Below are positions 1 to 64,000 of a DNA stretch of 64,000 nucleotides, piece after piece (the first letter of the stretch is position 1; the number at the start of each line of letters is the position of its first letter). The translations under genes were made by a program, and so were the position numbers. Origin of the DNA: a plasmid; the NCBI RefSeq assembly GCF_054482525.1, contig NZ_JBTHVG010000003.1; one strand, written 5' to 3'. The notes below the pieces were generated by a model that had not been told where the DNA came from, ran no database searches, and saw nothing but the letters and a program-made list of their open reading frames with translations.

Positions 1-664
1 GGTAGGGTCCTTCAACGTTGAGTTTTTTCAGCGAGAACTTGCTAAAAAACCCGATCAGGACATTTTTCCTGTTGCTGGTACGATTTATCCCGTTGAAGAA
101 AAGAGCATCATTAAAGAACTGGAAGAACGCGCACAAAAATATGACTGGGAAGGTGCAAAAAAAAGGGCCGTTGCGGACACCTGGAAAAATCAATGGATGG
201 TCGATCTCCCTCCTGCCCAGGAACACAAAGAATTTTTAATTGACCCTACAGTGAGGGTCACTCAGGACGTAAAAGATAAGCAGGGCCGTGTAATAGCTTC
301 CGCCGGTGAGTTGATTAATCCACTTTCGAGATTTCCTCAAAACCTGACGATGATAATTTTCGATCCACTCAATCCGGGCCAGCTGGTATGGGCTGAGCAG
401 CAGTATCGACAACGTCTGGGTAGTGGAAAAGTAATGCCAATGTTTACCCGTATCCAAAAAGATAATGGATGGGATCACCTAAATGATTTACGTGAAAAAT
501 TTAACGGTAAGGTGTTTAAAGTAAACGAACAGATTATCTCACGCTTTCAGATTAAAAATACACCTGCGCTTATAACTACTGACCAAGATAAATTCCGGAT
601 CACCCTGTTTAGCGAGGCAGAAGTCCGTGGAATCGGAGCCCCAAATCTTTCAGAGGAAAAATAA
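1..664 (+). CDS. traW: Conjugative transfer protein TraW/TrhW-like, 5' partial (gene begins before window)
   Basis: Frame 2 is open from nt 2 to the TAA at 662-664 (ORF-track fragment 197..664); lies immediately upstream of traU as in F-type T4SS operons. Family assignment is by position and size, not by a motif I can name. Confidence 0.55.
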   Translation, partial: VGSFNVEFFQRELAKKPDQDIFPVAGTIYPVEEKSIIKELEERAQKYDWEGAKKRAVADTWKNQWMVDLPPAQEHKEFLIDPTVRVTQDVKDKQGRVIASAGELINPLSRFPQNLTMIIFDPLNPGQLVWAEQQYRQRLGSGKVMPMFTRIQKDNGWDHLNDLREKFNGKVFKVNEQIISRFQIKNTPALITTDQDKFRITLFSEAEVRGIGAPNLSEEK

Positions 665-665
665 T

Positions 666-800
666 ATGAAACTCGGATTTATTATAGGCGCTCTCTTTGC
701 AACATGGCTGACGCTAAATTATCCGGACCAGATGAGAAGTTATTTTACCAAAGCCGTCGACTATATCGAAAGTGTTGCAACATTTATTACATCCAAGTGA
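666..800 (+). CDS. Small hydrophobic ORF (44 aa) between traW and traU
   Basis: ATG at 666 overlaps the traW stop (TAATATG); translation MKLGFIIGALFATWLTLNYPDQ... has a predicted TM segment; its TGA at 798-800 sits 2 nt before the traU ATG. Below the ORF-track size cutoff. Confidence 0.25.
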   Translation: MKLGFIIGALFATWLTLNYPDQMRSYFTKAVDYIESVATFITSK

Positions 801-802
801 GC

Positions 803-1864
803 ATGATGGTGAAAAAATTCAAAAAGTTACTTTTAGAGTTCATTGTAGCAGTTATGCTTTCGCTTTCTATACCTGGTATGGCTATGGCAGCAGATGCTGG
901 AGTCCCTGGGGCTATGTGTCAGTCAGCTGGAGTGTGGCAGGGCTTGATTAAGAATATCTGTTGGAGCTGCATTTTTCCCATGAGGATAATGGGCATAGGG
1001 GCTGCTCCAGAAGGCGCTGCACCTTCACGTCCGGGTTGCTACTGCACAGATCAGAACGGCGTACCGGAAATAGGTTGGCAATTGAGCTTCTTTCAGCCGG
1101 TGAAGATTGTAGAAGTTGTAAAGAGCCCCTGGTGCAGCCCCTTTCTTGAAGGCACGATGCTTCAAAAATCGCAGTTTGATATTGGTAAAAGCAACACTAA
1201 TCAGCCAATGACAGCAACTGAAGCCGGATTTTACGATGTTCATCTTTGGGAGTTCCCAATCATGACAATGCTCAAATTACTGATTATTGGCGAGTGCACT
1301 GCTGAACCCTATATAGATGCCAGCCTGACCTATATAAGCGAAGTGGACCCTATGTGGGAAAGTGATCTGCTTACACTCGTCCTGAATCCCGAGGCAGTAG
1401 TTTTTGCAAACCCAATTGCCTCAATGGTGTGCGCTGCTGACTGTGTAGCAGTAACAGCAGGAAAGGATAATCTCGCTGCATACTTTTGTGCCGGATGCGA
1501 TGGCAACCTTTACCCATTAACCGGCCACATTTACGCAAATGATGACGCTGTAAGGACGAGTTCACTGATTACCCAGCGTCTTCTGACAAAACTACATCGC
1601 CAAGGCATGCTGATGCGAACGATGGGAGCAGACGCAATGTGTGAGAAAACGTGGGAATACTTTACACCACGTTCCCAGTATCGGCTTTCAATGCTTTTCC
1701 CTACTCCTGAGGCGAAGGGACCGGATTGCTGTCATCGTCTTGGTGATTCGGTACACGACTGGTCAACCCTTAAAGGTGGGCGCAAAAAAATAGGCAACGA
1801 TAATTATGTCTATATGTTGTGGCGTTACAATGACTGTTGTGTTCGCTACGTTCCAGGCGTTTGA
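803..1864 (+). CDS. traU: Conjugal transfer protein TraU/TrhU
   Basis: Signal peptide then conserved TraU blocks ICWSCIFP and LNPEAVVFANPIA...KLHRQGMLM; Cys-rich. Start moved to the internal ATG at 803 (ORF-track ORF 704..1864). Confidence 0.9.
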   Translation: MMVKKFKKLLLEFIVAVMLSLSIPGMAMAADAGVPGAMCQSAGVWQGLIKNICWSCIFPMRIMGIGAAPEGAAPSRPGCYCTDQNGVPEIGWQLSFFQPVKIVEVVKSPWCSPFLEGTMLQKSQFDIGKSNTNQPMTATEAGFYDVHLWEFPIMTMLKLLIIGECTAEPYIDASLTYISEVDPMWESDLLTLVLNPEAVVFANPIASMVCAADCVAVTAGKDNLAAYFCAGCDGNLYPLTGHIYANDDAVRTSSLITQRLLTKLHRQGMLMRTMGADAMCEKTWEYFTPRSQYRLSMLFPTPEAKGPDCCHRLGDSVHDWSTLKGGRKKIGNDNYVYMLWRYNDCCVRYVPGV

Positions 1865-1882
1865 TTTCTAAGGAGAAAATAA

Positions 1883-4800
1883 GTGAAACTTAGAAAAACA
1901 ATCACCTCAGCGATTATTGCATCAATGGTTGCCAATACTATGAGTTGGGCTTTTTATGTCACACTCATAAACATGGTAATGACACCACGTGTTTACGCTG
2001 CTGACGCTATATTTGACCAGCTCGAAAATAATTTTAACCTTGCAAATCCTAACGCAAATCGCAATGCAACCACCAGTGCTCAGGACATTGTGGAGAAATA
2101 CAAGAACGCGGATTCAGGCGAGAATGTCAGTGGGAAGATCACCGAGAAATACGTGGGTAAAGCCGAATCCGCTAATCTTAATCTCGGGAAGTATGGGGCA
2201 GGGAACTCTAATGAAAGTGTCATGAAAAATGCCGCATCCGATGGAAAGTCTATTGGTAGCGCCGTACAACTGCCGAGTATGTCTGGAGGGACAATCAATT
2301 CAAACTACACCAAGGAAGGGGCAAAGCTGCTCTCTCGTGATGCTAATGGCAACATTGGTATAAGCAGTAATCCCAATACTACTCCTGGAACCAAAACAAA
2401 TACGGGAGAGATTTTCAGCTCAGAGCAAAAGCACAGCGATATAAAGTTCAACGCCGCAGATCGTTATGGGGATGAGGATGGCTTTGTTAACGATATAAAG
2501 AATCGGAAAAGCCAGTTATTTGATGCTCAAAGTTATGATGGCGTTGCCTACCGCACCCTCGTAAATGCTAACAAGGACAACCCGGCATCGTCTGTAAAGC
2601 CTAACGATCCCATGTTTACTGCGGGGAGAAATGAGATAACCAATGCTGTTGCTGGTACTGGAAACTGGCTTCAGAACTGTAATGTTGAGACCTCCAAAAA
2701 AACAGTAACCACACACTATCCTGATTACAAAGAGTTCTACTGTAACTCGCCTAAGCAAGATAACTTCAGCAGCTGCACGATAACTCGTGACTTCTCTGTT
2801 CCTGTATACATTTCAGGCGGAAACGGAGACATGTCGATGTGCGGCGATAATTGTGTGCGTATATGGTTTGGTCGCCGTGATGACAACTACTGGAGTGACG
2901 GGGTATTTGATAACGAACTGACATTAAAATTCCATCCGGATGCAAAATTGGCCTCAGCAAAGATTGTTAACGCGGAGTGGGATGACCACATGCGGGTAAC
3001 ACTTGATGGCACGCAGATTTTTGCTCACATAGATGGTGCATATCGAGAAAGTGACTATCCGGCTCCAAAGGGATCTTGGGAGTTAAAAAAATCGTGGAAA
3101 CTCGACAAAGTATACGATGTAACTGAAAAGGTCAGAAAATCAGTTTATGAAGAACCTGATCGTGAAGTGACAATGGCATCCAGAGTCTGGGTTGGTGGGG
3201 GAGGTGAAGGGTACTTTGAGGTTGAGCTGACGTTTGAAAATATGAAGCTCGAAGATAAGCACGTCCAGGAACCAGCTGGTTGTTACGATGCTGTACAAAC
3301 ACCAAATACATTCTGCCGTTTCGATCGGTTTAAAGATATGGATGTTGGCACGAAGCGGCTTCCGGAAAGCGTGCTTTCTATGGCAAAGCCGCTGTATGAA
3401 GGCGATAAAGGCTTTCTTACCTGGAAGACTAACCTTGAAGGCTATTTTTGTGATCCATTGGCTAAAGACAAGATTTGCTCTTATGACGCCAGTGGGAAAA
3501 TTATGAAAGACGCTAATGGAAAGGACCTCTGTTACAACTACGAAGAAATTAAGAGTATGCCTGATGCATGTAGTTCTTATAAAAATGATGCAGCATGTGT
3601 ACTCGATAAACAAACATGTGCAGAGGGTTGGTTCGATGAGGGCACTAACAGCTGCTACATGTATGAACAGAAATACACCTGTGACAGAGGTAAGGATGTA
3701 GTTCGTGAGGTTGAATCTTCTACAAATGCCTGTGTTGGCATGATCCCATGTTCTGGAGGAACATGCGAAACTGGGCCAAAGGAAGAGAACAACGATTTTG
3801 GAAAAGTTGCGGCTTATTCAAACATGGTTCAGTACATGCAGGGCGAAGCCAAATGCGAAGACCCTAACGATGCCAATTCCTGTTCTGTCTTTGAAGGAAA
3901 ACCTGAATGGTGTGGTCGTTCAGTAGGCTTTGTAAATGGCCTGGCAAAGACGGACTGCTGCGAAGCACCGCAGGGAACCGCAGGAGCACTTGAAGGTATC
4001 ATGCTTGCCGGATCTATGATCAGAAACACTAACTGGACCAGAGTTAATGCTCAGCTAATAAAATGGACCGGCGGTGATACAGGTACATGGGCTTCTATGT
4101 CCAATGCGGTCGGTGAGTGGACTGCATCAGCTGGTAAAACAGTAGGGCAAATGTGGAACAATGTCACGAGCTCCTTAACGAGCGTATATGAAAACGTCGC
4201 TGGTAATCTAAGCAGGGCAGTTGGGTCTTCCGCAACTTCTGGAGGGGCAGGAGGTGCTGGCCAGTTGGCACAGGAAACAATGTCCAGCTTCGGTATAGGT
4301 CAGCTTAAGCAGATGGCAATGAAGAAAGCCTACGAATTGCTACCAGATACAGTTCGAGACTTTGTCTTTAAGAACGTTGCTACTACCGGAGGAGAGGTTG
4401 TCTTCTCGGCTGCGGTTCAAAACTTTATGCTTGCATTAAACGTGATCGGTTGGATTTATACAGCCTATCAGGTCACTAAAATGCTTTTAGAAATGTTGGT
4501 AGCATGCGACCAGAAAGAGATGGAAGCTTCTATTCATAAGAATCAAAAATCCTGTTTTACATTAGATACGGAACGATGCGTCAAATATCTGAATGTTGGT
4601 TTCACAAAGAAATGCGTTAAAAAAGCAACAGACATGTGCTGTTATAATTCCATGTTGTCACGCGTTATTATGCAACAAGCTTATCCGCAATTAGGAATAG
4701 ACCCTGTCGCCTCTAATTGCGTGGGGCTATCAATAAAGCAAATACAGCAACTGGATTTCGATAAAATTGATCTGACGGAGTGGATTAATGATGCAGTTCA

Positions 4801-5071
4801 GGTAGGAGAAGTTCCTGATCAATATTCAAAATTCTCCGAAGAATCAATTGTGGAAAACTTACCATTCCAGAATGAGAACTATCAACTTCCATCAGAACGT
4901 ACCAAGGAAGCAATGGGCGGTGAAGAAAATATGATAAAGGCCAGACAAGAAAATGCTCAGGCTATAAAAGAGGAAAATGTAGATTGTAGCTATTTACCTC
5001 GACCGGCCATATGTGAGGTAGGTTCAACTACGCTGGATCCGGTTACGGGCAAGCAGTTGCCGAAATATTGA
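1883..5071 (+). CDS. traN: Mating-pair stabilisation protein TraN/TrhN-like (1062 aa, Cys-rich)
   Basis: GTG start with AAGGAG RBS; N-terminal signal peptide; many conserved Cys pairs, C-terminal CC motif (KKATDMCCYNSMLSRV); directly follows traU; size matches the long TrhN-type proteins of IncHI/SXT-like elements. Confidence 0.8.
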   Translation: MKLRKTITSAIIASMVANTMSWAFYVTLINMVMTPRVYAADAIFDQLENNFNLANPNANRNATTSAQDIVEKYKNADSGENVSGKITEKYVGKAESANLNLGKYGAGNSNESVMKNAASDGKSIGSAVQLPSMSGGTINSNYTKEGAKLLSRDANGNIGISSNPNTTPGTKTNTGEIFSSEQKHSDIKFNAADRYGDEDGFVNDIKNRKSQLFDAQSYDGVAYRTLVNANKDNPASSVKPNDPMFTAGRNEITNAVAGTGNWLQNCNVETSKKTVTTHYPDYKEFYCNSPKQDNFSSCTITRDFSVPVYISGGNGDMSMCGDNCVRIWFGRRDDNYWSDGVFDNELTLKFHPDAKLASAKIVNAEWDDHMRVTLDGTQIFAHIDGAYRESDYPAPKGSWELKKSWKLDKVYDVTEKVRKSVYEEPDREVTMASRVWVGGGGEGYFEVELTFENMKLEDKHVQEPAGCYDAVQTPNTFCRFDRFKDMDVGTKRLPESVLSMAKPLYEGDKGFLTWKTNLEGYFCDPLAKDKICSYDASGKIMKDANGKDLCYNYEEIKSMPDACSSYKNDAACVLDKQTCAEGWFDEGTNSCYMYEQKYTCDRGKDVVREVESSTNACVGMIPCSGGTCETGPKEENNDFGKVAAYSNMVQYMQGEAKCEDPNDANSCSVFEGKPEWCGRSVGFVNGLAKTDCCEAPQGTAGALEGIMLAGSMIRNTNWTRVNAQLIKWTGGDTGTWASMSNAVGEWTASAGKTVGQMWNNVTSSLTSVYENVAGNLSRAVGSSATSGGAGGAGQLAQETMSSFGIGQLKQMAMKKAYELLPDTVRDFVFKNVATTGGEVVFSAAVQNFMLALNVIGWIYTAYQVTKMLLEMLVACDQKEMEASIHKNQKSCFTLDTERCVKYLNVGFTKKCVKKATDMCCYNSMLSRVIMQQAYPQLGIDPVASNCVGLSIKQIQQLDFDKIDLTEWINDAVQVGEVPDQYSKFSEESIVENLPFQNENYQLPSERTKEAMGGEENMIKARQENAQAIKEENVDCSYLPRPAICEVGSTTLDPVTGKQLPKY

Positions 5072-5075
5072 AGAA

Positions 5076-5097
5076 GGGGCCGTTAGGCCCCTTTTTT
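5076..5097. terminator. Bidirectional rho-independent terminator between convergent traN and lipoprotein gene
   Basis: GGGGCC-GTTA-GGCCCC stem-loop followed by T6, with an A-rich run on the other side. Confidence 0.7.
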
Positions 5098-5099
5098 AA

Positions 5100-5972
5100 T
5101 TACTTGGCTTTCAATGTTTTTTCTGGGAAGCCTTTTTTACCGTATTCACCGGTAAAGAGGTAATAATCTTTTCCGTTGATGGAGGCTGCAACACCCCCTG
5201 GAGTTGTTGTATTTGGGCTATCAGAACGGAAAATGATACCCGAAAAATCAGCGCTTGTTTCGTTTCCTTTAAATGGGATGAACACATAACGAATTACAGC
5301 GTAATCACCAGCGGGAAGGTTTAGCTGAGGAATTTCGGTTCCTGTTGCGGGGCGAATCGCCTGAAAGCTGTACATTGAATCTGTAGGGAAAACATCAGCA
5401 TCAGGCTTAGAGGGCAGATCACAGGTACTCCATTTATTGACGACTGCCATATCAATTTTACATGTGGCCAGAGCTGCTTTCTGTTTTTCAGGGTTGTATC
5501 CAAATGAGGCCTGAGTTGCTTTTGTATGCTCAAAAACATACTTAGCTCCTTCACGTACCAAACTTTCATCATTGTAAGGCAATTTTTTTGGATTGGGGAC
5601 GAACACTAGGTATTGATTGACCTGGATGTATTCGGCGTCAGAAGAACTGTACAAAGAGCCGAGGCTCATGATCCCAAAACCTTTTAGACCGCCTGTTACG
5701 TAGCCCATCGAACTATTGATGAGATACTTAGAAAGAAAGTTGTCGGCATCCCCTCCAGGAGTAACCTCTTGCTCCTTAAAATTAACGTCGAAACCAGCAA
5801 ACGAATAGGCATTCTTGGCGACAGAATCATTTGCTTTAGCATGCCAGTACTGGCCGTGACTGTACGCATTCAGAGCGGTGCCTGGCGTAGTGCCGGTGTC
5901 ACCGGCACAACCCGATAGGGAAAAACCAATGACGACAGAAGAGACCAGAGATACTAAACGTAAAAGTTTCAT
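5100..5972 (-). CDS. Lipoprotein, unknown function
   Basis: Signal peptide with lipobox LSGC (MKLLRLVSLVSSVVIGFSLSGCAG); convergent with traN. Confidence 0.6.
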   Translation of the reverse strand: MKLLRLVSLVSSVVIGFSLSGCAGDTGTTPGTALNAYSHGQYWHAKANDSVAKNAYSFAGFDVNFKEQEVTPGGDADNFLSKYLINSSMGYVTGGLKGFGIMSLGSLYSSSDAEYIQVNQYLVFVPNPKKLPYNDESLVREGAKYVFEHTKATQASFGYNPEKQKAALATCKIDMAVVNKWSTCDLPSKPDADVFPTDSMYSFQAIRPATGTEIPQLNLPAGDYAVIRYVFIPFKGNETSADFSGIIFRSDSPNTTTPGGVAASINGKDYYLFTGEYGKKGFPEKTLKAK

Positions 5973-6151
5973 TTAAAGCCCTTTTTGTAATGTCTTTTGG
6001 AGATGGAACCATTATTCCATAGTCACGCGTTTCACAAACAACCTGATTGCATAAAAAAGGAAAAAAAGTGATTTCCAGTAGAACCAGCAGTACACAAGAA
6101 AAGCGCTTTTATAAAAATGTATAATTATTAAAACGAAGTAATGAGGTTGAA

Positions 6152-7936
6152 ATGGGTAAGCCAACAGAAGAGCAAAGACCTGTTATCGAGAATGCTAGCG
6201 CAAACAATATGGTGATAGCAGCGCCTGGATCAGGCAAATCATTCACCATGATAGAAGCGGTTATATCGATTCTCAAAAAGTATCCATATGCAAGAATCGG
6301 GATGGTGACCTTTACTCGCGCTGCAACAAACGCACTTGCAGCAAAGTTACAAAAGCGATTGAGCAAGAAGGATCTTGACCGGGTGCTGGTGGATACTTTT
6401 CACGGACTCGTTAAGAAGCAACTGGACATGATTCGCTGGCCGGGAAAGATGTTGATAGGGCCAGCACAGAGATCTGTCATTCACCGGGCTTTGAAAGAAT
6501 CCGGTGTAACGATGAAGTTTGCTGAAGCTGAATTCGTTATTGATGCTATCGGCAGAGAAATGGATACGGATGTGATTTCAGTTCGGCATAACAGACAACA
6601 GATCCATTTATTTAATACCTATCAGGCGTTATGCCAGAAAGACCATGTGGCGGACCTCAATGCTCTTTCAAAATTTGTTGTCGGTCAAATGCATTCGGGA
6701 AAAATGCGCACGTTAGATTTGACACATTTGATAGTAGACGAAGTTCAGGATACTGACTCTATACAATTCTCATGGATAGCATTGCATACAAGAGCTGGAG
6801 TCTATACGAGTATAGTTGGAGACGATGATCAGGCCATCTACTCCTTCAGATCCTCAGGAGGAGTCAAAATATTTCAACAGTTTGAAAAACACTTCAGACC
6901 TAACATATTTTACTTAAACACATGCTTTAGGTGTGAACCTGAAATTTTAGAGGTGGCCGGAGCACTGATAGGAAAGAATGTTTACCGTTATGCCAAAGAG
7001 TTACGCTCGGCAAAAAAGGGAGGAGGAAAGGTCACTTTTCGTTCATATGTAGATATGGAGGAACAGATACAGGGTATTTTAAGCCTTATAAATCAGGATC
7101 CACATGGATGGGCAATTCTAAGCCGCAATAATGCTCACTTGGATGAGCTAGAAAGTTTGATCGAACAGCCAGTAATTCGTTACGGAGGTAAATCATTCTG
7201 GGATGAAAAAGAAACAAGCGATGTGTTAAGCCTTATGGCCTTTTTCCGACAATCAAATGATCCTCGCTTAATGAAGAGAGTATTGGCATTGTTTGGAGAA
7301 CAGGAATCAGTTTTGGATGATGTGGCATTGAGTATGAGAGGAAGAAAAGTTACTTTTGGCGACCTTGCCATCCCGGAGGACAGTTCTCTCGAAACAAAAA
7401 CATTACATTCAAACTTCGTGCGCTTTACCCAGGAAAGTACTGATAAAGTTGAGATAGCAAAACGTTTCGCCAACCTTACGAAATGGATGGAATCGTCGTC
7501 AATCAAGATGAGGAGTAATAAAGGTACAGCAACCTTAACAAAAATTGCTTTAGACACTTGTAAACAGTGGGCAGAAAAGACTGGTTGGATGAATATGATC
7601 AATCGTGCTGCTGCAATGTCATTAGGCCCTAGGAAGAAGGACGAGGAATACAGCCCAGAGAAAGTAGTCCTATCAACCTTGCATGGTTCAAAGGGTCTTG
7701 AGTGGAATAAAGTAATAATAATGAGTTGTAATGCGGATCAGATACCAAGTAAAAGATCAGTTGGGGAGGAGGCAATAGAAGAAGAAAGACGTTTGCTTTA
7801 TGTTGGATTTACGCGTGCAGAAAAGCAACTTTTTGTAATGTGGTATGGTGACCCTTCTTTCTTTTTAAGAGAATGCAGTGAAGAAAAGATAAAAGAAGCA
7901 GCTAATATTCGAATTTCTCCAGTTTATACAGAATAA
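6152..7936 (+). CDS. UvrD/Rep/PcrA-like SF1 DNA helicase (594 aa), solitary
   Basis: Walker A AAPGSGKS, motif II LIVDEVQDTDS, motif III GDDDQAIYSFR, motif V VLSTLHGSKGLEWNKVII, motif VI YVGFTRAEKQL; GAGG RBS 5 nt upstream of the ATG. Confidence 0.85.
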   Translation: MGKPTEEQRPVIENASANNMVIAAPGSGKSFTMIEAVISILKKYPYARIGMVTFTRAATNALAAKLQKRLSKKDLDRVLVDTFHGLVKKQLDMIRWPGKMLIGPAQRSVIHRALKESGVTMKFAEAEFVIDAIGREMDTDVISVRHNRQQIHLFNTYQALCQKDHVADLNALSKFVVGQMHSGKMRTLDLTHLIVDEVQDTDSIQFSWIALHTRAGVYTSIVGDDDQAIYSFRSSGGVKIFQQFEKHFRPNIFYLNTCFRCEPEILEVAGALIGKNVYRYAKELRSAKKGGGKVTFRSYVDMEEQIQGILSLINQDPHGWAILSRNNAHLDELESLIEQPVIRYGGKSFWDEKETSDVLSLMAFFRQSNDPRLMKRVLALFGEQESVLDDVALSMRGRKVTFGDLAIPEDSSLETKTLHSNFVRFTQESTDKVEIAKRFANLTKWMESSSIKMRSNKGTATLTKIALDTCKQWAEKTGWMNMINRAAAMSLGPRKKDEEYSPEKVVLSTLHGSKGLEWNKVIIMSCNADQIPSKRSVGEEAIEEERRLLYVGFTRAEKQLFVMWYGDPSFFLRECSEEKIKEAANIRISPVYTE

Positions 7937-8330
7937 TTCGATATGGGCATTTACTTATGCTTAAAGCTATAGTATAAAAACAATGAGCTTAAATATCAGC
8001 TCCCAAATTTGAGTAACTTTGCTTAAAGTTACTTTCGCGTTAAGCGTTGATTTAGCCGTGAAAAGCGGCCAGCTTAAACAAGCTGTAAGACACCACCGGC
8101 AAAATGTCACCTTTGTCGCTGGTGCACTTCCCATGCCTGAAAAAGGCAATCTGAATTTACCAAACCGTAACTAATTTAGCTCCTCCTGGAGCTATTTTTG
8201 TTGCGTACTTCTAATGCCAGATAGTATAAATCAGGCGGTTCATAGCTTACGGGAGATGAATGACAGGCTTTGCCTTCGTGTTGAAACAAAAAATTGTTTC
8301 TTCCTTCTTACTATATATAGGTGACCCCAA

Positions 8331-9203
8331 ATGTCTAAAAATAAAGCTCGCAGTAAAGCCCTTCATCAAACCTTTAGTGAAATTATTCCAGAGATGGATA
8401 AGGCGCTAAACAAACAGCTCTTAGAAGTTCTGATGAAATATACAGAACGTGATAATGAACTGATTGTTATTTTGAATGAGGACGGCCCAAATATCATTGA
8501 ACTTAAGTCTCTTAAGCCTGTGTCGTTGTTGGCCGAAAAGCTTTCTGCTTATTCAAGCTATTATCATGTGGATGTTGTGGAGCTCGTGGTCAAGAAAATT
8601 GATTTCGAAGGAGCTTATAAGCTTCTTAAAGCTTCCCCAGATGTACCACTTTTTAAAAGCTTAACTGAACTGGATAAATATCTTGTTGAGGAGTTTGAAA
8701 AATACGGATTAAATTCATTTCTTGACGTGGATAATCTGGATTACTCACTTGAAAAAGCCAGTGAACTCAAAAATGAGCAGTTAATAAATTGGGTTTCGGA
8801 CATCATTTGCAAACGTGAAAAATTAACTTTACGTAAGCGTTTTGATGTCGCAGTAAAGGCCCACTACGAAAATGTAGAAAAAATGTATGATACCATTCGT
8901 CCGTTAATGAAAAAACTGGGTTTCCCAGAAGATCTCATGACGCACACCTTTAGTGAGTTAAGCGTTTTTGAAACTAAAGGATGGGACCATGCAATAAAAT
9001 CGAAAATTGAGACTCTCGCTAAGCGTGAAACTCAATATTTAGATGATGCGGCTAAAGCAGAGAATCGACGTCTTGTAACAGAGAAGTTGGAGAACTCTTT
9101 AGCGATTGCACCAACTAAACCAACAAGAAATTGGTTACATATTGCCGGAATTGCCTGTTTGGTAGTCTGCACGTTCATGTATGTAACTAATAAATTTATT
9201 TAA
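8331..9203 (+). CDS. Hypothetical protein with C-terminal membrane anchor
   Basis: 290-aa ORF, AT-rich codon usage, C-terminal hydrophobic helix WLHIAGIACLVVCTFMYV; no recognised motif. Confidence 0.5.
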   Translation: MSKNKARSKALHQTFSEIIPEMDKALNKQLLEVLMKYTERDNELIVILNEDGPNIIELKSLKPVSLLAEKLSAYSSYYHVDVVELVVKKIDFEGAYKLLKASPDVPLFKSLTELDKYLVEEFEKYGLNSFLDVDNLDYSLEKASELKNEQLINWVSDIICKREKLTLRKRFDVAVKAHYENVEKMYDTIRPLMKKLGFPEDLMTHTFSELSVFETKGWDHAIKSKIETLAKRETQYLDDAAKAENRRLVTEKLENSLAIAPTKPTRNWLHIAGIACLVVCTFMYVTNKFI

Positions 9204-9260
9204 TCCTGTTAAGGGGGAACCCTAACGGGGCTTCTCTTTGAACAAATCGAGGAGCGGAAA

Positions 9261-9638
9261 ATGTCATATCTTGAATATATCAATGAAGTAAAAGTGTCCG
9301 GGATAGTTATCAGTGCTGTGGAGAAAAAAATGACTGACCAGAGTATAGGTTTGTTAATAAAGCTCAAAAATAGGATGAAGACAGAAGTTGATGGTGAAAT
9401 CACTGAGAGAGAATTTTCAGTTCAAATCAAGGTGTCGCCTGAAATGTATTCAACCTGTTTCACTGGTATAAATCAGGGTGATGAGTTGATGGTCTCCGGT
9501 TATATTGTTGTCGATACTATTATGATTGAAGGGAGAGAACATCCTCTTGACTACATGAGAGTGGTAGCAACAAGTAAGTTGGCTCACATACCTAAACCTC
9601 TAAAAGGTTTTGGACAAAGTAGCTTTAATCAGATCTGA
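9261..9638 (+). CDS. Hypothetical protein, possible OB-fold ssDNA-binding-like
   Basis: 125 aa with GAGGAG RBS; beta-rich pattern loosely resembling SSB/PriB. Weak assignment. Confidence 0.4.
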   Translation: MSYLEYINEVKVSGIVISAVEKKMTDQSIGLLIKLKNRMKTEVDGEITEREFSVQIKVSPEMYSTCFTGINQGDELMVSGYIVVDTIMIEGREHPLDYMRVVATSKLAHIPKPLKGFGQSSFNQI

Positions 9639-9658
9639 CATTAAACCCACCCTAAAGG

Positions 9659-9689
9659 GGAGAAATCCCTTCATGGGATTTCTCCTTTT
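9659..9689 (+). terminator. Intrinsic terminator-like hairpin
   Basis: GGAGAAATCCC-TTCAT-GGGATTTCTCC perfect 11-bp stem followed by TTTT; lies between ORFs 9261..9638 and 9699..10676. Confidence 0.6.
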
Positions 9690-9698
9690 GGAGTCCCC

Positions 9699-10676
9699 AT
9701 GAAACAAAAATTTAGGGCTACTGCAATAAGTAGTAATCAACTTAGTTTTTTTTCTATACTCGATATAGATGAAGATGAAATAACGCAAATAGTTGATTCA
9801 CCCAAAGAGCATTTAAATGATGCTTACACGTCCGGATTAAACTTTAAATCAGAAGAAAGTAACATTTCTGAGATAAATTATGATTCTGAAAGGCGTGAAA
9901 ATCACCTTTATGAAAAATCCAAATTACTTAAAAATCAGATTTTGCATACAATTAATTTTGCAGCAGAAACAGATTATCTATATACGGTTGAAGAATATAA
10001 CCCAGATTTGGGTGGTCTGGTAATAGAATGGACCCCTGAGGATGTGTATGTTGTTTTTCTATCCGCTATGGAAGAGTCTTTGGAAATCATTAAAGAACTA
10101 GTGTTGAGGAGAAAGTTATTCTTCAAAGATGACAATGGTAATATCACAGTGAATCCACTTTTAGAAGCTGAAACACGGTGGTATATGTCAAAATCATTTG
10201 AATACACTTGTTTATGTCATGGACTTGATGCATGTGAATTTAGAGCGGAATTAAAATCATGGCTCTATTATCATTCGCATCGTTCGATTAGTGAAAACAC
10301 GAAATTAGCTGAATGCAGGAATGATGATGAAATCATTTTGCATGATTGCAATGACGATATGGGCTGGGACATCTTCTTTGATCAGGATTATTTAATGTCA
10401 GAAAAAAAACTGGCTGTTAAATGGACTGACAGGGAAATTATGGATGTTTACATAAAAGCTTTTAAATCCACATTAGAGTTGTTTGACGAGCTTGTTTCAT
10501 GTGATCTGTTAACTAAACGAAACGCTTTTGGCAAGTTAGAAATCAATCCAATATTCGAAAATCATTTTGAATGGATCATGTCTGAAGCTTTTGAAATAGT
10601 GGGAAATCATCTTGGTTATAATGTGCCTCAAATCAGGAAACTGATGGCAACTATTTGCCAAATGAATCTCAAATAA
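9699..10676 (+). CDS. Hypothetical protein
   Basis: 325-aa ORF, GGAG RBS, no recognised motif. Confidence 0.5.
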   Translation: MKQKFRATAISSNQLSFFSILDIDEDEITQIVDSPKEHLNDAYTSGLNFKSEESNISEINYDSERRENHLYEKSKLLKNQILHTINFAAETDYLYTVEEYNPDLGGLVIEWTPEDVYVVFLSAMEESLEIIKELVLRRKLFFKDDNGNITVNPLLEAETRWYMSKSFEYTCLCHGLDACEFRAELKSWLYYHSHRSISENTKLAECRNDDEIILHDCNDDMGWDIFFDQDYLMSEKKLAVKWTDREIMDVYIKAFKSTLELFDELVSCDLLTKRNAFGKLEINPIFENHFEWIMSEAFEIVGNHLGYNVPQIRKLMATICQMNLK

Positions 10677-10733
10677 AATGCCACTGGCAAACATCTGCCA
10701 GAGGGCGGTGTTTGCATTTTACCGGAGTTAAAA

Positions 10734-11792
10734 ATGTCTAATGCCGCTATGAAGTTAAATGAAACATCTTCTGATGCTTATGAAAAATTAGAAGCTCTTC
10801 TTTCCCCGGATGTTATAAAGTTAAAACATTATGTGGATAAAGGTGAGTATCTTTTAGTTCTAGCAAAGGACCTTTTTGGTATTCCAGAAATGGATCCAAA
10901 GATGGCTGTGCCTGTTTTCAAAACTAAAACCTCGTATCGAGCTCCGCTGAACAAAGACTACATACCAAATCCCCGAATACTTGAACAAGTGGTTAAACTG
11001 CTTATCAGTCCGGATATAGATTTAAGTGTGTGTCTTAAAGGTGAGTCCGGTTCTGGCAAGACTGAAATGGTAATGTACATTAGCCACATGATGAATTGGC
11101 CGCTGACAATTAAGCAGATCAACAGCAATATTCGAGTTGATGAGCTTGAAGGTGAGCGCAGTCTTAATGGTGGTAATACAGGTTTTGTACACAGCGATTT
11201 GGTAACGGGATTTCGTAATGGTCACCTCATTCTTCTGGATGAAGTGGACAAAATCGATCCTGATACGGCAGCAAAACTTCACATGCCCATTGAACGTAAG
11301 CCCTGGTCACTCAGTGCTAATGGTGGTGAGGTTATAACTGCTAATGGCTACACGCGATTTATTGGTACTGCAAACACAAACATGAGTGGAGGCGCTCGCC
11401 GGTTCGTTTCTTCTCAACGTCAAGATGCAGCTTTTATAAAGCGGTTCTTGATAGTTGAAATGGAGAAGCCCGACAAAGTTGCTTTAACCAATGTGCTTAC
11501 TAAACGATATAGCTCTTTGCCTTTTCAGGTCATTGAGAAGTTCGTAAGAGTAGCGATTGCAGTAAATGACTCTGGTACAGAAGACAGTGTGATGGATATT
11601 CGTCAATTAGTAGCTTGGGTTGGCACGTCGATGACGTTAAAAACCTTTAGTCTTCTTGACACTTTCAAAATAGCTTTTGCTTCTGCTTTACCTTTACATG
11701 TGGTCGATCTTGTTCTTCAAGCTATAGATCTTTCTCTTGGCGAAGACAAGGATAAATCGCTGGAGTATTTCACAGCAAAAAAGTCGAGTTAG
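10734..11792 (+). CDS. AAA+ ATPase, CobS-like/MoxR-like
   Basis: Walker A GESGSGKTEM, Walker B LILLDEVDK, about 350 aa as in the CobS-like ATPases of conjugative elements and phages. Confidence 0.8.
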   Translation: MSNAAMKLNETSSDAYEKLEALLSPDVIKLKHYVDKGEYLLVLAKDLFGIPEMDPKMAVPVFKTKTSYRAPLNKDYIPNPRILEQVVKLLISPDIDLSVCLKGESGSGKTEMVMYISHMMNWPLTIKQINSNIRVDELEGERSLNGGNTGFVHSDLVTGFRNGHLILLDEVDKIDPDTAAKLHMPIERKPWSLSANGGEVITANGYTRFIGTANTNMSGGARRFVSSQRQDAAFIKRFLIVEMEKPDKVALTNVLTKRYSSLPFQVIEKFVRVAIAVNDSGTEDSVMDIRQLVAWVGTSMTLKTFSLLDTFKIAFASALPLHVVDLVLQAIDLSLGEDKDKSLEYFTAKKSS

Positions 11793-12109
11793 ATGGGATT
11801 TGTTATGAAACCTCTGATATTTGTATCTCAGAGTTATCCCATCTTGAATTTAGTGCGTTTTTAAGTACGGATGGTGCTGCTACCATTGCTATAGCAAAAA
11901 ACGGAACTAATTTTACTGGACTTATGCAACTGAATAACGACTATTCTTTATTGTTTTATCATGATGGTAAAATAAATATGGAAGGTCTGATTAAACAAAT
12001 GGAATTAAAAGGTTATATGTATCAGGGAGCAATGGGCAATGATGATGTTGTTGCTGAGTTTCCCGGTATTCTTTTAATTTCACCAGAGAAGCTTTAATAT
12101 CAACCCTAT

Positions 12110-12150
12110 CGGGAAATCTTTCCCGTTGGGGAGGGTTTCCCCTTTTTTTT
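12110..12150 (+). terminator. Tandem hairpins with T8 tract
   Basis: CGGGA-AATCTT-TCCCG then GGGG-AGGGTTT-CCCC followed by TTTTTTTT, immediately before the GGAG RBS of the next gene. Confidence 0.6.
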
Positions 12151-12160
12151 GGAGAAACCC

Positions 12161-13288
12161 ATGACTTTAAATACTTCAATGCTTAACAAAGTATCTGCAA
12201 AACAAATCTCTGAGAATTTTGCAAAATCATATCCAGATTTACTGGAAGGTGCAGTTATAACAAAAATTGAAATAAGTGGCTGTCAAGGATCGCGTCGAAC
12301 CGATAAAATCGATTTGTCTTATGATGGAGATGATATTACGGATCAAAAAAGCGTATCTAAAAGCGAAGTACGCTGGATTGACATAAAAGCCCTTAGCTTC
12401 AAAAGTACGATTACCAGCAGAATATCAACTCTTTGCTCACGCTTGTGCATCCGCTATAGCAATATGTGGATTTTACCAGTATCCAGTATGGAAGAGTTTC
12501 TGGAAGGGGCCCAAGAGATTGAACGAGAGTTTCAGGCAGGTATTCAAAACGTTGTAGACAATTATGAGATGCATATTGAGGCTGAAAAAAATAGAAGCCC
12601 AAGAATGTCTTCTTTGATTGATCAGTTGAAATTAACTAAAGATGATTTCATAAAATCCTTTAGATTTAATATTGCTCACTTTATTCCTTTTACGCCTATT
12701 AGCGTTGAAGGTGATGAAACCCAGGACTACTATCAGGAACAATTGATAACAGATCTGGCAGAAGAAGCAATGAAGGTTTATGAAAAAATTAGCAAAAATA
12801 ACAATTTGCGCTCAAGTACTATTGACCGACTGAAGCAAATGCAAAATAAGATCATTAGCTTCATGTTTATACATAAAGAGGCGGCAGTACTTGCAGAAGC
12901 TATAAAACACATAATGAATAATTTACCTAAAGGTGCCATTTCTGAACCTCGCGACGTTGCGGTGTTACAGCAGTGGTTTTATTTCATGAGTGATGCTTCA
13001 ATGTTAAAGCGTATTATTTCAGGAGAGCAAAAGGTTACTGACTGGTTGGAATCTATTACCAGATCATTTAATCAAAGCTCACAAACAGAACCGAACGCGC
13101 TACAGAACACAGGTATTGAAGCTATTTTAGATTCAACAAATGTGTTCCAGGTTGAACCTGTCGTAGAGAACGATATAAATAACAGCACGTTTTCAAACAC
13201 TGATCCTGTAGCTGAACCTGAGAAATCAGTTTCGCAACAGGAAGACAATGTTGAAAATGGTTTTGATATCGAGCTCAAAGGCTGGTAA
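12161..13288 (+). CDS. Hypothetical protein (between the AAA+ and vWA genes)
   Basis: Start moved to the ATG at 12161 with a GGAG RBS (the ORF-track TTG start at 12149 lies inside the terminator T-tract); no recognised motif. Confidence 0.5.
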   Translation: MTLNTSMLNKVSAKQISENFAKSYPDLLEGAVITKIEISGCQGSRRTDKIDLSYDGDDITDQKSVSKSEVRWIDIKALSFKSTITSRISTLCSRLCIRYSNMWILPVSSMEEFLEGAQEIEREFQAGIQNVVDNYEMHIEAEKNRSPRMSSLIDQLKLTKDDFIKSFRFNIAHFIPFTPISVEGDETQDYYQEQLITDLAEEAMKVYEKISKNNNLRSSTIDRLKQMQNKIISFMFIHKEAAVLAEAIKHIMNNLPKGAISEPRDVAVLQQWFYFMSDASMLKRIISGEQKVTDWLESITRSFNQSSQTEPNALQNTGIEAILDSTNVFQVEPVVENDINNSTFSNTDPVAEPEKSVSQQEDNVENGFDIELKGW

Positions 13289-13308
13289 CTGTTTGCTTTA
13301 TTAAAAAC

Positions 13309-13350
13309 CCCAGATGGGTACTTCACCATCTGGGTGAGTACCCCTTTTTT
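13309..13350 (+). terminator. Terminator-like element with two mutually exclusive stems
   Basis: CCCAGATGG / CCATCTGGG stem overlaps an alternative GGGTAC / GTACCC stem, followed by T6. Confidence 0.55.
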
Positions 13351-13365
13351 ATAAAGAGGTATTCT

Positions 13366-15378
13366 ATGAAATTAGATCTTAAATCATCACCGCGCCATAT
13401 TAAGCGTTTACAGAATATAGCAAAAGTCATTAGCGGCTTAGGCGATGTAAGAGTTGTAATAGACGACAATACCAAAGGACCGTATTTTGATCCTGTAAAT
13501 AAAGTTTGTGTTTTACCAAACGGCGATTATAGCGATGATGACTTTGTCAGTCTGATTGAAGGTTTTACCTGTCATGAAGCTGGTCATGGTCGCTATACCG
13601 ACAGCGAGGTTTACAGTGACGCCTTTAATAGTGTTCTCAAGTCATCTGAAGGGTTTACACGCTTCGATGACGGAATGAATGCAGAGTTTGAGAGCCTCGC
13701 TGAGAAACGTAAAGCTTATAGCAGGGCAAAACGTCTTACCGGGCTTATAAATCTGTTCGATGATGTACAGATGGAAGAGAAGGTTGGTAACGATTATCCG
13801 GATGCAAAGCGGCGGCTTGCAGCCACTTACGCACTGATGGTTAAAGCCGGAAGGATGACTCCTGATATATCTTCTCGTCCGGAAAATCCTGTCCTATTTA
13901 TTGAGTGGTATCTGCTTAACTCATTGCGAGTAAAAGTCCTTCAGCAGGCAGGTCACAAAGAAACACTCGATCCGTTTTTTGACTATGCCCAAAAGATACT
14001 TTCTCCAGTAATTTCTGATGTTGAGGAAATTTTTCATGATGCTCTTGGTTGTGAAAATACTCAGGGCTGTGAATCCCTTGCTCGTAAGACCCTGGCTCTT
14101 TTAGAGAGACTGCGGGATGAGGCAAGGGAACAACAGCAGCAGACAGAGCAGGAGGAGCAGGAGGCATATGATGAATCCGAGACCGATACCGATACCGATA
14201 CCGAATCAGAAGATAAATCGCTTGAGTCGACTGATAGTCGTGAGGATGATTCTGAGGACGATAGTGAAGGTCAGGCAGATACTTCCGATAACTCTGATCT
14301 TGCTCAAGAGGGATGTTCTGAGCCTTCAGAACTTGCTGAAGATAACGAGGGAAATAATGAACCCACCGGTGGCAATCCCACAGGTGATAACATTATTGAA
14401 GACGATACTGATGCGATTAACCCTTCCGAGAGTGAATCAGATGAAGCCAGTTCGACTAACGTTGAAGATGAAAGTAACTTTTCATCGGCTCAATGGGAGA
14501 TACTGGCAGATTTGTTGGATGCCTTTCTTGGCAGTGATGAGGATAGCGAAGATTATCACGATGCTTTGGCTAAAGAGATTGAAGGTATTGCATCAAAAGT
14601 ATCCGATGACGTGAAAGCCGAATTCGGTGCTTCTGAATGGGATATCCCTGATCTCCTTATCGATTTGAATGTTTACAATGAGGCTTTGTCTCTGAGTCAT
14701 TCAATCGGTAGCGACTTGTCTGTTTTACAGCAGGTTAAAATGCGTGGCCGAAACAAAACTCATGAGCGTGGAATTACCTTCGATGGAAATCGATTAATTC
14801 TGTCACCAATGGGAGTTCGTGATGTCTTCAGAGCTCAAAGCGAATCTAAAAATAGAGGGCATGTTGGCCTCGTATTAGTTCGTGATATTTCAGCGTCAAT
14901 GGCTAATGATGAAAGATATATTCATGCCATTAAGTCAGATCTTGCTTTATCGATGGCCGCTGAAAGTTTGTCAAAAATGCATGTCTCCAATATAGTCTTT
15001 CCCTTCAAGGAAAGTGAATTTGAGATTATCAAAACGTTTGATCAAAGCGTTGAGGAATCTCTATCGAAATTCACTCTTGGATGTAAGGGTTATTATACCC
15101 CTACGGGATCGGCTTTAATGGCAGCTGTTGATCTGTTACTTGACAGCCAATTCGATAGGAAAATAATTTTTCTTATAACTGATGGTTATCCGAATAAATC
15201 GGAATTTACTATCGGCGAAGTTATGGAAAAGGCTAAGTGTAATGGAATAGAAATCGTTGGTGTTGGTATTAAGACTGATGAAATAATTGGTTTTGAAACG
15301 GACACTTTCGTAACAGTTGATGATACTTCTTTATTGTCTATTGAAGTCAGTAAGCTAGTTCATCAAATACTTTCTTAA
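13366..15378 (+). CDS. von Willebrand factor A protein with acidic linker, CobT-like
   Basis: C-terminal vWA with MIDAS motif (LVLVRDISASM, later ITDG); long D/E/S/T-rich low-complexity middle region; AAGAGG RBS; downstream of the CobS-like ATPase. Confidence 0.75.
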   Translation: MKLDLKSSPRHIKRLQNIAKVISGLGDVRVVIDDNTKGPYFDPVNKVCVLPNGDYSDDDFVSLIEGFTCHEAGHGRYTDSEVYSDAFNSVLKSSEGFTRFDDGMNAEFESLAEKRKAYSRAKRLTGLINLFDDVQMEEKVGNDYPDAKRRLAATYALMVKAGRMTPDISSRPENPVLFIEWYLLNSLRVKVLQQAGHKETLDPFFDYAQKILSPVISDVEEIFHDALGCENTQGCESLARKTLALLERLRDEAREQQQQTEQEEQEAYDESETDTDTDTESEDKSLESTDSREDDSEDDSEGQADTSDNSDLAQEGCSEPSELAEDNEGNNEPTGGNPTGDNIIEDDTDAINPSESESDEASSTNVEDESNFSSAQWEILADLLDAFLGSDEDSEDYHDALAKEIEGIASKVSDDVKAEFGASEWDIPDLLIDLNVYNEALSLSHSIGSDLSVLQQVKMRGRNKTHERGITFDGNRLILSPMGVRDVFRAQSESKNRGHVGLVLVRDISASMANDERYIHAIKSDLALSMAAESLSKMHVSNIVFPFKESEFEIIKTFDQSVEESLSKFTLGCKGYYTPTGSALMAAVDLLLDSQFDRKIIFLITDGYPNKSEFTIGEVMEKAKCNGIEIVGVGIKTDEIIGFETDTFVTVDDTSLLSIEVSKLVHQILS

Positions 15379-15393
15379 TAAACTCTACCCAAT

Positions 15394-15422
15394 CGGGGCA
15401 AAAGGCCCCGGTGGGTCTTTTT
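15394..15422 (+). terminator. Terminator-like hairpin
   Basis: CGGGGC-AAAAG-GCCCCG stem, T5 tract a few nt downstream. Confidence 0.5.
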
Positions 15423-15449
15423 GCTCCATGAAGGAATAAGGAGCAAAAT

Positions 15450-15671
15450 ATGACTCAGATAAAAACTTACCGTGTAGAACATGAAAAAGTCGGTGCGATG
15501 CATAAAGTCCGTATTTTCGGACGTGTTGGTGAAGTTATAAGCAATGATAGCCCTCAGGAAAGAATCTTCCGCGAAGTCACTATAGCGGAGGGTAATAGCC
15601 AGCAGGCTGCGTTACTTGTAGATAACTACATACAGTGTCTTGAGAATAATGGCTTCACGACTGAAGCATAA
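15450..15671 (+). CDS. Small hypothetical protein (73 aa)
   Basis: TAAGGAG RBS 6 nt upstream of the ATG; bracketed by terminator hairpins. Confidence 0.45.
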   Translation: MTQIKTYRVEHEKVGAMHKVRIFGRVGEVISNDSPQERIFREVTIAEGNSQQAALLVDNYIQCLENNGFTTEA

Positions 15672-15676
15672 ATGTT

Positions 15677-15700
15677 GAGGGCCCCCGGGCCCTCTTTCTT
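15677..15700 (+). terminator. Terminator-like hairpin
   Basis: GAGGGCCC-CCG-GGCCCTC followed by a T-rich run. Confidence 0.55.
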
Positions 15701-15784
15701 AAATTCTGCGTTGTGGGTTTCTCCCTGTCTTCTGCACCGCAGAAGGCATTGAGAAACTCACAATGCCAGATAAGAGAGATCATC

Positions 15785-17017
15785 ATGACTTATGCATCCC
15801 CGGCTCTTCGTCGTAATCCACAGGAAGTATCTGAACACTTTATTAAACTCGTTCATGCTCGAATTGCTGAAGTGTCTGGCTGGAAGTATATATTCGAAAG
15901 AATACCTGCTTTCAAAGACGCTTGTGCAAAAGCCCCGAGCCAGGTTCCTTGCCCGTTTACTGGCGCAGGGAAATCGAAGTTTCGTTTCCGACAAAAAGAC
16001 CTTTATACCGGATGTGCGATCCATAATGACTTTCCGGTAAATGAGTTTTGCGACGGAATTGATGTTCTGGCGAAATATTATGAATTAAGTAAAACGCAGA
16101 CTTGCAAAAAGATTCTCTCAGATTTTTTCGGGATGGATCTGCATGCTCCGTTAACTGACGCCGACATTGAAAATGAACGACGCTATAAATCAGCAGTTCG
16201 TGCCACAGAAACTCTTGACCGAGAGGAAGTGGCAAAGCGAATGCGAAAACTTGATGTGATGTATCACTATACCGGTGAAATCAAGCCTAATACTCCTGTT
16301 GCTTTGTACCTCCGTAATCGTGGGATCTCCCGCTTACTGAGTCACTTACCAAAGGATTTAGGCTTTAATAACCGGATCTACTATTGGGATAAAGATAAGC
16401 AGAAATCGATTATCTATCCGGGAATGATTGCGATCTATCGTGACACCCGAGGTCGGCCTCTGACTATTCATAGAACATACGTAGACAAAAATGGTGATAA
16501 GGCACCTGTAGAAAATCCAAAGCTGATGATGAAGCCTCCTGCCGATATGACAGGTGGCTCAATTCAGTTGTTTGACCCTCACTATGATTCAGGTAGTTCG
16601 ACCTGGACACTGGGAGTGGCTGAAGGGATCGAGAACGCGCTTTCTGTTGTAGAAGCGACTTCAACACCATGCTGGGCAGCCAGCTCCGCATGGTGCCTTG
16701 AAAACGTTACTGTTCCTGATTTTTTACTGCCTCCGCCGGATGTAAAATCTATAAACTTTTATATCTGGGCGGATAAGGATATTGCTAACTCACAAGGCAC
16801 TCGTGCCGGTATTGAAGCTGCTCAGCGACTTCAAAGCCGCATGGTTGAGTTTTTGGCTAAACGATATCCCGCATCAAAGCTGACAATTGAAGTCTTCGAA
16901 CCAGCACAAGATATTCCTGATGGGAAAAAGGGTATCGACTGGAACGATGTTCTCCAGTTAACAGGGCAGGATGGATTCCCGATTCACTGGGCTCCTGAAT
17001 GTCTTAATCAGCTGTAA
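15785..17017 (+). CDS. DNA primase, CHC2 zinc finger + TOPRIM
   Basis: Zinc-finger-like CPFTGAGKSKFRF...C..H; TOPRIM-like GVAEGIENALS and YIWADKD; start moved to the ATG at 15785 (the ORF-track GTG at 15713 overlaps the upstream terminator). Confidence 0.7.
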   Translation: MTYASPALRRNPQEVSEHFIKLVHARIAEVSGWKYIFERIPAFKDACAKAPSQVPCPFTGAGKSKFRFRQKDLYTGCAIHNDFPVNEFCDGIDVLAKYYELSKTQTCKKILSDFFGMDLHAPLTDADIENERRYKSAVRATETLDREEVAKRMRKLDVMYHYTGEIKPNTPVALYLRNRGISRLLSHLPKDLGFNNRIYYWDKDKQKSIIYPGMIAIYRDTRGRPLTIHRTYVDKNGDKAPVENPKLMMKPPADMTGGSIQLFDPHYDSGSSTWTLGVAEGIENALSVVEATSTPCWAASSAWCLENVTVPDFLLPPPDVKSINFYIWADKDIANSQGTRAGIEAAQRLQSRMVEFLAKRYPASKLTIEVFEPAQDIPDGKKGIDWNDVLQLTGQDGFPIHWAPECLNQL

Positions 17018-17028
17018 CAACGATAACT

Positions 17029-17060
17029 CCCCCGCTTTTTGCGGGGGGGGTTATCTTATC
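17029..17060 (+). terminator. Rho-independent terminator after primase
   Basis: CCCCCGC-TTTTT-GCGGGGG stem (G8 run) followed by a T-rich stretch. Confidence 0.6.
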
Positions 17061-17287
17061 AATATTATATTTTAAAATTGTATTGATAAGATAACCGCTT
17101 TCCTTCGTGATAATTACCTGCCTTTAAGGTCTTTTCACGGCTGAGATGCTTGCTCAGTTAAATAAATGTGCGGTACTACTGGCTATGGTCGGTTGTATGA
17201 CATGGTTATTCCATAAACTATTAAAACCCATAACGGGAGTATTACCGTTATGGTGATGCTCGTCGTTTTACATCGGAGAGCATTTTA

Positions 17288-17809
17288 ATGAATTTTCAAA
17301 TTAACGAAGTTTTTAATAAATTTGCTGCTGTTATAAAATCGCGCATCGTCAATGAACCATCGTCATGCTATTTGCTGCATGATAATGAGATAGATATAAC
17401 GATTTTGAAACATAGCATATTAGAAAATGACAGAAACCTGTTGTACGTAGTTCGTCCTTCAGGAACGTGTTTGTTGCGTTGTGACAAATATTTCTATCCG
17501 AAATATTATCTTCGTTGCCGTGGAGATTATAAGTCATTCATATATGTCCATCTTGATCTACATAGTGGTGAAGCTAAAGAAATCACATGGGAGCAAGCAG
17601 ACGATATGCTGTCTAGTCCAGGAAAACCCCCATTAAAAGGGAATCTTGGACGATTTGAGTATATAAAAGTTGTGGTTGAGGACCTTCGTATTCGAGGTTA
17701 CGCTGATTATCTTCCTGCGTATAATCTTGATGACCTTCGCCGTTTTGCCTTACAGGACGACCGCCCATCCCTTGTCAGATACATTGACAATGTCATGGCA
17801 ACGGTCTGA
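17288..17809 (+). CDS. Hypothetical protein
   Basis: 173-aa ORF, AT-rich, no recognised motif. Confidence 0.45.
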   Translation: MNFQINEVFNKFAAVIKSRIVNEPSSCYLLHDNEIDITILKHSILENDRNLLYVVRPSGTCLLRCDKYFYPKYYLRCRGDYKSFIYVHLDLHSGEAKEITWEQADDMLSSPGKPPLKGNLGRFEYIKVVVEDLRIRGYADYLPAYNLDDLRRFALQDDRPSLVRYIDNVMATV

Positions 17810-17887
17810 TTGATTGCTAATTGATTTACATATTTTCCCTGATGGCCAACCTGCATCAGGGAGGCCTCAATAACGAATGGAGGCTGT

Positions 17888-18766
17888 ATGAAGTTAGCTA
17901 CGGACCTGGTAAAAGCTATTTTGATTAGAAATGGCGTTGAACCAGTAAATATAAGCGAATCATCTAAGTTATCTTTGAAACAACCACTGACAGAACTTAA
18001 ATTCAGTTTATATTTGCGAACTGAGCATTTATCTCACTTCCTACCCGGTTATGTTTATTCTATAAAAGAATGTCCACTGTCATATGACATCGGGATCGAA
18101 ATTCAGAAAATCTTCGAAAGTTTACATTTGTTAAACGAAGAATTTGAATCCCTCGGTTTTGTTTCTGTATGGATAGAAATGCATCAAAGCATTTTTGAAC
18201 AAAGTCGGTTTAAGAAAAGTAACTTTACTTTTCGGGAGGAAGAGGTCGAGCTTGCTAAAGGGCTTGTTTGTTCTCACAATTCACAAATAAGTAATGCGGC
18301 TTATTTCTGGCTTCAGCACTTTGAGGAGTTTATGATTTATGTTCGTAATAAGCTTATCGACCTCTTTCGAGAGGCCTATGACCTGATCCTTGGAATGCAG
18401 CAAGTATTTTTCATTCGGGAAAAGGAAGAGCTGTTGAAAACTATAAGTTATGGCGATGAGCTGTATGAGGTGAAATTCATGGCGGCTGAGCTTTACTCTA
18501 TCGAACAGAACTTAAAGTGTTCTGAATCGATAAGTACAAAATCTCAAGCTTCGGCATATATTAACCGCATCCGTGAGTTTGTGCGTTCGGGGTGGAGGCA
18601 GGGCTATATAGTCTGCCATCATAAGCGAAGTAATCAAATTTCATCATTGTCATTACCGATGTACTTGAAAGATACGTCAGGCCGAAGTGCTCGAAAGCGA
18701 GTAAAACGTCTTATATCTTCTACAGTTTGTGGTAGAAATAAAGATTTAGGTCTTACAGATTTTTAA
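17888..18766 (+). CDS. Hypothetical protein, first of a run of about 300-aa ORFs
   Basis: 292 aa, GGAGG RBS, preceded by the hairpin CCCTGATG...CATCAGGG at 17837-17861. Confidence 0.5.
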   Translation: MKLATDLVKAILIRNGVEPVNISESSKLSLKQPLTELKFSLYLRTEHLSHFLPGYVYSIKECPLSYDIGIEIQKIFESLHLLNEEFESLGFVSVWIEMHQSIFEQSRFKKSNFTFREEEVELAKGLVCSHNSQISNAAYFWLQHFEEFMIYVRNKLIDLFREAYDLILGMQQVFFIREKEELLKTISYGDELYEVKFMAAELYSIEQNLKCSESISTKSQASAYINRIREFVRSGWRQGYIVCHHKRSNQISSLSLPMYLKDTSGRSARKRVKRLISSTVCGRNKDLGLTDF

Positions 18767-18784
18767 TTAAATTATACCCATGTG

Positions 18785-18820
18785 GGGATCACACCCCATA
18801 TGGGAGTGATCCCTTTTTTT
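18785..18820 (+). terminator. Terminator hairpin with T7
   Basis: GGGATCAC...GTGATCCC stem (loop ACCCCATATGGGA) followed by TTTTTTT. Confidence 0.6.
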
Positions 18821-18836
18821 ATTGAGAGAGGATCAC

Positions 18837-19772
18837 ATGAAAATTATCGAAAAAATCATTAATGCCTTTTTGGTTGTTCAACATAAAAAAATACAGGTTA
18901 AAAACATTACATTTTTAGACAATGGGCAGGGCATGTTCTCTGGTATGTCTTTTGATGCTGATGTTTCACTGGAGTTTATGTATGAATCAGCAAAAGCATA
19001 TAGTTCTTGTTTCTGTGATATTCCCTTTCCAGGTTTTGAAGATGCAAATCTGGAGGAAATTACGAAATTTCAATTAGATGCTTTGAAGCAAAGAAAGAAT
19101 CATTCTTTCTTTGTTAACCATTTGAGGTTTCCTATAGTTTTAAGGGAAGGGTGCAAAATCGAAAGAGGAGAAGTCTATTCAATTTCGAATTGCACTTATA
19201 ATAAAGAAAGATTGCAGTATCTTTTTTCTCAGGATATTTACGGTAAGTTGTATAATTCCTTAGAGAAAGAATTAAGCTCGTTTTTCTCATTTATCAATGT
19301 TGAGGTGCACGAGTTGTTAAAAGATGCTGTATGCTTTGCATTAAAAATCCTGAATAAGATATCTTTGGATACACCTGAAAGACTTATTAAAGCTTTTAAT
19401 TATCGTGACTGGTATTGTAGTTACGATGTTGAGCTTTTTAGGAAAGGCTTACCTGGTCATATTCTGGAAGAGCTCATTGCTCCAGATATCTTACTTTCAG
19501 ACCTTAACGGTTGTAGAAAAATACTTAGAAATGCAAAACGATTTCTAAATGGACATACACAAACCAATTGTGTTTATATTAAATATGAATGGTGGTTGGG
19601 GCCTGTTGATACCTCACACTCAGCTAAGTTGATGTCTGACAAAGAAATTAATAACCGAAGTGACTTGAAGAATTTTTCAAAGGTCTTTTTCAAAGAGTGT
19701 TTAAGTTCTGGTAAGTCGGAATATGAAAACCATCTTAGTGAAAAAGAACATGCGCTTCGCTATAATTATTAA
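18837..19772 (+). CDS. Hypothetical protein
   Basis: Start moved to the ATG at 18837 with an AGAGAGG RBS; about 311 aa. Confidence 0.5.
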   Translation: MKIIEKIINAFLVVQHKKIQVKNITFLDNGQGMFSGMSFDADVSLEFMYESAKAYSSCFCDIPFPGFEDANLEEITKFQLDALKQRKNHSFFVNHLRFPIVLREGCKIERGEVYSISNCTYNKERLQYLFSQDIYGKLYNSLEKELSSFFSFINVEVHELLKDAVCFALKILNKISLDTPERLIKAFNYRDWYCSYDVELFRKGLPGHILEELIAPDILLSDLNGCRKILRNAKRFLNGHTQTNCVYIKYEWWLGPVDTSHSAKLMSDKEINNRSDLKNFSKVFFKECLSSGKSEYENHLSEKEHALRYNY

Positions 19773-19840
19773 TTAAAATTATTTTCTCCCATAGGGATTT
19801 CTCCCTATGGGAGAAATCCCTCTATTAAGAGGGTATTGAA

Positions 19841-20761
19841 ATGAATGCTATACAAAAGTTAGTTGAATCTATTCTTGTTAAAATGGGTTTTGTTGGCGCT
19901 GTAGTGGAAAATATATATTTGGATTCAAAACCATTTCGGCATATTCGATTTGTGGCTGATATTCCAGTAATATCTTTTCTACCTCATTTGGTGAAATATC
20001 TTAAGGGTGCAGACCATCTTTACAGTGGTAACGATGATTTGCATCCTCTTTTCATTTATTTTTCCGAAGCGGCTACATTAAAAGCAGGTCCTGTAAATCT
20101 CGCGAACTTTCGTTTTGAAGTTTCTATAGCTTCAACTCATTTACGACTGGTCTCAGAGCAGCCTGATTTGCTTTTCAAAGGATTTAACCGGGATAATCTA
20201 GAATACGTTTATTACCGCTCAGATTTGGCCTCTAAGGATCTTATACTAGGCCTTGTTGAACACGGTTCTCCTTTCATAAAACATCTACATGGACTTATAC
20301 AAAAGCGAATTTTAAACGAGTTCTCTCTGATTTTTTCTGTTCTTGAAAAGATTTTAGAAAGCGCGAAGCCACAAATTCTTGCTTGCTTCCATAGTGTTGA
20401 TTATGAAATGAACGTAAAAATAATAGCCGAAGCTATACCTGAAACTGTATCTAATCAGATAGTCACATCTGATTATATAGTTAATTCTATATCAGATGCG
20501 GACAAGTTTATAAATCATGTTCGTCGCTATTTAGCAGGCAGGGTAATGAAGAGGCGGATATACGCTGAATTAGATGTTTGTGAAGAAACATCAAGTATTT
20601 CACTAGTGAACTTAGGATGCTTTACGTCTCCTCTGCTCGTTACGGAATATCAAATGTTTAAGCCACACTCTTCAGGGTTATATCGAAAAGCTATAAACAA
20701 CTCCTTAAAACAGTTCAAACCAGAAATGCATGTACCTTCTGAAGAACTCTTTTATAATTAA
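19841..20761 (+). CDS. Hypothetical protein
   Basis: 306 aa; preceded by the composite palindrome at 19783-19820. Confidence 0.5.
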   Translation: MNAIQKLVESILVKMGFVGAVVENIYLDSKPFRHIRFVADIPVISFLPHLVKYLKGADHLYSGNDDLHPLFIYFSEAATLKAGPVNLANFRFEVSIASTHLRLVSEQPDLLFKGFNRDNLEYVYYRSDLASKDLILGLVEHGSPFIKHLHGLIQKRILNEFSLIFSVLEKILESAKPQILACFHSVDYEMNVKIIAEAIPETVSNQIVTSDYIVNSISDADKFINHVRRYLAGRVMKRRIYAELDVCEETSSISLVNLGCFTSPLLVTEYQMFKPHSSGLYRKAINNSLKQFKPEMHVPSEELFYN

Positions 20762-20827
20762 TCTAACCCATCCGGGAACCTGCTTCCCGGTGGGAAGCAC
20801 TTCCTTTTTAGTCATGAGGTAGTGTAA

Positions 20828-21766
20828 ATGTTTAAAGAATCTGACCACGTGGAATTTGTTAGTGCCTTTCTTTATCAAAATTTAGGCCTTAATGTTTCCG
20901 CTGACGATATAACCGTTCAATTATCTGATACTTCGTTCGACAAAGTAACCTTTGATTACGATGTAGATATCGATAATTTAAATTGTATGTTGGATCTCTA
21001 CATATCTGAGCTAATAAAGCACAACGCATCTTACTCCGATTCTATTCTTTTGAAACAAAAAATAATTTATTTTCTTGGAGTATTTAAGAATTTCGGATTT
21101 TTTACGTTTGATATTCGCGGATATAGTAATACTTTAAGCCCAGTTAAAGTTATTGATATTGTTTCAATGATTATTAATGACTGTGAAGAGTTATCTAAAG
21201 CTAATTCTTCTACTGATGCTATAAGAAATCTTTATCTCGATAAAATGAAGGTGGATGGGAAAGTGTTAGTTGCGAAATTTGCACTTAAACAGTTTTTTCA
21301 TTCCGACTTTGGTGACTTTATCTCATTTGTCGAGAAAAGAATTACAGATTGTCTTAATGAAACTTTAAGGATTATCAAAGCTGTTGAACATGGCTTTGTA
21401 CGTGTAGGGCAGCATAAGATTAATCGCCGTATTAATGATGACTTAAAGTTATGCATTGATTTCAATACTGATGATTATCCGGCAAATATGCCAGATATAT
21501 ATATTAAGTTTAACGATACATTTGATGGGAACGGGGCGTTATATTGTGACAATGATGCCCTCATATCCCTCTATACCGATGTTGCTTCAATTATCAATGT
21601 GCCGGTGATGATGGAAGTAAGATTGATCAATAAAAGAGGGCGTGTTGTCTGTGATTCTTCGCATTCAACTTACGTATCTCTCGAAAGTAATGACCGATAC
21701 AGAGTAACTGATCGCACATTACTAATAACTGAAGCTTTTGACGATTTTCGTAACGCGTCTCAATGA
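20828..21766 (+). CDS. Hypothetical protein, tandem paralog A
   Basis: 312 aa; shares blocks with the next ORF (VDGKVLVAKFALKQF vs VDGQVMIARFALQQF; C-terminal ...VCDSSHSTYVSLESNDRYRVTDR vs ...VTDLCHTVYVSELTGGRIKIHDR); its upstream leader is also duplicated. Confidence 0.55.
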   Translation: MFKESDHVEFVSAFLYQNLGLNVSADDITVQLSDTSFDKVTFDYDVDIDNLNCMLDLYISELIKHNASYSDSILLKQKIIYFLGVFKNFGFFTFDIRGYSNTLSPVKVIDIVSMIINDCEELSKANSSTDAIRNLYLDKMKVDGKVLVAKFALKQFFHSDFGDFISFVEKRITDCLNETLRIIKAVEHGFVRVGQHKINRRINDDLKLCIDFNTDDYPANMPDIYIKFNDTFDGNGALYCDNDALISLYTDVASIINVPVMMEVRLINKRGRVVCDSSHSTYVSLESNDRYRVTDRTLLITEAFDDFRNASQ

Positions 21767-21937
21767 TCCTTTTGCTTCAGTCCAAAAAAGTAACTTTGGT
21801 TGGCTGAAGACACTTGTCTATGACAATGTAAAATCTGTCGCTGGCATCTTCTTTTAGCTTAACCAAATTTTTATCTAACCCAGTGGGGAAGTCGCTTCCC
21901 TTCTGGGGCACTTCCTCTCAAATTCGAGGTAGTGTAT

Positions 21938-22894
21938 ATGACACATTCATCTGATGATAAAAACTATGTCCGAGCAGTTCTGAGTTATCTTGGCATAGAT
22001 TTTGATGAGGCGGATATAGTATTAAGTGTTTGCCATTGTCAAAGTGACGAGCTTTCTTTTACCTGTAATATCAAAGCTATTGAACTCAAGAATGTTGTTG
22101 ATTTATATGTCGATAGTATCTCTGAGAATGAAATAGAAGCTTTAAACAGAGAATCTTTAAAATCGCGACTCTGTTACTTTCTTGAGGTGTTTGACGCAGT
22201 CTCTGGTCAGTACCTTGAAATTTCAGGAAAACACTTTGCAACTAGTCGTTTTGAATATGATGATGTTTGTAGTGAAGTTCTTAGCATGTCTAATGATGTT
22301 TCTCAGTCGAAAGGTTATGACCGGGATGAATATAACAGACTGATGCAGGTTGATGGTCAGGTTATGATTGCCCGTTTTGCTTTGCAACAGTTCTGGGATA
22401 CTCATTTTATTGGACTAATAACATTTGTATCTGAGTCTATAACATCGAGCCTCTATAAAGCTTATGAAACTTTTAGTGATATTAGTTTGGCTTGCTATAA
22501 ACTGAGTGAATATTCTTATTCACGCTCTATCAACAGTGAATTGACCCTTAATATTTCACTTAAAGAAAATGACTTCTGTGAGGACCTATCTGATTGCTAT
22601 ATGGAAGATGAGGCTTTACCTTCTGGTAGGGTAATTTCTCGACGCAACAATGACTCCATAATAAGTATTTATGAGAGCTATGCTGCGGCTTCTTATATTC
22701 CGATGATTGCATCTTTGGAAGTCGTTGATGAATACGGCGAAGTGGTTACTGACCTCTGCCATACCGTTTATGTTTCAGAGTTAACCGGTGGGCGGATTAA
22801 AATCCACGACCGTAATGACTTAGTATCTGAAGTTTTCGATAACCTAAGAAATTTAAATCTTGCAGTTGGAGATTCAGTTTCACAAGCTGCTTGA
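21938..22894 (+). CDS. Hypothetical protein, tandem paralog B
   Basis: Start moved to the ATG at 21938 so that the leader GAGGTAGTGTATATG matches paralog A's GAGGTAGTGTAAATG; about 318 aa. Confidence 0.55.
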   Translation: MTHSSDDKNYVRAVLSYLGIDFDEADIVLSVCHCQSDELSFTCNIKAIELKNVVDLYVDSISENEIEALNRESLKSRLCYFLEVFDAVSGQYLEISGKHFATSRFEYDDVCSEVLSMSNDVSQSKGYDRDEYNRLMQVDGQVMIARFALQQFWDTHFIGLITFVSESITSSLYKAYETFSDISLACYKLSEYSYSRSINSELTLNISLKENDFCEDLSDCYMEDEALPSGRVISRRNNDSIISIYESYAAASYIPMIASLEVVDEYGEVVTDLCHTVYVSELTGGRIKIHDRNDLVSEVFDNLRNLNLAVGDSVSQAA

Positions 22895-22933
22895 TTCTTT
22901 CCCTGATTTTGATTTTTTCTCACATACTCTTAT

Positions 22934-22958
22934 GGCACGGTTTCCGTGCCTTTTTTTT
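22934..22958 (+). terminator. Rho-independent terminator closing the paralog block
   Basis: GGCACGG-TTT-CCGTGCC followed by T8. Confidence 0.7.
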
Positions 22959-23157
22959 GCCTCGCTTACAAGCGTCTACTCCTCTTCTACCTATCCCACC
23001 TTACATCACCACTTAAAATCTATCTTTCTAATTCCATTATCCTTTTCGTAGCCTCTAATGCTCTGGTATGAACATACTCTTTAAACTCAAAAAAGTGCTA
23101 TTAACGAAAAAAAATCCCTAAAGAGATTTGTATACTGTTCTCAACCAAGGAGAGCTC

Positions 23158-23433
23158 ATGAATGAACTAAAATCCAAAAACGAGAACAGTACCAAAAGCA
23201 ACTTTCCCCCGGTTGATAATCAGTTTTGCTTTTACCATGTTGATTTCAGCATAGAACGACTACTTTCTACGGCCGAGGATCTCCAGCTTGAGTACATCTT
23301 CCAGAAACCTGGAAGTGAAGTAAGAAAGGATTTGGTTGAGCGATTCGAACGTGGAGAGCGCTTTGTTACAGCTTCACACTGTGACAATTTCTGTGAAATC
23401 CTTGGTTGTCAAGGCCATCAGGAAAATGCATAA
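23158..23433 (+). CDS. Small hypothetical protein
   Basis: AAGGAG RBS upstream of the ATG at 23158 (the ORF track starts at 23128). Confidence 0.4.
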   Translation: MNELKSKNENSTKSNFPPVDNQFCFYHVDFSIERLLSTAEDLQLEYIFQKPGSEVRKDLVERFERGERFVTASHCDNFCEILGCQGHQENA

Positions 23434-23477
23434 ACCCATAAACCTACATTTCCACTTTTAAGGATGTTCACTAAAGA

Positions 23478-24068
23478 ATGATTGGAGAAAGTATTTTTGA
23501 CTGGGTAATTTACGGAATATCCATTTTGATATTTGCCTCAGCACTAATTGAAGGAAAGACAACTCGCTACCCAGCACTTTTTTTCTATGGGAGTTTAATT
23601 TTAATGTTAATCCTGATAGTTGCTGGAGGCCTTAACTGGTGGTTCTACAGGTCAAAATATGGCGCAGTAATCGTTATCTTCACAGTGGTTTCTTTACTGA
23701 TGACTCGATTCCGCCTGGTCATATATAAATTAAGATTAAGAAAGTTAGTTTCAGAGATCAGATTTCGTATAAAAACGGGTTTTCGTATAATTCTTGTTTT
23801 GTCGGATAATGAGGATGAGCGTAATGTTCTGCTGTCTATGCTTAGCAACGTATTGCCAGAGCAAACGCTTATTCACACGCGTGATGCTCTCGGACCTCAT
23901 TCAGGGCCTATCCTAAAAGCTCTTGAGCTACATCATCAACAGGGAACAGGTTACATACTCGTCTGTGAACAACAAATCTCAGCGCGTACGTGGTTGAGTA
24001 TCGTAGAAAATGGGAAACCTGATACATCTATAGCTGTTAATTTTCATTCGATCCCAGAAATGGAGTGA
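23478..24068 (+). CDS. Membrane protein, unknown function
   Basis: Three predicted TM helices in the N-terminal half followed by a soluble domain. Confidence 0.5.
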   Translation: MIGESIFDWVIYGISILIFASALIEGKTTRYPALFFYGSLILMLILIVAGGLNWWFYRSKYGAVIVIFTVVSLLMTRFRLVIYKLRLRKLVSEIRFRIKTGFRIILVLSDNEDERNVLLSMLSNVLPEQTLIHTRDALGPHSGPILKALELHHQQGTGYILVCEQQISARTWLSIVENGKPDTSIAVNFHSIPEME

Positions 24069-24075
24069 TTTTTCA

Positions 24076-24333
24076 ATGAGTAGAACCGTTTCACAAAGTG
24101 TCACAGAAGATTGTCTTTTTGATACCCGCACACAAGTCAGATTACAACTAAGTCGAAGCGTTCATAAAACGCTGGCATCTGCTAAAGAAATTTTACAGGG
24201 AAGGGGGGTTGATTCGGTCTCTATTGAAGATCTTGTGCGAGCCTGTCTTGAAGAGAACCAGCCAATTGATCTCGCCTCACTTTACCTTGAAAATCTCTTA
24301 AAACAGAAAGGTACCAGCATTTGCGATTTTTAG
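24076..24333 (+). CDS. Small hypothetical protein
   Basis: 85-aa ORF starting 8 nt after the previous stop. Confidence 0.35.
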   Translation: MSRTVSQSVTEDCLFDTRTQVRLQLSRSVHKTLASAKEILQGRGVDSVSIEDLVRACLEENQPIDLASLYLENLLKQKGTSICDF

Positions 24334-24406
24334 TGTTTTCAAACCTATTAGATAAAATGCCGGTTGTGTTTATATAACATCAATAATTTCATGCAACAGG
24401 TAAAAC

Positions 24407-24943
24407 ATGAGTACTCAAAAGCAACTTTCCAGAACAACCGGCACTGAACGTATGTTTAAGGAAGAGCTGGCGTTATCCTTAATTTGTTGGGTTTTCACCA
24501 GTCCATTTACCAACTGGACCGATAAAGTCTTCAGTGGTATTGAAGTTCCGTCTGAAGGACCGTCAACATTACTGGGTGAGGCTGAAAAATTCTTTCGTTT
24601 TGTCGTTAATGAAGAAGGCTACGACGCAGGAAGGGCTGCTCTTGGTCTTGACCTATGTTGTTTTTCACTTCCGTCGTGTTTGTTCCCGGACGCTGCCCTG
24701 TCTGAGGAAGAGGTTATGAGTAAGTTAACCGGAGAAGTTATCCATGGGATTCTTCTTTCCTTACCTGAATTTATTGATATGCCAGAAGTGCTCGCTTACC
24801 AGGTCAGGGATGAAATTCTTGCTTTTAACACTCGCTGTGGAGACGGGATCTTTCATGGTTGGAACACGGCTTCAGAATTGTGGAAGTTTGAAATCTTTCC
24901 CCGCACCACCATCATGATGCAGCATACTTCGGCAATACATTAA
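24407..24943 (+). CDS. Hypothetical protein
   Basis: 178-aa ORF, no recognised motif. Confidence 0.4.
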   Translation: MSTQKQLSRTTGTERMFKEELALSLICWVFTSPFTNWTDKVFSGIEVPSEGPSTLLGEAEKFFRFVVNEEGYDAGRAALGLDLCCFSLPSCLFPDAALSEEEVMSKLTGEVIHGILLSLPEFIDMPEVLAYQVRDEILAFNTRCGDGIFHGWNTASELWKFEIFPRTTIMMQHTSAIH

Positions 24944-24959
24944 AATTAGGCGGGGCAGA

Positions 24960-25406
24960 ATGCATAAAAAACTTTTTCTTCTCGAATGGAAACCCTGTCA
25001 GAGCCGCGTATGGGCCGGTTGGATGGCCCTGTGGTTGACTATCAGTTTTCTGATGTTATCTGCCTTGCTTATGACAGATCATCTCCTGAACAAAGTCATC
25101 CTGCCGCCAACATGGTTGTTGATCTGGTTTTCGCCAATGCTGGGGTTTTTGATAAAAGTTCGCGTCGTCGAAACTCAACATTTCCTGGAGCATGACCTCT
25201 GTGTTGCAGGTTTCTCTTTTTACCGCTGGAAGAGGTTAGTTTCTCCCGGGCTTTGGTCAGTTGACTGTATAAATGGTCGTTTTCGCCTCAATCGGATCAC
25301 CCAGGTGGGTAAGACTATCCACTATCCATGGCGTCTCCATTATCATCCTTTGTTCATGAGCCCTATCGAACATAAATCGCATGCTGTGAAAGCTGTTTCA
25401 AAATGA
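24960..25406 (+). CDS. Hypothetical membrane protein
   Basis: 148 aa with hydrophobic N-terminal segments; ATG 17 nt after the previous stop. Confidence 0.4.
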   Translation: MHKKLFLLEWKPCQSRVWAGWMALWLTISFLMLSALLMTDHLLNKVILPPTWLLIWFSPMLGFLIKVRVVETQHFLEHDLCVAGFSFYRWKRLVSPGLWSVDCINGRFRLNRITQVGKTIHYPWRLHYHPLFMSPIEHKSHAVKAVSK

Positions 25407-25478
25407 CTTCTTTAGAGGTTTACATGACATTTATGTTCTGCAAGGTCAGCCAGGGCAGCAAAATTGATTTGAAATAAC

Positions 25479-26459
25479 ATGAGCCTGGAGAAACGTATGA
25501 GTTATGACGATTTGCCCTATTTTCGTGACCAGATTCTGGAACGTATCGACTCGCTTAAGTGTTTTCTTTCGAACACCCCCCCGCTGATGGCAAACCTGAT
25601 GACTGTCTCCACCGTATCTCGAACAGAAGAGCGACTGAAGCAGGTTAAACCCATCAGGGTTAGTGTTAAAGACGATGCTTCGGTTGAGGAAATTATTCAG
25701 GCACTTACTGACATCTGTGTGGATGACATAGAGTCATTAAGTCATGATTCCACCAAAGTGACCACTAAATACCCGGGTCTTATCATTGTCCCAGAAAGAG
25801 CAGATCTTCTCGAAAGCTTGATCACATCTATAAATGAAGCAAAAAATGATTTTGCTGCGGCAATGAGGCGTATCGATAATAAAAAGAATGTCCGTTTTGA
25901 TAAAGTGCACAAGAAGCTCCCGGGCCTTGTCGCTATGCACTCAACAAGAAATGTCCTTTTCATCAAGTCCCAGCTTAAAAAAGTTACTTTTTCATGGCGG
26001 CTAAACCGAAACCAGGAAGTTAAAACAGCAGAGCAACTTGTGAGTTTGTTGGAGCGCAGGAGAGCCTCAGAAGTAAAAAATGTAGCAACTACCAATTTGA
26101 ATGTCGTGTCTAATATCGATAAGGCTTTACACCGTCTTGAATTTCACCCACTGAAGCAGGGCGAATCTTATCGCCTTTGTCGAACTAACTCTTTCCCTGT
26201 TCCGATTGCTCACATTTTTGCATTTAGGCCTGAAGGCCAGGAACGAAACGGGAATAAATATGCTGAGACTGATTATTCAGTAGTAAAAGCATCCTTGCCC
26301 ATTTTCGCAGCAGGCAACATACCTCAATTAAAAACGCTCTCTGACTGGGCTCCTGAAAACAGCCAGGGCCCGTCCAACCAACGGAAGCTGAGCCTGAAAT
26401 ATACAGAACTCGTGCCGGGGGCTGAGCTGGGCATTTTCATTGTCAGCCCCGAAAATTAA
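25479..26459 (+). CDS. Tus-like (replication terminus-binding protein-like)
   Basis: Block FDKVHKKLPGLVAMHSTRNVLFI...FSWRLNR resembles the Tus block [23 protein letters not shown]...FGWANKH as I recall it; size about 320 aa. The real start may be the ATG at 25497 (GGAG RBS). Confidence 0.4.
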   Translation: MSLEKRMSYDDLPYFRDQILERIDSLKCFLSNTPPLMANLMTVSTVSRTEERLKQVKPIRVSVKDDASVEEIIQALTDICVDDIESLSHDSTKVTTKYPGLIIVPERADLLESLITSINEAKNDFAAAMRRIDNKKNVRFDKVHKKLPGLVAMHSTRNVLFIKSQLKKVTFSWRLNRNQEVKTAEQLVSLLERRRASEVKNVATTNLNVVSNIDKALHRLEFHPLKQGESYRLCRTNSFPVPIAHIFAFRPEGQERNGNKYAETDYSVVKASLPIFAAGNIPQLKTLSDWAPENSQGPSNQRKLSLKYTELVPGAELGIFIVSPEN

Positions 26460-26468
26460 GGAACAACA

Positions 26469-27374
26469 ATGCAATGGATTTCCACAGCCAGCCAGAAAAT
26501 CGATGAGCGTCTCTATCGTGTCTGCGTCTGGGTAAAAAAATATCACGCTGATGCGATTAACCGCGTTGTGCTTACCGTTGATCTAAGTAAAGCCCGACAT
26601 GACCCTGACGAGGACCAGGTAAGAGCAGAGCTGCTGTGCGGCCATTATTTTTTGCTTCGTAAGGAAAACGCTTCGAACTCTGCGCCTGACGATCAAAAGT
26701 TTGCTTTCCTGCCTGACGGGCGCAATCTGTGTTGGCAGACCGCAACCCCGGTGCTTCAGCATCTCCTGCTCAATAAAAACGTTCCTGAGTCGCTGAGGTT
26801 GCTTACGGACTACATACATATGCGTCTGGCCAGGCTGACAATGGTACCAATGTCCGGAACCATCATGAACGAGGCTCTGCTGGACAGCATCAGCTGGGTT
26901 AAGGTGGATTTGACCTACTTCTGGCAGTACGAACAGCTCAGCTCTCATCTGGGACCCATCCAGATAACCCACAAGGCACTAGTACGCTTCGGGCATCTGG
27001 CAAAGAATGATGAAAACTCCAGTGCCATAAGAATCCTGCGTCAGCGTCTGTCTTCAGAATTCTTACAAGAATTTCAGATGGCTGAGGATGAGCTAAAGCG
27101 CAAACAGTCGTTGATGGGCACCATGGACGTGAAAATGCTGTTTCATGCTCATTACCCCAGCCAGAAGATGCTGGTGGCTCGATATAAAAATGGTTGGGTA
27201 ATGGTGGATTGTTTTCTGTTTCATCATACCAAACCTAAGAAAAAAGCAAAAAACAAAACTACTGTGGCTAAGCCTCAACTTAAAGAGACTAAAAGAGAAG
27301 GGAGTGAAAATGGAACTGGGCATTATGGTGTGCATCGTGTTGTTACTCTCCGTGGCGGCGGCGTGGATCAGTAA
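26469..27374 (+). CDS. Hypothetical protein
   Basis: 301-aa ORF with a basic, lysine-rich C-terminal tail. Confidence 0.4.
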   Translation: MQWISTASQKIDERLYRVCVWVKKYHADAINRVVLTVDLSKARHDPDEDQVRAELLCGHYFLLRKENASNSAPDDQKFAFLPDGRNLCWQTATPVLQHLLLNKNVPESLRLLTDYIHMRLARLTMVPMSGTIMNEALLDSISWVKVDLTYFWQYEQLSSHLGPIQITHKALVRFGHLAKNDENSSAIRILRQRLSSEFLQEFQMAEDELKRKQSLMGTMDVKMLFHAHYPSQKMLVARYKNGWVMVDCFLFHHTKPKKKAKNKTTVAKPQLKETKREGSENGTGHYGVHRVVTLRGGGVDQ

Positions 27375-27654
27375 TAAGACAGTTGATTTGCTCGAAAGAT
27401 TCTATTTCAAGCGTCCGCTGAGCATGGAGTACGCGGCATGGCTACGTGTAATGTGTGCAGGCTTGTTATTGGTTTTTATTCAGGTTGCTCCACAATTTAC
27501 ACTTCTGTATACCCTTAAACTTGTCACGCTTATTAATCTTGGAATCCAGACAATGAAATTAAATGGCGTGTACAAATATAAAAGAACGGGAATTTTGCCT
27601 CCGGGAGGGGCACTCTCTAATCTCACCAGACTTAACCCGTTCAAGAAAAAATAA
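27310..27654 (+). CDS. Small hypothetical membrane protein
   Basis: AAGGGAG RBS 5 nt before the ATG at 27310; two predicted TM helices; overlaps the 3' end of the previous ORF in another frame. Confidence 0.3.
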   Translation: MELGIMVCIVLLLSVAAAWISNKTVDLLERFYFKRPLSMEYAAWLRVMCAGLLLVFIQVAPQFTLLYTLKLVTLINLGIQTMKLNGVYKYKRTGILPPGGALSNLTRLNPFKKK

Positions 27655-27675
27655 AGTTATGCGCCCGTGAGGGCG

Positions 27676-28860
27676 CTATTCATCAAAGGCATTTCGCATA
27701 AGCTTGATCATTGCTTTTTTACCAGCTTCAATATTACGAATGTAGCGCATAACCATTTCTTCATTCGACCAGTTCCCCATTTCCATAATCTGTGGTAGCG
27801 AGTAACCTTCAATATTTAGCTGTATCGCTCCGCCTACACGAACGCTGTGCCCTGTCCAGTAACGAGTTTTAGTCTCATTTGGATAAAGCTCATTCCACAT
27901 CTCTTTAAATGCTCGTAAAAGGGAATTTTTGCTGAGCATACCGGCATCGTCCACAGTGTCTTCTTCATCTTCATCGTTCAGAAGACTTTGCTTAGCACGA
28001 TAGGGTAGGTTATGCCTTTTAAGAAGTTCAGATAGCTCATTCCCCTTACTCCGAAGCTTCCAGCCGGGTGGCATATAGCCTGTATCATGGAAATTTACGG
28101 CCTGGAAAAGGAATTCATCCGGATGACTGTGCTGATCCATTTTCACGAGGTTCATCAATCTCAAGAGGCAGTTAGTTAACTGACGTGTCAGCCGGTAGGT
28201 AAGAAGTGTACTAATGTTCGTTTTTGTACGGTATACCGTCAGGTTAAATTCACCGGTCATACTATCCAGAGACAGATCTTTCAGACGTATACGTCGAATT
28301 TCGGATGAACGGAGCAGTGTTTCAAAGCCTGTCCAGATCAGGCACAGGTCACGAAGTTTACGAACTGAGTTTGTAGTACTGCGTAACTTTATCAGAGCCT
28401 TGAGATCGCCAATAAGAAAGGGAGTTGCCTGTTTAGTCGTCTTTCGCTTCCGGGCTTCCGATTGTTTTAAGGCTTCCAGCATGTACCATGCTTCAGACGT
28501 AATAATCCCGGGCAGGTTAAGCCCTTTTTTATGGATACTATTTAAGGCCTGAAGACAGCTGTTTATGCTGCTTCGTGACAATTTGCCTTCAAGATGCCCC
28601 ATAAACGCAAGCAGAGCGTCCTCAGACACGGGGAGCGAACTTACTGGCCAGTCTGTATGCAACCGGGCATTCGCCAGATACCATTCGTTCCATACTCGTA
28701 GCCAGTGCAGATAGGTTTTAGCAGTGTTGTATCTCAGATGGGAAAAGTAACGGATCAAGCGTGAAAGCTGTTTATCATGGTTGCCGAACGTTTCCAGCTG
28801 CTGATGCAATTCGCTTTCCGAAAACTGTCTGATCACTGATTGATTCTTCATCCTGCTCAC
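27676..28860 (-). CDS. Tyrosine site-specific recombinase/integrase
   Basis: C-terminal catalytic region HSVRVGGA...MRYIRN (H-x-x-R and catalytic Tyr); start may be the ATG at 28851 rather than the GTG at 28860. Confidence 0.8.
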   Translation of the reverse strand: MSRMKNQSVIRQFSESELHQQLETFGNHDKQLSRLIRYFSHLRYNTAKTYLHWLRVWNEWYLANARLHTDWPVSSLPVSEDALLAFMGHLEGKLSRSSINSCLQALNSIHKKGLNLPGIITSEAWYMLEALKQSEARKRKTTKQATPFLIGDLKALIKLRSTTNSVRKLRDLCLIWTGFETLLRSSEIRRIRLKDLSLDSMTGEFNLTVYRTKTNISTLLTYRLTRQLTNCLLRLMNLVKMDQHSHPDEFLFQAVNFHDTGYMPPGWKLRSKGNELSELLKRHNLPYRAKQSLLNDEDEEDTVDDAGMLSKNSLLRAFKEMWNELYPNETKTRYWTGHSVRVGGAIQLNIEGYSLPQIMEMGNWSNEEMVMRYIRNIEAGKKAMIKLMRNAFDE

Positions 28861-29021
28861 CGGGATACACTGGTTTTAATTACAGGTCATTTTAGCACTC
28901 ATGTACCTGGTTATGAACAGGGTGGAAACAACGAAAAAGGTTGTGAAATCGTTAGGCTTAAGTGAAAAATGATATTAAGATTATCCTTGGCCAGTTGAGG
29001 CCTGTCTAAAGAAGGTTGATT

Positions 29022-29234
29022 ATGTCTGACACAAAGCAGTCTTATTTAATGAAATTCCGTAAGTGTAGTTCGTTCGAAACGCTCGAAAAAGTATTTGAAA
29101 GGTTATGTGAAAAAAACTCGGGTGTCGCCTCTCTTGAAATTTCTGGTGCTTATGATCATCGTAAAGCCGAACTGACAATGAAAAAGTTATATGACAAAGT
29201 TCCTGCGAGTGTGTGGACCTTTGTTCGCGAGTAA
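29022..29234 (+). CDS. Small hypothetical protein
   Basis: GAAGG RBS before the ATG at 29022; about 70 aa. Confidence 0.3.
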   Translation: MSDTKQSYLMKFRKCSSFETLEKVFERLCEKNSGVASLEISGAYDHRKAELTMKKLYDKVPASVWTFVRE

Positions 29235-29594
29235 TTATTAATATTGGCACAACAAAAAGACTGTGCCTAGATTTGAAAATAGTTTATGCCCCTTTCGGGG
29301 CTAAAGGCATTGTAATAGCCTGTCTTTTAAAGTTGTTTATTAAGTTCGGAGAAAAACTTTAATCATAAGCCAAGCCCACTGCTAAATACATCCGATATTC
29401 TCCTTCATTTTATTAGAAGTGATAAAAGTTACTTTACCTAAACTTCTCTCTCAATATTTGTAAGGCTCTCATTTGATTTTTGTCAAACATTAATCTGGAA
29501 GACGGAAAAATCATTTCTTTTAATACGTTTTACAGAAATCCTCCTCCGTTATTTCGGATATAGTTTGAATCATTATCAAAAACGGGGTGCAGCC

Positions 29595-30677
29595 ATGCGT
29601 AAGAGTTATACATTTGGTATTCCATTTGGACTCCAGCGAGAATCAGGACTCTTTTTAGATATTACAGAGGTCAGCCGGGGTATTGACTGTAACTGCATCT
29701 GCCCCGCTTGCAAAACTGATCTGTTAGCAAAGCAGGGGGAGGTCAAGCTTTGGCATTTCTCACACAGTACAGCTGTAGCCGGTGACTGTGATGGTCTGAT
29801 GGAAGCCATCCGGGGAAAGATTATTGAAGTCATCAACGAGCACCAGGTTCTTGGTTTCCCAAATCTTCTCGCTGGCGACGATGGTGGGCCGGTTTCACTG
29901 AATGAGGTTAGTGGAAGCGGCAGTATGTTCGGAGGCACAGCTGATCTGTTCGTAAAGGTTAATGATTTATGTGTGGCCGTCTTTCTGGACAGGGATCGCA
30001 GCATTTCAGAGAAGTTAACCTTTGACCATCTTCATCCTTCCGAAAGAGTTGCCGCATTGCGTATCGATCTTCCTGATATTGAATATGAAATCAGTCAGGT
30101 GCAGCTCGGGCGACGTAAAACAACATACAGTGAGTGCATTGAAAGCCTGATCATTGATGAGACCAGTTCCCGGGAATGGCTATATCATCCATTAATGCAT
30201 GAACTTGAATCTGAACCTCTTCAGGAGTATCGGGGACGGGAGCCTTCAGAGGAAGGGCCTCTTCTTCAGCGCCTTGCTGACTGTAAGATGAAATTGCCTG
30301 ATATCCTTCCGGGCAGTCATAACGCGCTAGTCAGGTTACAGCAGGATACGATTGTATGTCTGTGTCGGTTAACGGTTCGGGCTTATGACATCGCTCAGAC
30401 CGATGAATTTCCTTTGTTCCTTCGCTATTTCAGGTTGCACTGCCTGGAAAACAGCGAACATGTCAGTTACGAAAGACTGATCTGCTGGCAGGAAATGATT
30501 TCAAAAACCCAGGAAGGCCAGTCCTTGACACAAAACGAACTTGAATATCTTCATGAGATTGTCCGCATCGCCTTTTACAATCACCGGCTTAACAATGTCA
30601 GTATTTCAGATGTTAAAAACCATGACACTGGAAAGAAGAGCGGCAGGGTAGAGTCACAAAATTATTCACTTTTATAA
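29595..30677 (+). CDS. CoiA-like zinc-finger protein, solitary
   Basis: N-terminal motif CNCICPACKTDLLAKQGEVKLWHFSH matches the C-x-C-P-x-C-K...HF-x-H signature also seen in the protein at 60984..61970; start moved to the ATG at 29595. Confidence 0.5.
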   Translation: MRKSYTFGIPFGLQRESGLFLDITEVSRGIDCNCICPACKTDLLAKQGEVKLWHFSHSTAVAGDCDGLMEAIRGKIIEVINEHQVLGFPNLLAGDDGGPVSLNEVSGSGSMFGGTADLFVKVNDLCVAVFLDRDRSISEKLTFDHLHPSERVAALRIDLPDIEYEISQVQLGRRKTTYSECIESLIIDETSSREWLYHPLMHELESEPLQEYRGREPSEEGPLLQRLADCKMKLPDILPGSHNALVRLQQDTIVCLCRLTVRAYDIAQTDEFPLFLRYFRLHCLENSEHVSYERLICWQEMISKTQEGQSLTQNELEYLHEIVRIAFYNHRLNNVSISDVKNHDTGKKSGRVESQNYSLL

Positions 30678-30843
30678 ATAACTTGGGCTTTGCGCATTAA
30701 ACCCTTGCCGCAGGCGGTGTACCGCATATCCGGCACAGACAGTCAGTTTTTTCTGGCAGCTTAAATTTGACACTGCTTAATATAGTGATTCATTAAACAG
30801 GTTCAGTATGCTGCCAGAACGTTTTAGTCGTAATGGGCGTCCG

Positions 30844-32343
30844 TTAGTTTTCAACTAACTGAACGACGACCAGCCTGCCGCCTTCCTCCTTTGACAGAAC
30901 AAACTGAGCGTTATTCGTCAGTTCAATTTTTTCCCCAATGGCAATCTGTCGTTTATCCGGTAATGACATAAGCCCATTTATGCCTTCATTTACTAACCAC
31001 CACTGATCGTTATGGAAAACAAAATACCCAACTCGTTTCCTTTGTGCATCGGTTGTGCGCTCATTTGGCGCAATGAGGCGATTCACATGCCACGCATAGA
31101 TTGACTGCCCGCTCCACACCATCAACCGGTGGTCGTCAGGACGATAACTGCCTTCCTTTCGGGATGAATATAAATTTAGAACCGGTAATTTACCCTTGTA
31201 TGGCGTACCGCAGTAGGGACAAACCGGCTTTGTCTTACCTGAGAAAACGTACCATTTCTGTTCACACGCCTTGTTCTGGCAGGGCTGTATCAGATCGACT
31301 GTTTTAACCAGGGCACTTTCCCACTCATCGGCGGTCGGGCGTTTATTGGCATCGTGTAAGCCATCAATAAAGGCGCGTTCAAACAAAGGCGTCAAATAAG
31401 GGCCCATGATGGTGTAAGGAATTTTCTCCGGGTCAGCCCAGGGCAGTGAAAAGGAGGATAGCTGACTGACTTTGACTGCATTGCTTTTGTCTGTCGGATG
31501 TTCAATGAAGAGTGCCTTCTCACCCATAGATAAGGTCTCATCACGTACTTCATCCGACATGTCATGTATTTTTCCGCCACGTAGCGGATGACGGAAGAAC
31601 AGATACATGTAGATAAGCACCGACAGCGCATGACGGTCAGTAGAAATGCTTGGCAATACGCGGTTCGGATCCTCTTTGGAAAGATGGCTGGTTTTCACCA
31701 CTTCCGGAGCGATAAAATCCGGGGTGCCCACGACGTCGGGAGGATACTTTCCAGGGACAACCAGGCCGTCTACGTCAATGATGCAGGCATGTCCCATTTC
31801 TGGATCGATAAGCACGTTTTTATAGCTTAGATCGCTGTGACAGAGACCTGCCGCATGCATCCTTCTGACGGCTCTTGTTAGCAGCAGACAGACCTTGAGA
31901 TAGGTAAGCGTATTGCCTCGTTCACGTAGGTCGAGAAATTTATTCTGGTTGCTGGCGCTGGCAAACCATTTGCCTTCCTTTTCACGGCCTTTTATGCCAA
32001 GAAAATCATCGTTTTTAGAGCCGTATTTAAAGAAAAAGTAGCTTTTGTAGGTTGGAACCACGATGCCGATTTTATCCCCATGCTCAACAACGTGGGTCGG
32101 CCAGCAAAACAGGTCCTTCCAGTATTCACCTCCGGACTGGCCAAAAATGTTTTGCCTGTAGCGTCCGGTGATCATATCAATCCGATCCCGGGCCTGCTCG
32201 TTCTGCGGTTTATGATAAAAAGCGACGACGTATGATTTATCAGGCGAGAAGTAAACATCCTTCATCGAGCCCGAACCAATTACCTCGTCAACATACTGGA
32301 CTGTTTCGCCGTCCTTTGTTTTGCACGTAACAATATTTGCCAT
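30844..32343 (-). CDS. Ser/Thr protein kinase with C-terminal zinc ribbon and FHA-like domain
   Basis: Gly loop GSGSMKDVY, catalytic loop CHSDLSYKNVLI, DVDG, APEVV; Zn ribbon CQNKAC...CPYC; start set at the ATG at 32343 (GGTGA RBS). The ORF-track start at 32397 would overlap the phosphatase gene. Confidence 0.85.
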   Translation of the reverse strand: MANIVTCKTKDGETVQYVDEVIGSGSMKDVYFSPDKSYVVAFYHKPQNEQARDRIDMITGRYRQNIFGQSGGEYWKDLFCWPTHVVEHGDKIGIVVPTYKSYFFFKYGSKNDDFLGIKGREKEGKWFASASNQNKFLDLRERGNTLTYLKVCLLLTRAVRRMHAAGLCHSDLSYKNVLIDPEMGHACIIDVDGLVVPGKYPPDVVGTPDFIAPEVVKTSHLSKEDPNRVLPSISTDRHALSVLIYMYLFFRHPLRGGKIHDMSDEVRDETLSMGEKALFIEHPTDKSNAVKVSQLSSFSLPWADPEKIPYTIMGPYLTPLFERAFIDGLHDANKRPTADEWESALVKTVDLIQPCQNKACEQKWYVFSGKTKPVCPYCGTPYKGKLPVLNLYSSRKEGSYRPDDHRLMVWSGQSIYAWHVNRLIAPNERTTDAQRKRVGYFVFHNDQWWLVNEGINGLMSLPDKRQIAIGEKIELTNNAQFVLSKEEGGRLVVVQLVEN

Positions 32344-32368
32344 ATTGATCACCGAAGAAGCGTATCCC

Positions 32369-34009
32369 TTACCACAACACCGCAATAGTGCGGTCATCGT
32401 GGTTCCCTGTGGAGAAAAAGTTAAGCCAGTCGCCTAACCTCTCAGGCGCAATACTGGCGTCTGTAAGGACAGGGATGAGCTCATCAAGGAGACGGGTCCA
32501 TTTTTCGTCACTGCGAAGCCCGTTATCTGTCTCAAACAGAGGGTCTGATACGCCATCTGTCATGAGGATCAAGTGAGATACATCATTCCATTTACCCACG
32601 CTGATGCGGCCGCTAAACGAGGGGTCTGCGATAATGCTCTGGTCAAGAAAGCGGGTTTGTCCTGCGTATTCTCCGCTATCGGGATTTCCCAGTATCCTGA
32701 CTTTACCGGAAGGGCTGTATGCACCTATCGCACCATCACCAAGCCAGAATGCAGCCGCAAACAGCTCGTTATCAGTTCGTAGCGCTACAGTTGCCAGTAG
32801 GGTTGTTGAATAGGATTTCACAGGTTGTTCTGCACAAATGGCTTCGTTCTGGATACTGTTGACCGCGAGCGTAGCTGCCTGTTTAAAATGATGAAGCATG
32901 GCGTTTATGGTTGCCTGCTGATCGCTCCCTTCCCACGCCGTGATGTGCTGCTTTAGATGGACGCCTTTCAAACCACTGAGCTGATTGAAAAGGTAATCGC
33001 CAGCCGTTTGGACTGCAATCCGGGAGCCTTCCCGGGAATTTACCGCACTACCGGCCCCGTCTGCGACCAGCATGACAGACCATCCTGTTTCCTGGCAGTG
33101 GTTGATATAGAAGTCGTCATCTCTGAAGCTCCCGGCATGCTCATGAGATCGTCCCCGGCGACTGGCGGCAGCAATACGTATGTCACCCCTGACCAGGCCA
33201 GCAGCGTCCAGATGGGACTTAGGGTAGGAAGCGTCTGCTGGTGGCTCTACCACCTTCCACAGGCTTCTCGGATCGGGATTGACTATAAAAAGCTGTTTTG
33301 TTTCGCATTCGTCGTGCGAAGCGCATGACCAGAGTACTGAAAGCTCTATATCGCCGCTTTCGGTGGGTGTACCTGTCAGCAACTTATGCTCTTTGTCAAA
33401 GGTCAGGCCAATGTTCCTGGGAAAGACAACGTCCCTGACAGTAGCCTGCTGGCCCTCATCCAGAACTATAGCAACCGGCGAAGAGAAACGTTCGCCTGCG
33501 CGGGCGTTGGGAATAACTATTTTAGCTCTCGGGGGAACGGCAGGTGGCACAGCTAATCCGGCCCGCTGCTGGCCTGTCGGTATCTGCCCGGGTTTTAATA
33601 CCAGGGAAGACAGGTTTTCGTCTTCCCTCTGTGCTGGTTTATCAAATTCGTAATAAGGCATCAGCTTCCAGAACGGAGGATGAGGTTCATTTTCTGGCAG
33701 GGGTTGCAGTAATGGTGTATCGGTAGCGTCAATGCCCGGGTTATCAGCATCACTTACGACCGTTTGTTGCTGATCGGAAAGGCTGGATGCTGACGAGGGG
33801 GCGATCTCTGCGTCGTTATAACCTTCGCTAACCCGCGCAGATAAACCCTGTGCAAGGCTCTCAATCCGCTCTTTAAGCCGCATAATCTCTTCAGTAAGGG
33901 AAGGGTCGTGCGATAGAAGAAAAAGCCGCTCACCTTCTACAGGGTGGCCCAGCTCAGACAGCACTAAGCGGATAATCTTCTCTTCAAGTAAAACATTTTG
34001 CGACATCAA
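32369..34009 (-). CDS. PP2C-family Ser/Thr phosphatase with long N-terminal extension
   Basis: PP2C motifs VMLVADGAGS and LILMTDGVSDPL; its ATG overlaps the stop of the upstream vWA gene (ATGA). Confidence 0.85.
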   Translation of the reverse strand: MMSQNVLLEEKIIRLVLSELGHPVEGERLFLLSHDPSLTEEIMRLKERIESLAQGLSARVSEGYNDAEIAPSSASSLSDQQQTVVSDADNPGIDATDTPLLQPLPENEPHPPFWKLMPYYEFDKPAQREDENLSSLVLKPGQIPTGQQRAGLAVPPAVPPRAKIVIPNARAGERFSSPVAIVLDEGQQATVRDVVFPRNIGLTFDKEHKLLTGTPTESGDIELSVLWSCASHDECETKQLFIVNPDPRSLWKVVEPPADASYPKSHLDAAGLVRGDIRIAAASRRGRSHEHAGSFRDDDFYINHCQETGWSVMLVADGAGSAVNSREGSRIAVQTAGDYLFNQLSGLKGVHLKQHITAWEGSDQQATINAMLHHFKQAATLAVNSIQNEAICAEQPVKSYSTTLLATVALRTDNELFAAAFWLGDGAIGAYSPSGKVRILGNPDSGEYAGQTRFLDQSIIADPSFSGRISVGKWNDVSHLILMTDGVSDPLFETDNGLRSDEKWTRLLDELIPVLTDASIAPERLGDWLNFFSTGNHDDRTIAVLW

Positions 34010-35046
34010 CCTCTCCCTCTGTTTACGTCGAAGTTAGTGTTTCCGCCATCATTGCTGAATGACAGACCTGTTTCACACCACGGGCAGATCACGTCATCCG
34101 GGCCGTCAATGCACAGCAATTTTCCGCATGAGCACAGGGCAAACGCACTGGCATTACCGCAGTGAGGGCAACCCGGTACGCCATGCAGTTCGCTGGTGTT
34201 TACCTGCAAACCGGTAGCGGTGGCATCTGACCATGCAAAATAGTCTTCATCGATGGGATAGCATCCGGCAATATTAAAGCTGTTCAGGTTCAGGCTGAAA
34301 TCGAGCCCGGAAATCCTTGCTGGTGGCCGTTCATACTTCATCAGATACGGACGACGGGTCTTGCTGCAACGGCCGGTAAGCGTAACGCAGTTTTCGTCGT
34401 ACGCTTTTACTGGCTCGTCCTTGGCCAGCCGGACTATGTATTCAGTCTGGCTGAGCTCAGGTTGTTTGTCGTCTCCGACGCTGCGGCTGTGCGCCGTAAC
34501 CGAGGCTGTGATCCATTTGATGAAGCGGGTAAAGTCCCCTTCCTGAGACTCGGTGAACAGCATGACATTCTCTGTCAGTTGCCGCAGGGTATTCAGGTCC
34601 GCTGACGGCCCCAGGCCAACGGCAATGAGATTCACTTTACTCGCGTAGTGATCCTTCCAGCGCTTCACTTCTGCGGTTGTGTCGTCAGTCGGACGTCCGT
34701 CGGTAAGGAGATACACGACGGGTTTCCAGTCGCCTTTAGCCTCATGAGTGGTTTTTCTGACCTGGGTATCAATTTGTACGGTCAGCTCACGCAATGCGGC
34801 CCCAAGGCTCGTACCGCCGCCAACGGGAAGGCGGGGAGGGTAGAACGAGGCAATTTCGTGAAGAGGTACAATCGTACGGGCTACACCGGCAAATGCGATT
34901 ACCGAAACCCAGGCTGTTTCAAGTGCGTGTGGATCCTTTCTTAAATCTCCGATGATCATTTGCAGACCATCAGTCATTTTTTTCAGGTTTTCACCAATCA
35001 TGGACTCTGAACAGTCCAGGACAAAAAACACGGGAAGGCGTCTCAT
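34006..35046 (-). CDS. TerY-like vWA protein with C-terminal zinc ribbon
   Basis: MRRLPVFFVLDCSESM MIDAS motif; C-terminal CPHC...CSC...CPWC; start moved to the ATG at 35046 with a GAGG RBS. Confidence 0.8.
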   Translation of the reverse strand: MRRLPVFFVLDCSESMIGENLKKMTDGLQMIIGDLRKDPHALETAWVSVIAFAGVARTIVPLHEIASFYPPRLPVGGGTSLGAALRELTVQIDTQVRKTTHEAKGDWKPVVYLLTDGRPTDDTTAEVKRWKDHYASKVNLIAVGLGPSADLNTLRQLTENVMLFTESQEGDFTRFIKWITASVTAHSRSVGDDKQPELSQTEYIVRLAKDEPVKAYDENCVTLTGRCSKTRRPYLMKYERPPARISGLDFSLNLNSFNIAGCYPIDEDYFAWSDATATGLQVNTSELHGVPGCPHCGNASAFALCSCGKLLCIDGPDDVICPWCETGLSFSNDGGNTNFDVNRGRG

Positions 35047-35131
35047 AATTTTCCTCGTACGGCTGGTACGGCCAGCAGAAAACGTTGCTGTACAGAAAGG
35101 TGCTGCCCGGAAAGCAGCACCTTTCTGTCTG

Positions 35132-35770
35132 TCAGAGCACCAGCTGGATTTCTGGTGGAGGAGGGGGAAGGGTATCAGTTCCGTTATTGATCCCCGCGCT
35201 TGTGCTGCCGGAAGACACGCTGGCCGATACCCATTTAAAGAAACCTGCAAACGCGGTTGAATCTAGCGTCTCCAGAGACACAACCTTATCGGTAAGCTGT
35301 TTTAAGTGCTCATGGCCTGCTTTAGGACCAACGGCGCAGGCAATGATGGATCCGAATCCCCGGCCGCGAATCGCTTTTACCGCTTCACCGTACGCCAGGG
35401 CATCAGAAGGGGTTCCATCAGTCATCAGGAATACCAGAGGACGCCAGTCTCCTTTTGTATCACCATCTGAGCGACGTACATCCCGTTCAACACACTGCAT
35501 CAGACATTCAAGGGCAGCACCGGTGAACGTCCCGCCTGCGCTTGGCACAACGATGTCAGAAAACTGGAAGTCTTCCAGCGGCGTGAGAGGAATGAACTCA
35601 CGCGCCTCATTGTCATAGGTGATAATGGAGATATGAACGCTTTCGAGGGCGTAGGGATCCTGGCGAAGAGCGCTAAGCATCGCCTGAATTCCAACGTTAA
35701 CGGAATGGATGGACTCACCGCGCATCGAGCCGGATGTGTCGATAACAAGGTAAACAGGCAGGCGGCGCAT
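35132..35770 (-). CDS. terY: TerY-family vWA protein
   Basis: MRRLPVYLVIDTSGSM MIDAS motif, about 212 aa; its ATG at 35770 overlaps the terX stop (ATGA). Confidence 0.8.
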   Translation of the reverse strand: MRRLPVYLVIDTSGSMRGESIHSVNVGIQAMLSALRQDPYALESVHISIITYDNEAREFIPLTPLEDFQFSDIVVPSAGGTFTGAALECLMQCVERDVRRSDGDTKGDWRPLVFLMTDGTPSDALAYGEAVKAIRGRGFGSIIACAVGPKAGHEHLKQLTDKVVSLETLDSTAFAGFFKWVSASVSSGSTSAGINNGTDTLPPPPPEIQLVL

Positions 35771-36411
35771 CACATGTAATTCCTCAGGTGCGAGACAAAC
35801 GAATCTGATTCTGAAGGCTCACCAATTGCCCTGAGTTTCCAGCCTGTAGCCTCGCGTATCAGCTCGGCAAAAACCATGGAGCGCTGGCTGGCGAAGGCGG
35901 GTCCGCCAGAAAGATCGAATCGTGCCATTTCAATATTACGGGCATCTACTGCCCGGATGAAGGCATTCTGAACTTTACCAAAGTGCTGCTGGAGCTTTTC
36001 ACCATTGTAGATCTGAACGATGAACACAATTTTCTCGTACTGAGCGTCAAGGGAATTCAGGCGCACAATAATTTGCTCATCGTCACCATCACCGGCTCCG
36101 GTTCGGTTATCGCCCGTCAGCCAGATATTTCCTGACTTATGGCGAAGGCTGTTGAAAAAGATGATATCGCCATTCACAAGCGTTGGTTTACCATTTTCCA
36201 CATTGCCGAGATCGGTCACCTTTCCGGCTGAATTACACAGGAAAGCGATCACATCAAGGTCGTATTCTTCTTCTTTTTTACCAAAGATCCCGCCGAGGAA
36301 ACCTTTCTTTTCCTCATTAATATCCCAACCCAGGCCGATAGTAACGGACGAGAGATCGTATTCATTTTTTTTCAGGCTTACGCCCTGGCCTTTGCTCAGA
36401 CTGACAGACAT
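35770..36411 (-). CDS. terX: TerD-family protein TerX
   Basis: TerD-domain hallmarks [13 protein letters not shown] and GDNRTGAGDGDDE; 213 aa; sits between two terY genes. Confidence 0.85.
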   Translation of the reverse strand: MSVSLSKGQGVSLKKNEYDLSSVTIGLGWDINEEKKGFLGGIFGKKEEEYDLDVIAFLCNSAGKVTDLGNVENGKPTLVNGDIIFFNSLRHKSGNIWLTGDNRTGAGDGDDEQIIVRLNSLDAQYEKIVFIVQIYNGEKLQQHFGKVQNAFIRAVDARNIEMARFDLSGGPAFASQRSMVFAELIREATGWKLRAIGEPSESDSFVSHLRNYM

Positions 36412-36433
36412 GACATCCCCTTAATTAATAAAA

Positions 36434-37072
36434 TTATAAGACCACGTTTACTTCTGGCGGCGGCGGTGGCAGGTCTTCAAGACCGATCACTTCTTTTTTG
36501 CTGGACTCCACTTTCTGACTGCCTACCGAAATGCTCGCACTGACCCATTTAAAGAAAGCTTTAATCGTCGAACTGTCAGCTGTATCGAGCTGAACCACGA
36601 TTTCAGTGATTTCTTTGAGGACGCTGGTATCGGCATCATGCCCGGCTGCACATGCCACAACAACGCCGGTTCTGGCCGCTTTAAAGTCATTCAGGCCTTT
36701 ACGCCAGTCATCATTCGGACTTCCATCCGTCATCAGGAATACAAGGGGACGCCAGTCACCTTTAGTGTCAGCCGTCGTTTTCTGTACTTCTTTGGCAATG
36801 GAGCTGGCCGTCAGGGTAAGCGCTTCGCCAAGAGAGGTGGTGCCGCTGGCTGTTAGTGCTGGCATCTGGAAACTCAGGAGGTCTGTCAGGGGGACTGCCT
36901 GTCGGGCTGAAGAATCAAAGGTGATCACTGACACGTAAGCCGTTTCGAGTGCATACGGATCCTGTTTCAGCGTGGTAAGCAGCGTCTGAACGCCATTCTT
37001 AACCGCTTCGATAGGCTCTCCGTGCATAGAGCCGGACGTGTCGAGTAGCAGATATACGGGTAAGCGTCTCAA
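36434..37072 (-). CDS. terY: TerY-family vWA protein
   Basis: (M)RRLPVYLLLDTSGSM; start moved to the TTG at 37072 with an AAGGAA RBS 7 nt upstream. The ORF-track start at 37153 adds an unsupported N-terminal extension. Confidence 0.75.
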   Translation of the reverse strand: MRRLPVYLLLDTSGSMHGEPIEAVKNGVQTLLTTLKQDPYALETAYVSVITFDSSARQAVPLTDLLSFQMPALTASGTTSLGEALTLTASSIAKEVQKTTADTKGDWRPLVFLMTDGSPNDDWRKGLNDFKAARTGVVVACAAGHDADTSVLKEITEIVVQLDTADSSTIKAFFKWVSASISVGSQKVESSKKEVIGLEDLPPPPPEVNVVL

Positions 37073-37496
37073 ATGTAATTCCTTCTTAAGAGATCGGAAG
37101 AGGAGAGTAGTTTCAGGAAGAGGCCAGAGTTTGTAGATTTGATAAAACGGCACGACATCTGTCGGGTGGAGATTAAATACTCAGAAGCGGCATTAAAGAA
37201 ATAAGTTAACCACCATTGAATTACCGACATGTGAATGGCCTCTTATCAGAGAAAAAAATTCAGACCGTACTGGAATATAAATTTCTGAAAAAAACTCCGG
37301 CAAAAATAAACTTTCTTATGTATGAAAATCATCATACATCACAGATCTGCATGAATGGAGTGTAAATCGCCCAAAGATTGATGTGTAGCACAAGAGGATG
37401 TCAAGACACCAGGTTTTGTAGGCAGAAAGGCGCTGCTGACATTGCGGGAGGAGAATAGATCAAAACTCCGTCACGCAGATACAGAGGTGAAATATG

Positions 37497-37520
37497 ACAA
37501 AACCGGGGTTTTCACCCCGG
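37497..37520 (-). terminator. Rho-independent terminator after terW
   Basis: CCGGGG-TTTTCA-CCCCGG (plus-strand reading) with a T-run on the minus strand just downstream of the terW stop. Confidence 0.6.
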
Positions 37521-37534
37521 TCTGAGATTTAGCG

Positions 37535-38002
37535 TCAGGACTTTTTAGCGCTGTATTCTTTTATCAGTTCATCAACGGAGTGCAGAGCCAGCTTCTCTAC
37601 CGCTTCACTTCGGGTCGAGCCACTCAGCGCAGCCAGACGGTCAATTTTTCTTAAAATCCGCATGCGTAGCGATAATGACACGGCTGTTTTTTTATCCTTA
37701 TCGAGTACGACCTTCCCTGTGGACTCACCGGTTTTCAGTTCAGCATTCTGTGCGAGCGCTTCATTCATCCGGCGAAGGGTCTTTTTATCCAGCTGGCCCG
37801 GATTAACGAGATGGTAGGAATGACCTGCCTTGCTGTATTTGATCTCCGCAGAATATGACTCGCGTAGCTCTTTGAGTGCCCGGGTTAATGTCGGCTCTGA
37901 GCATTCCAGACTGGTTATAATGTCGGCAGCGGAAACGGGCTTGCCGGTGCCCAGTAAGTTGGCAAGCTTAAAAATCCGGGCCTGTCTGGTATTTAATTGC
38001 AT
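37535..38002 (-). CDS. terW: TerW, DNA-binding protein of the ter locus
   Basis: 155 aa, HTH-like segment SAADIITSLECSEPTLTRALKELRES; size and position match terW of plasmid and island ter loci. Confidence 0.75.
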   Translation of the reverse strand: MQLNTRQARIFKLANLLGTGKPVSAADIITSLECSEPTLTRALKELRESYSAEIKYSKAGHSYHLVNPGQLDKKTLRRMNEALAQNAELKTGESTGKVVLDKDKKTAVSLSLRMRILRKIDRLAALSGSTRSEAVEKLALHSVDELIKEYSAKKS

Positions 38003-38019
38003 CGTAAGATTTAGCCTGC

Positions 38020-39228
38020 TTAAAGGGTTAGTGGTTCAATAGGCTGAAAAATGAAGGTACTGCTCATCTTTCGAATAACCGGGTGATCGCCTAACGCTTC
38101 AACCGGATCAATGTGTTCTAAGCCTGCAAAATTTACTGACGACATCTGGCTGCGACTGCATTTGCAGGACAGGATATACTCATCCTCCAGATAGCCGGTC
38201 CGCTTACTGACCCGTTGCGTAAAGCCTGACACAATCACGTTGTCGAACGGTAGCGTATGTAAAACGATACCGACCAGGCGGAACAAGCAGCCATGGACGT
38301 GGCGGGCATAGTTTTCGCGTACGGCTTTTTGCGTCATGGCTTTTTCCGTCAGCTCCGTGCCCCGGGCATTAACGCCGTAAATCTTATCAGGGAAATCTTC
38401 AATCTCAGCTAAATCAACATCCAGCAGGACTGCTGATAGCTCCGGCTTTACTTCAAATGCAACAAGCGTTTCACGCGGCCATTCAGTTTCTGCCAGCACA
38501 CCCGCCAGGTATGATTCGAAAAACGCGGCGTCTGTCCGGAACTGCTGCCGGGCATCTGCCTGAGCCGTGGCGAGCCGTTTTTCATGTTCTTCAGCCTCAA
38601 ACTTCCAGTTTGCATACTGTTCGGCCCAGGCCGTCCGTTGTTGCTGGTACCGGTGCTGTCGAAGGGTATTCTCACGCTCCACATCAATCAGCTCCTGCTG
38701 CCACCGGCGAAGATTTTCGGCGTGGCGCTCAGCTTTAGCTGATTCCGATTCAAACCATTTACCCAGAAAACTAATGCCTTCGCTCTCGGCAGGCTTTTCC
38801 GGCAATGCAAGATAGTCTGGCTTTTCTGGACGCACCGGTGCCGGAACCTGAAAAGGCGACGTTCTGTTATGCAGGTATACTGCTTCCAGCTCTGCCCAGC
38901 TGATGCCTGTTTTAGGATCCGGCGTCAGCTCGTGAATATTACGGATTGCGGTCACCGCTGACATGAGATCAGCGGCTTCCTCCTCAAGCGCCTGTCTGAG
39001 CCCCGGGTCGGTAGCCGTCCGGTTCCCACCTCCGGAACGCGCGGCCCGATCAAGCCGGGTACGGTAACTCAGCCCGGTACCGGGCAAGCCCAGATTGGCA
39101 TAGGTCCCCCGGCTTCCAAAAGAAACGGAAGCACCTCTCGGCCCGACACTCAGGCTCGGTGCACCGTTACTCAGGTTGAGGCGAACACCAGGAATAATGT
39201 TGATCGACTTTCTGAATCTGAACCCCAT
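38020..39228 (-). CDS. ter-associated protein of unknown function
   Basis: Starts MGFRFRKSINIIPGVRLNLS (DUF4236-like as I recall it); AAGGA RBS; last gene of the biosynthetic operon. Confidence 0.5.
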   Translation of the reverse strand: MGFRFRKSINIIPGVRLNLSNGAPSLSVGPRGASVSFGSRGTYANLGLPGTGLSYRTRLDRAARSGGGNRTATDPGLRQALEEEAADLMSAVTAIRNIHELTPDPKTGISWAELEAVYLHNRTSPFQVPAPVRPEKPDYLALPEKPAESEGISFLGKWFESESAKAERHAENLRRWQQELIDVERENTLRQHRYQQQRTAWAEQYANWKFEAEEHEKRLATAQADARQQFRTDAAFFESYLAGVLAETEWPRETLVAFEVKPELSAVLLDVDLAEIEDFPDKIYGVNARGTELTEKAMTQKAVRENYARHVHGCLFRLVGIVLHTLPFDNVIVSGFTQRVSKRTGYLEDEYILSCKCSRSQMSSVNFAGLEHIDPVEALGDHPVIRKMSSTFIFQPIEPLTL

Positions 39229-39238
39229 TATGATTTCC

Positions 39239-40195
39239 TTAATGATGCTGGGTCACGGTAAGTAATCTGATTCCATCAGCGCTTTGCTCGTTCTGTAACC
39301 CATAAAAACGAGCTCTGTCCAGAATGCCAGCCGCCCAGCGGCGATGTGTGGCGGGTTCACACATTGCTCCCTGCGACTTAAACACGGCCTGGGTAGAGTT
39401 CAGGATCCGCAGAGCGTCAGAATGCTCACCCTGAGTGACCATCAGCGCGTTTTGAATGACCTCTATCTGACCCGGGTGAATGGCCGTTTTCCCAACAAGC
39501 CCATGTGCCATATCAAGAGCCAGCTCTCTGGCCATTACGGCATGATCGTCAATATGCTCACATACGGGCGCGGTCAGGGCAAAATCACGCGGGCCGAAGA
39601 CCGAAACGAGCATTTTGATGACGTAGCCCATCGGGCTGTCATACAGCGTCAGGTCCCGGGGACGGCGAAGCGACACAACGTTCATAAGATCGTTGCCGCC
39701 GATTCGAAGCGCAATAATGCGGTCGTGGCAGGGATGTTCCACCAGACGGGTGGCCAGCTCCCGCATCTGAACCACGTCAAAGACGTCTTCTGTTTCCAGC
39801 GTTGGCATCATGCACAGGTGAGTCCCGCCCATGATATCCCACCATTCAGCTAACGAACTGAGGGTAAATTTCGGCAACACAAACCCGTCGACAGCGGAAA
39901 GATCATAATGCGCTTTTAACCATCTGCCCATTTCGGCATGCCGGGGGCGAATGAACACCAGAGGCCAGTCATTTTTACCCAGGCTATGCATGCTGTTACT
40001 GAGCTCGTGCAGCAGGTGCTCCAGATTTTTGAGGGCGACGGGGATGTCTGCTTCACTGACAGCATCCTCCAGGCAAATCACCAGAGAGCGCAAACCCGGG
40101 ATTTTCCCGTGCAGGACGGCATCAGCAATATCTTCCCGTGTTGCAGGCATGTATAGCGTGGCTCCCAGATTCCAGGGAGAAAGACGATTTTTCAT
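39239..40195 (-). CDS. HpcH/HpaI aldolase / citrate lyase beta-like TIM-barrel enzyme
   Basis: Citrate-lyase-beta-like sequence (…LVICLEDAV…) ; its ATG at 40195 overlaps the stop of the upstream PRTase-like gene (ATGA). Confidence 0.65.
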   Translation of the reverse strand: MKNRLSPWNLGATLYMPATREDIADAVLHGKIPGLRSLVICLEDAVSEADIPVALKNLEHLLHELSNSMHSLGKNDWPLVFIRPRHAEMGRWLKAHYDLSAVDGFVLPKFTLSSLAEWWDIMGGTHLCMMPTLETEDVFDVVQMRELATRLVEHPCHDRIIALRIGGNDLMNVVSLRRPRDLTLYDSPMGYVIKMLVSVFGPRDFALTAPVCEHIDDHAVMARELALDMAHGLVGKTAIHPGQIEVIQNALMVTQGEHSDALRILNSTQAVFKSQGAMCEPATHRRWAAGILDRARFYGLQNEQSADGIRLLTVTQHH

Positions 40196-41274
40196 CAAAG
40201 TACCTTCTTGATAATGGTTACAGCCCGATACTGGCCGAGGGTTCCCCCCATTTCTGTAACAACTATTCCCTTTTCACGAGCAAGCCCTACAAGCAAGGCA
40301 ACGTCCGAGTCGTCAATAGAACGCACAAATACATGGTCCGGTACCCGACGTAATACAGCCCGGGTTGCTTCAGCAATACCGGGTTTTATACGATTGACGC
40401 TGTCCACTTTAAATTCATCGGCCAGGAACGCGATAACGTCGCGACTTGTCTGCCATAAGACCCGGGCTGACTCCGTATTCCAGCTCAGGGGAGCGAGGGA
40501 TGACGGGGTTAACTTCTTACGGAAATGAGCGACGGTATCGACAAGCATCCGGCTGCATTCGAATTCACTGAGATGCTCGCAAACCATGCACCCGTGTAAT
40601 CCTTCAGAGGACCACACTGACCGGGAGATCAGGCCTGACACCGGCGCACCCATGATGCCAAAAGGAATGAGCCAGTCATCATCACTGGCTGCAAGCCAGG
40701 AGCAGCCACAGGGATCGGCCAGGACAACCAGTCGCGGCTGCTCAGGATAGCCCGGGCGATCTTTCAGTGCGCGTACAAGCTCTCCGGTAATTGCGCCTTT
40801 ACCTGTCCATCCGTCAACAAAGACAATACCGCTGGTACCATGCCGCTCTTCAATGACGTCGAGGGCTGCACCGTCAATTCCACGATCCCGGATAATGCTG
40901 ATACCGTAATGCCATGAGGTTTTCCCCATGTCACGCAGGGCCTGGTGCAGCATAACGCCGAGCGGCACGCCAGCCCTGACAAGACTGGCCAGTACAATGG
41001 GCTCATCACCAAAGCGTTTGGCCAGAGCAATAGCGAGCTGTGTGACTTCTTTTGCAAGTCTCTCTGCGCCCCGATCCAGCGCCCGGTGAAACAAATCAAG
41101 ATGCCATTGTGTTGGCGCTGGCTCCTGACTGAGCATGTCCGAATAATGTTTCTTCCCTGACTGAATCAGCTCTTCTTTTTGCTCAACCGGCGTCATCTCA
41201 ATGACAACCGGCTTTAGCAGAAATTCCACGTCACCGGGCTGGTATGAGCCGGTAAATGTGTCATGTGGCTGCAT
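40195..41274 (-). CDS. Phosphoribosyltransferase-like protein (ter-associated)
   Basis: PRPP-binding-like segment GIVFVDGWTGKGAITGEL; ATG at 41274 lies 1 nt after the HAD stop. Confidence 0.55.
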   Translation of the reverse strand: MQPHDTFTGSYQPGDVEFLLKPVVIEMTPVEQKEELIQSGKKHYSDMLSQEPAPTQWHLDLFHRALDRGAERLAKEVTQLAIALAKRFGDEPIVLASLVRAGVPLGVMLHQALRDMGKTSWHYGISIIRDRGIDGAALDVIEERHGTSGIVFVDGWTGKGAITGELVRALKDRPGYPEQPRLVVLADPCGCSWLAASDDDWLIPFGIMGAPVSGLISRSVWSSEGLHGCMVCEHLSEFECSRMLVDTVAHFRKKLTPSSLAPLSWNTESARVLWQTSRDVIAFLADEFKVDSVNRIKPGIAEATRAVLRRVPDHVFVRSIDDSDVALLVGLAREKGIVVTEMGGTLGQYRAVTIIKKVL

Positions 41275-41275
41275 T

Positions 41276-42049
41276 TTAATTTTCTCCAAAAATTCGCTGT
41301 GAAATGGCATCTGCAAACTGACTCTGACGCGGGATGCCAAACCAGCTGCACAGTTTCATAAAACGATGATCGCTCAGGCTGTCGCCCAGGCCAATTACGG
41401 GGAAGACTCCGCGTTCAGCCCGAAGTTTTTCAAGCAGCCATCTGACTGCCAGCCCTTTCTCAACCGGGGTGGGAAGCCAGGCCACGTTATTACTGTTGCG
41501 GTGGATGTAGAAGCCCTCGGTCGGAAACACCGTTTCTATCTCATCTGCAATGGCATTAAGCTCGTCAAGGCGGGTGCTGTCGCGGTGCTTCATCACCATA
41601 TAAACCGCCGTTTCACCGTATTCGAAGTTCAGCCTTGCCCAGGCATTGATCCCTTTTGCGTCCATCATTTCAGTGATCAGACGCTGCATCGATGTCAGCT
41701 TTTCCTGGTAGGGAGCCAGCTGGCCAAGCATATGGGCCTTCCACTCCTCGTCGGGTTTGCCTTCAGGCGTGAGAATGACGGCCCCGTGCGTGGTGATTGC
41801 CCAGGAGTGGAAAGGGATCCGGACGCGGCTGATTTCTTCAGTTCCCCGGGCGGTAACAGGTATGAGTTCAGCCTGCTCCAGGAGCCAGTCCACCAACATG
41901 GACTGTTCTTCCGTCATAAAGCTTCGTGGATTCAGGGTGCGATCAACGGCACCGGTACGGAATGGCTCCAGGGCCAGCTCGTCCACCATTTTACGACGGG
42001 TCTGAAAGAGCGTGTCGTCAAGGTCGCTCAGAACAACGGGTTTATTCAT
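41276..42049 (-). CDS. HAD-superfamily hydrolase
   Basis: Motif I VVLSDLDDTLF; start moved to the ATG at 42049 (MNKPVV...), which overlaps the 3' end of the upstream PRTase gene. Confidence 0.8.
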   Translation of the reverse strand: MNKPVVLSDLDDTLFQTRRKMVDELALEPFRTGAVDRTLNPRSFMTEEQSMLVDWLLEQAELIPVTARGTEEISRVRIPFHSWAITTHGAVILTPEGKPDEEWKAHMLGQLAPYQEKLTSMQRLITEMMDAKGINAWARLNFEYGETAVYMVMKHRDSTRLDELNAIADEIETVFPTEGFYIHRNSNNVAWLPTPVEKGLAVRWLLEKLRAERGVFPVIGLGDSLSDHRFMKLCSWFGIPRQSQFADAISQRIFGEN

Positions 42050-43184
42050 AGGTAACAATCTCCACGACGGGCGCAACCTCAGCCAGGGCTTTAAGAAGCT
42101 GCGTGTCAATACTTTCTGCGGGTGTCTCAGTACACACAAGAATACGGTCAAACTGCTGGTGGGCGACGTTATAGACAAAATTGGGGATGCCCAGCCCGTA
42201 GTTATCCGTAAAGGAAATGGCGGACTCAATGGCATAACCAACGGCGATAGGGGAGCGGGTGGTCGAACCATAAAGTGCCTGTGCTCCGGCAGCTTCGAGC
42301 CGTTCAGCAAGCAGGAACGGCTCCCAGACGAATTCCCCGGTCCCGAGAACCAGAATACGTTCCCCCTTGCGGACGGAGACCTCATGGCCGAGATCGGCCG
42401 CAGGTGCGAGCATCCCCAGTCGACCCCAGGACTGTTTTCCCAGGATGTCCCATTCTCCGCGTGAAGTTACGTTGACTTTCGGCATGTCCGGGACAGGTGC
42501 ATCAGGTAATGGGGTCCATCCCCACTGACCGCTTACAAGCGAAACCGAAGTGACGGGCAAGGATGTGCGCTCCGACAGGGCGTTGCTACTCCAGTCGGTA
42601 AGCGTAACGGCGATAACCTGTTCAATATGTTGAAGCTTGCCGGTATTACGCAGGGCAGAAAGCAGGTTAATAAAGGTATTACCGGTGGTTGCCTCGTCAT
42701 CAATCAAAACCAGCGTTCGTGCGTTGGTAACACGACGTCTTTTCTCTTCATCATCTGGCAGATAGATCAGATGATCGGTGGCGTGGCTGTGTTCTTCCTT
42801 GAACTCGCAAAGTAACGTGCCATCAACCGGGTGACGGGTAGAGGTCAGATAGACAGATTCACGATGCTGGTGGCGCACTTCATCAAACACACCGGCCCCT
42901 AGCCCAACGGCGGTTTCAGCCATACCGATAAAAAGTACGGGCCCTGTCAGCGTTGCGGGGAACTGGCTGGCAAGCTGTCTGTAGGCCTGCCGCATGACTG
43001 AGGGTGGCACGGGAATGTGCCTGCCGAGTACTTTGCTGACAAACAGAAAGGCGCGTTTCGGGTTACGTCTTTCAGCGATATCAAACAGGTCATCGAGCGA
43101 AACATCACCCTGGTCGCGGGTTACCTGTATCGTACCGCATGAGAGGGTACGGCGATAAATCATATCTTCGAGGGTATCAGACAT
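42042..43184 (-). CDS. Phosphoribosyltransferase (PRTase)
   Basis: Canonical PRPP-binding motif TLVLIDDEATTGNT; ATG at 43184 lies 9 nt after the ATP-grasp stop. Confidence 0.8.
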   Translation of the reverse strand: MSDTLEDMIYRRTLSCGTIQVTRDQGDVSLDDLFDIAERRNPKRAFLFVSKVLGRHIPVPPSVMRQAYRQLASQFPATLTGPVLFIGMAETAVGLGAGVFDEVRHQHRESVYLTSTRHPVDGTLLCEFKEEHSHATDHLIYLPDDEEKRRRVTNARTLVLIDDEATTGNTFINLLSALRNTGKLQHIEQVIAVTLTDWSSNALSERTSLPVTSVSLVSGQWGWTPLPDAPVPDMPKVNVTSRGEWDILGKQSWGRLGMLAPAADLGHEVSVRKGERILVLGTGEFVWEPFLLAERLEAAGAQALYGSTTRSPIAVGYAIESAISFTDNYGLGIPNFVYNVAHQQFDRILVCTETPAESIDTQLLKALAEVAPVVEIVTYE

Positions 43185-43193
43185 AAACACGCC

Positions 43194-44252
43194 TTAATTC
43201 AGATGGTTAGAGAGTGATTCCGGGTAAACGATGACATCTGTGATGGATCTCACTGCAACCGGAGAAAAGGTATTTCTGGCGCTCTGGATCACCGCATCTT
43301 CAGACATCAGACCGAGCTTAAAGGCAGCAAACAACCCGGGAAGGTTCACCCCGCTGTGAAGGGTATAACCCACCCCGCCTGACGGACGCATGTTGGTTTC
43401 AAGCAGCACCGGGTTGCCATTCACATCGTTTCGCGTCTGAACATTCACCAGCCCGTCGGCCTTCATAACCCGGGCGCAGTCACAAGCCAGTTCCCAGGCG
43501 CTTCCTTCGTTTACCAGATACTGGATAGCCCCTTCCTTACGGCGTCCCACGGCTGCGAGTATTTCGCCCTTATCCGCGAGGATATCGACGGAAAATTCCG
43601 GGCCTGGCAGGTACGGCATCAAAACAAGGGGTTTAAACGACTCAGAAGCCGATGCTGCTGCAATATACTGTTGCGGACTGACCAGACGATGTTCGGGATG
43701 ATTAAAGACGGCCATGGGCGAAGCACTGTCATCAAAGCGCCAGAATCCCATGCCATAGATACCCGTCACCGGCTTCACGCATACCGGGCTGTCCGAGAAC
43801 GGCGGGGCCGCGAGGTGCGTCTTTAATTCTGCCAGCGTATTCACCCGCCAGGACGGTACGACCGGGAGCCCGTTTTGCTCCATAAACTGAGCAAAAGTAA
43901 CTTTTTCGTCAGCCAGAGTTAACCAGTCGACGCCTGTTGCACCGGTAGTAAGGGTGGCTCCGGTCGATTCAATGGCTGAACGGTGTTCTTCAAACCACTG
44001 GCTGTTACGGCCAGTATGAATATGGTGGATGCCGTAGGTCTGAATGGTTTCCTGAATAAACTGAAGACGTTTTTGAGGATCTTCAGGTTCAGTCAAAGAA
44101 TAATCGGCAACGGAAAGAATTTCATGTCTTTCGTTACGGTGGGAGGCAAATACGGTAATAGCAAAATTATTTTTTTGTGCAAATGATTTTACCCCCTGAA
44201 TAATATCTCGCTGGGAGGACAAACCTTCCATAAACCAAATTTTCTTGTTCAT
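43194..44252 (-). CDS. ATP-grasp enzyme
   Basis: ATP-grasp-like core with Gly-rich and acidic segments (…VLLETNMRPSGG…); first gene of the operon, divergent from terZ. Confidence 0.7.
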   Translation of the reverse strand: MNKKIWFMEGLSSQRDIIQGVKSFAQKNNFAITVFASHRNERHEILSVADYSLTEPEDPQKRLQFIQETIQTYGIHHIHTGRNSQWFEEHRSAIESTGATLTTGATGVDWLTLADEKVTFAQFMEQNGLPVVPSWRVNTLAELKTHLAAPPFSDSPVCVKPVTGIYGMGFWRFDDSASPMAVFNHPEHRLVSPQQYIAAASASESFKPLVLMPYLPGPEFSVDILADKGEILAAVGRRKEGAIQYLVNEGSAWELACDCARVMKADGLVNVQTRNDVNGNPVLLETNMRPSGGVGYTLHSGVNLPGLFAAFKLGLMSEDAVIQSARNTFSPVAVRSITDVIVYPESLSNHLN

Positions 44253-44575
44253 TTTTTTTAATTATCCGGAACGCCATGCAAATTTATGATTGAGAAGTGA
44301 GTCTATGAGTGTCTACGCTACATGTCAATCATAATATGATTAATAACTTCAGTGGTTATGGAGTGCGTCAGTGTTTTTTTTAGTGCCTTATAACGTATTG
44401 ATATTTAAATTAAAAATAGAAAAATGAACACCATGAAAAGGATTTATTTTTGTGTTTTTGAAGAAAACTACCAAAATTTCCCTTGTCAGAGAACTTCATC
44501 ATGATATGATTTTCTTCGTCAGTTACTAAATATACCTTTGATTGTCTCGGTCATTACCATTTTAAGGAATAAAAC

Positions 44576-45157
44576 ATGGTTTCATTAAGTAAGAACCAGA
44601 CGGTATCACTCAGCAAAGAATCTTCAGCATTAAGCCAGCTTCAATTCGGTCTCGGTTGGGATCCGGTTAAGAAAAAAGGTCTTCTTGGAGGATTGTTTGG
44701 AGGCAACGACTCAATCGATCTCGATGCTGGCTGCGTATTAATGGACAGCACCGGTAAAACAATTGACACCATCTGGTTCCGCAAACTGGAATCCACCTGC
44801 GGCGCTGTTGTGCACAGTGGCGATAACCTGACCGGTGAGGGTGACGGTGACGATGAGGTGATTAAGGTCAACCTCTCCCGACTGCCTGCAAACGTTGAAT
44901 ACCTGGCGTTTACGGTAAACAGCTTCCGTGGTCAGTCGTTCAATGACGTCGAAAACGCGTTCTGCCGCGTTGTCGATCAAACCGGCAAAGAGCTGGCTCG
45001 CTACAAGCTGACTGAGCAGGGCTCACATACCGGGATCGTTATTTCTTCGCTGCGCCGTAATAACGGCAACTGGGACTTTACCGCCCTTGGCCATGCCTGT
45101 CGCGGCCGCACAATTGACGATATGCACTCCGATATCGTTTCAGCGGTTATTCGCTAA
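44576..45157 (+). CDS. terZ: Tellurium resistance protein TerZ
   Basis: TerD domain ([13 protein letters not shown]), 193 aa, first gene of the Z-A-B-C-D-E order. Confidence 0.9.
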   Translation: MVSLSKNQTVSLSKESSALSQLQFGLGWDPVKKKGLLGGLFGGNDSIDLDAGCVLMDSTGKTIDTIWFRKLESTCGAVVHSGDNLTGEGDGDDEVIKVNLSRLPANVEYLAFTVNSFRGQSFNDVENAFCRVVDQTGKELARYKLTEQGSHTGIVISSLRRNNGNWDFTALGHACRGRTIDDMHSDIVSAVIR

Positions 45158-46314
45158 TGAACCTGACGCCGGGGGGCAATGCCCCCGTTCCAGCCCAGGA
45201 GTTGCGGGTCCGGATCACCTCGGGCGGCCAGGTGGATGCTTCGGCGTTTCGCCTGTATGCCGACGGGAAGGTGCAGGGTGATGCGGACATGGTGTTTTAT
45301 GGTCAGCCACGTAACGATGATGGTACCGTCAGCCTGGTCAGTGAAGGCCAGTACTCAACCTTTACTGTCGCGCTCAACCGGCTGAAACCTGATGTCCAGA
45401 AAATTGCGTTCACCGTGACCTGTGACGGTGGGCAGACGGTGTCCGGTCTTCGTAATCTTTCCATCGACGTGGAGCAAGGGGCTACCGGCCTGGTTAGCGG
45501 CAGTGTCGAACTGAGCGGCCGTCAGGAAGCAGCCTTAATTCTGGGTGAATTTTACCGTCGTAATAATGACTGGAAATTCCGCTTCGTTGCGCAGGGGTTC
45601 AACGGTGGACTTAAACCGCTGGCAGAGCATTTCGGCGTAAATATTGCCGACGAACCGGCTCCCGCAGCCCCGACTCCTCCGGTTGTAACCCCTCCGCCAG
45701 TTGAGACAAAAATCAGCCTGAGCAAGGTATCGCTGACAAAAGAGAAGCCTGCAATCAGCCTGACCAAACGGGATAACTTCGGTGAAATCCGGATCAACCT
45801 GAACTGGCACCGGGGCAGCGGCAAATCAGGCTTTGCAGGCATGTTCGGCTCCAAAGGAATCGACCTGGATCTGGGGGCCTTTGTTGAGCTTCAGGACGGG
45901 TATAAATCGGTCATTCAGGCGCTCGGTAATGCATTCGGTAATTATCGCGATGAACCGTATGTTCAGCTCAAGGGCGATGACCGGACGGGTGATGTATCAG
46001 ACGGCGAGTGGCTGCATATCAATGGACGTGAATGGAAGCATATCCGCGAAGTGCTGATTTACGCCTTTATTTATGAAGGTGTTCCCAGCTGGGACAAGAC
46101 TGATGGTGTGGTCACCATTCATGTGCCGGATCAACCGCCCATTGAGACCCGCCTGACCGAAGGTGAAAACCGTCGCACATTGTGCGCCATTGCCAGACTC
46201 GTAAACGAAAACGGCGCAATTAAAGTCGAGCGAATTAACCAGTACTTCAAAGGCCAGGACGAAATGGACCGGGCATTTGGCTGGGGATTTCGCTGGAGCG
46301 CCGGTTCTAAATAA
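45157..46314 (+). CDS. terA: Tellurium resistance protein TerA
   Basis: 385 aa with two TerD-like domains; its start overlaps the terZ stop (TAATG). Confidence 0.9.
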   Translation: MNLTPGGNAPVPAQELRVRITSGGQVDASAFRLYADGKVQGDADMVFYGQPRNDDGTVSLVSEGQYSTFTVALNRLKPDVQKIAFTVTCDGGQTVSGLRNLSIDVEQGATGLVSGSVELSGRQEAALILGEFYRRNNDWKFRFVAQGFNGGLKPLAEHFGVNIADEPAPAAPTPPVVTPPPVETKISLSKVSLTKEKPAISLTKRDNFGEIRINLNWHRGSGKSGFAGMFGSKGIDLDLGAFVELQDGYKSVIQALGNAFGNYRDEPYVQLKGDDRTGDVSDGEWLHINGREWKHIREVLIYAFIYEGVPSWDKTDGVVTIHVPDQPPIETRLTEGENRRTLCAIARLVNENGAIKVERINQYFKGQDEMDRAFGWGFRWSAGSK

Positions 46315-46336
46315 CACAGCAACAAAGGAAACAGGT

Positions 46337-46792
46337 ATGAGCTTTTTCGACAAGGTAAAAGGTGCCATTAACTCTGGCCGGGACGAACTGACCCGCCAGG
46401 TTGGTCGTTTCAAAAACAAAAAATTTATGCACGGCACCGTTGCTGTATGTGCCCGTATTGCCGTATCGAGTGACGGCGTGAGTTCGGAAGAAAAGCAGAA
46501 AATGATGGGCTTTCTTCGCTCTTCAGAAGAGCTGAAGGTCTTCGATACCAATGAGGTGATCGAGTTCTTCAATAAACTGGTTTCAAGCTTCGATTTCGAT
46601 GTTGAAATCGGCAAGGGCGAAACCATGAAATACATCCTGGCGCTGAAAGATCAGCCTGAGGCCGCTCAGCTGGCCTTACGTGTTGGTATTGCCGTTGCGA
46701 AAAGTGACGGTAACTTCGATCAGGACGAGAAACTGGCCTCCCGCGAGATCGCTATCGCGTTGGGCTTCGACCCGGCTGAATTTGGCCTCTGA
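46337..46792 (+). CDS. terB: Tellurium resistance protein TerB
   Basis: 151 aa beginning MSFFDKVKGAINSGRDELTRQ; start moved to the internal ATG with an AGGAAACAGG RBS. Confidence 0.9.
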   Translation: MSFFDKVKGAINSGRDELTRQVGRFKNKKFMHGTVAVCARIAVSSDGVSSEEKQKMMGFLRSSEELKVFDTNEVIEFFNKLVSSFDFDVEIGKGETMKYILALKDQPEAAQLALRVGIAVAKSDGNFDQDEKLASREIAIALGFDPAEFGL

Positions 46793-46814
46793 TCCACATC
46801 CCTAAGGGTAAAAT

Positions 46815-47855
46815 ATGGTTTCCACACACATCGGCTTCCCGACTGAAACGGTCATTGTTTTCATTGCGCTTTCAGTCGGTGCCATCTTTATTGACCTGTT
46901 TATGCACCGTGATGACAAGCCCATTTCCCTGAAGAGTGCGGCGCTCTGGTCCGTATTCTGGGTTGTGGTTGCGATGGCATTTGCCGGTTTCCTCTACATC
47001 CACCACGGTGCTGAGGTTGCCAGCCTGTTTGTAACGGGTTATGCGCTGGAGAAAGTGCTGTCGGTCGACAACCTGTTTGTCATGATGGCCATCTTCTCCT
47101 GGTTCGCCGTTCCTGATCGTTACCGCCACCGTGTTCTCTACTGGGGGATCATTGGTGCCATCGTCTTCAGGGGCATCTTTGTCGCCATCGGTACGAGCCT
47201 GCTGAGTCTGGGGCCGTATGTTGAAGTTGTCTTCGCTATCATCGTCGCCTGGACGGCGGTCATGATGCTTAAAAGCGGTGATGACGATGATGAAATTGAG
47301 GATTATTCCCAGCATCTGGCTTACCGCATGGTTAAACGCTTCTTCCCTATCTGGCCGAAGCTCAGAGGTCATGCTTTCCTGCTTAACCAGAAGGAAGTGG
47401 ATGCCGAACTGGCGAAACCAGAAAACAGCGATGTCACCATTGGCCGTGGTAAAAAGGCGGCGCTGTATGCGACCCCTCTGTTCCTGTGTGTGGCCGTGGT
47501 TGAACTCTCGGATGTTATGTTTGCGTTTGACTCGGTACCGGCAATCATTGCCGTCAGTCGTGAACCGCTTATCGTCTATAGTGCCATGATGTTTGCTATC
47601 CTGGGCCTGCGTACTCTGTACTTTGTCCTTGAAGCACTGAAACAGTACCTGGTTCATCTGGAGAAGGCCGTTATCGTGCTGCTGTTCTTCATCGCGGCAA
47701 AACTGGGCCTGAATGCGACCGATCACATTTGGCATCATGGTTACAGCATCGCGGCGACAACCAGCCTGTATGTTGTACTGGGTGTTTTGGCGCTGGGCAT
47801 TCTCGCAAGCGTCATGTTCCCGGGCAAACCTGAATCTGAGGAAAAGGGGAGCTGA
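46815..47855 (+). CDS. terC: Tellurium resistance membrane protein TerC
   Basis: 346 aa, multiple TM helices, acidic loop DDDDEIED. Confidence 0.9.
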   Translation: MVSTHIGFPTETVIVFIALSVGAIFIDLFMHRDDKPISLKSAALWSVFWVVVAMAFAGFLYIHHGAEVASLFVTGYALEKVLSVDNLFVMMAIFSWFAVPDRYRHRVLYWGIIGAIVFRGIFVAIGTSLLSLGPYVEVVFAIIVAWTAVMMLKSGDDDDEIEDYSQHLAYRMVKRFFPIWPKLRGHAFLLNQKEVDAELAKPENSDVTIGRGKKAALYATPLFLCVAVVELSDVMFAFDSVPAIIAVSREPLIVYSAMMFAILGLRTLYFVLEALKQYLVHLEKAVIVLLFFIAAKLGLNATDHIWHHGYSIAATTSLYVVLGVLALGILASVMFPGKPESEEKGS

Positions 47856-47903
47856 TCCCCTGAAGTGTTAACCTGAACAATTACTAATCGAAGAGGTTAT
47901 TTT

Positions 47904-48482
47904 ATGAGTGTTTCTCTTTCCAAAGGCGGGAACGTCTCCCTGAGTAAAGCAGCTCCGTCAATGAAAAACGTCCTGGTGGGCCTTGGCTGGGATGCGCGTT
48001 CAACAGACGGTCAGGACTTTGACCTGGATGCTTCAGCATTCCTGCTGGCCGCAAATGGCAAAGTGCGCGGCGATTCAGATTTCATCTTCTATAACAACCT
48101 GACGTCATCTGACGGTTCCGTAACCCATACCGGTGATAACCGTACCGGTGAAGGTGATGGTGATGATGAATCGCTGAAAATTAAACTGGACGCCGTCCCG
48201 TCTGATGTTGACAAGATCATCTTCGTTGTCACTATCCATGATGCTCAGGCTCGTCGCCAGAGCTTTGGTCAGGTATCCGGTGCGTTTATTCGCCTGGTCA
48301 ATGACGATAACCAGACTGAAGTCGCTCGCTACGATCTGACCGAAGATGCGTCCACTGAGACTGCCATGCTGTTCGGCGAGCTGTATCGCCACAATGGTGA
48401 GTGGAAATTCCGCGCAGTGGGCCAGGGTTATGCTGGTGGTCTGGCATCTGTATGTGCTCAGTACGGCATTAACGCGTCCTGA
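47904..48482 (+). CDS. terD: Tellurium resistance protein TerD
   Basis: 192 aa, [15 protein letters not shown]...[13 protein letters not shown]. Confidence 0.9.
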
Positions 48483-48549
48483 TCGAAAAGTAACTTTTCA
48501 CCCGGGGCTGTTAATGCAGCCCTCATTCAACTGTTTGCAGGAGCTAAAA

Positions 48550-49125
48550 ATGGCAGTTTCTCTCGTAAAAGGCGGCAACGTATCTCTGACCAAAGAAGCA
48601 CCAACCATGAATATCGCTATGGTTGGCCTCGGCTGGGATGCCCGTGTAACTGACGGTCAGGCTTTTGACCTGGACGCTTCCGTGTTCGCAGTAGGCGAAG
48701 ACGGTAAAGTGCTGTCAGATGCGCATTTCATTTTCTTCAATAACAAAACCAGCCCTGATGGCGCGGTAGAGCACCAGGGCGACAACCGTACCGGTGAAGG
48801 CGACGGTGACGATGAGCAGGTCAAAATCGATCTGACCAAAGTCTCAGCAGATATCAAAAAACTGGTGTTTGCCGTTACCATCTATGATGCAGAAGCGCGT
48901 AAACAAAACTTCGGCATGGTGAGCAACAGCTTCATGCGCGTTTACAACAACGACAACGGCACGGAAATTGCCCGTTTCGATCTGTCTGAAGATGCCTCAA
49001 CCGAAACCGCTATGGTCTTCGGTGAACTGTATCGTCATGGCGCTGAGTGGAAGTTTAAAGCTGTCGGTCAGGGCTTTGCCGGTGGCCTGGCGGCTCTTGC
49101 CTCCCAGCACGGCGTTAACATCTAA
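48550..49125 (+). CDS. terE: Tellurium resistance protein TerE
   Basis: 191 aa, [15 protein letters not shown]...[13 protein letters not shown]; start moved to the internal ATG at 48550. Confidence 0.9.
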
Positions 49126-49142
49126 AACAACGCTGAATCATA

Positions 49143-49167
49143 CCCCGGCAATGCCGGGGTTTTTTTT
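49143..49167 (+). terminator. Rho-independent terminator after terE
   Basis: CCCCGGC-AAT-GCCGGGG followed by T8. Confidence 0.8.
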
Positions 49168-49553
49168 GGTTGCGATCCGCTTTCAGGAGGGAGTAGTAGA
49201 AAGGGGACTGGAAATTTCAGAAAGCAGGTCATGTTAATTCAGACCTGAGCCTTTTAAAGGCAGGAAACGGATTTATCTCTGGTTGCTGGTTAAAGCCGGT
49301 ATTCCGTGCCTTTTATCAACAGAATGCCCCTCTGATATATGTTACTTTTGCGGTTTATGAAGGAACGGGATCTGGAACATAAGATACCCGGTCAATCAAA
49401 ATTCCAGTTCAACAGGTATAGAAACTTCAGCGTGATGAAATATGGTGTCACACCATATATACGCCTCACCAGAAATCCAGCGTCCTGAACTAAGCCTGGG
49501 GAACATATATAAGCGCTGCGCTTTAAAAATAATCAAAAATCAGGAGAGTTAAT

Positions 49554-50795
49554 GTGAATCTACAATCCGGACAAAACATACCGCTTCAGCAATCTGCGAT
49601 CAGGCTGAATCTTCAGTACCCTGCCAAATCCGGCTTTAAAGGCGAACCCGATACCTGCCTCTTCCTGCTTAATGCTCAGGGAAAGGTAACCGGCGATTCT
49701 GACTTTATCTTTTATAATAATCTGTCTTCTCCTGAAGGGGCAGTAAAGCTCGTTACCGGTTCTCAGCAGTCCAGCATTGAGATAGCACTGGATCGTGTTC
49801 CGGCGAACGTCAGTAAGATTGCGATCACCGTTGTCATTGATGGTGAAGATACTATCAGTGGGCTCAGTTTATTGAGCATTCAGGCTCCTGGTATCGCTGA
49901 TTTTCAGGCTGAGACTCAGGGCCGCAGTGAGAAAGCAATCATCCTGGGTGAAGTATATCGGCACAATGGCGCCTGGAAGCTTCGTGCGCTCGGGCAGGGT
50001 TTCAACGGTGGTCTTGAGCCTCTGGCCATTAGCTTTGGCGTTGATGTCGCACAGCCAGCTCCGCAGCCAGCAAAGCCCGCTCGTATCAGTCTGGAAAAGA
50101 AACTTGAAACCAGATCTCCGCGCCTCGTAAGCCTCGCTAAAAAAGCCTCGGTCAGTCTCACTAAAAATAAACTGGACACCCTTGAGGCAGCGGTTGCATT
50201 TGTACTTGACGCATCCGGCTCAATGAGTGGCCAGTTCAGTAAGGGCAACGTTCAGTCTGTGCTGGACCGCATCGCCGTTCTTGCCGCCCAGTTCGACGAC
50301 GACGGTGAAATGGATGTCTGGGGATTTGGAGAGAAGCACAAGAAGTATCCAAACGTCACACTGGACAACCTGGACACATATATTCAGTCCATTCGCGGGT
50401 CTGGAAAGCGTTCAGCCTGGGAGAACCTGCCGGGACTTGGTGGGACAAACAATGAGCCCCCTGTGATGGAAGAAATTGTCGACTACTTTAAGGACTCGAA
50501 AATCCCGGTATATGTTGTATTTATTACCGATGGCGGGATCAGCAAGACCCGGGCGATTAAAGATGCAATCCGGCGTTCTGCCAACTACCCCATCTTCTGG
50601 AAGTTTGTCGGCCTGGGTGGTTCAAGCTACGGTATCCTCAAAAATCTGGATGACTTTACTGACCGCCGGGTTGATAACACCCACTTCTTTGCCATGGATG
50701 ATTTCGGTTCGATCAGCGATGAAAAGTTATATGATAATTTACTGGAAGAATTCAGACCGTGGATCGATGAAACAAAAAGGTTAGGCATCCTGTAA
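49554..50795 (+). CDS. terF: TerF (TerD domain fused to vWA domain)
   Basis: N-terminal TerD-like domain plus C-terminal vWA ([17 protein letters not shown]); GTG start with a GGAGAG RBS; 413 aa. Confidence 0.8.
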
Positions 50796-50885
50796 TACGC
50801 ACAGTTTTCGCATGGTTAAAGGAGCTCTACAGCAGCTTAATACTGTAGAGCCTTTGTTCACTGGAAATCGTACAGGGAGGAGCAT

Positions 50886-51017
50886 ATGGACCGCATCAAG
50901 TACCTGAAATGGATAGCTGAAGAATCACCAACTGATGATGAAATCGACAACTACGATAGTATCATTAGTCGGGGCGCAGAAAGGGCCGAGAAGGTTCAGT
51001 TGTCTTTAAGACGTTAA
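50886..51017 (+). CDS. Small ORF (43 aa)
   Basis: Strong GGGAGGAG RBS 5 nt upstream of the ATG; not in the ORF track because of its size. Confidence 0.3.
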   Translation: MDRIKYLKWIAEESPTDDEIDNYDSIISRGAERAEKVQLSLRR

Positions 51018-51357
51018 TATACGGGAGTTTAAATGTTCGCAGAAATCAAAGATAATTATTCGTTAGGTGGATAAAGAAAGGTTGCCATTACCAGCTTTCG
51101 ACGAGTCGAAAATAAAAACCTTATTTATAGTGACAGGGAGTATGAGCTGACGCTTGCCAATGGAACAATAATTAAAAATGTACTTAGAAAAGAAGAGTGG
51201 GAACTGTTAGAAAGCAATTCAATTAAGGTTATATTATAACGAAAATATATTTACAGTTTTGGATAGGTTTCAAACGAGTCCGGACATTTGTACCTGAAGT
51301 ATCTGACATTACAGTTAAGTGACGATTATGTCAGCACGTCTGTTGCTGGCAGCTTAG

Positions 51358-51639
51358 CTATCGGTCTAAAAGCTGATCCATTAATAATTCTTCGTAAAGC
51401 CCAGAGGTATCGGGCTTTATTACAATATCCGTTATTTCGAAGCGTTCAAGTACAAATTGCAGATATTCCGGAGTAACGTAGTAGGGATCAGGTTCAGCCA
51501 GATTAGTATAGAGTGGGTCTTCTGCTGCATTAATGTCATAATCAATGCACATATGAAACCACTGCAAAGGTGGATCCCAGCCTAACATCACCTGAACAAT
51601 TCCCTGATTGCTTTTCACCTCATACCAGTGCTGGCTCAT
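51358..51639 (-). CDS. Hypothetical protein
   Basis: 93-aa ORF in a run of three small minus-strand ORFs. Confidence 0.3.
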   Translation of the reverse strand: MSQHWYEVKSNQGIVQVMLGWDPPLQWFHMCIDYDINAAEDPLYTNLAEPDPYYVTPEYLQFVLERFEITDIVIKPDTSGLYEELLMDQLLDR

Positions 51640-51688
51640 ACTTAGTCCTTAAGAAAATTTGTCATCGGAAAATAACACGAAGCCTGCA

Positions 51689-51880
51689 TCATCGAGGCGC
51701 ATAACCTTCTTCCCTTAACGCCTGTTGTAATTTATCAACTGCGCTTTTCATTACCCAGGCTTCTTCGTCACTCACAGCACAACCACGTAGATCGCTCCAG
51801 CTCAGACGTTTAACAAATTGAGCAAGGGCCATAGTTTCGTTCTCATCAAGCCGCAAACTCAGTGTCTCAATACCTTCCAC
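51689..51880 (-). CDS. Small hypothetical protein
   Basis: 63-aa ORF. Confidence 0.3.
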   Translation of the reverse strand: MEGIETLSLRLDENETMALAQFVKRLSWSDLRGCAVSDEEAWVMKSAVDKLQQALREEGYAPR

Positions 51881-51971
51881 TATCTAACCTCCCTTATAAT
51901 GAAAAATGGCGCTTTACTTCTGACCAGATGCCGAAGCCTTGAATGCAGCCGGAACTGTCGTTGTTTCTACT

Positions 51972-52343
51972 TTACAGAAATGGAATTAAAAAGTGGTGAT
52001 GCTGGGCACGTTTCTTTTCCAGCCGGGGTTTAAGCCAGAGCTGAAACTCATTCAACTTCTCAGCAGCCAAAACCGCTTCAACGGGGAAAACTTTATATTT
52101 ACCCTGTTGCTGAGGTTCACCCAGCCATCGCCTGATGGCTCCGTCAGTCCATAAACGAGTCTCTTTTAGCCTAGTTACAGTGACCCATTTTCTGGACCAT
52201 TCATCAAATTGTCGCTGGCGATCCCGATAACGTTGTTCTTCCTGCTGCCGAAGCCACTCGCGATCAACAGCAAATTTTCGGTATCCAACAAAGAGCCCTT
52301 GTACTTTGGCCATGTCATATTCCGGTTGCTTAGAGTTACTCAT
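51972..52343 (-). CDS. Hypothetical protein
   Basis: 123-aa ORF with a basic, R/Q/E-rich segment. Confidence 0.35.
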   Translation of the reverse strand: MSNSKQPEYDMAKVQGLFVGYRKFAVDREWLRQQEEQRYRDRQRQFDEWSRKWVTVTRLKETRLWTDGAIRRWLGEPQQQGKYKVFPVEAVLAAEKLNEFQLWLKPRLEKKRAQHHHFLIPFL

Positions 52344-52646
52344 TCAACCAAAACCTAAACGTCGATACAAACTCTGTTTCATAACCAGGGTTTTATCCTT
52401 ACCGCGACAGTAAGTAACAGGGGCTGCATAAACCGGTCATTTAGTCCGTTATGCAAAAATTATTGAGGATCCGGGCTGTTAAACTGTTCTTCCTCTTTCG
52501 CTTCCGGTGAAAAGGGGAGGTGTCACCCTGCGAGCCCGTGTAGTGAAAGGGATTCGTCGTAATACAGGCCAAAGGCTAACATGACCGCAAAGGACGCCCG
52601 GGCGACCGGATACCTGCCGGGTTGTGCGATGTAAAATCCGGAAGCA

Positions 52647-53078
52647 GTGATAACACAAACAGGCCCCTACAGCGTAAGGATTGTGATGGACGATAAAGAG
52701 CAGTTTACGAATCTTGTGGCAAAGCATGCCTCCGGACTCACCGAAGAGCAGCTGGCCGGGTACGATGCCTGTTCCCTGGATGGTGAATGCGTCACGCCTT
52801 CATACGAGGTTTTCCGGGGGTATCGTACCCGCCACACACTGGATGAATTTCTGGAGATGGCCATATCGCTGAATGCCATCCACCCGGATGAATATTTAAC
52901 GGATATGCTGCTGAAGCCTCATGAGGTGATCGGCGCTCTGGCCGATGAAGGCGACCAGCTGAACAACGCCACCCCGGTTTATTTCTTTCCGGATACCGGC
53001 GTCTATGCAGCGGCCGTTAGTGAAACCCGGGTGCTCGATGCCTGGCTTTGCTGGCCATGCTACCCGGCGAACTGGTAA
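52647..53078 (+). CDS. Hypothetical protein
   Basis: 143-aa ORF; no recognised motif. Confidence 0.4.
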   Translation: MITQTGPYSVRIVMDDKEQFTNLVAKHASGLTEEQLAGYDACSLDGECVTPSYEVFRGYRTRHTLDEFLEMAISLNAIHPDEYLTDMLLKPHEVIGALADEGDQLNNATPVYFFPDTGVYAAAVSETRVLDAWLCWPCYPANW

Positions 53079-53552
53079 CGCGGCCGTTGGAATTGCACCG
53101 GCCGGATACGAATTTAACCGACCCCGTGGCGGGAAGGCTATCAGAGTTGCATGTCCTCATCCCTCAAGCCCCCTGCCAGGCCCCAACGTGCTGTCAGGCT
53201 TCGCCTGATTCCCGATCTGCGCCGATACTTCAGCCGATAACTTTTTGTTTTCTTTTTATTTTCTTCCCATTTCCTCAAAAATCGCGGGCGGCGTGGACAG
53301 GGCACCATTGCCGCATGTGGGGTCTTAATAAGGGCAGGGTGGTCAGTTTTGCTCGATGCCAGGGTTAGGCCCTCCCCTTCATGGGATGAGGACATGCAAG
53401 TAAGCTAACTATCTGAAATGACGAAGGTTCATTTGGTGAATGTCGCTTCATATTAATGTTGTGTCACTTATGATCGTATGTAGCTGGTTGCAAAGAGGAG
53501 CGATGAGACAATAAAGTTGTATCGCTAACAAGATTTATGCTGCCACATAGTA

Positions 53553-53620
53553 ACAGCCTAAAAGTTGTACGCCCTATTTAACAGCTTTTAGGCTGTTAAT
53601 TTGATATTACAGCTTTTAGG
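53553..53620. promoter_or_regulatory. Operator-like repeat array upstream of hipB
   Basis: 12-bp motif ACAGCTTTTAGG occurs at 53581 and 53609 as direct repeats, with an inverted near-copy ACAGCCTAAAAG at 53553; 60-120 bp upstream of hipB. Confidence 0.35.
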
Positions 53621-53678
53621 GTGTATGTTTAGGAAACAGCCTGCAAGGTGTATCAGAGGAAACTACTGAGGCCAGCTT

Positions 53679-53975
53679 ATGATCAATAATGATTACCCGT
53701 TAAACACGCTCAACCAGCTGCGTCCCTTGCTCATTGGTTTTCGCAAGGCGAATGGCCTGACGCAAAAAGACCTGTCCGAAAGGTTAGGCGTCACTCAACA
53801 GACATACTCACGTCTGGAAGCCAACCCTGCCAGTGCGAGCATTGAACGGCTATTCAAGGTGTTTTCCATCCTGGGCGTAAAAATCAGCTTCTCCTCGGCA
53901 ACCACCTCTTCAGAGAGGAAGCAGACGGAAGAAATGCTTAAATCAAACTCACCTGCACGACAGGAGGATTGGTAA
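53679..53975 (+). CDS. hipB: HipB-like XRE-family antitoxin
   Basis: HTH segment GLTQKDLSERLGVTQQTYSRLE; stop 4 nt before the hipA start. Confidence 0.75.
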   Translation: MINNDYPLNTLNQLRPLLIGFRKANGLTQKDLSERLGVTQQTYSRLEANPASASIERLFKVFSILGVKISFSSATTSSERKQTEEMLKSNSPARQEDW

Positions 53976-53979
53976 CGAT

Positions 53980-55305
53980 ATGAGCCGGAAACAGCAACGT
54001 CTGGTAATTTGGATGAACGGCATCAAAGTCGGGTACTGGGAAAAAAGCAAAGGGGTAGACAGCTTAGAATACCTTCCTGAATGGGTTGCTGACGAACAGG
54101 GAAGGCCGCTGTCATTGTCCCTTCCTTTTACTCCCGGGAACCAGGTCTGGCGTGGAAATGTGGTACGTGACTATTTTGATAATTTACTGCCGGACAGCGA
54201 AGGCATACGCAGACGTCTGGCAATGCGTTACAAGGCCGATAGCCTGGAGCCTTTTGATCTGCTGACGGAGCTGGGAAAAGACTGCGTGGGCGCGATACAG
54301 CTGCTTCATGACGGAGATGAACCCACTGATTTATATTCCGTGAAGTATCACCCGCTTACTGAATCAGAAATTGCGGCAACTTTGCGTAATACCACGGAGA
54401 CATTGCTACCGGGCAGGCCAGAAGATAACGACGACTTACGTTTATCTATTGCCGGTGCTCAGGAGAAAACAGCCCTACTGTGGCATGAAGAACGGTGGTG
54501 TATGCCGGAGGGTAATACACCAACGACGCATATATTCAAGCTACCGCTCGGACTTGTGGGGAACATGAAAGCCGACATGAGCTCGTCGGTTGAAAATGAA
54601 TGGCTCTGCTCGGTACTTCTCGGCCAGTACGGGCTCCCCGTGGCAAGAACGCAGATTGCTCACTTTGAAGATCAGAAAGCGCTGGTGGTAGAACGTTTTG
54701 ACCGAAAATGGTCAGGAGACGGACAATGGATCATTCGTTTACCCCAGGAGGATATGTGTCAGGCCCTGGGCGTTTCGCCATTACGAAAATATCAGGCGGA
54801 CGGCGGGCCAGGTATATCGGAAATTATGGAGGTTCTGAGTAATTCAGACCGTGCTGAGCGTGACAAAGCGCAGTTTTTTATGACGCAGATAATTTTCTGG
54901 ATGATGGCCGCAACAGATGGCCACGCTAAAAATTTCAGTATTTCTATTGGGCCACAGGGACGTTATCACCTTACACCAAACTATGATGTGTTGTCGGCAT
55001 GGCCGGTGATCGGTCATGGGAACAATCAGATATCCTGGCAGAAGTGCAAACTGGCGATGGCCGTACGTGGCAGTAGCAACTATTACCAGATATATCGAAT
55101 ACAACGACGCCACTGGATCAGGCATGGTGAGATAACCGGCCTGAGTAAACAGCAGACAGAGGCGATGATAGAGGAAATCATCGCCAGAACCCCGGGTGTC
55201 ATTGAACGTGTTAGCGGGCTTCTTCCGGACCAGTTCCCCCAGCAGCTTGCGGAAAGTATTTTTGATGGAATGAGGCAGCAATGCAGGCGCCTGGCTGAGA
55301 AATGA
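53980..55305 (+). CDS. hipA: HipA-family Ser/Thr kinase toxin
   Basis: 441 aa with HipA-like blocks SIAGAQEKTALLWHEERWCMP and GHAKNFSI. Confidence 0.85.
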   Translation: MSRKQQRLVIWMNGIKVGYWEKSKGVDSLEYLPEWVADEQGRPLSLSLPFTPGNQVWRGNVVRDYFDNLLPDSEGIRRRLAMRYKADSLEPFDLLTELGKDCVGAIQLLHDGDEPTDLYSVKYHPLTESEIAATLRNTTETLLPGRPEDNDDLRLSIAGAQEKTALLWHEERWCMPEGNTPTTHIFKLPLGLVGNMKADMSSSVENEWLCSVLLGQYGLPVARTQIAHFEDQKALVVERFDRKWSGDGQWIIRLPQEDMCQALGVSPLRKYQADGGPGISEIMEVLSNSDRAERDKAQFFMTQIIFWMMAATDGHAKNFSISIGPQGRYHLTPNYDVLSAWPVIGHGNNQISWQKCKLAMAVRGSSNYYQIYRIQRRHWIRHGEITGLSKQQTEAMIEEIIARTPGVIERVSGLLPDQFPQQLAESIFDGMRQQCRRLAEK

Positions 55306-55365
55306 CAGCCGCAATTTATAGTGTGCATGTTTTCAGAATAGCTGATGTAAGCGTGAGGATTCAGT

Positions 55366-55572
55366 ATGACTGAAGAACAAAAAAGAATAGAGCGGGCTAT
55401 TGAGTTGGCTTGTCGTTACGGCGGAACCGATGAAATGCATCATCTGCAATGGGTCGTGGATCAGATGGTAAGAGAACTTGCTGGAGAACGTTATGCACAG
55501 ATTGTAGCTGATGCCACCAGCGGAGAAGATGGGCCTGATACTTACAAATGGAGTGTTGGGATCGCGCCTTAA
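55366..55572 (+). CDS. Small hypothetical protein
   Basis: 68-aa ORF. Confidence 0.3.
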   Translation: MTEEQKRIERAIELACRYGGTDEMHHLQWVVDQMVRELAGERYAQIVADATSGEDGPDTYKWSVGIAP

Positions 55573-55673
55573 CAGCTGTCGGTCTGGGGGTGAAAACGTA
55601 TTCTTCATTCAGCGAATTCCCAGGCTTCACATTAAGACTAAAGCGGCGGCCGCAGTAACGTAAGAGAAAATAA

Positions 55674-56084
55674 ATGGCTATTTTAGCAATCATTGCAGTT
55701 ATCGCCCTGGGTGGGTACGCCTACGGATTTATTAAAACCCGTGAGCTGAGCGCTTTGCGTAAAGAAATGAAACTATACGTGGATCGCATGGAAGCGGCGG
55801 AGCTGGACTTACACGCAATCAGAAGTGTAGCGGAGCACCGGTTGCACGGTGCAGGTAAACAGTTTGCCGACCTTTACAGCCGTATCGACGGTGCAACTGT
55901 GACGCTGACACCCGAAGATCAGCTGTTACTGGCAACGATGCCATTTAATATTCAGGATGTAGAAGACATCGTAAACGAGCGCGGTCCAAAGACAATTAGC
56001 GGCCGTCCATTCTGGGAAGTTGAGCCAGGCCCGCATGATTATGAATATGGCCCGCAATATCCGTATTTCCCAGACCAGCGCTAG
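55674..56084 (+). CDS. Hypothetical protein with N-terminal TM helix
   Basis: MAILAIIAVIALGGYAYGFI; ends 12 nt before the HNH gene. Confidence 0.4.
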   Translation: MAILAIIAVIALGGYAYGFIKTRELSALRKEMKLYVDRMEAAELDLHAIRSVAEHRLHGAGKQFADLYSRIDGATVTLTPEDQLLLATMPFNIQDVEDIVNERGPKTISGRPFWEVEPGPHDYEYGPQYPYFPDQR

Positions 56085-56096
56085 GAAGAGATCAAG

Positions 56097-56912
56097 ATGA
56101 GAGAGCCAAGACCACGCCATACCTTGCAGGTCATTCGTGTACCTTCTCTGGAGGTTCAGGACCTGGGGCTGACCAGCTTTGATAGCTGGCTTGACGAGCA
56201 CGGGTATGACAAAACGAATGCCAGAAATAACCGTACCATCTGGGCGAGAGAAGGCGGATGGCATCTGAAACGTTGCAGAAATCTTGAAACTGGCACGGAC
56301 GATTTCTGGTTTATCGCTTTCGATGGTAAAGGCGGGAAGATTTACCCGCTGAAAACCCAAAGAGACTACCGGGCTGCATATCGTAAGCTGGAAGCAGAAG
56401 GTTATGCGCCTGCGGTCATCGAGCAAATGACCACAGGCGCAGCATATAACCTGGCCTATCCACGTTCCACCCTAAAACAAGCTGAGACGGCCACCAGCGA
56501 GCCAATTCGGAAACCTGACGTAGATATCCAGGGTGAGCACTGCGAGCGCGTAGTGACGCAACGTAGTGGCGTGGCACAGGGTAAATTCAAAGCTCTGCTC
56601 ATCGAGAATTTCGCAGGCCGTTGTGCGGTAACCGGTTGGGTTAATGGAGGTGTCCTGGATGCGGCACACATTGAACATGGAACCCGGTACAATCCGTCTA
56701 ATGGCATCCTGATGACTCCAACAATGCATGCGCTGTTTGATGCCGATCTTATGGGCATAGATCCGGCCACCCTGACCGTTCATTTTAAGCCAGGCATTGA
56801 GGTGGGCGAGCTGTTTGAAGGCCGTAAAATCACACCGCTGGTGTACGATCTGGACTTAGAGCGGCTGGCCGTACGCTGGGCAGAATACCAGGGCCTTGCT
56901 CAGGACCAATGA
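56097..56912 (+). CDS. HNH endonuclease with N-terminal extension
   Basis: HNH core CAVTGWVNGGVLDAAHIEHGTRYNPSNGILMTPTMHALFD; AGGAAGAG RBS. Confidence 0.75.
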   Translation: MREPRPRHTLQVIRVPSLEVQDLGLTSFDSWLDEHGYDKTNARNNRTIWAREGGWHLKRCRNLETGTDDFWFIAFDGKGGKIYPLKTQRDYRAAYRKLEAEGYAPAVIEQMTTGAAYNLAYPRSTLKQAETATSEPIRKPDVDIQGEHCERVVTQRSGVAQGKFKALLIENFAGRCAVTGWVNGGVLDAAHIEHGTRYNPSNGILMTPTMHALFDADLMGIDPATLTVHFKPGIEVGELFEGRKITPLVYDLDLERLAVRWAEYQGLAQDQ

Positions 56913-57165
56913 AGGGTGACAGCCAGGTTGTGCCTAAACCTGGCAGTAAAACCTGCATGCCACAAACCTTTAAATTCTGACTCAAGAGCCTGGCACAAGA
57001 TAAAAGCGAAATGAAAAGGTTAAAACCGGTGCACCAGACCTCTTAGGTTTAATACCTGAGCCAGTATACTGGCAGTCTCAGGTAAGTGGGTATCATACAC
57101 TTCAGAAATATCCACACCGAGATAACCGCAACAGTTAAAGAGCTAAAAAGGACGGTTTTAATTTT

Positions 57166-57591
57166 ATGAATAAAACAGCTTTAATTATGATTCTGGGAAT
57201 CCTCGGATGTGGTAAAGCATTTGCAGCCACTGAATTACAGCTCCAGCAAAAACGCGTTATGCATTTCTGTGCCAATGCCAGCCTTCCGTTGTTGATTGCC
57301 GGTACAACTTATGCGAATACGTCTGACAATGGACGACCAGAAAAAGAAAGAGTGGCAATCCTGAAAAATTCAGTTGCAAGCTCGACAGCTTATAAAATGG
57401 CATCTCCCGGAGTTCAGATGGCCATGATGAGCGTGGTGGAAGATATTGCCGATCCGAAAGAATTAGCTCTACATCAAAAAGAAGTTAGACGTCTTGGGGC
57501 TAGTTATCTTTCCGACAGCGGTGTTTCATGGGCTTCAAAAACTGTTTCACCATTTACAGCCTGGTGTAACTTTAACCGTTTAGAAAGTTAA
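57166..57591 (+). CDS. Secreted/periplasmic hypothetical protein
   Basis: Signal peptide MNKTALIMILGILGCGKAFAA. Confidence 0.45.
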   Translation: MNKTALIMILGILGCGKAFAATELQLQQKRVMHFCANASLPLLIAGTTYANTSDNGRPEKERVAILKNSVASSTAYKMASPGVQMAMMSVVEDIADPKELALHQKEVRRLGASYLSDSGVSWASKTVSPFTAWCNFNRLES

Positions 57592-58044
57592 GGCTGGCAA
57601 GGCGGTTCCTGTTCAGGAAAGTTACTTTCCGTGCGGGGACCGTAAGATACAGATAAAGCTTAAGGCCTTTGAATTTTTGGAAAGCATTTGAAAATTTCAT
57701 TGCGCTTGTCTGATATGAAACAGCCCTGCATTTCTGCAAAGGCTGAAAGAGTGTGTACGGACTTTGGAAGGAGTGATGATATACGCCTGAGCCATCCCAT
57801 CACCGCAGACAGGGTAATTAACCCTGACTAAAGCTTTCACCTATTCCGTCGCTCGCAAGCGGCTTTCGCACACTAACGAAGGTATGGCCTTTCGTCGGTG
57901 TTAAATTTTTCGGCTATTTGCAATCTGAGGTTGGATTGTAGATTTTAGTTAGAAATGGATCAAAGTCCGTTTTGTGCAAAACTTGGTTGACAACCCTCTT
58001 TTGGATGATGTGCCGTTTCGTGCAAAAGTTGGTTGGAGGCCAAG

Positions 58045-58287
58045 ATGGCAGAGTTCGTAGGTTCGGCTGCTTCGCAAGCTGATTTCATTTGGAAGAACGC
58101 GGAAGACCTGTGGGGGGGGGATTTCAAGCATACCGACTTCGGCAAGATCATTTTGCCGTTTACCCTGCTGCGTCGATTGGAGTGCGCACTGGAGTCTACA
58201 CGGGAAGCATCGCTCGATAGCCAACCAGCCACGATTGAGTTCTTAGAAGCAGAGTTCAGTGTTGATTTCGATGCGCTGCTATCTTGA
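58045..58287 (+). pseudogene. N-terminal fragment of an HsdM-like N6-adenine methyltransferase
   Basis: [36 protein letters not shown] matches the HsdM N-terminal domain pattern; the reading frame ends at a TGA after about 80 aa with no methyltransferase catalytic domain; GGAGG RBS; contains a G9 tract at 58112-58120. Confidence 0.45.
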
Positions 58288-58947
58288 CCGCCAATCAGAC
58301 CCGCATGGTTCAGGTTTGTGTATGAGAGTCCCCAAATGGCTGTAGTTCTAACCAAAGCCTTGATTGAAGCCGGCCGCACCGGAAATAGTGGGTACAGAAA
58401 AAAGCAGTTGCTTGCGCTGGGCGTAAGTAACCCGCCGAAAAGCGGCTGGATCGAACGACTGATCGGCACTGAGGTATCTGACGAGCAGTACGAACGCTTT
58501 CTGGGGCACAGCACGAGCAAGCTGCATATTCCGGTCGAAAATGAACACCTATTCCGGTTTAAAATGAACGCTGATTCCGGCTTGCGTGTACACCGATTCC
58601 GGACACCTCAGTGCACGTACTCTGATGTCAGATGAACCGTCCTGTTCCAACGTCTTGGATCCACAACTGCCGCGCTGCGCTTGGCTGCTGGCTTGTTCAG
58701 TGAGTCGAAAAGATGCCTCCCCTCAAAGCTCAGCTTCTGCTCGAAGAATCCCTGTCCGCATACTTTCCGGAATCACTGTTCAACTTCACCGGAATACGCA
58801 CAAGCAGGCTGAACAGATCCTACGCGGAGAGCAGCCAGCCAAGGGGCTTCAGTATGCAAAGCGAGCGAAGAAGCTCGCTTCTGAAAGAAAAGCCACAATT
58901 GATCTGGATAACGAGCACCTGTCTGAAATCGAAAAGTATCGGTAGCC

Positions 58948-60987
58948 CTAGACTTTTAGCCGCTGAAGATCTCTTAGATACCATTGGTGAAACTTGCTGA
59001 AGTCAGCCTTCTGTTTCTCTACCGTGCTTTTATAGATCGCATCACTGGTAACCGCACAAGCAGTCCAGCCAGCCTCATAGACGAAGCGAGTAGCTATCGG
59101 TGACTTCTTCGGGGTGCTATCCCAGCGGTTTTTGAGCCACCGCGCAAGCCCTTCATCAAGAGGGACAACCAGATTTAGCTGCTGTTTTGTGCGAGTGATA
59201 CCGACATAAAACAGCCGACGTTCCTCCTCGATTACCTCTTCGGTCGGAGGGGTGTTCATCGATGTGCGAACGCTGTAAACATCATCGGGTTTGCCGCCAG
59301 GAAATTCCTGCTCATTCAGCCCGACCAGTATTACGTTATCCCACTCCAGCCCCTTGGAACCATGCAGTGTGGAAAGGATGAAGGGATCGCAGTCAGTTGC
59401 AGCCTCGCCTGGATTCAAGATAAGGTTTAAAAACGTGCGGGAATCGATCTTACTGGAGACAAGTAGCTCCTCGATCCTCTTGACCCCTCGTTGCTGGTCG
59501 TTCGATCCAGTGCGAGTTACACCCTCAGAGCCAACACTATCAATGAAACCCTCCATACGCAGGCGTAGTAACACATCGATAGCAGGCGTTTCCTCTCCGT
59601 CTTTCTGGCAGATAGTGGCGAGCCTGCCCAGCCGATCTTTTTGGTTTTGTGCGCCCTCGAATAACTGGCCTAGAGCAGACCATAGGTCGGCGTGCGGAGC
59701 CATCAATCCACTGAGCGCCGCTTTGAATTGCCCTTTCTGCCAGCTAAAACCAGCCTCCTTCAGAAAGCCGTAAACAATCGCTTGTTTGTTGGGATGGTTT
59801 TCCAGTAGCCGCAGATCGCCGTACACAGACAGCAAGACGCCAACTACCAGTATCCCGATTTCAGTGCGGGTGTGTAATGCGCTTGAACCATTGAGGTAGC
59901 GATAAGGTAGCCCACACAGGCGTAAAGTAATTTCCGCCTCAGCAAGGTTCGCCTTAGTGCGGGACAATATGGCTTGTGTTCCACTGCTCACCGAGAGGTT
60001 TGATAGCACCTTGGATAGGCAGTTATCAAAGTGCAATCTGACCTCTGTTTTGGGGGTGCTAGGATGACTGACACAAAGCTTGGTCAGCTTTGTAGAGTTG
60101 CGCCGAATTACCGAGTTAGCCATCAAGGAAAGCTCATGGCCAAATCTGAACGTGCATGACAGTTGAAACACCTTCGTATTCGGGTAGTGCTTTTCAAACA
60201 GTCCGCCGATAAAGTCTGGTCGAGCACCACGCCACTCATAAATACACTGGTTAACATCACCAACAGCCATAACTGACGTATCCGACTTAGATAGCAAGCG
60301 GGTCATGTCATGCTGTATCAGGTTAACGTCCTGATATTCATCAACAATGATGTGCTTGAAGTGGGCACCAAGGCTGCTGTCATTACGCAACAGTGCGACA
60401 GCCTCAACCAAACAGTCATCAAAGGTTCGCAGACTGTTTTCCTCCAGCAGCTCACAATAGCGGCCATAGGCGCGAATAAACTCCCGTTTGATGTTGCTGA
60501 ACGTTGGATCATTGGCAGCATCAACAGGAGTTACGGCCGCCGCCCGGCAGCGAGCAATAAACAGCTCGAAGTTTTCAATTTCATTGGGGTCAATAAAATT
60601 CGCCTCATGGTCAAAGCCATAGCAGTAGGCTTGCTTTACCAGTTGCTCATAGCGGTAGTCGCTTGGAGTAATGAGGTCTTTCTTCTTGATTATCTGTTGG
60701 CGTTCTCCGTAACCAACAATCTTTAAGGCCAAGCTGTGGAACGTGCGGATTTCTGGAATCACGCTCGACATCAGTGCCGTCTTCAACTTCTCCGTGAAGC
60801 TCACCTGCGCCGACTTGTTGTACATCAGGATCAGAATGGAGCGAGGATCAGTTCCCGTCTTGACCAGCCGCTCAACGCGCTTTACAAGTATGGTTGTTTT
60901 CCCGCTACCAGGTACGGCTTTTACCAACGCATGTCCGGTGTCATGGCTGACAATACTTTTCTGCTCCCAAGTCAGTCTTTTTGTCAT
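58948..60987 (-). CDS. UvrD/PcrA-like SF1 DNA helicase (679 aa)
   Basis: Walker A AVPGSGKTT, motif II IIVDEYQDVN, motif III VGDVNQCIYEWRGARPDF, motif V ILSTLHGSKGLEWDNVIL, motif VI FYVGITRTKQQL; its ATG overlaps the stop of the upstream gene (ATGA). Confidence 0.85.
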   Translation of the reverse strand: MTKRLTWEQKSIVSHDTGHALVKAVPGSGKTTILVKRVERLVKTGTDPRSILILMYNKSAQVSFTEKLKTALMSSVIPEIRTFHSLALKIVGYGERQQIIKKKDLITPSDYRYEQLVKQAYCYGFDHEANFIDPNEIENFELFIARCRAAAVTPVDAANDPTFSNIKREFIRAYGRYCELLEENSLRTFDDCLVEAVALLRNDSSLGAHFKHIIVDEYQDVNLIQHDMTRLLSKSDTSVMAVGDVNQCIYEWRGARPDFIGGLFEKHYPNTKVFQLSCTFRFGHELSLMANSVIRRNSTKLTKLCVSHPSTPKTEVRLHFDNCLSKVLSNLSVSSGTQAILSRTKANLAEAEITLRLCGLPYRYLNGSSALHTRTEIGILVVGVLLSVYGDLRLLENHPNKQAIVYGFLKEAGFSWQKGQFKAALSGLMAPHADLWSALGQLFEGAQNQKDRLGRLATICQKDGEETPAIDVLLRLRMEGFIDSVGSEGVTRTGSNDQQRGVKRIEELLVSSKIDSRTFLNLILNPGEAATDCDPFILSTLHGSKGLEWDNVILVGLNEQEFPGGKPDDVYSVRTSMNTPPTEEVIEEERRLFYVGITRTKQQLNLVVPLDEGLARWLKNRWDSTPKKSPIATRFVYEAGWTACAVTSDAIYKSTVEKQKADFSKFHQWYLRDLQRLKV

Positions 60988-61970
60988 GCCTTAACCTTGT
61001 AATTGGCGCACTGACGGGCCTCGGTGTAGGGAACGATCTTTGCTTTACTGTGACATTGCAGATAGCCATCCTCCCATCGGCCTGCTTGCTCGCACATAAT
61101 GCAGTTGGGAAATAGTGAATGAGGATCGGCGTGACGGATAAAAGCTCGTAAGTTATCTGCCAGCTCAGCGGCCCCTAACGATCTAGGCCATGTGTTCACG
61201 TCAGAATTGATTGTTAAATCCACTTCAGCGAGCGGCATCGTTTGTTCGTTGAGTCGGCCGGAACCACTTAAACTCCAGACAGACATATCCACGTTACCTA
61301 CTGAGCAGACGCCGCTACAGGTGTCCACAGATTGAAACGGGGGAAGCCAGTTGAATACTCTCAGGATCTTCTCCTTGATCGAGTAGGCCCCGGTAAGCAA
61401 CATCTGAATATCAGAGGCAGATTGGACCTTAAACTCAAGAATCGGGATACCGGCTTCGATCTTGTCTTGAGAGCAGGGGTGTGTGACACAAATCTCTACG
61501 TAGCAACGCCTTTCGCCAGTCGTATCATACAACATCACGTCTGGTCGCAGCCCTGTGACCTTATCGTGTTTTTCCAGCTCTGCCTGATCGAAAAATTGAG
61601 TCAAGTTGTAGCGTGCAGGCACGGATTTTACGCACTGACGTGCTTCGTCTCTAACTAAGGCTAAATGAGGACCATTACAGGCAACCCGGCGCTCCAGCTC
61701 AAGGCTAATAGGCATTTCACGGCTGAGAGCTTGTTGGTAGCGATAGAAGAATGCTTCTTTGCCGCACTTGTGAAGATAGGTTTCAAGGGCACAGCATTCT
61801 TCCGAATGGCGAAAGTGCTTAGCGTTGAACTCGCCCATTACCGGGGTCAGGGGGCTCTTACAACCTGGGCAGGTGTAAGTATGTGAGCGCAGGGCAGCGC
61901 CAATGTGCGTGAGGGTGCCCTCGTCGTCTAGCGCGTAAGCGTATTGTATTGAGCTGGATTGAGTTGTCAT
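60984..61970 (-). CDS. CoiA-like zinc-finger/nuclease-family protein, helicase partner
   Basis: N-terminal YTCPGCKSPLTPVMGEFNAKHFRH signature; further Cys/His clusters; RPDVML...E-x-C patch suggestive of a nuclease core; start set at the ATG at 61970 (ORF-track TTG at 61988). Confidence 0.55.
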   Translation of the reverse strand: MTTQSSSIQYAYALDDEGTLTHIGAALRSHTYTCPGCKSPLTPVMGEFNAKHFRHSEECCALETYLHKCGKEAFFYRYQQALSREMPISLELERRVACNGPHLALVRDEARQCVKSVPARYNLTQFFDQAELEKHDKVTGLRPDVMLYDTTGERRCYVEICVTHPCSQDKIEAGIPILEFKVQSASDIQMLLTGAYSIKEKILRVFNWLPPFQSVDTCSGVCSVGNVDMSVWSLSGSGRLNEQTMPLAEVDLTINSDVNTWPRSLGAAELADNLRAFIRHADPHSLFPNCIMCEQAGRWEDGYLQCHSKAKIVPYTEARQCANYKVKA

Positions 61971-62600
61971 GACTGCGTAGCCTCCCAAAAAAATCCAGCT
62001 AAGAACAGACCTTACGACAGGGAAATGGTAAGTAGTGCTTCTTGAAGCAGTCGAGTGTACAGCGGCTCAGTGAAAAAGCTAATCGCCCGCTCAACAACCT
62101 AGTGATACTGGTGCAGATTCGACAATGAGTTAATGCCCGGAGAGCATCTGCAAGACTTCTAGCTGGAAGGCATTCCAACCAGCCCTCGCTTCTGAAAAGC
62201 CGTCAGGAAACGGTAAAATCCAACCAAGTGAGCAACTTCACTTGATCAAAGATCTAAGGCTAGAATGATGGAATTACAACCTTAGTTTGCAAATAGCCAA
62301 TTTTTCAAACTTTGCTTACTTTGTCAAGGAAGGTGACCGCAGTAGCAGGCACAACTACTTTAATCTGTATGAATAATAAGGTAGAACCGGCCAGTGAATG
62401 AATGCTTACCCTGAAATCAGGCGGACAACCTTCAGGAATATTGATAGCAAGACTGAATCTCTCGCTGCGGCGATAAACATTTCGCCATAACCCTGAACGA
62501 GAGTGGTTCATCCATCATATACAGGAGCGTTACATGCGCAAATTTAAGTACATAATCTGTCACCAGTCCTGACCAAGGTCCTTTCGCCCGGGATGTTAGG

Positions 62601-62939
62601 TTGAATTGCTACGGGCGATGTGTTGTCACCGGCGTAAGGTCCCCCTGGCGTACTGAGGCCGCGCACTTAACGCCACGTCATGAAGAAGGCATTCCCGACG
62701 TAACGAACGGAATTTTACTTCGCCGTGATATCCATACACTGTTCGACAATGACCATTGCGCCATAAACCCTGACACTATGAAAATTTACTTCAGCCGGGA
62801 GGCCCGGGAGTTGGATGATGATCTCCTGAAATGGCATGGGAATGAGATAGAGACGACACGCATGCAGGTTCCGGTTAACATCGAAAACCTTCGGATACGA
62901 TGGCAAAAATTTAAGGCTAAGGATCGTCAGCGTAAATAA
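62601..62939 (+). CDS. Short HNH-domain protein, possibly truncated
   Basis: CVVTGVRSPWRTEAAHLTPRHEEGIPDVTNGILLRRDIHTLFDND aligns to the HNH core of the 56097..56912 protein; TTG start, only 112 aa. Confidence 0.45.
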   Translation: MNCYGRCVVTGVRSPWRTEAAHLTPRHEEGIPDVTNGILLRRDIHTLFDNDHCAINPDTMKIYFSREARELDDDLLKWHGNEIETTRMQVPVNIENLRIRWQKFKAKDRQRK

Positions 62940-63000
62940 AGCCATAAGCTGAACCACGGCGAGGATTAGTCTTGTTCACTAAATGACAGCGAGAGATTAA

Positions 63001-63204
63001 ATGCAAACCCAAAAAGAAATTACAGTTGGCCAGATCTGGGAAGAAGTGGATCCAAGACTGATCCGGAAAGTGCGGGTTGTTGAGGTGGCCTCGTTAGAAG
63101 GGCCCAAAGGCATCCTTATCGAAAACGTGGAGTCTGGTCGTAAGAACTGGGCGTCGTCATCCCGCTTTAATGGAAAGCGTGGAGGGTATCGTCTTATTTC
63201 CTGA
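63001..63204 (+). CDS. Small hypothetical protein
   Basis: 67-aa ORF. Confidence 0.3.
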   Translation: MQTQKEITVGQIWEEVDPRLIRKVRVVEVASLEGPKGILIENVESGRKNWASSSRFNGKRGGYRLIS

Positions 63205-63545
63205 CGGTTTTGCCAATATGGGAAACTGAAGAGGTTGAAACCATCCCGGTGAGGGAGCATATCTGGTAAAGAAGAGTCTTTAAAAAGGTTTTACGCGACC
63301 TGGGATAATAAACGGGAAAACGATACCCAAAAAAAGAATACAGCGATGATAACGATAAGGAATGGTAAGGGCTTCAATATTTTGAGAAATGCCCTGGCTT
63401 CCTTTGCATCTGCATTTCTAATCAAACTGTCCACATAGGGATCACAGCTCTTAGGTTCTGAATTTTTCATATGTTCTGTACCTGAAATTGATTCCGTATG
63501 AGAAAAGGCCACCGAAGTGGCCTCTATCAAAACTGGTGGCAAAAG

Positions 63546-63950
63546 TTAGATCAGGAAATCATCAAGACTTTTACCGGCTGCAATTTGTTCTGCCAGAGCT
63601 TTGGGGGTACGGCCCTGTCCAGTCCACGTTTTTGTTTCGCCATTTTCATCAGTAAATGAGTATTTGGCCGGGCGTGGTCCACGGCTTTTCTTGGTAGCCG
63701 TAGATTTGGCCTGGAATGAGCCAAGCAGCTCTTCCGGGTTGATACCATCTTCTTCCATTAACTTACGCAGGGCGTCAAGTTTCTCCTGACGAGCTTGCAG
63801 TTCGGCAGCTTTGGATGATTCTTCCTGACGACGCTCATCAACAATGACATTAAGCTTTTCGAGGATTTCCTCAAGTACTTCTAAAGGCAGCTCGCGGCCC
63901 TGGGCGCGAAGAGTACGAATATTGTTTAACGATTTGAGTGCTTCAGACAT
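63546..63950 (-). CDS. hns: H-NS family nucleoid-associated protein
   Basis: [20 protein letters not shown] at the N-terminus and the DNA-binding block [10 protein letters not shown] near the C-terminus; 134 aa. Confidence 0.9.
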
Positions 63951-64000
63951 ACGACCCCACTTTCTAATTCTTTGATAAGGATTTACTTAATCATAATACA

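What the first reader, a model, noticed from the sequence alone, without database searches (positions are those of the whole stretch)
30844..37072. ter-linked signalling module: two TerY vWA proteins, TerX, and a vWA-Zn-ribbon / PP2C phosphatase / Ser-Thr kinase triad
Six co-oriented genes with start/stop overlaps (terX to terY, vWA to PP2C) combine MIDAS-containing vWA proteins with a eukaryote-type kinase (plus zinc ribbon and FHA-like domain) and a PP2C phosphatase. Comparative genomics has predicted this arrangement as a phospho-signalling switch attached to ter loci, but its ligand, targets and phenotype are not established to my knowledge. ter-bearing elements have historically been linked to phage-inhibition and colicin-resistance phenotypes.
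Basis: partly seen in the sequence, partly recalled or inferred. Interest (0 to 1): 0.55.

Follow-up and report, generated by a model that had tools for sequence, protein, structure and literature searches.

The report
Ter-linked kinase/phosphatase/vWA signalling cassette

Summary
There are six co-oriented minus-strand genes:
- terY1 (vWA)
- terX (TerD family)
- terY2 (vWA)
- terY3 (vWA + TerY_C)
- a PP2C phosphatase

Two junctions are TGATG stop/start overlaps. The DNA is 100% identical to hundreds of IncHI2 plasmids. The genes are already named, and the arrangement is the published "TerY-P triad" prediction.

- The six-gene order is kept across Proteobacteria, Bacteroidota and Myxococcota, with the kinase at least 61% identical.
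- It nearly always sits next to TerD-family genes and much less often next to TerC.
- About two thirds of ter-positive E. coli genomes lack the triad, including O157:H7. This fits the block being dispensable for tellurite resistance, although no phenotype was read here.
- The phosphatase has a hypervariable N-terminus and an Ig-like module.
- TerY1 and TerY2 end in an invariant LPPPPPE tail.

The triad is not a member of the experimentally validated anti-phage TerY-P family. PADLOC and NCBIfam models miss it, BLASTP finds no significant similarity, and the kinase has FHA where that family has an OB fold.

Most likely it is a reversible phospho-switch acting on TerY/TerD assemblies. This is an inference. 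The finding is known and of modest interest.

The parts
37274..37303 (-). sigma-70-like promoter candidate (TTGCCG-18-TATATT) about 200 nt upstream of terY1
   Evidence: Consensus scan. Matches were no more frequent than in shuffles, so this is only a candidate. terW upstream has its own terminator at 37500-37523, so a separate promoter for the block is expected.
36434..37072 (-). terY1: 212-aa vWA protein with a complete MIDAS motif (D11-x-S13-x-S15, T79, D116) and the C-terminal tail LPPPPPEVNVVL
   Evidence: The tail is conserved in 54 of 54 orthologues. It is 33% identical to E. coli YegL.
35770..36411 (-). terX: 213-aa TerD-family protein carrying the GDN(R)TG..GDGDDE motif that I recognise, from my own knowledge, as the Ca2+-binding motif of TerD proteins
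   Evidence: phmmer against PDB: 3IBZ at 1.5e-37 and 2KXT at 1.8e-33. RefSeq names it 'TerD family protein'.
35132..35770 (-). terY2: 212-aa vWA/MIDAS protein with the tail LPPPPPEIQLVL; its start overlaps the terX stop (TGATG)
   Evidence: The tail is conserved in 64 of 64 orthologues.
35092..35128 (-). perfect 17-bp stem-loop in the 85-nt terY2-terY3 spacer; likely a partial terminator or RNA-stability element separating two sub-operons
   Evidence: RNA fold: -41.2 kcal/mol for 101 nt, z = -4.7, 0 of 200 shuffles as stable. A strong hairpin of different sequence, often with a U-tract, occupies the same spacer in most of the 17 Enterobacterales-type loci (two have only a 21-nt spacer and none). 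No Rfam match.
34006..35046 (-). terY3: 346 aa. vWA/MIDAS (aa 6-160; 34567-35031) plus the cysteine-rich TerY_C metal-binding domain (aa 217-346; 34009-34398)
   Evidence: Pfam VWA 3.2e-13 and TerY_C 4.5e-53. MIDAS alignment.
32369..34006 (-). PP2C phosphatase, 545 aa. Hypervariable N-terminus (aa 1-165), Ig-like He_PIG/cadherin-like module (aa ~165-250; 33257-33511) and PP2C_2 catalytic domain (aa 284-529; 32420-33157). Its start overlaps the terY3 stop (TGATG)
   Evidence: Pfam PP2C_2 1.8e-46. Ig-like module: profile A4 hits the S. aureus SraP cadherin-like modules (4M03) at 9.8e-9, and Pfam He_PIG is found in 7 of 14 orthologues at E<=0.1. Per-segment median identity is 17/23/33/39/47%.
30844..32343 (-). 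Ser/Thr kinase, 499 aa. ePK domain (aa 1-350; 31294-32343), four-Cys zinc ribbon (aa 351-384; 31192-31293) and FHA-fold domain (aa 385-499; 30847-31191)
30685..30704 (-). weak terminator-like hairpin about 140 nt after the kinase stop
   Evidence: Pattern scan, (6-bp stem, poor U-tract). Candidate only.
37500..38002 (-). context: terW (37535-38002) and its strong intrinsic terminator (37500-37523), which marks the upstream boundary of the block
   Evidence: In the O157:H7 island the ter locus ends exactly after terW.

Best explanation
The region is the terY1-terX-terY2 | terY3-PP2C-kinase accessory block of the IncHI2 ter locus. It pairs a "TerY-P triad" with a TerD-family protein and two short vWA proteins.

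Most likely mechanism (inferred, not shown):
- It is a reversible Ser/Thr phospho-switch that controls how the MIDAS-containing TerY proteins and TerD-family proteins assemble or act.
- The kinase looks catalytically competent. It has HxD...N, APE, and a D-x-D variant of DFG like E. coli YegI. It would autophosphorylate and/or phosphorylate a TerY or TerD partner when a divalent-metal, envelope-stress or infection cue is sensed through the vWA/TerY_C metal sites.
- The kinase's own FHA-fold domain would then read a phospho-site, or dock a partner tail, to lock or oligomerise the complex.
- The PP2C would reset the switch. Its Ig-like module and fast-evolving N-terminus would provide partner recognition.

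The block modulates the ter system and is probably not needed for tellurite resistance.
For: Shown here:
- Domain content and intact catalytic and MIDAS residues.
- Translational coupling through TGATG junctions.
- The six-gene order is kept in 39 of 57 informative loci spanning several phyla, with the kinase 61-88% identical.
- 53 of 57 loci carry a TerD-family gene within 10 kb. Only 7 of 57 carry TerC and 22 of 57 carry the ATP-grasp/PRTase/StiP/HpcH genes.
- Thiorhodococcus has TerD plus the six genes and no other ter gene nearby.
- The invariant LPPPPPE tails on TerY1 and TerY2 look like docking peptides.

From the literature:
- The distant E. coli homologues YegI and PphC are an active Mn2+-dependent autophosphorylating kinase with a DSD motif and a PP2C-like phosphatase. 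They sit in one operon with the vWA protein YegL (10.1101/819920; homology).
- The TerY-P triad was proposed as a metal-sensing phosphorylation switch (PMC11090510, citing Anantharaman 2012).

Likely dispensable for tellurite resistance:
- terZABCD is present in 1013 E. coli genomes, the triad in 337.
- The O157:H7 island ends at terW.
Against: - No substrate, ligand or phenotype is known for this subfamily.
- The FHA-like domain lacks the canonical phosphothreonine-binding Arg and Ser. The position expected for the GR arginine is Q/K/L/R, and SxxH reads Y/F/H-x-W-H. Phospho-reading is therefore uncertain.
- The canonical beta3 lysine is not clearly placed. Position 44 is K/R/H, and a conserved K28 sits in the Gly-rich loop.
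- 4 of 57 loci have the triad without any TerD-family gene within 10 kb.
- Relatives exist outside a ter context.
Confidence: 0.55

Rival explanations
1. The block is an autonomous anti-phage defence system of the TerY-P kind that merely sits beside ter. The vWA, Ig-like or FHA domains would sense a phage product, and the kinase would phosphorylate host or phage targets to stop infection.
For: - Architecturally analogous stand-alone triads protect against T7-like and Autographiviridae phages (PMC7699616; 10.1101/2022.08.12.503731).
- TerY-P triads are embedded in CoCoNuT restriction systems (PMC11090510).
- The block is horizontally mobile across phyla.
- It can occur with only TerD and no TerC.
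- The PP2C N-terminus is hypervariable, as expected of an arms-race surface.
- IncHI2 ter regions carry a phage-inhibition phenotype (PMC12054061, citing Whelan 1995).
Against: - No PADLOC or NCBIfam TerY-P model hits any of the six proteins, while the same PADLOC models hit the validated E. coli G3/10 system at 1e-108 to 1e-265.
- BLASTP between the two triads gives nothing significant.
- The kinase C-terminus is a zinc ribbon plus FHA, not an OB fold.
- The phage-inhibition phenotype was mapped to terZ, terC and terD insertions, not to this block (PMC12054061).
- The flanks examined were not defence islands.
- The hypervariable segment looks largely low-complexity or linker-like.
Confidence: 0.22
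2. The block regulates the neighbouring ATP-grasp/PRTase/StiP/HpcH gene set, which has been predicted to make a nucleoside-like metabolite, by phosphorylating one of its enzymes.
For: - Directly adjacent in the window (38020-44252) and in Enterobacterales, Acinetobacter, Ignatzschineria and Methylococcaceae loci.
- In a betaproteobacterial locus the kinase is followed by HAD and two PRTase_3 genes.
Against: - Only 22 of 57 informative loci have any of these genes within 10 kb.
- The O157:H7 island keeps the biosynthetic genes but has lost the block.
- Chromatiaceae and Burkholderiaceae loci have the block without them.
Confidence: 0.1
3. The kinase and phosphatase are vestigial or inactive passengers kept only by linkage on a successful plasmid.
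For: About two thirds of ter-positive E. coli lack the triad. One plasmid carries an IS inside terY3 (H1).
Against: - The kinase is 61-88% identical across phyla, with invariant catalytic residues.
- 1203 of 1302 plasmid records keep at least 80% of the block.
- The PP2C metal-binding DG motifs are intact.
Confidence: 0.05

Closest known systems
TerY-P (TerY-phosphorylation) triad as defined by comparative genomics (Anantharaman, Iyer & Aravind 2012; summarised in PMC11090510 and PMC4978471)
   Same: A TerY-like vWA protein, a PP2C phosphatase and a Ser/Thr kinase with a C-terminal zinc ribbon, in one co-oriented operon and linked to ter genes. The family name derives from this plasmid lineage's terY.
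   Different: Nothing essential: this locus is a founding example. I could not find the following details in the papers I could read: the FHA fold after the zinc ribbon, the Ig-like module in the PP2C, and the LPPPPPE tails.
Experimentally validated anti-phage TerY-P (Gao et al. 2020; E. coli G3/10 homologue at L089 7001-10260; PADLOC models TerY/PP2C/STK_OB; P. aeruginosa variant of Costa et al.)
   Same: Same three-part logic: vWA + PP2C + Ser/Thr kinase, same gene order, tight operon.
   Different: - No significant sequence similarity, and no model hits (against control).
- The validated vWA lacks TerY_C.
- Its PP2C is 239 aa, without the N-terminal extension.
[quoted passage not shown]
- It is stand-alone beside a type I R-M system and is not linked to TerD genes.
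E. coli K-12 YegL-PphC(YegK)-YegI
   Same: - Homologous triad. The vWA proteins are 29-33% identical (E 4e-19 and 3e-25). The kinase C-lobe plus the CPxC region aligns at E 3e-5, and the PP2C core at E 2e-5.
- Both kinases replace DFG with D-x-D.
- YegI is an active, Mn2+-preferring, autophosphorylating kinase (10.1101/819920).
   Different: - YegI is 648 aa, reported to be membrane-associated, and has no FHA-like domain detected here.
- PphC lacks the Ig-like and N-terminal region.
- YegL lacks both TerY_C and the LPPPPPE tail.
- No TerD partner is present.
FHA-containing checkpoint kinases and bacterial STK/FHA pairs (Rad53, Chk2; PknB-GarA/FhaA)
   Different: Here the FHA is C-terminal, follows a zinc ribbon, is invisible to Pfam FHA and lacks the canonical GR and SxxH serine residues.

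Membership tests
TerY-P triad (comparative-genomics definition) | TerY-like vWA protein with MIDAS motif (here also the TerY_C domain) | tested here: met
   Pfam VWA 3.2e-13 and TerY_C 4.5e-53. DxSxS/T/D are invariant.
TerY-P triad (comparative-genomics definition) | PP2C-type phosphatase encoded next to the vWA gene | tested here: met
   PP2C_2 1.8e-46. TGATG overlap with terY3.
TerY-P triad (comparative-genomics definition) | Ser/Thr kinase with a C-terminal zinc ribbon | tested here: met
   Pkinase 1e-9. Foldseek hits to kinases at 1e-10. Four invariant Cys and zinc-ribbon-only PDB hits.
TerY-P triad (comparative-genomics definition) | Conserved three-gene operon across genomes | tested here: met
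   Y3 plus PP2C lie upstream of the kinase in 52 of 57 informative loci.
Validated anti-phage TerY-P (PADLOC / NCBIfam 'TerY-P anti-phage system') | Proteins match the PADLOC TerY, PP2C and STK_OB models or the NCBIfam TerY-P models | tested here: not met
   No hits even at E<=10. Positive control: the E. coli G3/10 system hits at 3.5e-173, 5.6e-108 and 9e-265.
Validated anti-phage TerY-P (PADLOC / NCBIfam 'TerY-P anti-phage system') | Kinase fused to a C-terminal OB fold | tested here: not met
   The C-terminus is a zinc ribbon plus an FHA fold. The OB-fold description is from PMC11090510.
Validated anti-phage TerY-P (PADLOC / NCBIfam 'TerY-P anti-phage system') | Confers resistance to phage when expressed | not testable with these tools
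   Needs plaque assays. No report was found for the ter-linked form.
FHA domain | FHA beta-sandwich fold | tested here: met
FHA domain | Canonical phosphothreonine-binding residues (GR Arg, SxxH Ser/His, NG Asn) | tested here: inconclusive
   His419 (50 of 52) and Asn452 (49 of 52) are conserved. The position expected for Arg is Q/K/L/R, and the position expected for Ser is Y/F/H. The register was inferred from sequence and secondary structure, because model coordinates could not be inspected.
FHA domain | Match to the Pfam FHA profile | tested here: not met
   No FHA hit at E<=10. The PDB sequence profile search found only zinc ribbons.
TerD family (terX) | Sequence homology to TerD proteins of solved structure | tested here: met
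   3IBZ at 1.5e-37 and 2KXT at 1.8e-33. The GDNRTG..GDGDDE motif is visible in the translation.
Hanks-type (eukaryote-like) Ser/Thr kinase | Catalytic loop HxD..N, Mg-binding DFG, and APE | tested here: met
   H169 (46 of 52), D171 (49 of 52), N176 (45 of 52) and A212/P213/E214 (49-52 of 52). DFG is replaced by D190-x-D192 (41 and 48 of 52), as in active YegI (10.1101/819920).
Hanks-type (eukaryote-like) Ser/Thr kinase | Beta3 'VAIK' lysine | tested here: inconclusive
   Position 44 is K/R/H (H in the window, followed by K45). A conserved K28 (41 of 52) lies in the Gly-rich loop. Resolving this needs inspection of the 3-D model.

The most novel reading that the evidence does not exclude
The ter locus as a whole is a multi-component infection and envelope-stress response. 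In this reading the terY1-X-Y2-Y3-PP2C-kinase cassette is its sensor and gate. A phage- or colicin-triggered ion or metal flux would be read by the MIDAS, TerY_C and TerD Ca2+ sites. The kinase, with its non-canonical FHA domain, would convert that signal into a phosphorylation state that switches TerD-family effectors on. The cassette would therefore be a TerD-coupled immune signalling module distinct from the OB-fold TerY-P defence systems.
Probability: 0.2. Interest if true: 0.7.

Novelty: already known. Interest (0 to 1): 0.33.

Why it matters
- The ter locus is one of the most widespread accessory loci on IncHI2 multiresistance plasmids and on pathogen islands. It matched 1302 plasmid records and about 19% of complete E. 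coli genomes. Its natural function is still debated: tellurite, zinc/manganese, oxidative stress, phage and colicin have all been proposed.
- The kinase/phosphatase block is the only part of the locus that looks like a signalling device. Finding its input and substrates would be a direct route to what ter actually senses.
- The conservation data narrow the search to TerY and TerD-family proteins rather than TerC, and they suggest concrete handles: the LPPPPPE tails, the FHA-fold domain and the Ig-like module.
- The distinction from the validated anti-phage TerY-P family matters for annotation. Defence-system finders will not, and should not yet, call this block a defence system.

Tried and rejected
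- PADLOC and NCBIfam scans of all six proteins for TerY-P models found nothing. I first suspected the library lacked such models. I rejected that after recovering the validated E. coli G3/10 TerY-P locus from a sequence fragment in a paper supplement and showing that PADLOC hits it strongly.
- Pfam on the PP2C N-terminal region found nothing for the window protein itself. The Ig-like assignment rests on a profile hit to SraP and weak He_PIG hits in orthologues.
- I considered a WNK-like \"lysine in the glycine loop\" reading of K28. I left it open because position 44 is K/R in most homologues.
- The search for related loci with the 52-sequence alignment failed because no stretch was conserved enough. 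It worked with a 12-sequence alignment.
- Anantharaman 2012 and Whelan 1995 could not be read. Their content is cited only through papers that summarise them.
- The literature searches that combined tellurite resistance with anti-phage and TerD, or TerY with PP2C and kinase, found no functional study of this block. The search for TerY with FHA returned only unrelated papers.
- Rfam found no known RNA in the region.
- The promoter and terminator scan was not enriched over shuffles.


Full report
**What is there**

The stretch 30844-37072 carries six co-oriented genes on the minus strand. A megablast of the region finds 1302 plasmid records. Of these, 735 are at least 99% identical, and they are overwhelmingly conjugative IncHI2-type plasmids of Escherichia, Enterobacter, Salmonella and Klebsiella.

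The literature already names the genes terW-terY1-terX-terY2-terY3 (PMC11003894; 10.1101/334409; written 'terY-CYXYW' in PMC12054061). The phosphatase and kinase are unnamed.

The gene coordinates are:
- terY1, 36434-37072 (TTG start)
- terX, 35770-36411
- terY2, 35132-35770
- terY3, 34006-35046
- PP2C, 32369-34006
- kinase, 30844-32343

Both claimed overlaps exist. They are TGATG junctions, where the stop TGA and the start ATG share the A.

The window also holds the rest of the locus:
- terW, 37535-38002
- DUF4236, HpcH-like, StiP, a hypothetical gene, PRTase and ATP-grasp genes, 38020-44252
- terZABCDEF, 44576-50795

**Domain check**

- terY3: VWA (3.2e-13) plus TerY_C (4.5e-53).
- Phosphatase: PP2C_2 over aa 284-529 (1.8e-46).
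- Kinase: Pkinase over the C-lobe (1e-9).
- terX: matches the solved TerD structures 3IBZ and 2KXT at 1e-37 and 1e-33.
- The three TerY proteins and E. coli YegL share invariant MIDAS residues D-x-S-x-S, T and D.

The kinase was modelled with AlphaFold2 from a 52-sequence alignment of homologues 32-86% identical. The model has mean pLDDT 95.1 and pTM 0.94. Its first ~350 residues superpose on eukaryotic protein kinases such as phosphorylase kinase and CaMKII (Foldseek ~1e-10).

Four cysteines (C355, C360, C375, C378) are conserved across the 52 homologues (two invariant, two in at least 90%; all four invariant in the 31-sequence C-terminal alignment). A profile of the C-terminal 150 residues hits only zinc ribbons in the PDB, namely Cox5B and eS31.

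The domain is not canonical. His419 and Asn452 are nearly invariant, but the positions expected for the phosphate-binding Arg and Ser are Q/K/L/R and Y/F/H. Whether it binds phosphothreonine is open.

The kinase catalytic residues are conserved: H169-x-D171...N176 and A212-P213-E214. DFG is replaced by D190-x-D192. E. coli YegI has the same feature: its DSD motif is required for activity (10.1101/819920).

**Additional anatomy**

- **Phosphatase N-terminus.** The catalytic domain is preceded by 283 residues without a Pfam match. Across 73 orthologues, residues 1-165 are hypervariable (median 17-23% identity). The catalytic domain is 47% identical and the kinase 66%.
- **Ig-like module.** Residues ~165-250 form a conserved module whose profile hits the cadherin-like Ig modules of S. 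aureus SraP (4M03, 9.8e-9). Seven of 14 orthologues also give weak Pfam He_PIG hits.
- **TerY tails.** TerY1 and TerY2 both end in LPPPPPE-[VI]-x-[VL]-V-[LI]. A run of prolines in the last 22 residues is present in 54 of 54 and 64 of 64 orthologues. It is absent from TerY3, YegL and the validated TerY-P vWA protein. It looks like a docking peptide, which is an inference.
- **Hairpin.** Between terY2 and terY3 lies an 85-nt spacer with a perfect 17-bp hairpin (35092-35128; z = -4.7). Most of the 17 Enterobacterales-type loci (L009-L025) have a strong hairpin of different sequence in the same spacer, several followed by a U-tract; two have only a 21-nt spacer and none. In those genomes the block probably consists of two sub-operons separated by an attenuating structure.
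- **Upstream boundary.** terW has its own strong terminator at 37500-37523.

**Conservation and linkage**

- **Family size.** The kinase family is sizeable. In the 1.84-billion-protein representative library, 338 clusters at 50% identity match with E<=1e-30.
- **Species range.** The best 80 span Gamma-, Beta-, Alpha- and Epsilonproteobacteria, Bacteroidota, Myxococcota and an Erysipelotrichia MAG, with the kinase 61-88% identical.
- **Method.** I labelled the ORFs in these loci by BLASTP against the window's own ter proteins.
- **Gene order.** Of 57 loci with at least 5.5 kb upstream of the kinase, 39 have the complete Y1-X-Y2-Y3-PP2C-kinase order and 52 have Y3 plus PP2C.
- **Neighbours.** 53 of the 57 have at least one TerD-family gene, and 36 have a further TerD paralogue. 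Only 7 have TerC within 10 kb, and 22 have the biosynthetic genes.
- **Pfam-annotated examples.** These show the same pattern.
  - Thiorhodococcus drewsii has TerD plus the six genes and nothing else from ter.
  - A betaproteobacterium has TerC-TerD, the six genes, then HAD and two PRTase genes.
  - Ignatzschineria has the block fused to a full ter locus.

The block is thus co-conserved with TerD-family proteins specifically.

The reverse does not hold. Among 5426 complete E. coli genomes, terZABCD is present in 1013 (697 chromosomal places). The triad is present in only 337, and 294 of its places are on plasmids. In O157:H7 strain 86-24 the island keeps terW, the biosynthetic genes and terZABCDE, but ends in IS66 elements right after terW. 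By my own knowledge, O157:H7 is tellurite resistant, which is the basis of CT-SMAC selection. If so, the block is not needed for resistance.

**Relation to known systems**

The arrangement is the 'TerY-P triad' of Anantharaman et al. 2012, as described in PMC11090510 and PMC4978471. It was proposed there as a metal-sensing phosphorylation switch, and membership by that definition is met on all features.

A separate question is whether it belongs to the TerY-P family shown experimentally to defend against phage:
- Gao et al. 2020 reported defence against T7-like phages (summarised in PMC7699616).
- Costa et al. reported a P. aeruginosa variant that is active against Autographiviridae and does not collapse the culture (10.1101/2022.08.12.503731).
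- PMC11090510 points out that the validated modules have a kinase-OB-fold fusion.

To test membership, I recovered the E. coli G3/10 homologue used by Stokar-Avihail et al. from the fragment printed in their supplement.
- NCBI annotates its three genes as 'TerY-P anti-phage system' proteins.
- PADLOC's TerY, PP2C and STK_OB models hit them at 3.5e-173, 5.6e-108 and 9e-265.
- The same libraries give no hit for any of the window's proteins, even at E<=10.
- Pairwise BLASTP between the two triads is not significant.

The window's triad is therefore an architectural analogue and at best a very distant relative. It is not a member of the validated defence family.

The E. coli K-12 YegL-PphC-YegI triad is detectably homologous: the vWA proteins are 29-33% identical, the kinase aligns at E 3e-5 and the PP2C at E 2e-5. 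It is the closest biochemically studied relative. YegI autophosphorylates, prefers Mn2+ and follows second-order kinetics (10.1101/819920).

Relatives of the kinase outside ter contexts lack the FHA domain. In one metagenome contig the FHA-like part is a separate ORF.

**How it most likely works**

Shown:
- A kinase and a PP2C that both look catalytically competent.
- Three MIDAS vWA proteins and one TerD-family protein.
- Translational coupling between genes.
- Deep conservation of gene order, and linkage to TerD-family genes.

Inferred:
- The block is a reversible phospho-switch acting on TerY/TerD assemblies.
- The vWA and TerY_C metal sites, and TerD proteins, provide the input.
- The kinase's FHA-fold domain and the phosphatase's Ig-like module provide partner recognition.
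- The LPPPPPE tails serve as docking elements.

I put this at about 0.55. The main rival is an autonomous TerY-P-like anti-phage system that uses TerD as a partner (about 0.2). The analogy to validated systems and the hypervariable phosphatase N-terminus favour it. The failed membership tests and the mapping of the phage phenotype to the core ter genes count against it. A role as regulator of the adjacent metabolite genes (about 0.1) fits only a minority of loci.

**Verdict**

The open question of function is real and testable. The details found here narrow the search but do not change the picture:
- FHA fold confirmed.
- Ig-like module in the phosphatase.
- Invariant proline tails on TerY1 and TerY2.
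- Linkage centred on TerD-family genes.
- A natural deletion in O157:H7.
- Non-membership in the validated defence family.

Novelty: already known. Interest: about 0.33.

Noticed in passing
window 35092-35128 (- strand): Perfect 17-bp stem-loop in the terY2-terY3 spacer (z = -4.7). A hairpin of different sequence, several with U-tracts, occupies the same spacer in most of the 17 Enterobacterales-type loci (two have only a 21-nt spacer and none), while most other lineages have a short spacer without one.
   Followed up: partly
window 36434-36475 and 35132-35173 (C-termini of terY1 and terY2): Both short TerY proteins end in LPPPPPE-[VI]-x-[VL]-V-[LI]. This tail is conserved in every orthologue examined (54/54 and 64/64) but is absent from TerY3, YegL and the validated TerY-P vWA protein. 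It is a candidate docking motif.
   Followed up: partly
window 33257-33511 (PP2C aa ~165-250) and 33512-34006 (aa 1-165): The phosphatase carries an Ig-like He_PIG/cadherin-like module (profile hit to SraP 4M03, 1e-8) in what appears to be a cytoplasmic protein. This module is preceded by a hypervariable N-terminus (17-23% median identity, against 66% for the kinase).
   Followed up: partly
L090 (E. coli O157:H7 86-24, NZ_CP038408.1 2215291-2251194): The chromosomal ter island keeps terW, the biosynthetic genes and terZABCDE, but IS66 elements replace everything beyond terW, so the six-gene block is missing. Across complete E. coli genomes, 1013 carry terZABCD and only 337 carry the triad.
   Followed up: yes
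plasmid NZ_CP047547.1 (hit H1): The block matches in two pieces, with an IS4-like ISVsa5 transposase annotated where terY3 should be. This looks like a natural insertion mutant of the triad on an otherwise identical plasmid.
   Followed up: no
L091 147-1706 (metagenome contig): A 380-aa kinase plus zinc ribbon is followed by a separate 131-aa ORF homologous to the FHA-like domain (41% identity, E 1e-15). This is either a gene split or a frameshift.
   Followed up: partly
L092 4515-10143 (metagenome contig): A related cassette, VWA-VWA-PP2C-kinase(525 aa)-kinase(380 aa), has no TerD gene. The triad family therefore also exists outside ter contexts, with a duplicated kinase.
   Followed up: no
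window 38020-44252 (- strand): Between terW and terZ lie DUF4236, HpcH/aldolase-like, StiP cysteine protease, a 258-aa hypothetical, PRTase and ATP-grasp genes. This is the gene set predicted in the literature to make a nucleoside-like metabolite. It co-occurs with the block in only 22 of 57 loci.
   Followed up: partly
window ~53680-55300 (by offset from L001 42839-44462): By offset from the identical plasmid, an HTH regulator plus a HipA-family toxin pair, followed by an HNH endonuclease gene, should lie downstream of terF. I did not check these positions in the window itself.
   Followed up: no
kinase aa 28 and 44-45 (window ~32209-32262): The usual beta3 'VAIK' lysine is not obvious: position 44 is K/R/H across the family, and H then K in the window. 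A conserved lysine (K28) sits in the glycine-rich loop, reminiscent of WNK kinases. This is unresolved without model coordinates.
   Followed up: partly

Follow-up and report, generated by a model that had tools for sequence, protein, structure and literature searches.

What does the operon that diverges from terZ make, and which partner is its product meant for? The question is raised by a window of 64,000 nucleotides of plasmid sequence (GCF_054482525.1, NZ_JBTHVG010000003.1), in which this six-gene set lies opposite the ter genes. [quoted passage not shown] Their physiological function is called unclear in the literature, wet-lab work on ter constructs leaves the genes of this module unnamed, and no part of ter loci has been studied less than the biosynthetic module. 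Identification of its product would be likely to reveal what is sensed or done by the TerB/TerD/TerC complex. According to descriptions of their work, Anantharaman, Iyer and Aravind (Mol Biosyst 2012) proposed an in-silico model of a Ter-linked, PRPP-derived, nucleoside-like metabolite.

The first-pass annotation had described a six-gene operon at 38020-44252. Both the open reading frames, six closely spaced coding sequences on the minus strand divergent from terZ, and the RefSeq annotation of 100% identical IncHI2 plasmids, in which the outer boundaries are the same, bore this out. The elements of the region were as follows.

44253-44575, 323 bp: divergent control region common to the operon and terZ
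43194-44252, minus strand: ATP-grasp amidoligase (Pfam ATPgrasp_Ter), the first gene of the operon
42042-43184, minus strand: type I phosphoribosyltransferase (PRTase) PRTase_2 with a C-terminal TRSP domain
41276-42049, minus strand: HAD-superfamily (IIB-like) sugar-phosphate phosphatase
40195-41274, minus strand: second PRTase-fold protein, Pfam StiP with a C-terminal PELOTA/L7Ae-like domain, annotated 'cysteine protease StiP'
39239-40195, minus strand: TIM-barrel C-C bond lyase, a distant CitE/HpcH/RipC relative
38020-39228, minus strand: DUF4236 protein, with a conserved N-terminal DUF4236 domain, a variable middle and a conserved C-terminal domain
37535-38002, minus strand: terW, DNA-binding regulator
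37500-37523, minus strand: intrinsic-terminator-like hairpin with a 10-bp stem, 6 G-C pairs and a T-rich tail

Reading of the junctions confirmed three of the five spacings quoted earlier, namely the gaps of 9 nt (ATP-grasp/PRTase), 1 nt (HAD/StiP), and 10 nt (lyase/DUF4236). The other two required correction: the PRTase and HAD genes, said to overlap by 3 nt, overlap by 8 nt (ATGAATAA), and the StiP/lyase junction, given as ATGA, reads TGATG, an overlap of 1 nt, or of 4 nt (TTGA) should translation start at the upstream TTG. The P. aeruginosa annotation shows these gene overlaps again. Close gene spacing by itself is ordinary for bacterial operons; the above-chance signal resides in conservation rather than spacing, because the core order PRTase-HAD-StiP-lyase was colinear in 71 of 80 loci of different species.

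The terW gene, absent from the first-pass annotation, lies only 17 nt past the DUF4236 gene. The hairpin at 37523-37500, 3' of terW, had the longest stem among the terminator-like matches of the region and was the sole intergenic one on the minus strand, in a scan that, like the promoter scan below, showed no overall enrichment over shuffles and is informative only for the position of its best sites. The spacing and the location of the hairpin suggest that terW probably belongs to the same transcription unit, which may then have seven genes. However, terW and the five-gene operon change in opposite directions in Pectobacterium (PMC7843439), which makes co-transcription uncertain.

All six domain calls of the earlier reading agreed with Pfam and fold evidence. 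The ATP-grasp protein matched PF15632 (ATPgrasp_Ter; 2.7e-37), and its ATP/Mg residues K117, K160, E285, and N287 were invariant in 55 orthologues. The first PRTase matched PF15609 (1.5e-63) and PF12500 (TRSP; 5e-23), with an invariant PRPP loop (D162, D163, E164, T167, G168, and T170; DDE..TG.T) and the further invariant motifs GMAETA, E-x-HSHA, and R310-S311-P312. Its AF2 model (pLDDT 91.4) showed an APRT-like fold, with APRT and XPRT as top Foldseek matches in a full-length search dominated by the PRTase domain. The salvage enzymes APRT, XPRT, HGPRT, and UPRT have the type I PRTase fold in common with the Ter PRTases, and their classical acidic-TTG-T PRPP loop is also present in PRTase_2; however, the Ter PRTases showed only 13-19% identity to them and are set apart by the extra TRSP and PELOTA domains, by ter linkage, and by the invariant motifs E-x-HSHA and VDGWTGKG, which are unique relative to salvage PRTases. 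The lyase matched PF15617 (C-C_Bond_Lyase; 9.3e-114), and fifty residues, including E43, D44, R83, E134, R164, and D169, were invariant across 81 sequences. Curated CitE, RipC, and HpcH models gave no significant match to it (bit scores of 34 for RipC and 20 for CitE, where the cut-offs are 375 and 443), and PDB CitE-like chains aligned only over residues 207-295 at E 0.004-0.2. The lyase represents a distinct family, PF15617, whose kinship with CitE/HpcH lies at the superfamily level only. In the DUF4236 protein, Pfam detected no enzyme signature and recognised only the N-terminal DUF4236 domain, which was also the sole match of the operon proteins in PHROGs.

The operon is the canonical five-enzyme Ter-linked biosynthetic module, carried here by an IncHI2-type plasmid and extended by a DUF4236 add-on, and is already known. 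As compared through secondary descriptions and Pfam family names, the five-gene Ter module of 2012 (PF15632, PF15609/PF12500, PF11202/PF15608, and PF15617) comprises all five families in conserved order beside TerZ/A/B/C/D/E, as here, and has the same predicted nucleoside-like product; the present operon differs in the DUF4236 gene between the lyase and terW, and in the packing of terW alongside. We found PRTase_2 with TRSP, the HAD beside a PRTase, PF11202 with PELOTA, the Ter ATP-grasp, and the C-C lyase, all divergent from terZABCDEF within the window. Our analysis arrives again at what had been predicted in print and, taken alone, does not advance the question. It adds three small points: the family shared by the HAD and a P. 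aeruginosa trehalose-6-phosphate phosphatase (TPP), the ribofuranosyltransferase neighbour of StiP, and the status of DUF4236 as a lineage-specific add-on.

Orthologous operons divergent from terZ were also found in the 'putative biosynthetic cluster' of K. pneumoniae pK2044, in the chromosomal ter islands of E. coli O157:H7, and in Pectobacterium versatile (OA04_37930-37890), where the operon forms one transcription unit and RNA-seq showed the five genes to be co-repressed with terZABCDE (PMC7843439). The Klebsiella plasmid lyase was 73% identical in protein sequence to the present one, and the E. coli chromosomal copies showed approximately 95-99% DNA identity to the operon. Colinearity of the window with pMCR_W5-6 was considered and rejected, as the window is without the ISApl1-mcr-1 segment and diverges beyond position 56139.

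The breadth of the association was assessed in 80 loci, one per species, from a genome scan seeded with a 16-sequence lyase alignment. TerD-family genes lay within 10 kb of the lyase in 79 of the 80 species, and the ATP-grasp gene was present in 55 loci. The first-pass annotation had held that absence of the operon from most ter loci would speak against its proposal; instead, the module was present in approximately 94% of ter-positive E. coli genomes (956 genomes, against 1012 with terCD), and on plasmids the lyase was as frequent as TerB (2532 each, with near-identical genus breakdowns). Linkage of the module to ter genes is obligatory.

We consider it rather probable that the operon builds a decorated nucleoside-like ligand for the Ter complex, with both divergent operons under shared TerW operators. 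One or both PRTases would pass ribose-5-phosphate from PRPP to a nucleobase-like heterocycle or another nucleophile, and the HAD phosphatase would then take off the 5'-phosphate to yield a riboside. The C-C lyase would form or cleave a side chain derived from a keto acid or acyl group, the ATP-grasp enzyme would couple a carboxylate with an amine, and the outcome would be a decorated nucleoside-like small molecule. The TerB/TerD/TerC membrane complex of the divergent operon may have this product as its diffusible ligand or signal, and both operons would be controlled through TerW operators common to the 323-bp intergenic region. The model draws on the families named for their Ter context, the PRPP loop and PRTase folds, the conserved catalytic residues in five enzymes, and ter linkage, together with the crystallised HAD orthologue family assayed as a phosphatase, the co-repression in Pectobacterium, the CriT/CrpP precedent, and the TerW palindrome. 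The earlier suggestion of a phosphoribosylated or nucleoside-like Ter signal or effector is supported and equals the 2012 hypothesis as described. Against the model, no product of the module was reported in the literature searched and no metabolite has ever been detected. Moreover, terZ-F alone gives E. coli K-12 tellurite resistance, which implies that the module is dispensable for this phenotype.

The phosphatase step could instead belong to trehalose metabolism. HAD catalytic motifs I-IV (D9, D11, D12, T66, K198, G222, D223, and D227) were invariant in 73 orthologues; HAD-IIB family matches were weak, and the full-length match was to PDB 6d3v/6cj0, deposited as 'trehalose phosphatase' (E 3e-43). 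The operon HAD and the crystallised P. aeruginosa 'trehalose-6-phosphate phosphatase' are members of one HAD family, and in the ter module of the pBT2101 megaplasmid the gene between PRTase and StiP was 93% identical to 6D3V. The P. aeruginosa enzyme (PDB 6D3V, 6D3W, and 6CJ0) reportedly served as a TPP in inhibitor assays (Cross et al. 2018). That the module serves to make or recycle trehalose or some other compatible solute, with the HAD as its trehalose-6-phosphate phosphatase, is nevertheless very improbable, as the annotated loci (this operon type and pBT2101) had no annotated trehalose-6-phosphate synthase and the HAD gene was always flanked by two PRTases. The Pfam Trehalose_PPase match reached only E 0.0088, and OtsB was not among the NCBIfam matches listed, all of which were far below cut-offs; the operon HAD thus showed neither the Trehalose_PPase/OtsB model match nor the OtsA partner of OtsB-type TPPs. 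The P. aeruginosa enzyme is named and assayed for trehalose-6-phosphate; from the ter surroundings and the lack of an OtsA partner, we infer that this compound is a surrogate substrate.

The fourth gene bears on whether there are two PRTase steps. StiP matched PF11202 (4.9e-89) and PELOTA_1 (PF15608; 1.4e-24), and its predicted fold was a PRTase with an L7Ae-like PELOTA domain. Its closest structural neighbour was a PRPP-dependent ribofuranosyltransferase, and no protease fold was among the structural matches listed. Both the Pfam StiP match and the NCBI name 'cysteine protease StiP' suggest another role, in which StiP is a protease as named and the operon links protein degradation to stress resistance instead of carrying two PRTase steps. 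Reichert et al. (2013) reportedly found protease activity for the A. baylyi orthologue and tellurite sensitivity of its mutant; this locus (L079) is in our set and has the order ATP-grasp-PRTase-HAD-StiP-lyase beside ter genes, as here. In addition, C229, next to the invariant H227, was Cys in 28 of 30 sequences and Ser in the remaining two, a pattern compatible with a nucleophile. The A. baylyi protein is described as a protease, whereas the fold predicted here is PRTase plus PELOTA. We consider proteolysis quite improbable. The A. baylyi report counts against the metabolite model, as does the atypical PRPP loop of StiP (VDGWTGKG), with its single acidic residue.

A precedent for pairing a PRPP-using PRTase-fold enzyme with a HAD phosphatase is provided by CriT/CrpP of H. 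influenzae Bcs3 (PDB 8A0C). By analogy, the StiP-type PRTase and the HAD might transfer ribofuranose-5-phosphate from PRPP to a non-nucleobase acceptor and then remove the phosphate; the acceptor would be a hydroxy-/keto-acid amide from the C-C lyase and ATP-grasp enzyme or an RNA held by PELOTA. In that case the role of Ter ligand would fall to a new kind of ribofuranoside or to an RNA modification, not to a nucleoside, and the P. aeruginosa TPP would be an enzyme of this pathway that has been misassigned. We regard this scheme as a tentative possibility. CriT/CrpP and T. composti 7SHG are capsule/O-antigen polymerase domains that act on glycans, with only 10-11% identity, and no polysaccharide machinery lies at the present operon.

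The PELOTA domain is also a hint that the partner is an RNA and not a free small molecule, which counts against the metabolite model. The enzymes could modify a macromolecule and build no free metabolite, for instance through PRPP ribosylation of RNA (via the PELOTA/L7Ae-like domain), protein, or glycan followed by dephosphorylation; we consider this unlikely.

The product might also be an antiviral or toxic effector in itself (e.g., a nucleoside analogue), or the module might drain PRPP or nucleotides, rather than supply a Ter-sensed signal. If so, the module would be the business end of the IncHI2 ter phage-inhibition phenotype. The ter cluster, first characterised on IncHI2 plasmid R478, is reported to give phage inhibition and colicin resistance, terC deletion in K. 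pneumoniae reportedly lowers phage resistance, and a jumbo phage carries a Ter system that includes a PRTase and a HAD. However, the phage phenotype was mapped in the literature to insertions in terZ, terC, and terD rather than to the present operon, and PADLOC defence models matched none of the six proteins except for one marginal PRTase match. We judge an effector role unlikely.

The shared operators of the preferred model would lie in the control region. Read for their position, the two best promoter-like sites in 44253-44575 lay on the minus strand (44328->44300) and the plus strand (44483-44510). The palindrome ATCAT-N3-ATGAT, previously proposed as the probable site of TerW, a reported regulator of the ter operon (PMC7843439), occurred in two copies, at 44328-44340 and 44498-44510. 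It was found in 33 of 36 divergent intergenic regions, including all loci with a detected TerW homologue, and was missing in three of the four loci without one; the putative operator thus tracks TerW detection. Pectobacterium has a third palindrome upstream of its terY1-like gene (PMC7843439), whereas none was present at this position in the window with two mismatches allowed. An Rfam search of 30-52 kb returned no riboswitch or known RNA.

The DUF4236 gene is a lineage-specific accessory gene. It was present in 8 of the 80 loci, occupying the slot between the lyase and terW only in L005, L008, and L024, with a fragment in L010, and following terE in four Pseudomonas-type loci; the Pectobacterium locus (L029), unlike the present one, has no such gene between the lyase and terW. 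In E. coli the gene is fixed, being present in all 956 module-positive genomes.

The six minus-strand genes that the first-pass annotation had placed at 38020-44252, as one tightly coupled operon divergent from terZ, were present in the ORF list and on reading of the sequence, and the proposed CDS boundaries coincided exactly with the RefSeq boundaries on a plasmid with 100% identity. The genes, as annotated by RefSeq on that identical plasmid, and the two features that follow them are:

43194-44252, minus strand, ATP-grasp protein
42042-43184, minus strand, PRTase-domain protein
41276-42049, minus strand, third gene (HAD), labeled "hypothetical"
40195-41274, minus strand, StiP, labeled "cysteine protease StiP"
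39239-40195, minus strand, lyase, labeled HpcH/HpaI/citrate-lyase family
38020-39228, minus strand, DUF4236 protein
37535-38002, terW, 17 nt beyond the DUF4236 gene
37523-37500, minus strand, terminator-like hairpin just past terW

In operon order, neighboring genes were seen in the sequence to lie 9 nt apart, overlap by 8 nt (ATGAATAA), lie 1 nt apart, overlap by 1 nt (TGATG), and lie 10 nt apart; the three gaps agreed with the spacings first reported, whereas the two overlaps, given there as 3 nt and ATGA, required correction in detail. Because terW lies only 17 nt downstream and the hairpin, the longest stem in the region and the sole intergenic one on this strand, appears only after terW, the transcription unit may comprise seven genes, terW included. 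A stretch of 323 bp lies between the operon and terZ. The G+C content of the module was approximately 54% (window 38001-44000), as compared with 35-45% across much of the plasmid backbone (8001-24000), which is compatible with an outside origin of the ter region.

Pfam upheld the initial domain calls, with matches to ATPgrasp_Ter, PRTase_2 plus TRSP, StiP plus PELOTA_1, C-C_Bond_Lyase (fifth-gene protein, 9e-114), and an N-terminal DUF4236. Pfam describes ATPgrasp_Ter as "ATP-grasp in the biosynthetic pathway with Ter operon", and the identity of the operon as the Ter-linked biosynthetic module is near certain. The gene set, its ter linkage, and a predicted nucleoside-like product were the topic of Anantharaman, Iyer and Aravind (2012), as summarized in several later papers. 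The observation of a six-gene operon was correct, and it repeats a published, still hypothetical prediction, here on a very widespread plasmid backbone.

Residue invariance was judged on aligned orthologues taken from 80 species. Invariant residues were K117, K160, and E285-x-N287 in the ATP-grasp protein (n=55), D9-x-D11, T66, K198, and G222-D223...D227 in the HAD protein (n=73), and E43-D44, R83, E134, R164, and D169 in the lyase (n=81). PRTase_2 retained the PRPP loop D162-D163-E164..T167-G168-x-T170, GMAETA, E-x-HSHA, and the eponymous R310-S311-P312; its predicted structure (pLDDT 91.4) matched APRT and XPRT in Foldseek. The five enzyme-like proteins thus keep the catalytic residues that active enzymes should have, and no enzyme signature was found in the sixth, the DUF4236 protein. 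Some members of the lyase family are far longer (P0171, 683 aa; P0229, 874 aa; P0208, 543 aa; P0200, 461 aa), which suggests fusions to other domains that might reveal partners.

The database name of the fourth protein conflicts with its predicted fold. An AlphaFold2 model of StiP from a 30-sequence alignment (pLDDT 91.8) matched solely type I phosphoribosyltransferases in the PDB by Foldseek, the best 50 matches all being HGPRT-like and none having a protease fold. The model thus bears out the original reading of a second PRTase-like protein and makes the name "cysteine protease StiP" questionable. A protease, which we consider very unlikely, could draw on the invariant His227 and on Cys229, found in 28 of the 30 sequences and replaced by Ser in the remaining two; the PRPP loop of StiP is, moreover, atypical (VDGWTGKG). 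At least one paper has treated StiP as unconnected with the biosynthetic chemistry of the module.

The third-gene protein gave only weak HAD-IIB matches in Pfam and NCBIfam, and aligned over its full length with PDB chains 6d3v and 6cj0 (E 3e-43), crystallized Pseudomonas aeruginosa proteins described as trehalose-6-phosphate phosphatases (TPPs). On the P. aeruginosa megaplasmid pBT2101 (locus L084), a "Trehalose-6-phosphatase" gene (7147-7905) is flanked by the PRTase and StiP genes of a ter module, and its product is 93% identical to 6D3V. This identity indicates that the crystallized "TPPs" (6D3V/6CJ0) are the HAD enzyme of the ter module, the counterpart of window 41276-42049. The HAD protein has no OtsA partner among the annotated loci and only marginal similarity to Trehalose_PPase in Pfam; on these grounds we infer that trehalose-6-phosphate is probably a surrogate substrate and the trehalose assignment not physiological, and a role of the module in trehalose metabolism is scarcely credible.

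By megablast, the 6.2-kb block occurred in 956 of 5426 complete E. coli genomes (970 records; 698 chromosomal and 287 plasmid places), and many IncHI2-type plasmids were 100% identical over it. In a representative-level search, the lyase family formed 857 clusters at 50% identity. When one genome per species was scanned with the lyase as seed, no fewer than 507 loci were confirmed; 80 of them were retained for neighborhood analysis and annotated by phmmer with the window's proteins as queries. A TerD-family gene lay within 10 kb in 79 of the 80 loci, and PRTase_2-HAD-StiP-lyase was complete and colinear in 71; ATP-grasp was present in 55, TerW in 31, and DUF4236 in 8. TerW-positive loci were almost all from Enterobacterales, with one from Shewanella (L024). 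Absence of the operon from most ter loci, which the first-pass annotation had named as an outcome that would count against its reading, was not observed for proteobacterial ter operons: terC-terD was found in 1012 E. coli genomes versus 956 with the module, and in PLSDB the lyase and TerB were each detected on 2532 plasmids, with nearly the same distribution over genera. The literature mentions certain Bacillus ter clusters without the module.

Lineage variants were also found. In nine loci of Xenorhabdus and a relative (L023, L025-L027, L030-L033, and L038), ATP-grasp, terE, and terF were not detected, and HAD was undetected in L030 and L032, while the core PRTase-(HAD)-StiP-lyase was kept, which suggests that the ATP-grasp step is dispensable in some lineages. 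Most Pseudomonas-type loci (L039-L082 and L084) carried an extra gene between ATP-grasp and PRTase, the product of which matched TerD-family queries; on pBT2101 this gene is annotated "trypsin-like peptidase domain" (4820-5959), with another HAD hydrolase after the lyase (9939-10667).

Three loci had DUF4236 at the position that it takes in the window, and one more had a fragment there; in four others, of Pseudomonas type (three from Pseudomonas itself, the fourth an unclassified proteobacterial MAG), it followed terE. The Pseudomonas proteins share both N- and C-terminal domains with the window protein, so the association with ter is recurrent though sporadic; within E. coli it is fixed (956 genomes, equal to the module count). 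The N-terminal domain (window 38020-39228) matched nine phage families of unknown function in PHROGs (best phrog_38135, 2.6e-38), so that phages share this accessory family.

The palindrome ATCAT-N3-ATGAT occurs twice in the terZ/module intergenic region (window 44328-44340 and 44498-44510), each copy adjoining the best promoter-like site of one of the two divergent operons. Of 36 divergent intergenic regions between terZ and the module, 33 contained it. Its matches in 1.53 Mb of loci numbered 107, of which 72 were located in approximately 14.5 kb of intergenic DNA, and the motif tracked with detection of a TerW homologue. Although spotted independently here, it is already in print as the probable TerW operator (PMC7843439); RNA-seq in Pectobacterium showed that PhoP co-represses the five-gene operon and terZABCDE (PMC7843439).

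Iyer (2021) proposed that TerB and TerD sense a signal produced by the PRTases and HAD. In a pathway that we consider reasonably probable, one or both PRTases would transfer ribose-5-phosphate from PRPP, to an acceptor that need not be a nucleobase, HAD would remove the 5'-phosphate, and the C-C lyase and ATP-grasp would then modify the resulting compound. The TerB/TerD/TerC complex would be the target of the product, with the two divergent operons under the control of TerW. Enzymes acting instead on a macromolecular substrate seem unlikely, and a product that is itself a direct antiviral effector appears decidedly unlikely. No report of the product was found in the literature searched, and the wet-lab ter literature passes over the module genes. 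As E. coli K-12 becomes resistant to tellurite with terZ-F alone, the role of the module lies elsewhere or is conditional.

The window represents an IncHI2-type backbone. Relative to pMCR_W5-6, a plasmid matching it at 100%, it lacks the approximately 4.7-kb ISApl1-mcr-1-pap2-ISApl1 segment (window 27276-27287) and diverges beyond 56139, just ahead of that plasmid's IS26 gene. Downstream of terW lies a separate minus-strand unit (window 30844-37153) encoding a vWA protein, a TerD-family protein (terX), a second vWA protein, a TerY-C metal-binding vWA protein, a PP2C phosphatase, and a kinase-like protein named "helix-hairpin-helix domain" in RefSeq. PADLOC returned no match for the TerY-C or the PP2C protein and weak matches only for the kinase-like protein. 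This six-gene set occurred in 6 of the 80 loci, and Acinetobacter baylyi (L079) has all except the first vWA gene. On the plus strand at approximately 10735-15379, colinearity with pMCR_W5-6 places four consecutive genes, for an ATP-binding protein, a short hypothetical protein, a DUF3150 protein, and a vWA-domain protein of 670 aa, which form a second vWA-containing cluster on this plasmid.

Follow-up and report, generated by a model that had tools for sequence, protein, structure and literature searches.

The region from 44253 to 50795 of the 64,000-nucleotide plasmid sequence analysed here (the window) is best explained as a tellurite-resistance determinant of the R478 type ('ter-type 2') carried by an IncHI2 conjugative plasmid. 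Together with the regulatory and mechanistic proposal set out below, we hold this reading with a probability of about 0.88. The terZABCDE-terF copy is intact, ordinary and already known, and does not depart from the known ter system. It is not new because identical copies are found in hundreds of sequenced plasmids.

Gene content and relatives of the ter locus

Seven open reading frames with zero internal stops were found on the plus strand. They encode proteins of 193, 385, 151, 346, 192, 191 and 413 aa (TerZ, A, B, C, D, E and F), each exactly the size given by the first-pass annotation, which had called the locus complete. Its description of the order and sizes as canonical is borne out by gene order, domain content, identical annotated loci and equal lengths in R478. 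All Pfam matches of the seven proteins were above gathering scores (E=2e-20 to 3e-88), and the domain set was as expected, with a TerD fold in TerZ, TerA, TerD, TerE and TerF, the TerB and TerC domains in their namesakes, and a vWA domain in TerF. Shine-Dalgarno sequences precede all seven intact genes.

The first gene, terZ (44576-45157), encodes a TerD-domain protein that has kept the acidic motif, and its stop overlaps the start of terA (45157-46314) by 1 nt. TerA carries an N-terminal TerD domain without the acidic motif, and its C-terminal half matches TerD weakly. The product of terB (46337-46792) carries a TerB domain and matches PDB 2JXU (E=1e-84), and terC (46815-47855) encodes an integral membrane protein of the TerC/Alx family, scoring 360 bits on the family model TIGR03718 against a cut-off of 246; a sequence search for a solved structure of TerC found none. 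TerD (terD, 47904-48482) has a full TerD domain with the acidic motif and matches PDB 2KXT (E=3e-122), and terE (48550-49125) encodes a paralogue with 65% identity to TerD. Finally, terF (49554-50795) begins with GTG and combines a TerD domain without the acidic motif with a vWA-TerF-like domain whose MIDAS sequence is DASGS. The Ca-binding motif is present in TerD, TerE, TerZ and TerX and absent from TerA and TerF. Note that the starts of terB and terE were taken from RefSeq, the longest open reading frames at both starting farther upstream.

The linkage of the ter genes to terW, terXY and a divergent biosynthetic operon is present. This operon (38020-44252, minus strand) is ordered ATP-grasp (ATPgrasp_Ter), PRTase_2+TRSP, a hypothetical gene whose HAD-like (S6PP) match is weak and sub-cut-off, StiP+PELOTA, C-C_Bond_Lyase and DUF4236. 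It is followed on the same strand by terW (37535-38002), which encodes 155 aa with a weak HTH match, and by terY1 (vWA), terX (TerD domain), terY2 (vWA) and terY3 (vWA + TerY_C) at 34006-37072. Beyond the terY and terX genes lie a phosphatase and a kinase, which complete a TerY-P-like vWA/PP2C/kinase triad.

The genetically characterised relative is R478 of Serratia marcescens (NC_005211.1, 74967-81187), in which the genes have the same order and lengths and are spaced alike, and which shares the 428-bp terE-terF spacer, both palindromes described below, and the upstream terW, terY/X and biosynthetic genes. DNA identity is 97.7% across 20.9 kb. The R478 Ter proteins are of equal length and 97.8-100% identical, with 18 amino-acid substitutions (TerZ 3, A 1, B 1, D 2, E 2, F 9) and an identical TerC. 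Collinearity stops at 50931, 136 bp beyond terF, at a breakpoint where R478 has an open reading frame of 151 aa and the lineage of the window one of only 43 aa. The 6543-bp ter stretch is 100% identical in hundreds of plasmids (Salmonella and E. coli; IncHI2); the matches comprised 700 records at at least 99% identity and 1231 with at least 80% coverage, and the one matching plasmid checked for type was IncHI2A/MOBH/MPF_F. In pCombat11I9-1 (NZ_CP021727.1, IncHI2A) the ter stretch is likewise 100% identical, with no detectable difference, and the window is collinear with this plasmid over 48 kb (14670-62795) at 99.98-99.99% identity. The ter loci of IncHI2 plasmids have been named 'ter-type 2' (Nguyen et al. 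2021, PMC8193136).

A ter match was also found in 1023 of 5426 complete E. coli genomes, the majority at 95-99% identity (708 records). The chromosomal ter islands of E. coli (706 places found) hold the same operon as the plasmid copy; these islands, ter-types 1, 3 and 4, for example SpLE1 of O157:H7 Sakai, are prophage-like integrative elements, whereas the copy described here resides on a conjugative plasmid (Nguyen et al. 2021, PMC8193136). The ter region of Klebsiella pneumoniae virulence and resistance plasmids (IncFIB/IncHI1B) agrees with the window copy in its genes, in the divergent biosynthetic operon, in the two palindromes and in having a terminator stem past terE. Its DNA identity to the window copy is about 78%, its terE-terF spacer measures 88 bp instead of 428 bp, and its intergenic region is largely unalignable outside the conserved palindromes and sites.

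TerC belongs to the same family (TIGR03718) as TerC/Alx/YkoY proteins of non-ter contexts. Many members of the TerC/Alx family are controlled by the yybP-ykoY riboswitch, which had no Rfam match anywhere in 30000-56000. Unlike these riboswitch-controlled genes, terC here stands fourth in an operon regulated by a protein.

Divergent promoters, palindromes and the terE-terF spacer

The regulatory region that separates terZ from the divergent biosynthetic operon (44253-44575) has a GC content of 30%, compared to 51% for the ter genes and 54% for the upstream operon. The first-pass annotation had placed here an AT-rich gap of 320 bp, described as a divergent promoter region and separating terZ from a divergent biosynthetic operon. 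Its AT-richness stands, as does the separation, given that the operon starts at 44252 on the minus strand, and two divergent promoter-like sites are indeed present; the length is corrected to 323 bp. The site of the biosynthetic operon (44300-44328, minus strand) reads TTGACA-17-TAGACT (10/12), with its -35 at 44328-44323 and a weak -10, TAGACT. The terZABCDE site (44483-44510, plus strand) reads TTGTCA-16-TGaTATGAT (10/12), with an extended -10 at 44505-44510. In an alignment of five lineages, both hexamers of the minus-strand site fall in invariant columns; in the plus-strand site the -10 is invariant and the -35 partly conserved. The whole promoter scan returned 13 sites against 9.0 +/- 3.1 in shuffles, with no enrichment. 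Consequently, both promoter calls depend on conservation and not on the scan.

Each promoter is accompanied by a palindrome. Candidate TerW operator 1, ATCATAATATGAT (44328-44340), abuts the -35 of the minus-strand promoter, and candidate operator 2, ATCATGATATGAT (44498-44510), overlaps the -10 of the terZ promoter. The pattern ATCAT-N3-ATGAT occurs just twice in 64 kb, against 0.07 copies expected, and both copies lie in the divergent gap. Both are invariant across the five lineages, including Klebsiella, where intergenic identity is 67-75%. They agree with the published description of a TerW-protected palindrome within the intergenic region between terZ and the biosynthetic operon (PMC7843439). 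By analogy with the TerW binding described for E. coli KL53 and Pectobacterium, the two palindromes are most likely TerW operators, and TerW is the likely regulator acting on both. No third TerW-type palindrome with at most 2 mismatches was found near terY1/terW or upstream of terF, and a relaxed pattern was no more frequent than chance; in Pectobacterium, by contrast, a third site has been reported near terY1. An inverted repeat (44284-44298/44320-44334) was considered as an extra regulatory site and was not counted, because conservation of its left arm does not extend to Klebsiella.

An intrinsic-terminator-like hairpin, ACCCCGGCAATGCCGGGGT followed by T8 (49142-49168, plus strand), lies 17 nt past terE. 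The hairpin proper (49142-49160) has an 8-bp stem with 7 G-C pairs (-19.9 kcal/mol, z = -3.5), and four lineages share this stem unchanged but differ in the loop. The strong terminator described by the first-pass annotation therefore exists, but its place is between terE and terF instead of the locus end, and terF would thus form a separate unit behind a spacer of 428 bp. When 30000-56000 was scanned with Rfam (E<=1) for riboswitches and sRNAs of the leader and spacer, nothing exceeded its gathering score; the single match, anti-hemB (24.8 bits, gathering score 49.5), is no more than the terE terminator hairpin and was discounted.

In the non-coding spacer beyond the terminator (49169-49553), a perfect and unique palindrome of 19 bp lies at 49440-49458, and the Shine-Dalgarno sequence of terF, AGGAGA, at 49542-49547. 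Scanning of the terE-terF spacer on the plus strand revealed no promoter-like site for terF, and none of the small open reading frames in its 428 bp (25-49 aa) was convincing. The possibility that it is a remnant of a 216-aa open reading frame found at the same position in an IncHI1A plasmid was discarded when the alignment gave no real similarity. A hairpin past terF (50824-50858, plus strand), the only one there and weaker than the terE terminator, has a 9-bp stem and a 10-nt loop (50824-50851) followed by CTTTGTT. Other lineages have hairpins at the same place, but these are non-homologous.

A proposed mechanism and competing explanations

Recent papers back the first-pass statement that the ter mechanism is still unresolved (PMC8115787, PMC12054061). 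In the scheme we propose, the promoter with its -10 at 44505-44510 would drive terZABCDE as far as the hairpin at 49142-49160, with terF as a separate downstream unit, and the back-to-back promoter with its -35 at 44328-44323 would drive the biosynthetic operon. TerW, a wHTH protein whose gene lies at the distal end of the divergent operon, most likely binds the two palindromes and co-represses both operons. Such co-repression fits an old finding, as summarised in PMC4633105, that terZA is lethal to E. coli and terW protective.

The family literature suggests that TerC, as a member of the TerC/Alx metal-transporter family, would be the membrane core and TerB its cytoplasmic partner. Those TerD-fold paralogues in which the Ca2+-binding motif survives (TerD, TerE and TerZ) may be soluble metal-binding subunits, and the motif-less TerA and TerF, together with the MIDAS vWA domain of TerF, accessory or scaffolding parts. 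Jointly these proteins would build a membrane-linked stress-response complex, and a TerC-centred complex has indeed been proposed (PMC8115787, PMC12054061). Counting against the biochemical side of this model, TerC is argued not to behave as a Zn/Mn efflux protein (PMC12054061). Activity of the complex would raise the tellurite MIC, inhibit some phages and confer resistance to pore-forming colicins. By analogy with studied ter systems, resistance to tellurite probably arises as a by-product of a wider stress response (membrane, metal or oxidative).

The phage and colicin phenotypes admit another reading, in which ter serves first of all as an immune system against phages and colicins, sensing envelope or membrane perturbation, a nucleoside-like product of the divergent operon being the signal and tellurite incidental. 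As summarised in PMC12054061, transposon insertions in R478 served to map its resistance to tellurite, its inhibition of phages and its resistance to colicins, and insertions in ter abolish all three together. A Klebsiella terC mutant yields larger plaques, but the Klebsiella phage effects are modest (PMC12054061). The ter genes adjoin the TerY-P-like triad, relatives of which act as stand-alone phage defence (PMC11090510), their linkage to the PRTase/ATP-grasp operon is conserved, and tellurite is scarce in nature. However, a PADLOC-DB 2.0 scan gave no defence-system match for the TerZ, TerB, TerF, TerX or TerY proteins, with weak matches for the kinase and the TerW HTH and no others, and a domain search of the seven Ter proteins found no nuclease, pore-former or NADase effector domain. 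We regard a primarily immune function as rather unlikely. It overlaps with the stress-response determinant favoured here and does not exclude it.

A still more inclusive proposal would unite the complex of TerC, TerB and TerD paralogues, the operon for a nucleoside-like compound, the two-operator TerW switch and the TerY/phosphatase/kinase triad in a single signalling system that senses membrane damage or infection. This idea for the ter region is said to have been put forward previously by Anantharaman et al. in 2012. We consider it doubtful, and the present copy neither adds to it nor detracts from it.

Direct detoxification, with TerC exporting or excluding the oxyanion or the complex reducing tellurite to Te(0), appears improbable. 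In its favour, the family of TerC (TIGR03718) is one of membrane proteins for metal transport, terCDE in Yersinia pestis brings back the reduction of tellurite and part of the resistance (PMC4633105), and deletion of terC lowers resistance to Te, Zn and Mn (PMC12054061). But no reductase or oxyanion-pump domain was found in the seven Ter proteins, the efflux argument cited above applies here as well, and detoxification leaves the pleiotropic phage, colicin and oxidative-stress phenotypes unaccounted for. That in this host the locus is a silent passenger without phenotype, fully repressed by TerW through operators that overlap or abut both promoters or co-selected with drug-resistance genes as proposed for IncHI2 plasmids (PMC8193136), is very improbable given seven intact genes that each have a Shine-Dalgarno sequence, strong conservation (100% across hundreds of plasmids and just 18 amino-acid changes from R478) and the tellurite resistance of the IncHI2 ter-type 2 strains surveyed (PMC8193136).

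Implications

Annotation of the ter locus marks the window as IncHI2 plasmid backbone. From its sequence, the plasmid carrying this copy is predicted to confer tellurite resistance, which would be of use in the selective plating of IncHI2-bearing strains. The one offering of this particular copy is a clean example of a two-operator divergent promoter layout. The real role of the ter system is a general question and a clinically relevant one, as the locus has been associated with infection and gut fitness in Klebsiella and with EHEC. If the single signalling system were true, tellurite resistance would be a laboratory side effect, and an immune or stress pathway would have gone unrecognised in a locus that is very common on plasmids.

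Identity, distribution and surroundings of the ter locus

Seven + strand open reading frames, none with an internal stop, lie within 44576-50795 and encode TerZ, TerA, TerB, TerC, TerD, TerE and TerF of 193, 385, 151, 346, 192, 191 and 413 aa. These are exactly the sizes proposed in the first-pass annotation, with terB (46337) and terE (48550) computed from RefSeq start sites. Translation starts with ATG in six genes and with GTG in terF, a recognizable Shine-Dalgarno sequence precedes most of them, and the terZ stop and terA start overlap by 1 base. Every defining feature of an R478-type ter determinant that can be tested by sequence was found, as the label of a canonical and well-known cluster had implied. 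Hundreds of Salmonella, E. coli and Shigella plasmids carry the 6543-bp stretch at 100% identity; 2469 plasmid records match this query (1231 covering at least 80% of it), as do 1023 of the 5426 complete E. coli genomes, on plasmids and chromosomes both. One identical copy whose typing was checked is IncHI2A, MOBH, MPF_F and conjugative. The current IncHI2A plasmid pCombat11I9-1 (NZ_CP021727.1) is collinear with window 14670-62795 at 99.98-99.99% identity, and R478, the Serratia marcescens IncHI2 plasmid (NC_005211.1) that served to define these genes, is 97.7% identical across 20.9 kb. Its Ter proteins have equal lengths and are 97.8-100% identical, TerC being identical. Judged by sequence, the locus is the already known R478-type ter determinant, identical to hundreds of database entries; Nguyen et al. 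2021 class IncHI2-borne ter operons as 'ter-type 2' (PMC8193136).

The divergently transcribed biosynthetic operon claimed upstream of terZ is present on the - strand at 38020-44252 and encodes six proteins: ATPgrasp_Ter, PRTase_2 + TRSP, a hypothetical protein whose HAD-like (S6PP) match is weak and below cut-off, StiP + PELOTA, a C-C bond lyase and a DUF4236 protein. Beyond it lie terW, terY1 (vWA), terX (TerD domain), terY2 (vWA) and terY3 (vWA + TerY_C), followed by genes for a PP2C phosphatase and a protein kinase. The window consequently holds the full canonical ter region described for R478 and E. coli KL53.

Several other features were observed in passing. Collinearity with R478 and with comparison locus L003 ends at 50931 and returns at about 51581 (window 50886-51580); R478 carries a 151-aa hypothetical ORF after terF, whereas its counterpart here has 43 aa (50886-51017), which together indicate a replacement or indel directly downstream of the ter locus. 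At 53679-55305 (+), a HipB-like HTH gene (98 aa) precedes a HipA-family toxin gene (441 aa); in the RefSeq annotation of the identical plasmid this pair is a type II toxin-antitoxin system. That annotation also places IncHI backbone genes at 25497-29234: 25497-26459 encodes a Tus-like replication-terminus-binding protein, 27676-28851 (-) a tyrosine recombinase and 29022-29234 an Hha/YmoA-family regulator. The part of the window with the lowest GC (33-38%) is 17888-22894 (+), where five consecutive genes encode hypothetical proteins of about 300 aa each; among these, paralogy was detectable only for the last two (27% identity, E=2e-37).

Putative divergent promoters and candidate TerW operators

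The gap between terZ and the divergent operon, announced as AT-rich and 320 bp long, measures 323 bp (44253-44575) with 30% GC, against 51% in the ter genes and 54% in the upstream operon. We aligned it across five lineages: the window, one R478-like IncHI2A and one IncHI1A plasmid, and two plasmids of Klebsiella, the latter two matching at only 67-75% identity. A few invariant blocks stand out amid otherwise diverged sequence, and two of them (44328-44340 and 44498-44510) are the palindrome ATCAT-N3-ATGAT, which has no other match in the 64-kb window (chance expectation 0.07). The first copy abuts a - strand TTGACA (44328-44323), invariant in the alignment, with an equally invariant TAGACT (44305-44300, -) 17 bp beyond. 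The second contains TATGAT, the -10 element (with an extended TG) of a promoter-like site on the + strand that has TTGTCA (44483-44488) as its -35 element. Each of two back-to-back promoters would therefore be overlapped or abutted by one operator-like copy, in keeping with the divergent promoter region that had been claimed. Note that these promoter calls rest on conservation, since the scan overall showed no enrichment over shuffled sequence (13 sites versus 9.0 +/- 3.1).

This two-operator layout has already been noted in one paper (PMC7843439). Kravchenko et al. 2021 single out a palindrome as the best-conserved part of this regulatory region in ter loci and place two copies between the divergent operons; in that account it also coincides with the TerW-protected region of Valkovicova et al. 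2011 (PMC7843439). The terW product encoded here (37535-38002, -) gave weak HTH matches. In the summary given in PMC4633105, Whelan et al. 1997 found terZA lethal to E. coli without terW, which a repressor acting on the two palindromes would explain.

The terE terminator and the position of terF

The strong terminator claimed for the locus is indeed present, but it lies between terE and terF. This terminator-like hairpin (49142-49160), 17 nt past the terE stop, has an 8-bp stem with 7 G-C pairs, a 3-nt loop and eight subsequent T (-19.9 kcal/mol, z = -3.5); across four lineages its stem and T run do not change, the loop varying in sequence and length. Sitting directly after terE, it would close the terZABCDE unit and leave terF behind it. 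Only a weaker hairpin follows terF (50824-50851, z = -2.2).

The terE-terF spacer (49126-49553) comprises 428 non-coding bp, compared with 88 bp in Klebsiella (L006 12913-12999); in the IncHI1A plasmid a 216-aa ORF (L004 12925-13648) fills it. The terF of that plasmid is 86% identical to the one studied here, as opposed to 97% for terZ-terE. Spacer variability and this drop in identity point to the terE terminator as a recombination joint, and terF thus appears to behave as a separate module. The promoter scan returned no + strand promoter-like site for terF in the 428-bp spacer. About 100 bp upstream of terF lies a perfect 19-bp palindrome, ATATGGTGTCACACCATAT (49440-49458), unique in the window, identical in the R478-like lineage and absent from Klebsiella, whose spacer has only 88 bp; a role as a regulator site for terF is possible.

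Ter proteins and the function of the system

Pfam matches far above gathering cut-offs assign TerD domains to TerZ, TerA, TerD, TerE and the TerF N-terminus, a TerB domain to the third gene product, a TerC domain to the fourth and a vWA-TerF-like domain, with the MIDAS sequence DASGS, to the TerF C-terminus. TerC also belongs to the TerC/Alx family (NCBIfam TIGR03718, 360 bits versus a cut-off of 246). Sequence searches matched TerD to the solved Klebsiella structure 2KXT (E=3e-122) and TerB to 2JXU (E=1e-84), and found no solved relative of TerC. In an alignment of the region's six TerD domains, the acidic motif GDN(R/L)TG(E/A)GDGDDE, reported as the Ca2+-binding site in the TerD structure paper, is kept in TerD, TerE, TerZ and TerX; TerA and TerF have a deletion at that point in their N-terminal domains. 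TerA residues 175-385 (window 45679-46311) carry no Pfam domain above cut-off, and this half matches nearly the whole TerD model at a sub-cut-off E=0.013. It reads as a weak second TerD-like domain, and its stretch GDDRTGDVSDGE resembles the Ca-binding motif missing from the N-terminal domain.

The analysis directly establishes which locus this is and how its signals are laid out; we infer its transcription plan and the TerW step. PMC12054061 summarises the effect of insertions in R478: tellurite resistance, phage inhibition and colicin resistance are all lost when terZ, terC or terD is hit, and are not abolished by insertions in terE and terF. The proposed core of a membrane-linked complex is TerC with TerB or TerD (PMC8115787, PMC12054061), and the Klebsiella operon is induced by tellurite, Zn and Mn (PMC12054061). 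On these published grounds, we favor a membrane complex centred on TerC, with TerD-fold subunits that bind Ca2+/metal. TerW would hold it in check through the two operators, and the complex would provide a general stress response (envelope, metal or oxidative), a high tellurite MIC being an incidental outcome.

The locus could also be a dedicated anti-phage system, a reading that overlaps with the stress-response one. At its far end, the ter region carries a - strand TerY-P-like triad: the vWA + TerY_C gene (34006-35046), the PP2C phosphatase (32369-34006) and the protein kinase (30844-32343; helix-hairpin-helix protein in RefSeq). Related triads are stand-alone phage defences (PMC11090510). 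However, PADLOC models matched none of the Ter proteins tested, an effector domain is not evident, and the triad (30844-35046) gave no system-level PADLOC match. For direct efflux or reduction of tellurite by the ter products, a matching enzyme domain is absent, and the pleiotropy would be left unexplained. That the locus is a silent passenger is unlikely, given its conservation.

Overall, the added value of the analysis is modest: a terminator position that would set terF apart as its own unit, the two-operator layout, and a few passing observations.

What the first reader, a model, noticed from the sequence alone, without database searches (positions are those of the whole stretch)
50886..52343. 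Cluster of small ORFs downstream of terF, one with a very strong RBS
A 43-aa ORF with a GGGAGGAG RBS is followed by three small minus-strand ORFs (93, 63 and 123 aa) of unknown function at the edge of the ter island; they could be a small toxin-antitoxin or regulatory set.
Basis: seen in the sequence. Interest (0 to 1): 0.25.

Follow-up and report, generated by a model that had tools for sequence, protein, structure and literature searches.

The report
Gene debris plus three plasmid genes
The small ORFs after terF are real, but the 43-aa ORF is a leftover fusion of two partly deleted genes, and the three minus-strand ORFs are conserved, unrelated plasmid genes of unknown function rather than a toxin-antitoxin set.

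Summary
All four ORFs exist at the stated coordinates. They lie in a stretch 100% identical to hundreds of ~240-kb E. coli/Salmonella IncHI2-type plasmids, where RefSeq already annotates them as hypothetical.

The 43-aa ORF is a deletion scar. Codons 1-16 and the GGGAGGAG RBS come from a conserved 151-aa gene that follows terF in R478-type IncHI2 plasmids. Codons 17-43 are the in-frame 3' end of a 92-aa Cys4 gene that is intact in Citrobacter plasmids. Next to it lies an unnoticed 68-codon pseudogene with an in-frame TAA at 51072-51074.

The three minus-strand ORFs are real genes under purifying selection:
- B (93 aa, acidic) belongs to a family with no Pfam entry.
- C (63 aa) is DUF7706, with a strong RBS of its own.
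- D is 113 aa, not 123. It is basic, and its predicted fold weakly resembles MerR/excisionase winged-helix DNA binders.

Outside IncHI2, each of the three occurs alone on other plasmids, with different neighbours. More than 430 R478-type plasmids keep C and D but only 23 codons of B. No toxin-antitoxin or defence family matches. The toxin-antitoxin idea is therefore not supported; a regulatory role for D remains possible. This is ordinary plasmid accessory content and of low interest.

The parts
50824..50859 (+). terF terminator-like hairpin (GCTCTACAG-N10-CTGTAGAGC, then CTTTGTTC). This is the true end of the ter module.
   Evidence: Read from the sequence. E. coli chromosomal ter islands share homology only as far as window ~50860.
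50875..50882 (+). Shine-Dalgarno GGGAGGAG, inherited from the 151-aa gene that follows terF in relatives.
   Evidence: The same RBS and start codon are present in L004 (GGGAGGCG) and L016 (GGGAGGAG) in front of the 151-aa gene.
50886..50933 (+). 5' part of the 43-codon ORF: codons 1-16 of the 151-aa 'A' family gene (MDRIKYLKWIAEESPT).
   Evidence: 95% DNA identity to R478-type plasmids up to ~50930, then the homology is lost. The full gene is 150-151 aa in 43 protein clusters and 489 plasmids. The L016 allele reads ...CCAACT ACG.
50934..51017 (+). 3' part of the 43-codon ORF: the last 27 codons and stop of a 92-aa Cys4 (CPQC...CTSC) gene, joined in frame.
   Evidence: Homology to C. freundii plasmids L015/L016 begins at 50934. 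In the aligned stretch the two sequences differ at only 2 positions inside this tail. There the frame belongs to a 92-aa ORF ending ...HGEDDEIDNYDSIISRGAERAEKVQLSLKR.
51033..51239 (+). Pseudogene of a 68-aa ORF (WP_020833827 family). In-frame TAA at codon 14 (51072-51074), where the C. freundii copy has TAC.
   Evidence: Otherwise 66 of 67 residues are identical.
51358..51639 (-). ORF B, 93 aa, pI 4.05. A real gene belonging to a plasmid-borne family with no Pfam entry (motif MSQH..GWD.PLQ.F..I...PLYSNL). SD is TAAGGA.
   Evidence: Purifying selection and CDS-limited homology. 41 representative homologues by HMMER, alignment A4, no Pfam match. AF2 pLDDT 85.6. RefSeq WP_000077926.
51587..51639 (-). 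The first ~17 codons of B. This is the only part of B retained in R478-type IncHI2 plasmids, so 51586|51587 is the right breakpoint of their deletion.
   Evidence: Alignment A1. The L004 remnant reads MSQHWYEVKSNQGIVQVIVGRRY*.
51689..51880 (-). ORF C, 63 aa, pI 4.6, DUF7706 family. GTG start preceded by the strong SD AAGGGAGGT.
   Evidence: Pfam PF24806, E 1.1e-25, 89.9 bits against a 27-bit cutoff. SD read. Homologues on 2,745 plasmids, including IncN and IncL pOXA-48. The pOXA-48 homologue is an abundant 7.8-kDa protein (bioRxiv 10.64898/2026.07.12.738056).
51972..52313 (-). ORF D, 113 aa (not 123), pI 10.3. Predicted beta-hairpin, long helix, then a beta-alpha-alpha-beta-beta-alpha core that weakly resembles MerR/excisionase winged helix.

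Best explanation
The region is the decayed junction between the ter operon and a block of IncHI2 accessory genes.

Shown:
- The ancestral order, still visible in Citrobacter plasmids once an IS66 insertion is set aside, was terF > A (151 aa) > RelB/DinJ-like (171 aa) > Cys4 ORF (92 aa) > ORF68, converging on B < C < D.
- In the window's lineage a deletion joined codon 16 of A to codon 66 of the Cys4 gene. This left an in-frame 43-codon chimera that keeps A's strong RBS.
- ORF68 then acquired a nonsense codon.
- The sister R478-type lineage suffered a different deletion that kept A and removed everything up to codon 17 of B.
- B, C and D are intact, are under purifying selection, and each belongs to its own widely distributed family carried on plasmids or ICE-like elements.

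Inferred:
- B, C and D are three independent accessory cargo genes that happen to be co-oriented and are possibly co-transcribed. They are not an obligate set.
- D is most likely a small DNA-binding protein, acting as a regulator or DNA-processing accessory of MOBH-type elements.
- C is a highly expressed small acidic helical protein.
- B is a small acidic alpha/beta protein that most plausibly binds and inhibits a host or competitor protein during plasmid establishment (anti-defence or immunity-like).
- The 43-aa product is probably functionless.
For: Identity and annotation.

Breakpoints: alignment to R478-type plasmids and to C. freundii plasmids. Junction sequence CCAACT|GATGATG. IS66 8-bp target duplication and the left end of the R478-type deletion just upstream of the RelB-like RBS.

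Full-length A family. Cys4 ORF, ORF68 and the RelB domain. Nonsense codon. B stump in R478-type plasmids.

Selection.

Independent distribution:
- B on IncX4, on a plasmid typed only as rep_cluster_1367/MOBC and on an untyped 30-kb plasmid, on a contig with an IncFII_repA-type rep gene, and on ~3.6-kb Rep-Mob units.
- C on IncN and IncL plasmids.
- D next to rep genes on Klebsiella plasmids, and next to a TraI_2 relaxase and an integrase in Brenneria.

Charge and RBS. Structures. Expression of a DUF7706 homologue.
Against: - No experimental data exist for these exact genes.
- No sigma-70-like promoter was found upstream of D by the simple scan, so co-transcription is unproven.
- The 43-aa chimera keeps a strong RBS and is fixed in more than 700 plasmids, so translation of a peptide cannot be excluded.
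- The ancestral order is inferred from five IS-disrupted Citrobacter plasmids. No plasmid with the whole array intact was found.
Confidence: 0.75

Rival explanations
1. B, C and D, or a pair of them, form a small type II toxin-antitoxin or addiction module.
For: The genes are small, co-oriented and plasmid-borne. One is basic with a possible DNA-binding fold (D) and two are acidic. The neighbourhood contains a HipBA-like pair.
Against: There are no TA family matches. The gaps are 91 and 49 bp, with no overlap. Each gene occurs alone elsewhere with unrelated neighbours. More than 430 R478-type plasmids keep C and D with B truncated.
Confidence: 0.06
2. The 43-aa ORF encodes a functional micro-protein, for example a regulator of ter or of the neighbouring genes, which would explain why its strong RBS is retained.
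For: The frame is open, has a strong SD, is annotated in RefSeq, and is fixed in about 713 plasmids.
Against: Both halves are fragments of longer genes: 16 codons of a 151-aa gene and 27 codons of a 92-aa gene. It has no homologues as a unit, and the carriers are more than 99% identical, so there is no test of selection. An in-frame junction is expected one time in three by chance.
Confidence: 0.05
3. D is a recombination-directionality or relaxosome accessory factor of MOBH-type conjugative elements rather than a transcription regulator, and C and B are unrelated passengers.
For: The D core resembles excisionase/AlpA/TorI and pSK1 Par DNA-binding domains. D homologues sit beside a TraI_2 relaxase and an integrase in Brenneria, on MOBH-typed plasmids and on an IncC-replicon Vibrio plasmid, and beside integrases in Vibrio.
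Confidence: 0.15

Closest known systems
Pfam DUF7706 (PF24806)
   Same: ORF C matches over almost its whole length, well above the gathering score. Like other members it is a ~7-kDa acidic helical protein on conjugative enterobacterial plasmids (IncN, IncL pOXA-48).
   Different: Nothing distinguishes it from the family. The family itself has no known function; only the abundance of the pOXA-48 member has been reported.
Type II toxin-antitoxin modules (e.g. RelBE, HipBA)
   Same: Small adjacent plasmid genes, one of which may bind DNA. The reconstructed ancestral array contained a gene with a RelB N-terminal domain.
   Different: No conserved gene pair, no toxin or antitoxin family match, and no overlapping or tightly coupled ORFs. 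One member (B) is lost in a large sister lineage. The RelB-like gene is absent from the window.
MerR/excisionase-type winged-helix DNA-binding domains (Xis, AlpA, TorI, pSK1 Par, GlnR/TnrA)
   Same: The predicted beta-alpha-alpha-beta-beta-alpha core of D (residues 43-85) superposes on these domains. D is basic and lies on mobile elements.
Small acidic plasmid establishment/anti-defence proteins (ArdA/ArdB-KlcA, PsiB) and polymorphic-toxin immunity proteins
   Different: No sequence relationship to any of these families, no proven leading-region position in IncHI2, and no functional data.
Deletion-generated chimeric ORFs / pseudogene remnants
   Same: The 43-codon ORF consists of the 5' end of one gene and the 3' end of another, joined at a sharp homology breakpoint without microhomology.
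   Different: None. This is the ordinary outcome of an illegitimate deletion. The join happens to be in frame, which preserves an open frame behind a strong RBS.

Membership tests
DUF7706 (PF24806) - ORF C | Score above the Pfam gathering threshold over most of the model | tested here: met
   89.9 bits against a 27-bit cutoff, E 1.1e-25, model positions 7-63 of 63. RefSeq names it a DUF7706 family protein.
Type II toxin-antitoxin system | Match of at least one partner to a known toxin or antitoxin family | tested here: not met
   No TA family in Pfam, NCBIfam or PADLOC for A43, B, C or D.
Type II toxin-antitoxin system | Conserved adjacency of the two partners across unrelated replicons | tested here: not met
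   Outside IncHI2, B, C and D each occur alone with different neighbours.
Type II toxin-antitoxin system | Loss of one partner not tolerated; toxicity neutralised by the partner | tested here: inconclusive
   Natural deletion of B in more than 430 R478-type plasmids is tolerated. This excludes B as an essential antitoxin. Toxicity itself cannot be tested with these tools.
MerR/excisionase (HTH_17-like) winged helix - ORF D | Sequence-profile match to the family | tested here: not met
   No Pfam match for D even at E 10. Profile A3 against PDB sequences gives 0 hits.
MerR/excisionase (HTH_17-like) winged helix - ORF D | beta-alpha-alpha-beta-beta-alpha fold superposable on solved members | tested here: inconclusive
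MerR/excisionase (HTH_17-like) winged helix - ORF D | Sequence-specific DNA binding | not testable with these tools
   Needs EMSA or ChIP.
Anti-restriction / anti-defence proteins (ArdA, ArdB/KlcA, PsiB) - ORF B | Sequence or clear structural homology to a known family | tested here: not met
Anti-restriction / anti-defence proteins - ORF B | Location in the leading region or next to establishment genes | tested here: inconclusive
   B is adjacent to an antirestriction gene (PF03230 in L021; annotated 'antirestriction protein' in L013) and to parA on two plasmids, near ccgAII on one, and downstream of a relaxase on a mini-plasmid. In the window it lies beside ter, and its position relative to oriT is not established.
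151-aa 'A' family downstream of terF - the 43-aa ORF | Full-length (~150 aa) alignment to family members | tested here: not met
   Only residues 1-16 align. All intact members are 149-152 aa.

The most novel reading that the evidence does not exclude
ORF B would represent an undescribed family of small acidic plasmid proteins (motif MSQH..GWD.PLQ...PLYSNL) that act as anti-defence or immunity-like protein inhibitors, carried as swappable cargo on replicons from 3.6-kb Rep-Mob units to 240-kb IncHI2 plasmids. D would be the founding member of an unrecognised winged-helix DNA-binding family associated with MOBH-type plasmids and ICEs.
Probability: 0.15. Interest if true: 0.45.

Novelty: new member of a known kind. 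Interest (0 to 1): 0.15.

Why it matters
It matters little for biology at large.

It corrects annotation carried by more than 700 clinically relevant IncHI2 plasmids, including mcr-1 carriers. WP_000374059 (the 43-aa ORF) is a chimeric remnant, an unannotated ORF68 pseudogene lies beside it, and the third minus-strand gene is 113 aa.

It gives a clean sequence marker: two alternative deletions that separate the E. coli/Salmonella IncHI2 lineage from the R478/Enterobacter lineage.

It also flags two widespread plasmid protein families without a Pfam entry (B and D), and one DUF (C), as candidates for functional screens of plasmid establishment or anti-defence genes.

Tried and rejected
- Pfam, NCBIfam, PADLOC and PHROGs scans of all ORFs. 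Only DUF7706 matched, for C. A PADLOC JetB hit to D (E 6.6e-5, 39 residues) was judged spurious, because it is a short helical stretch with no support from the structure searches.
- PDB sequence and profile searches found nothing. The alphaRep hits to C are designed-repeat artefacts.
- An Rfam scan and a repeat scan of 50600-52900 found nothing, so there is no evidence for a type I TA/sRNA or for iterons.
- The promoter/terminator scan was uninformative for the D-C-B unit.
- The literature holds a single relevant hit for DUF7706. The IncHI2/R478/terF search returned comparative-genomics and resistance papers; none was opened, because no title or abstract pointed to these ORFs.
- Several metagenomic contexts of B homologues were too short to use.
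- A plasmid carrying the complete ancestral array was sought but not found intact. Only five IS-disrupted Citrobacter plasmids carry it.
- Loci fetched in parallel calls did not reach the Python sandbox, so alignments were made with DNA alignment instead.

Full report
**1. The observation**

The four ORFs are present exactly as described:
- 50886-51017 on the plus strand, 43 aa. GGGAGGAG lies at 50875-50882, three bases before the ATG.
- 51358-51639 on the minus strand, 93 aa (B).
- 51689-51880 on the minus strand, 63 aa (C).
- 51972-52343 on the minus strand, 123 aa (D).

They follow terF (49554-50795), which carries the TerD and vWA-TerF-like Pfam domains.

The 2-kb stretch is 100% identical to hundreds of ~150-390-kb E. 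coli and Salmonella plasmids, for example pSA186_MCR1. It is ~95% identical in part to plasmids typed IncHI2A. RefSeq already annotates all four ORFs: three as hypothetical, and C as 'DUF7706 family protein'.

**2. The 43-aa ORF is a deletion scar**

*Left half.* I aligned the window with an R478-type IncHI2 plasmid (L004). Homology of ~95% runs through the end of terF, the RBS and the first 15-16 codons, and then stops abruptly at ~50930. In L004 the same start codon opens a 151-aa gene. This gene belongs to a genuine family:
- 489 plasmids carry at least 80% of it. Homologues of 73-75% identity sit on unrelated 39-85-kb plasmids, and one of 50% identity is in Pantoea.
- 43 protein clusters were found, and the intact members are 149-152 aa.
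- It also follows terF in one E. coli O22:H8 chromosomal island.

*Right half.* The remaining 27 codons and the AT-rich DNA after them (from 50934 on) are 96.5% identical to Citrobacter freundii plasmids. There the same reading frame is the C-terminus of a 92-aa Cys4 ORF ending ...CTSCDWSVHGEDDEIDNYDSIISRGAERAEKVQLSLKR.

*Junction.* It reads CCAACT|GATGATG at 50933|50934, with no microhomology.

The ORF is therefore a chimera: 16 codons of gene A plus 27 codons of the Cys4 gene. It is open only because the join fell in frame, and it has a strong RBS only because A had one.

**3. A second piece of debris**

The interval 51033-51239 is a 68-codon frame identical at 66 of 67 residues to the annotated C. 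freundii protein WP_020833827. Codon 14 is TAA in the window (51072-51074) and TAC in C. freundii.

**4. The ancestral array and two alternative deletions**

In the Citrobacter plasmids an IS66 element, flanked by an 8-bp duplication CATTTTTG, sits ~100 bp after gene A. Setting the IS66 aside gives this order:

terF > A (151 aa) > RelB/DinJ-like (171 aa; Pfam RelB, E 5.7e-9, N-terminal 47 residues only) > Cys4 (92 aa) > ORF68, converging on B.

Two lineages then diverged:
- The R478-type lineage is collinear up to a point just upstream of the RelB-like gene's RBS. It then jumps to codon 17 of B (window 51587), leaving a 23-codon stump.
- The window lineage instead lost the segment from A codon 17 to Cys4 codon 65.

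The window type is seen in ~713 plasmids, mostly Escherichia and Salmonella. The R478 type is seen in more than 430, mostly Enterobacter. The near-ancestral form is seen in five.

E. coli chromosomal ter islands share only the ~65 bp after terF, which end at a terminator-like hairpin at 50824-50859. G+C falls from ~51% in the ter genes to 35-40% at 50800-51600. The ter module therefore ends at ~50860, and the small ORFs are neighbouring plasmid cargo.

**5. B, C and D are real genes**

*B.* I compared B with a 93-aa homologue on an E. marmotae IncX4 plasmid. Synonymous sites are saturated (49.5 differences over 55.3 sites), while only 12% of non-synonymous sites differ. DNA homology begins and ends exactly at the CDS.

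*D.* Between the two IncHI2 lineages D has 9 synonymous and 2 non-synonymous changes (omega 0.06). C has 3 synonymous and 4 non-synonymous (omega 0.35).

*Start of D.* The ten codons upstream of D's internal ATG (52313) carry CTG in place of ATG plus two indels in L004. The gene is therefore 113 aa, as RefSeq has it.

*C.* It matches Pfam DUF7706 at E 1.1e-25.

B has TAAGGA. D has only a weak GGA.

**6. What the three genes look like**

*B.*
- pI 4.05, with 17 acidic and 4 basic residues.
- An exhaustive HMMER search found 41 representative relatives. They share MSQH..GWD.PLQ.F..I...PLYSNL and have no Pfam family.
- The AF2 model (pLDDT 85.6) is a three-stranded antiparallel sheet followed by two helices.
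- Homologues lie after integrase, antirestriction and parA genes on two plasmids and near ccgAII on another.
- One homologue (52% identity) sits directly downstream of the relaxase on a ~3.6-kb Rep-MobC-relaxase unit. A sister unit ~90% identical holds an unrelated 98-aa ORF in the same slot. B thus behaves as exchangeable cargo.

*C.*
- pI 4.6.
- Homologues occur on 2,745 plasmids, including IncN (beside mobF) and IncL pOXA-48.
- A 2026 preprint reports the pOXA-48 DUF7706 protein (7.8 kDa) among the most abundant plasmid-encoded proteins in MALDI-TOF spectra (10.64898/2026.07.12.738056).

*D.*
- pI 10.3.
- Homologues of 42-67% identity occur in Klebsiella, Vibrio, Xenorhabdus and Brenneria. 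The block W(I/V)TV.RLK..RLWTD.AI..WLG.P...GKYKVF is nearly invariant.
- The AF2 model (pLDDT 85.8) has a beta-hairpin, a 25-residue helix, a beta-alpha-alpha-beta-beta-alpha core (residues 43-85) and a C-terminal helix.
- Foldseek finds nothing significant.
- D homologues lie beside rep genes on Klebsiella plasmids. In a Brenneria element the order is KfrA, an unnamed 330-aa gene, D, a 75-aa ORF, TraI_2 relaxase, integrase.

**7. Toxin-antitoxin or regulatory set?**

Several results argue against a TA module:
- None of the ORFs matches a TA or defence family.
- The genes are 91 and 49 bp apart.
- Outside IncHI2, no two of them are ever neighbours in the contexts examined. The genes next to their homologues are mutually unrelated.
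- The R478-type lineage is a natural knockout of B that retains C and D. The window lineage is a natural knockout of A, the RelB-like gene and the Cys4 gene.
- Rfam and repeat scans give no hint of an antisense RNA or iterons.

TA is thus unsupported. A regulatory, DNA-binding role for D alone remains plausible.

**8. Most likely mechanism**

- D binds DNA as a small regulator or DNA-processing accessory of MOBH-type mobile elements (inferred, ~50%).
- C is an abundant small helical protein of unknown partner (family membership shown, function unknown).
- B is an acidic protein inhibitor that helps plasmid establishment or competition (inferred from charge, exclusively plasmid-borne cargo behaviour, neighbours and weak fold hits, ~30%).
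- The 43-aa chimera and ORF68 are inert remnants (~90%).

**9. Novelty and score**

This is ordinary plasmid accessory content that is already annotated as hypothetical. The useful outputs are corrected gene models, a reconstructed deletion history that distinguishes two IncHI2 lineages, and two widespread families lacking a Pfam entry that are worth including in functional screens. Interest is 0.15.

Noticed in passing
window 51033-51239 (+): Unannotated pseudogene: a 68-codon frame matching WP_020833827 at 66 of 67 residues, with an in-frame TAA at codon 14 (51072-51074).
   Followed up: yes
L016 (NZ_CP055583) 1336-5537; L015 (NZ_CP141646): Citrobacter plasmids keep a near-ancestral array after terF: A (frameshifted), an IS66 insertion with 8-bp TSD CATTTTTG, a 171-aa RelB/DinJ-like gene, a 92-aa Cys4 ORF that is not annotated in the records, ORF68, then B truncated by an IS. 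The function of the RelB-like/Cys4/ORF68 trio is unexplored; it could itself be a TA-like or defence module.
   Followed up: partly
L018 (JGI 3300073647 contig) 1-7310: Two ~3.6-kb Rep-MobC-relaxase units, ~90% identical, are joined head to tail. The slot after the relaxase holds a B homologue in one unit and an unrelated 98-aa ORF in the other, so it is a variable cargo slot on a mini-plasmid.
   Followed up: partly
window 51881-51897 (-): ORF C (DUF7706) has a very strong SD (AAGGGAGGT) before a GTG start. This is consistent with the reported high abundance of the pOXA-48 homologue.
   Followed up: partly
window 52647-53078 (+): ORF E is an acidic (pI 4.3) 130-143-aa hypothetical protein (WP_000341066), divergent from D, with no family match. 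It is conserved in R478-type plasmids but at a different distance from D.
   Followed up: no
window 53679-55305 (+): An HTH (98 aa) plus HipA-family kinase (441 aa) pair. This is a recognisable type II TA module 1.3 kb from the finding, followed by HNH endonuclease and helicase genes.
   Followed up: no
L007 (E. coli O22:H8 chromosome NZ_CP023165) 2759-5300: A chromosomal ter island carries the R478-type arrangement (terF, the 151-aa gene, the B stump) and is then cut by an IS66-family element. This suggests exchange between IncHI2 plasmids and chromosomal ter islands.
   Followed up: partly
L024 (Brenneria GCA_033840155) 3322-8487: A D homologue is embedded in an ICE-like block: KfrA_N, a 330-aa gene, D, a 75-aa ORF, TraI_2 relaxase, tyrosine integrase. 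This hints at a link between the D family and MOBH-type transfer modules.
   Followed up: no
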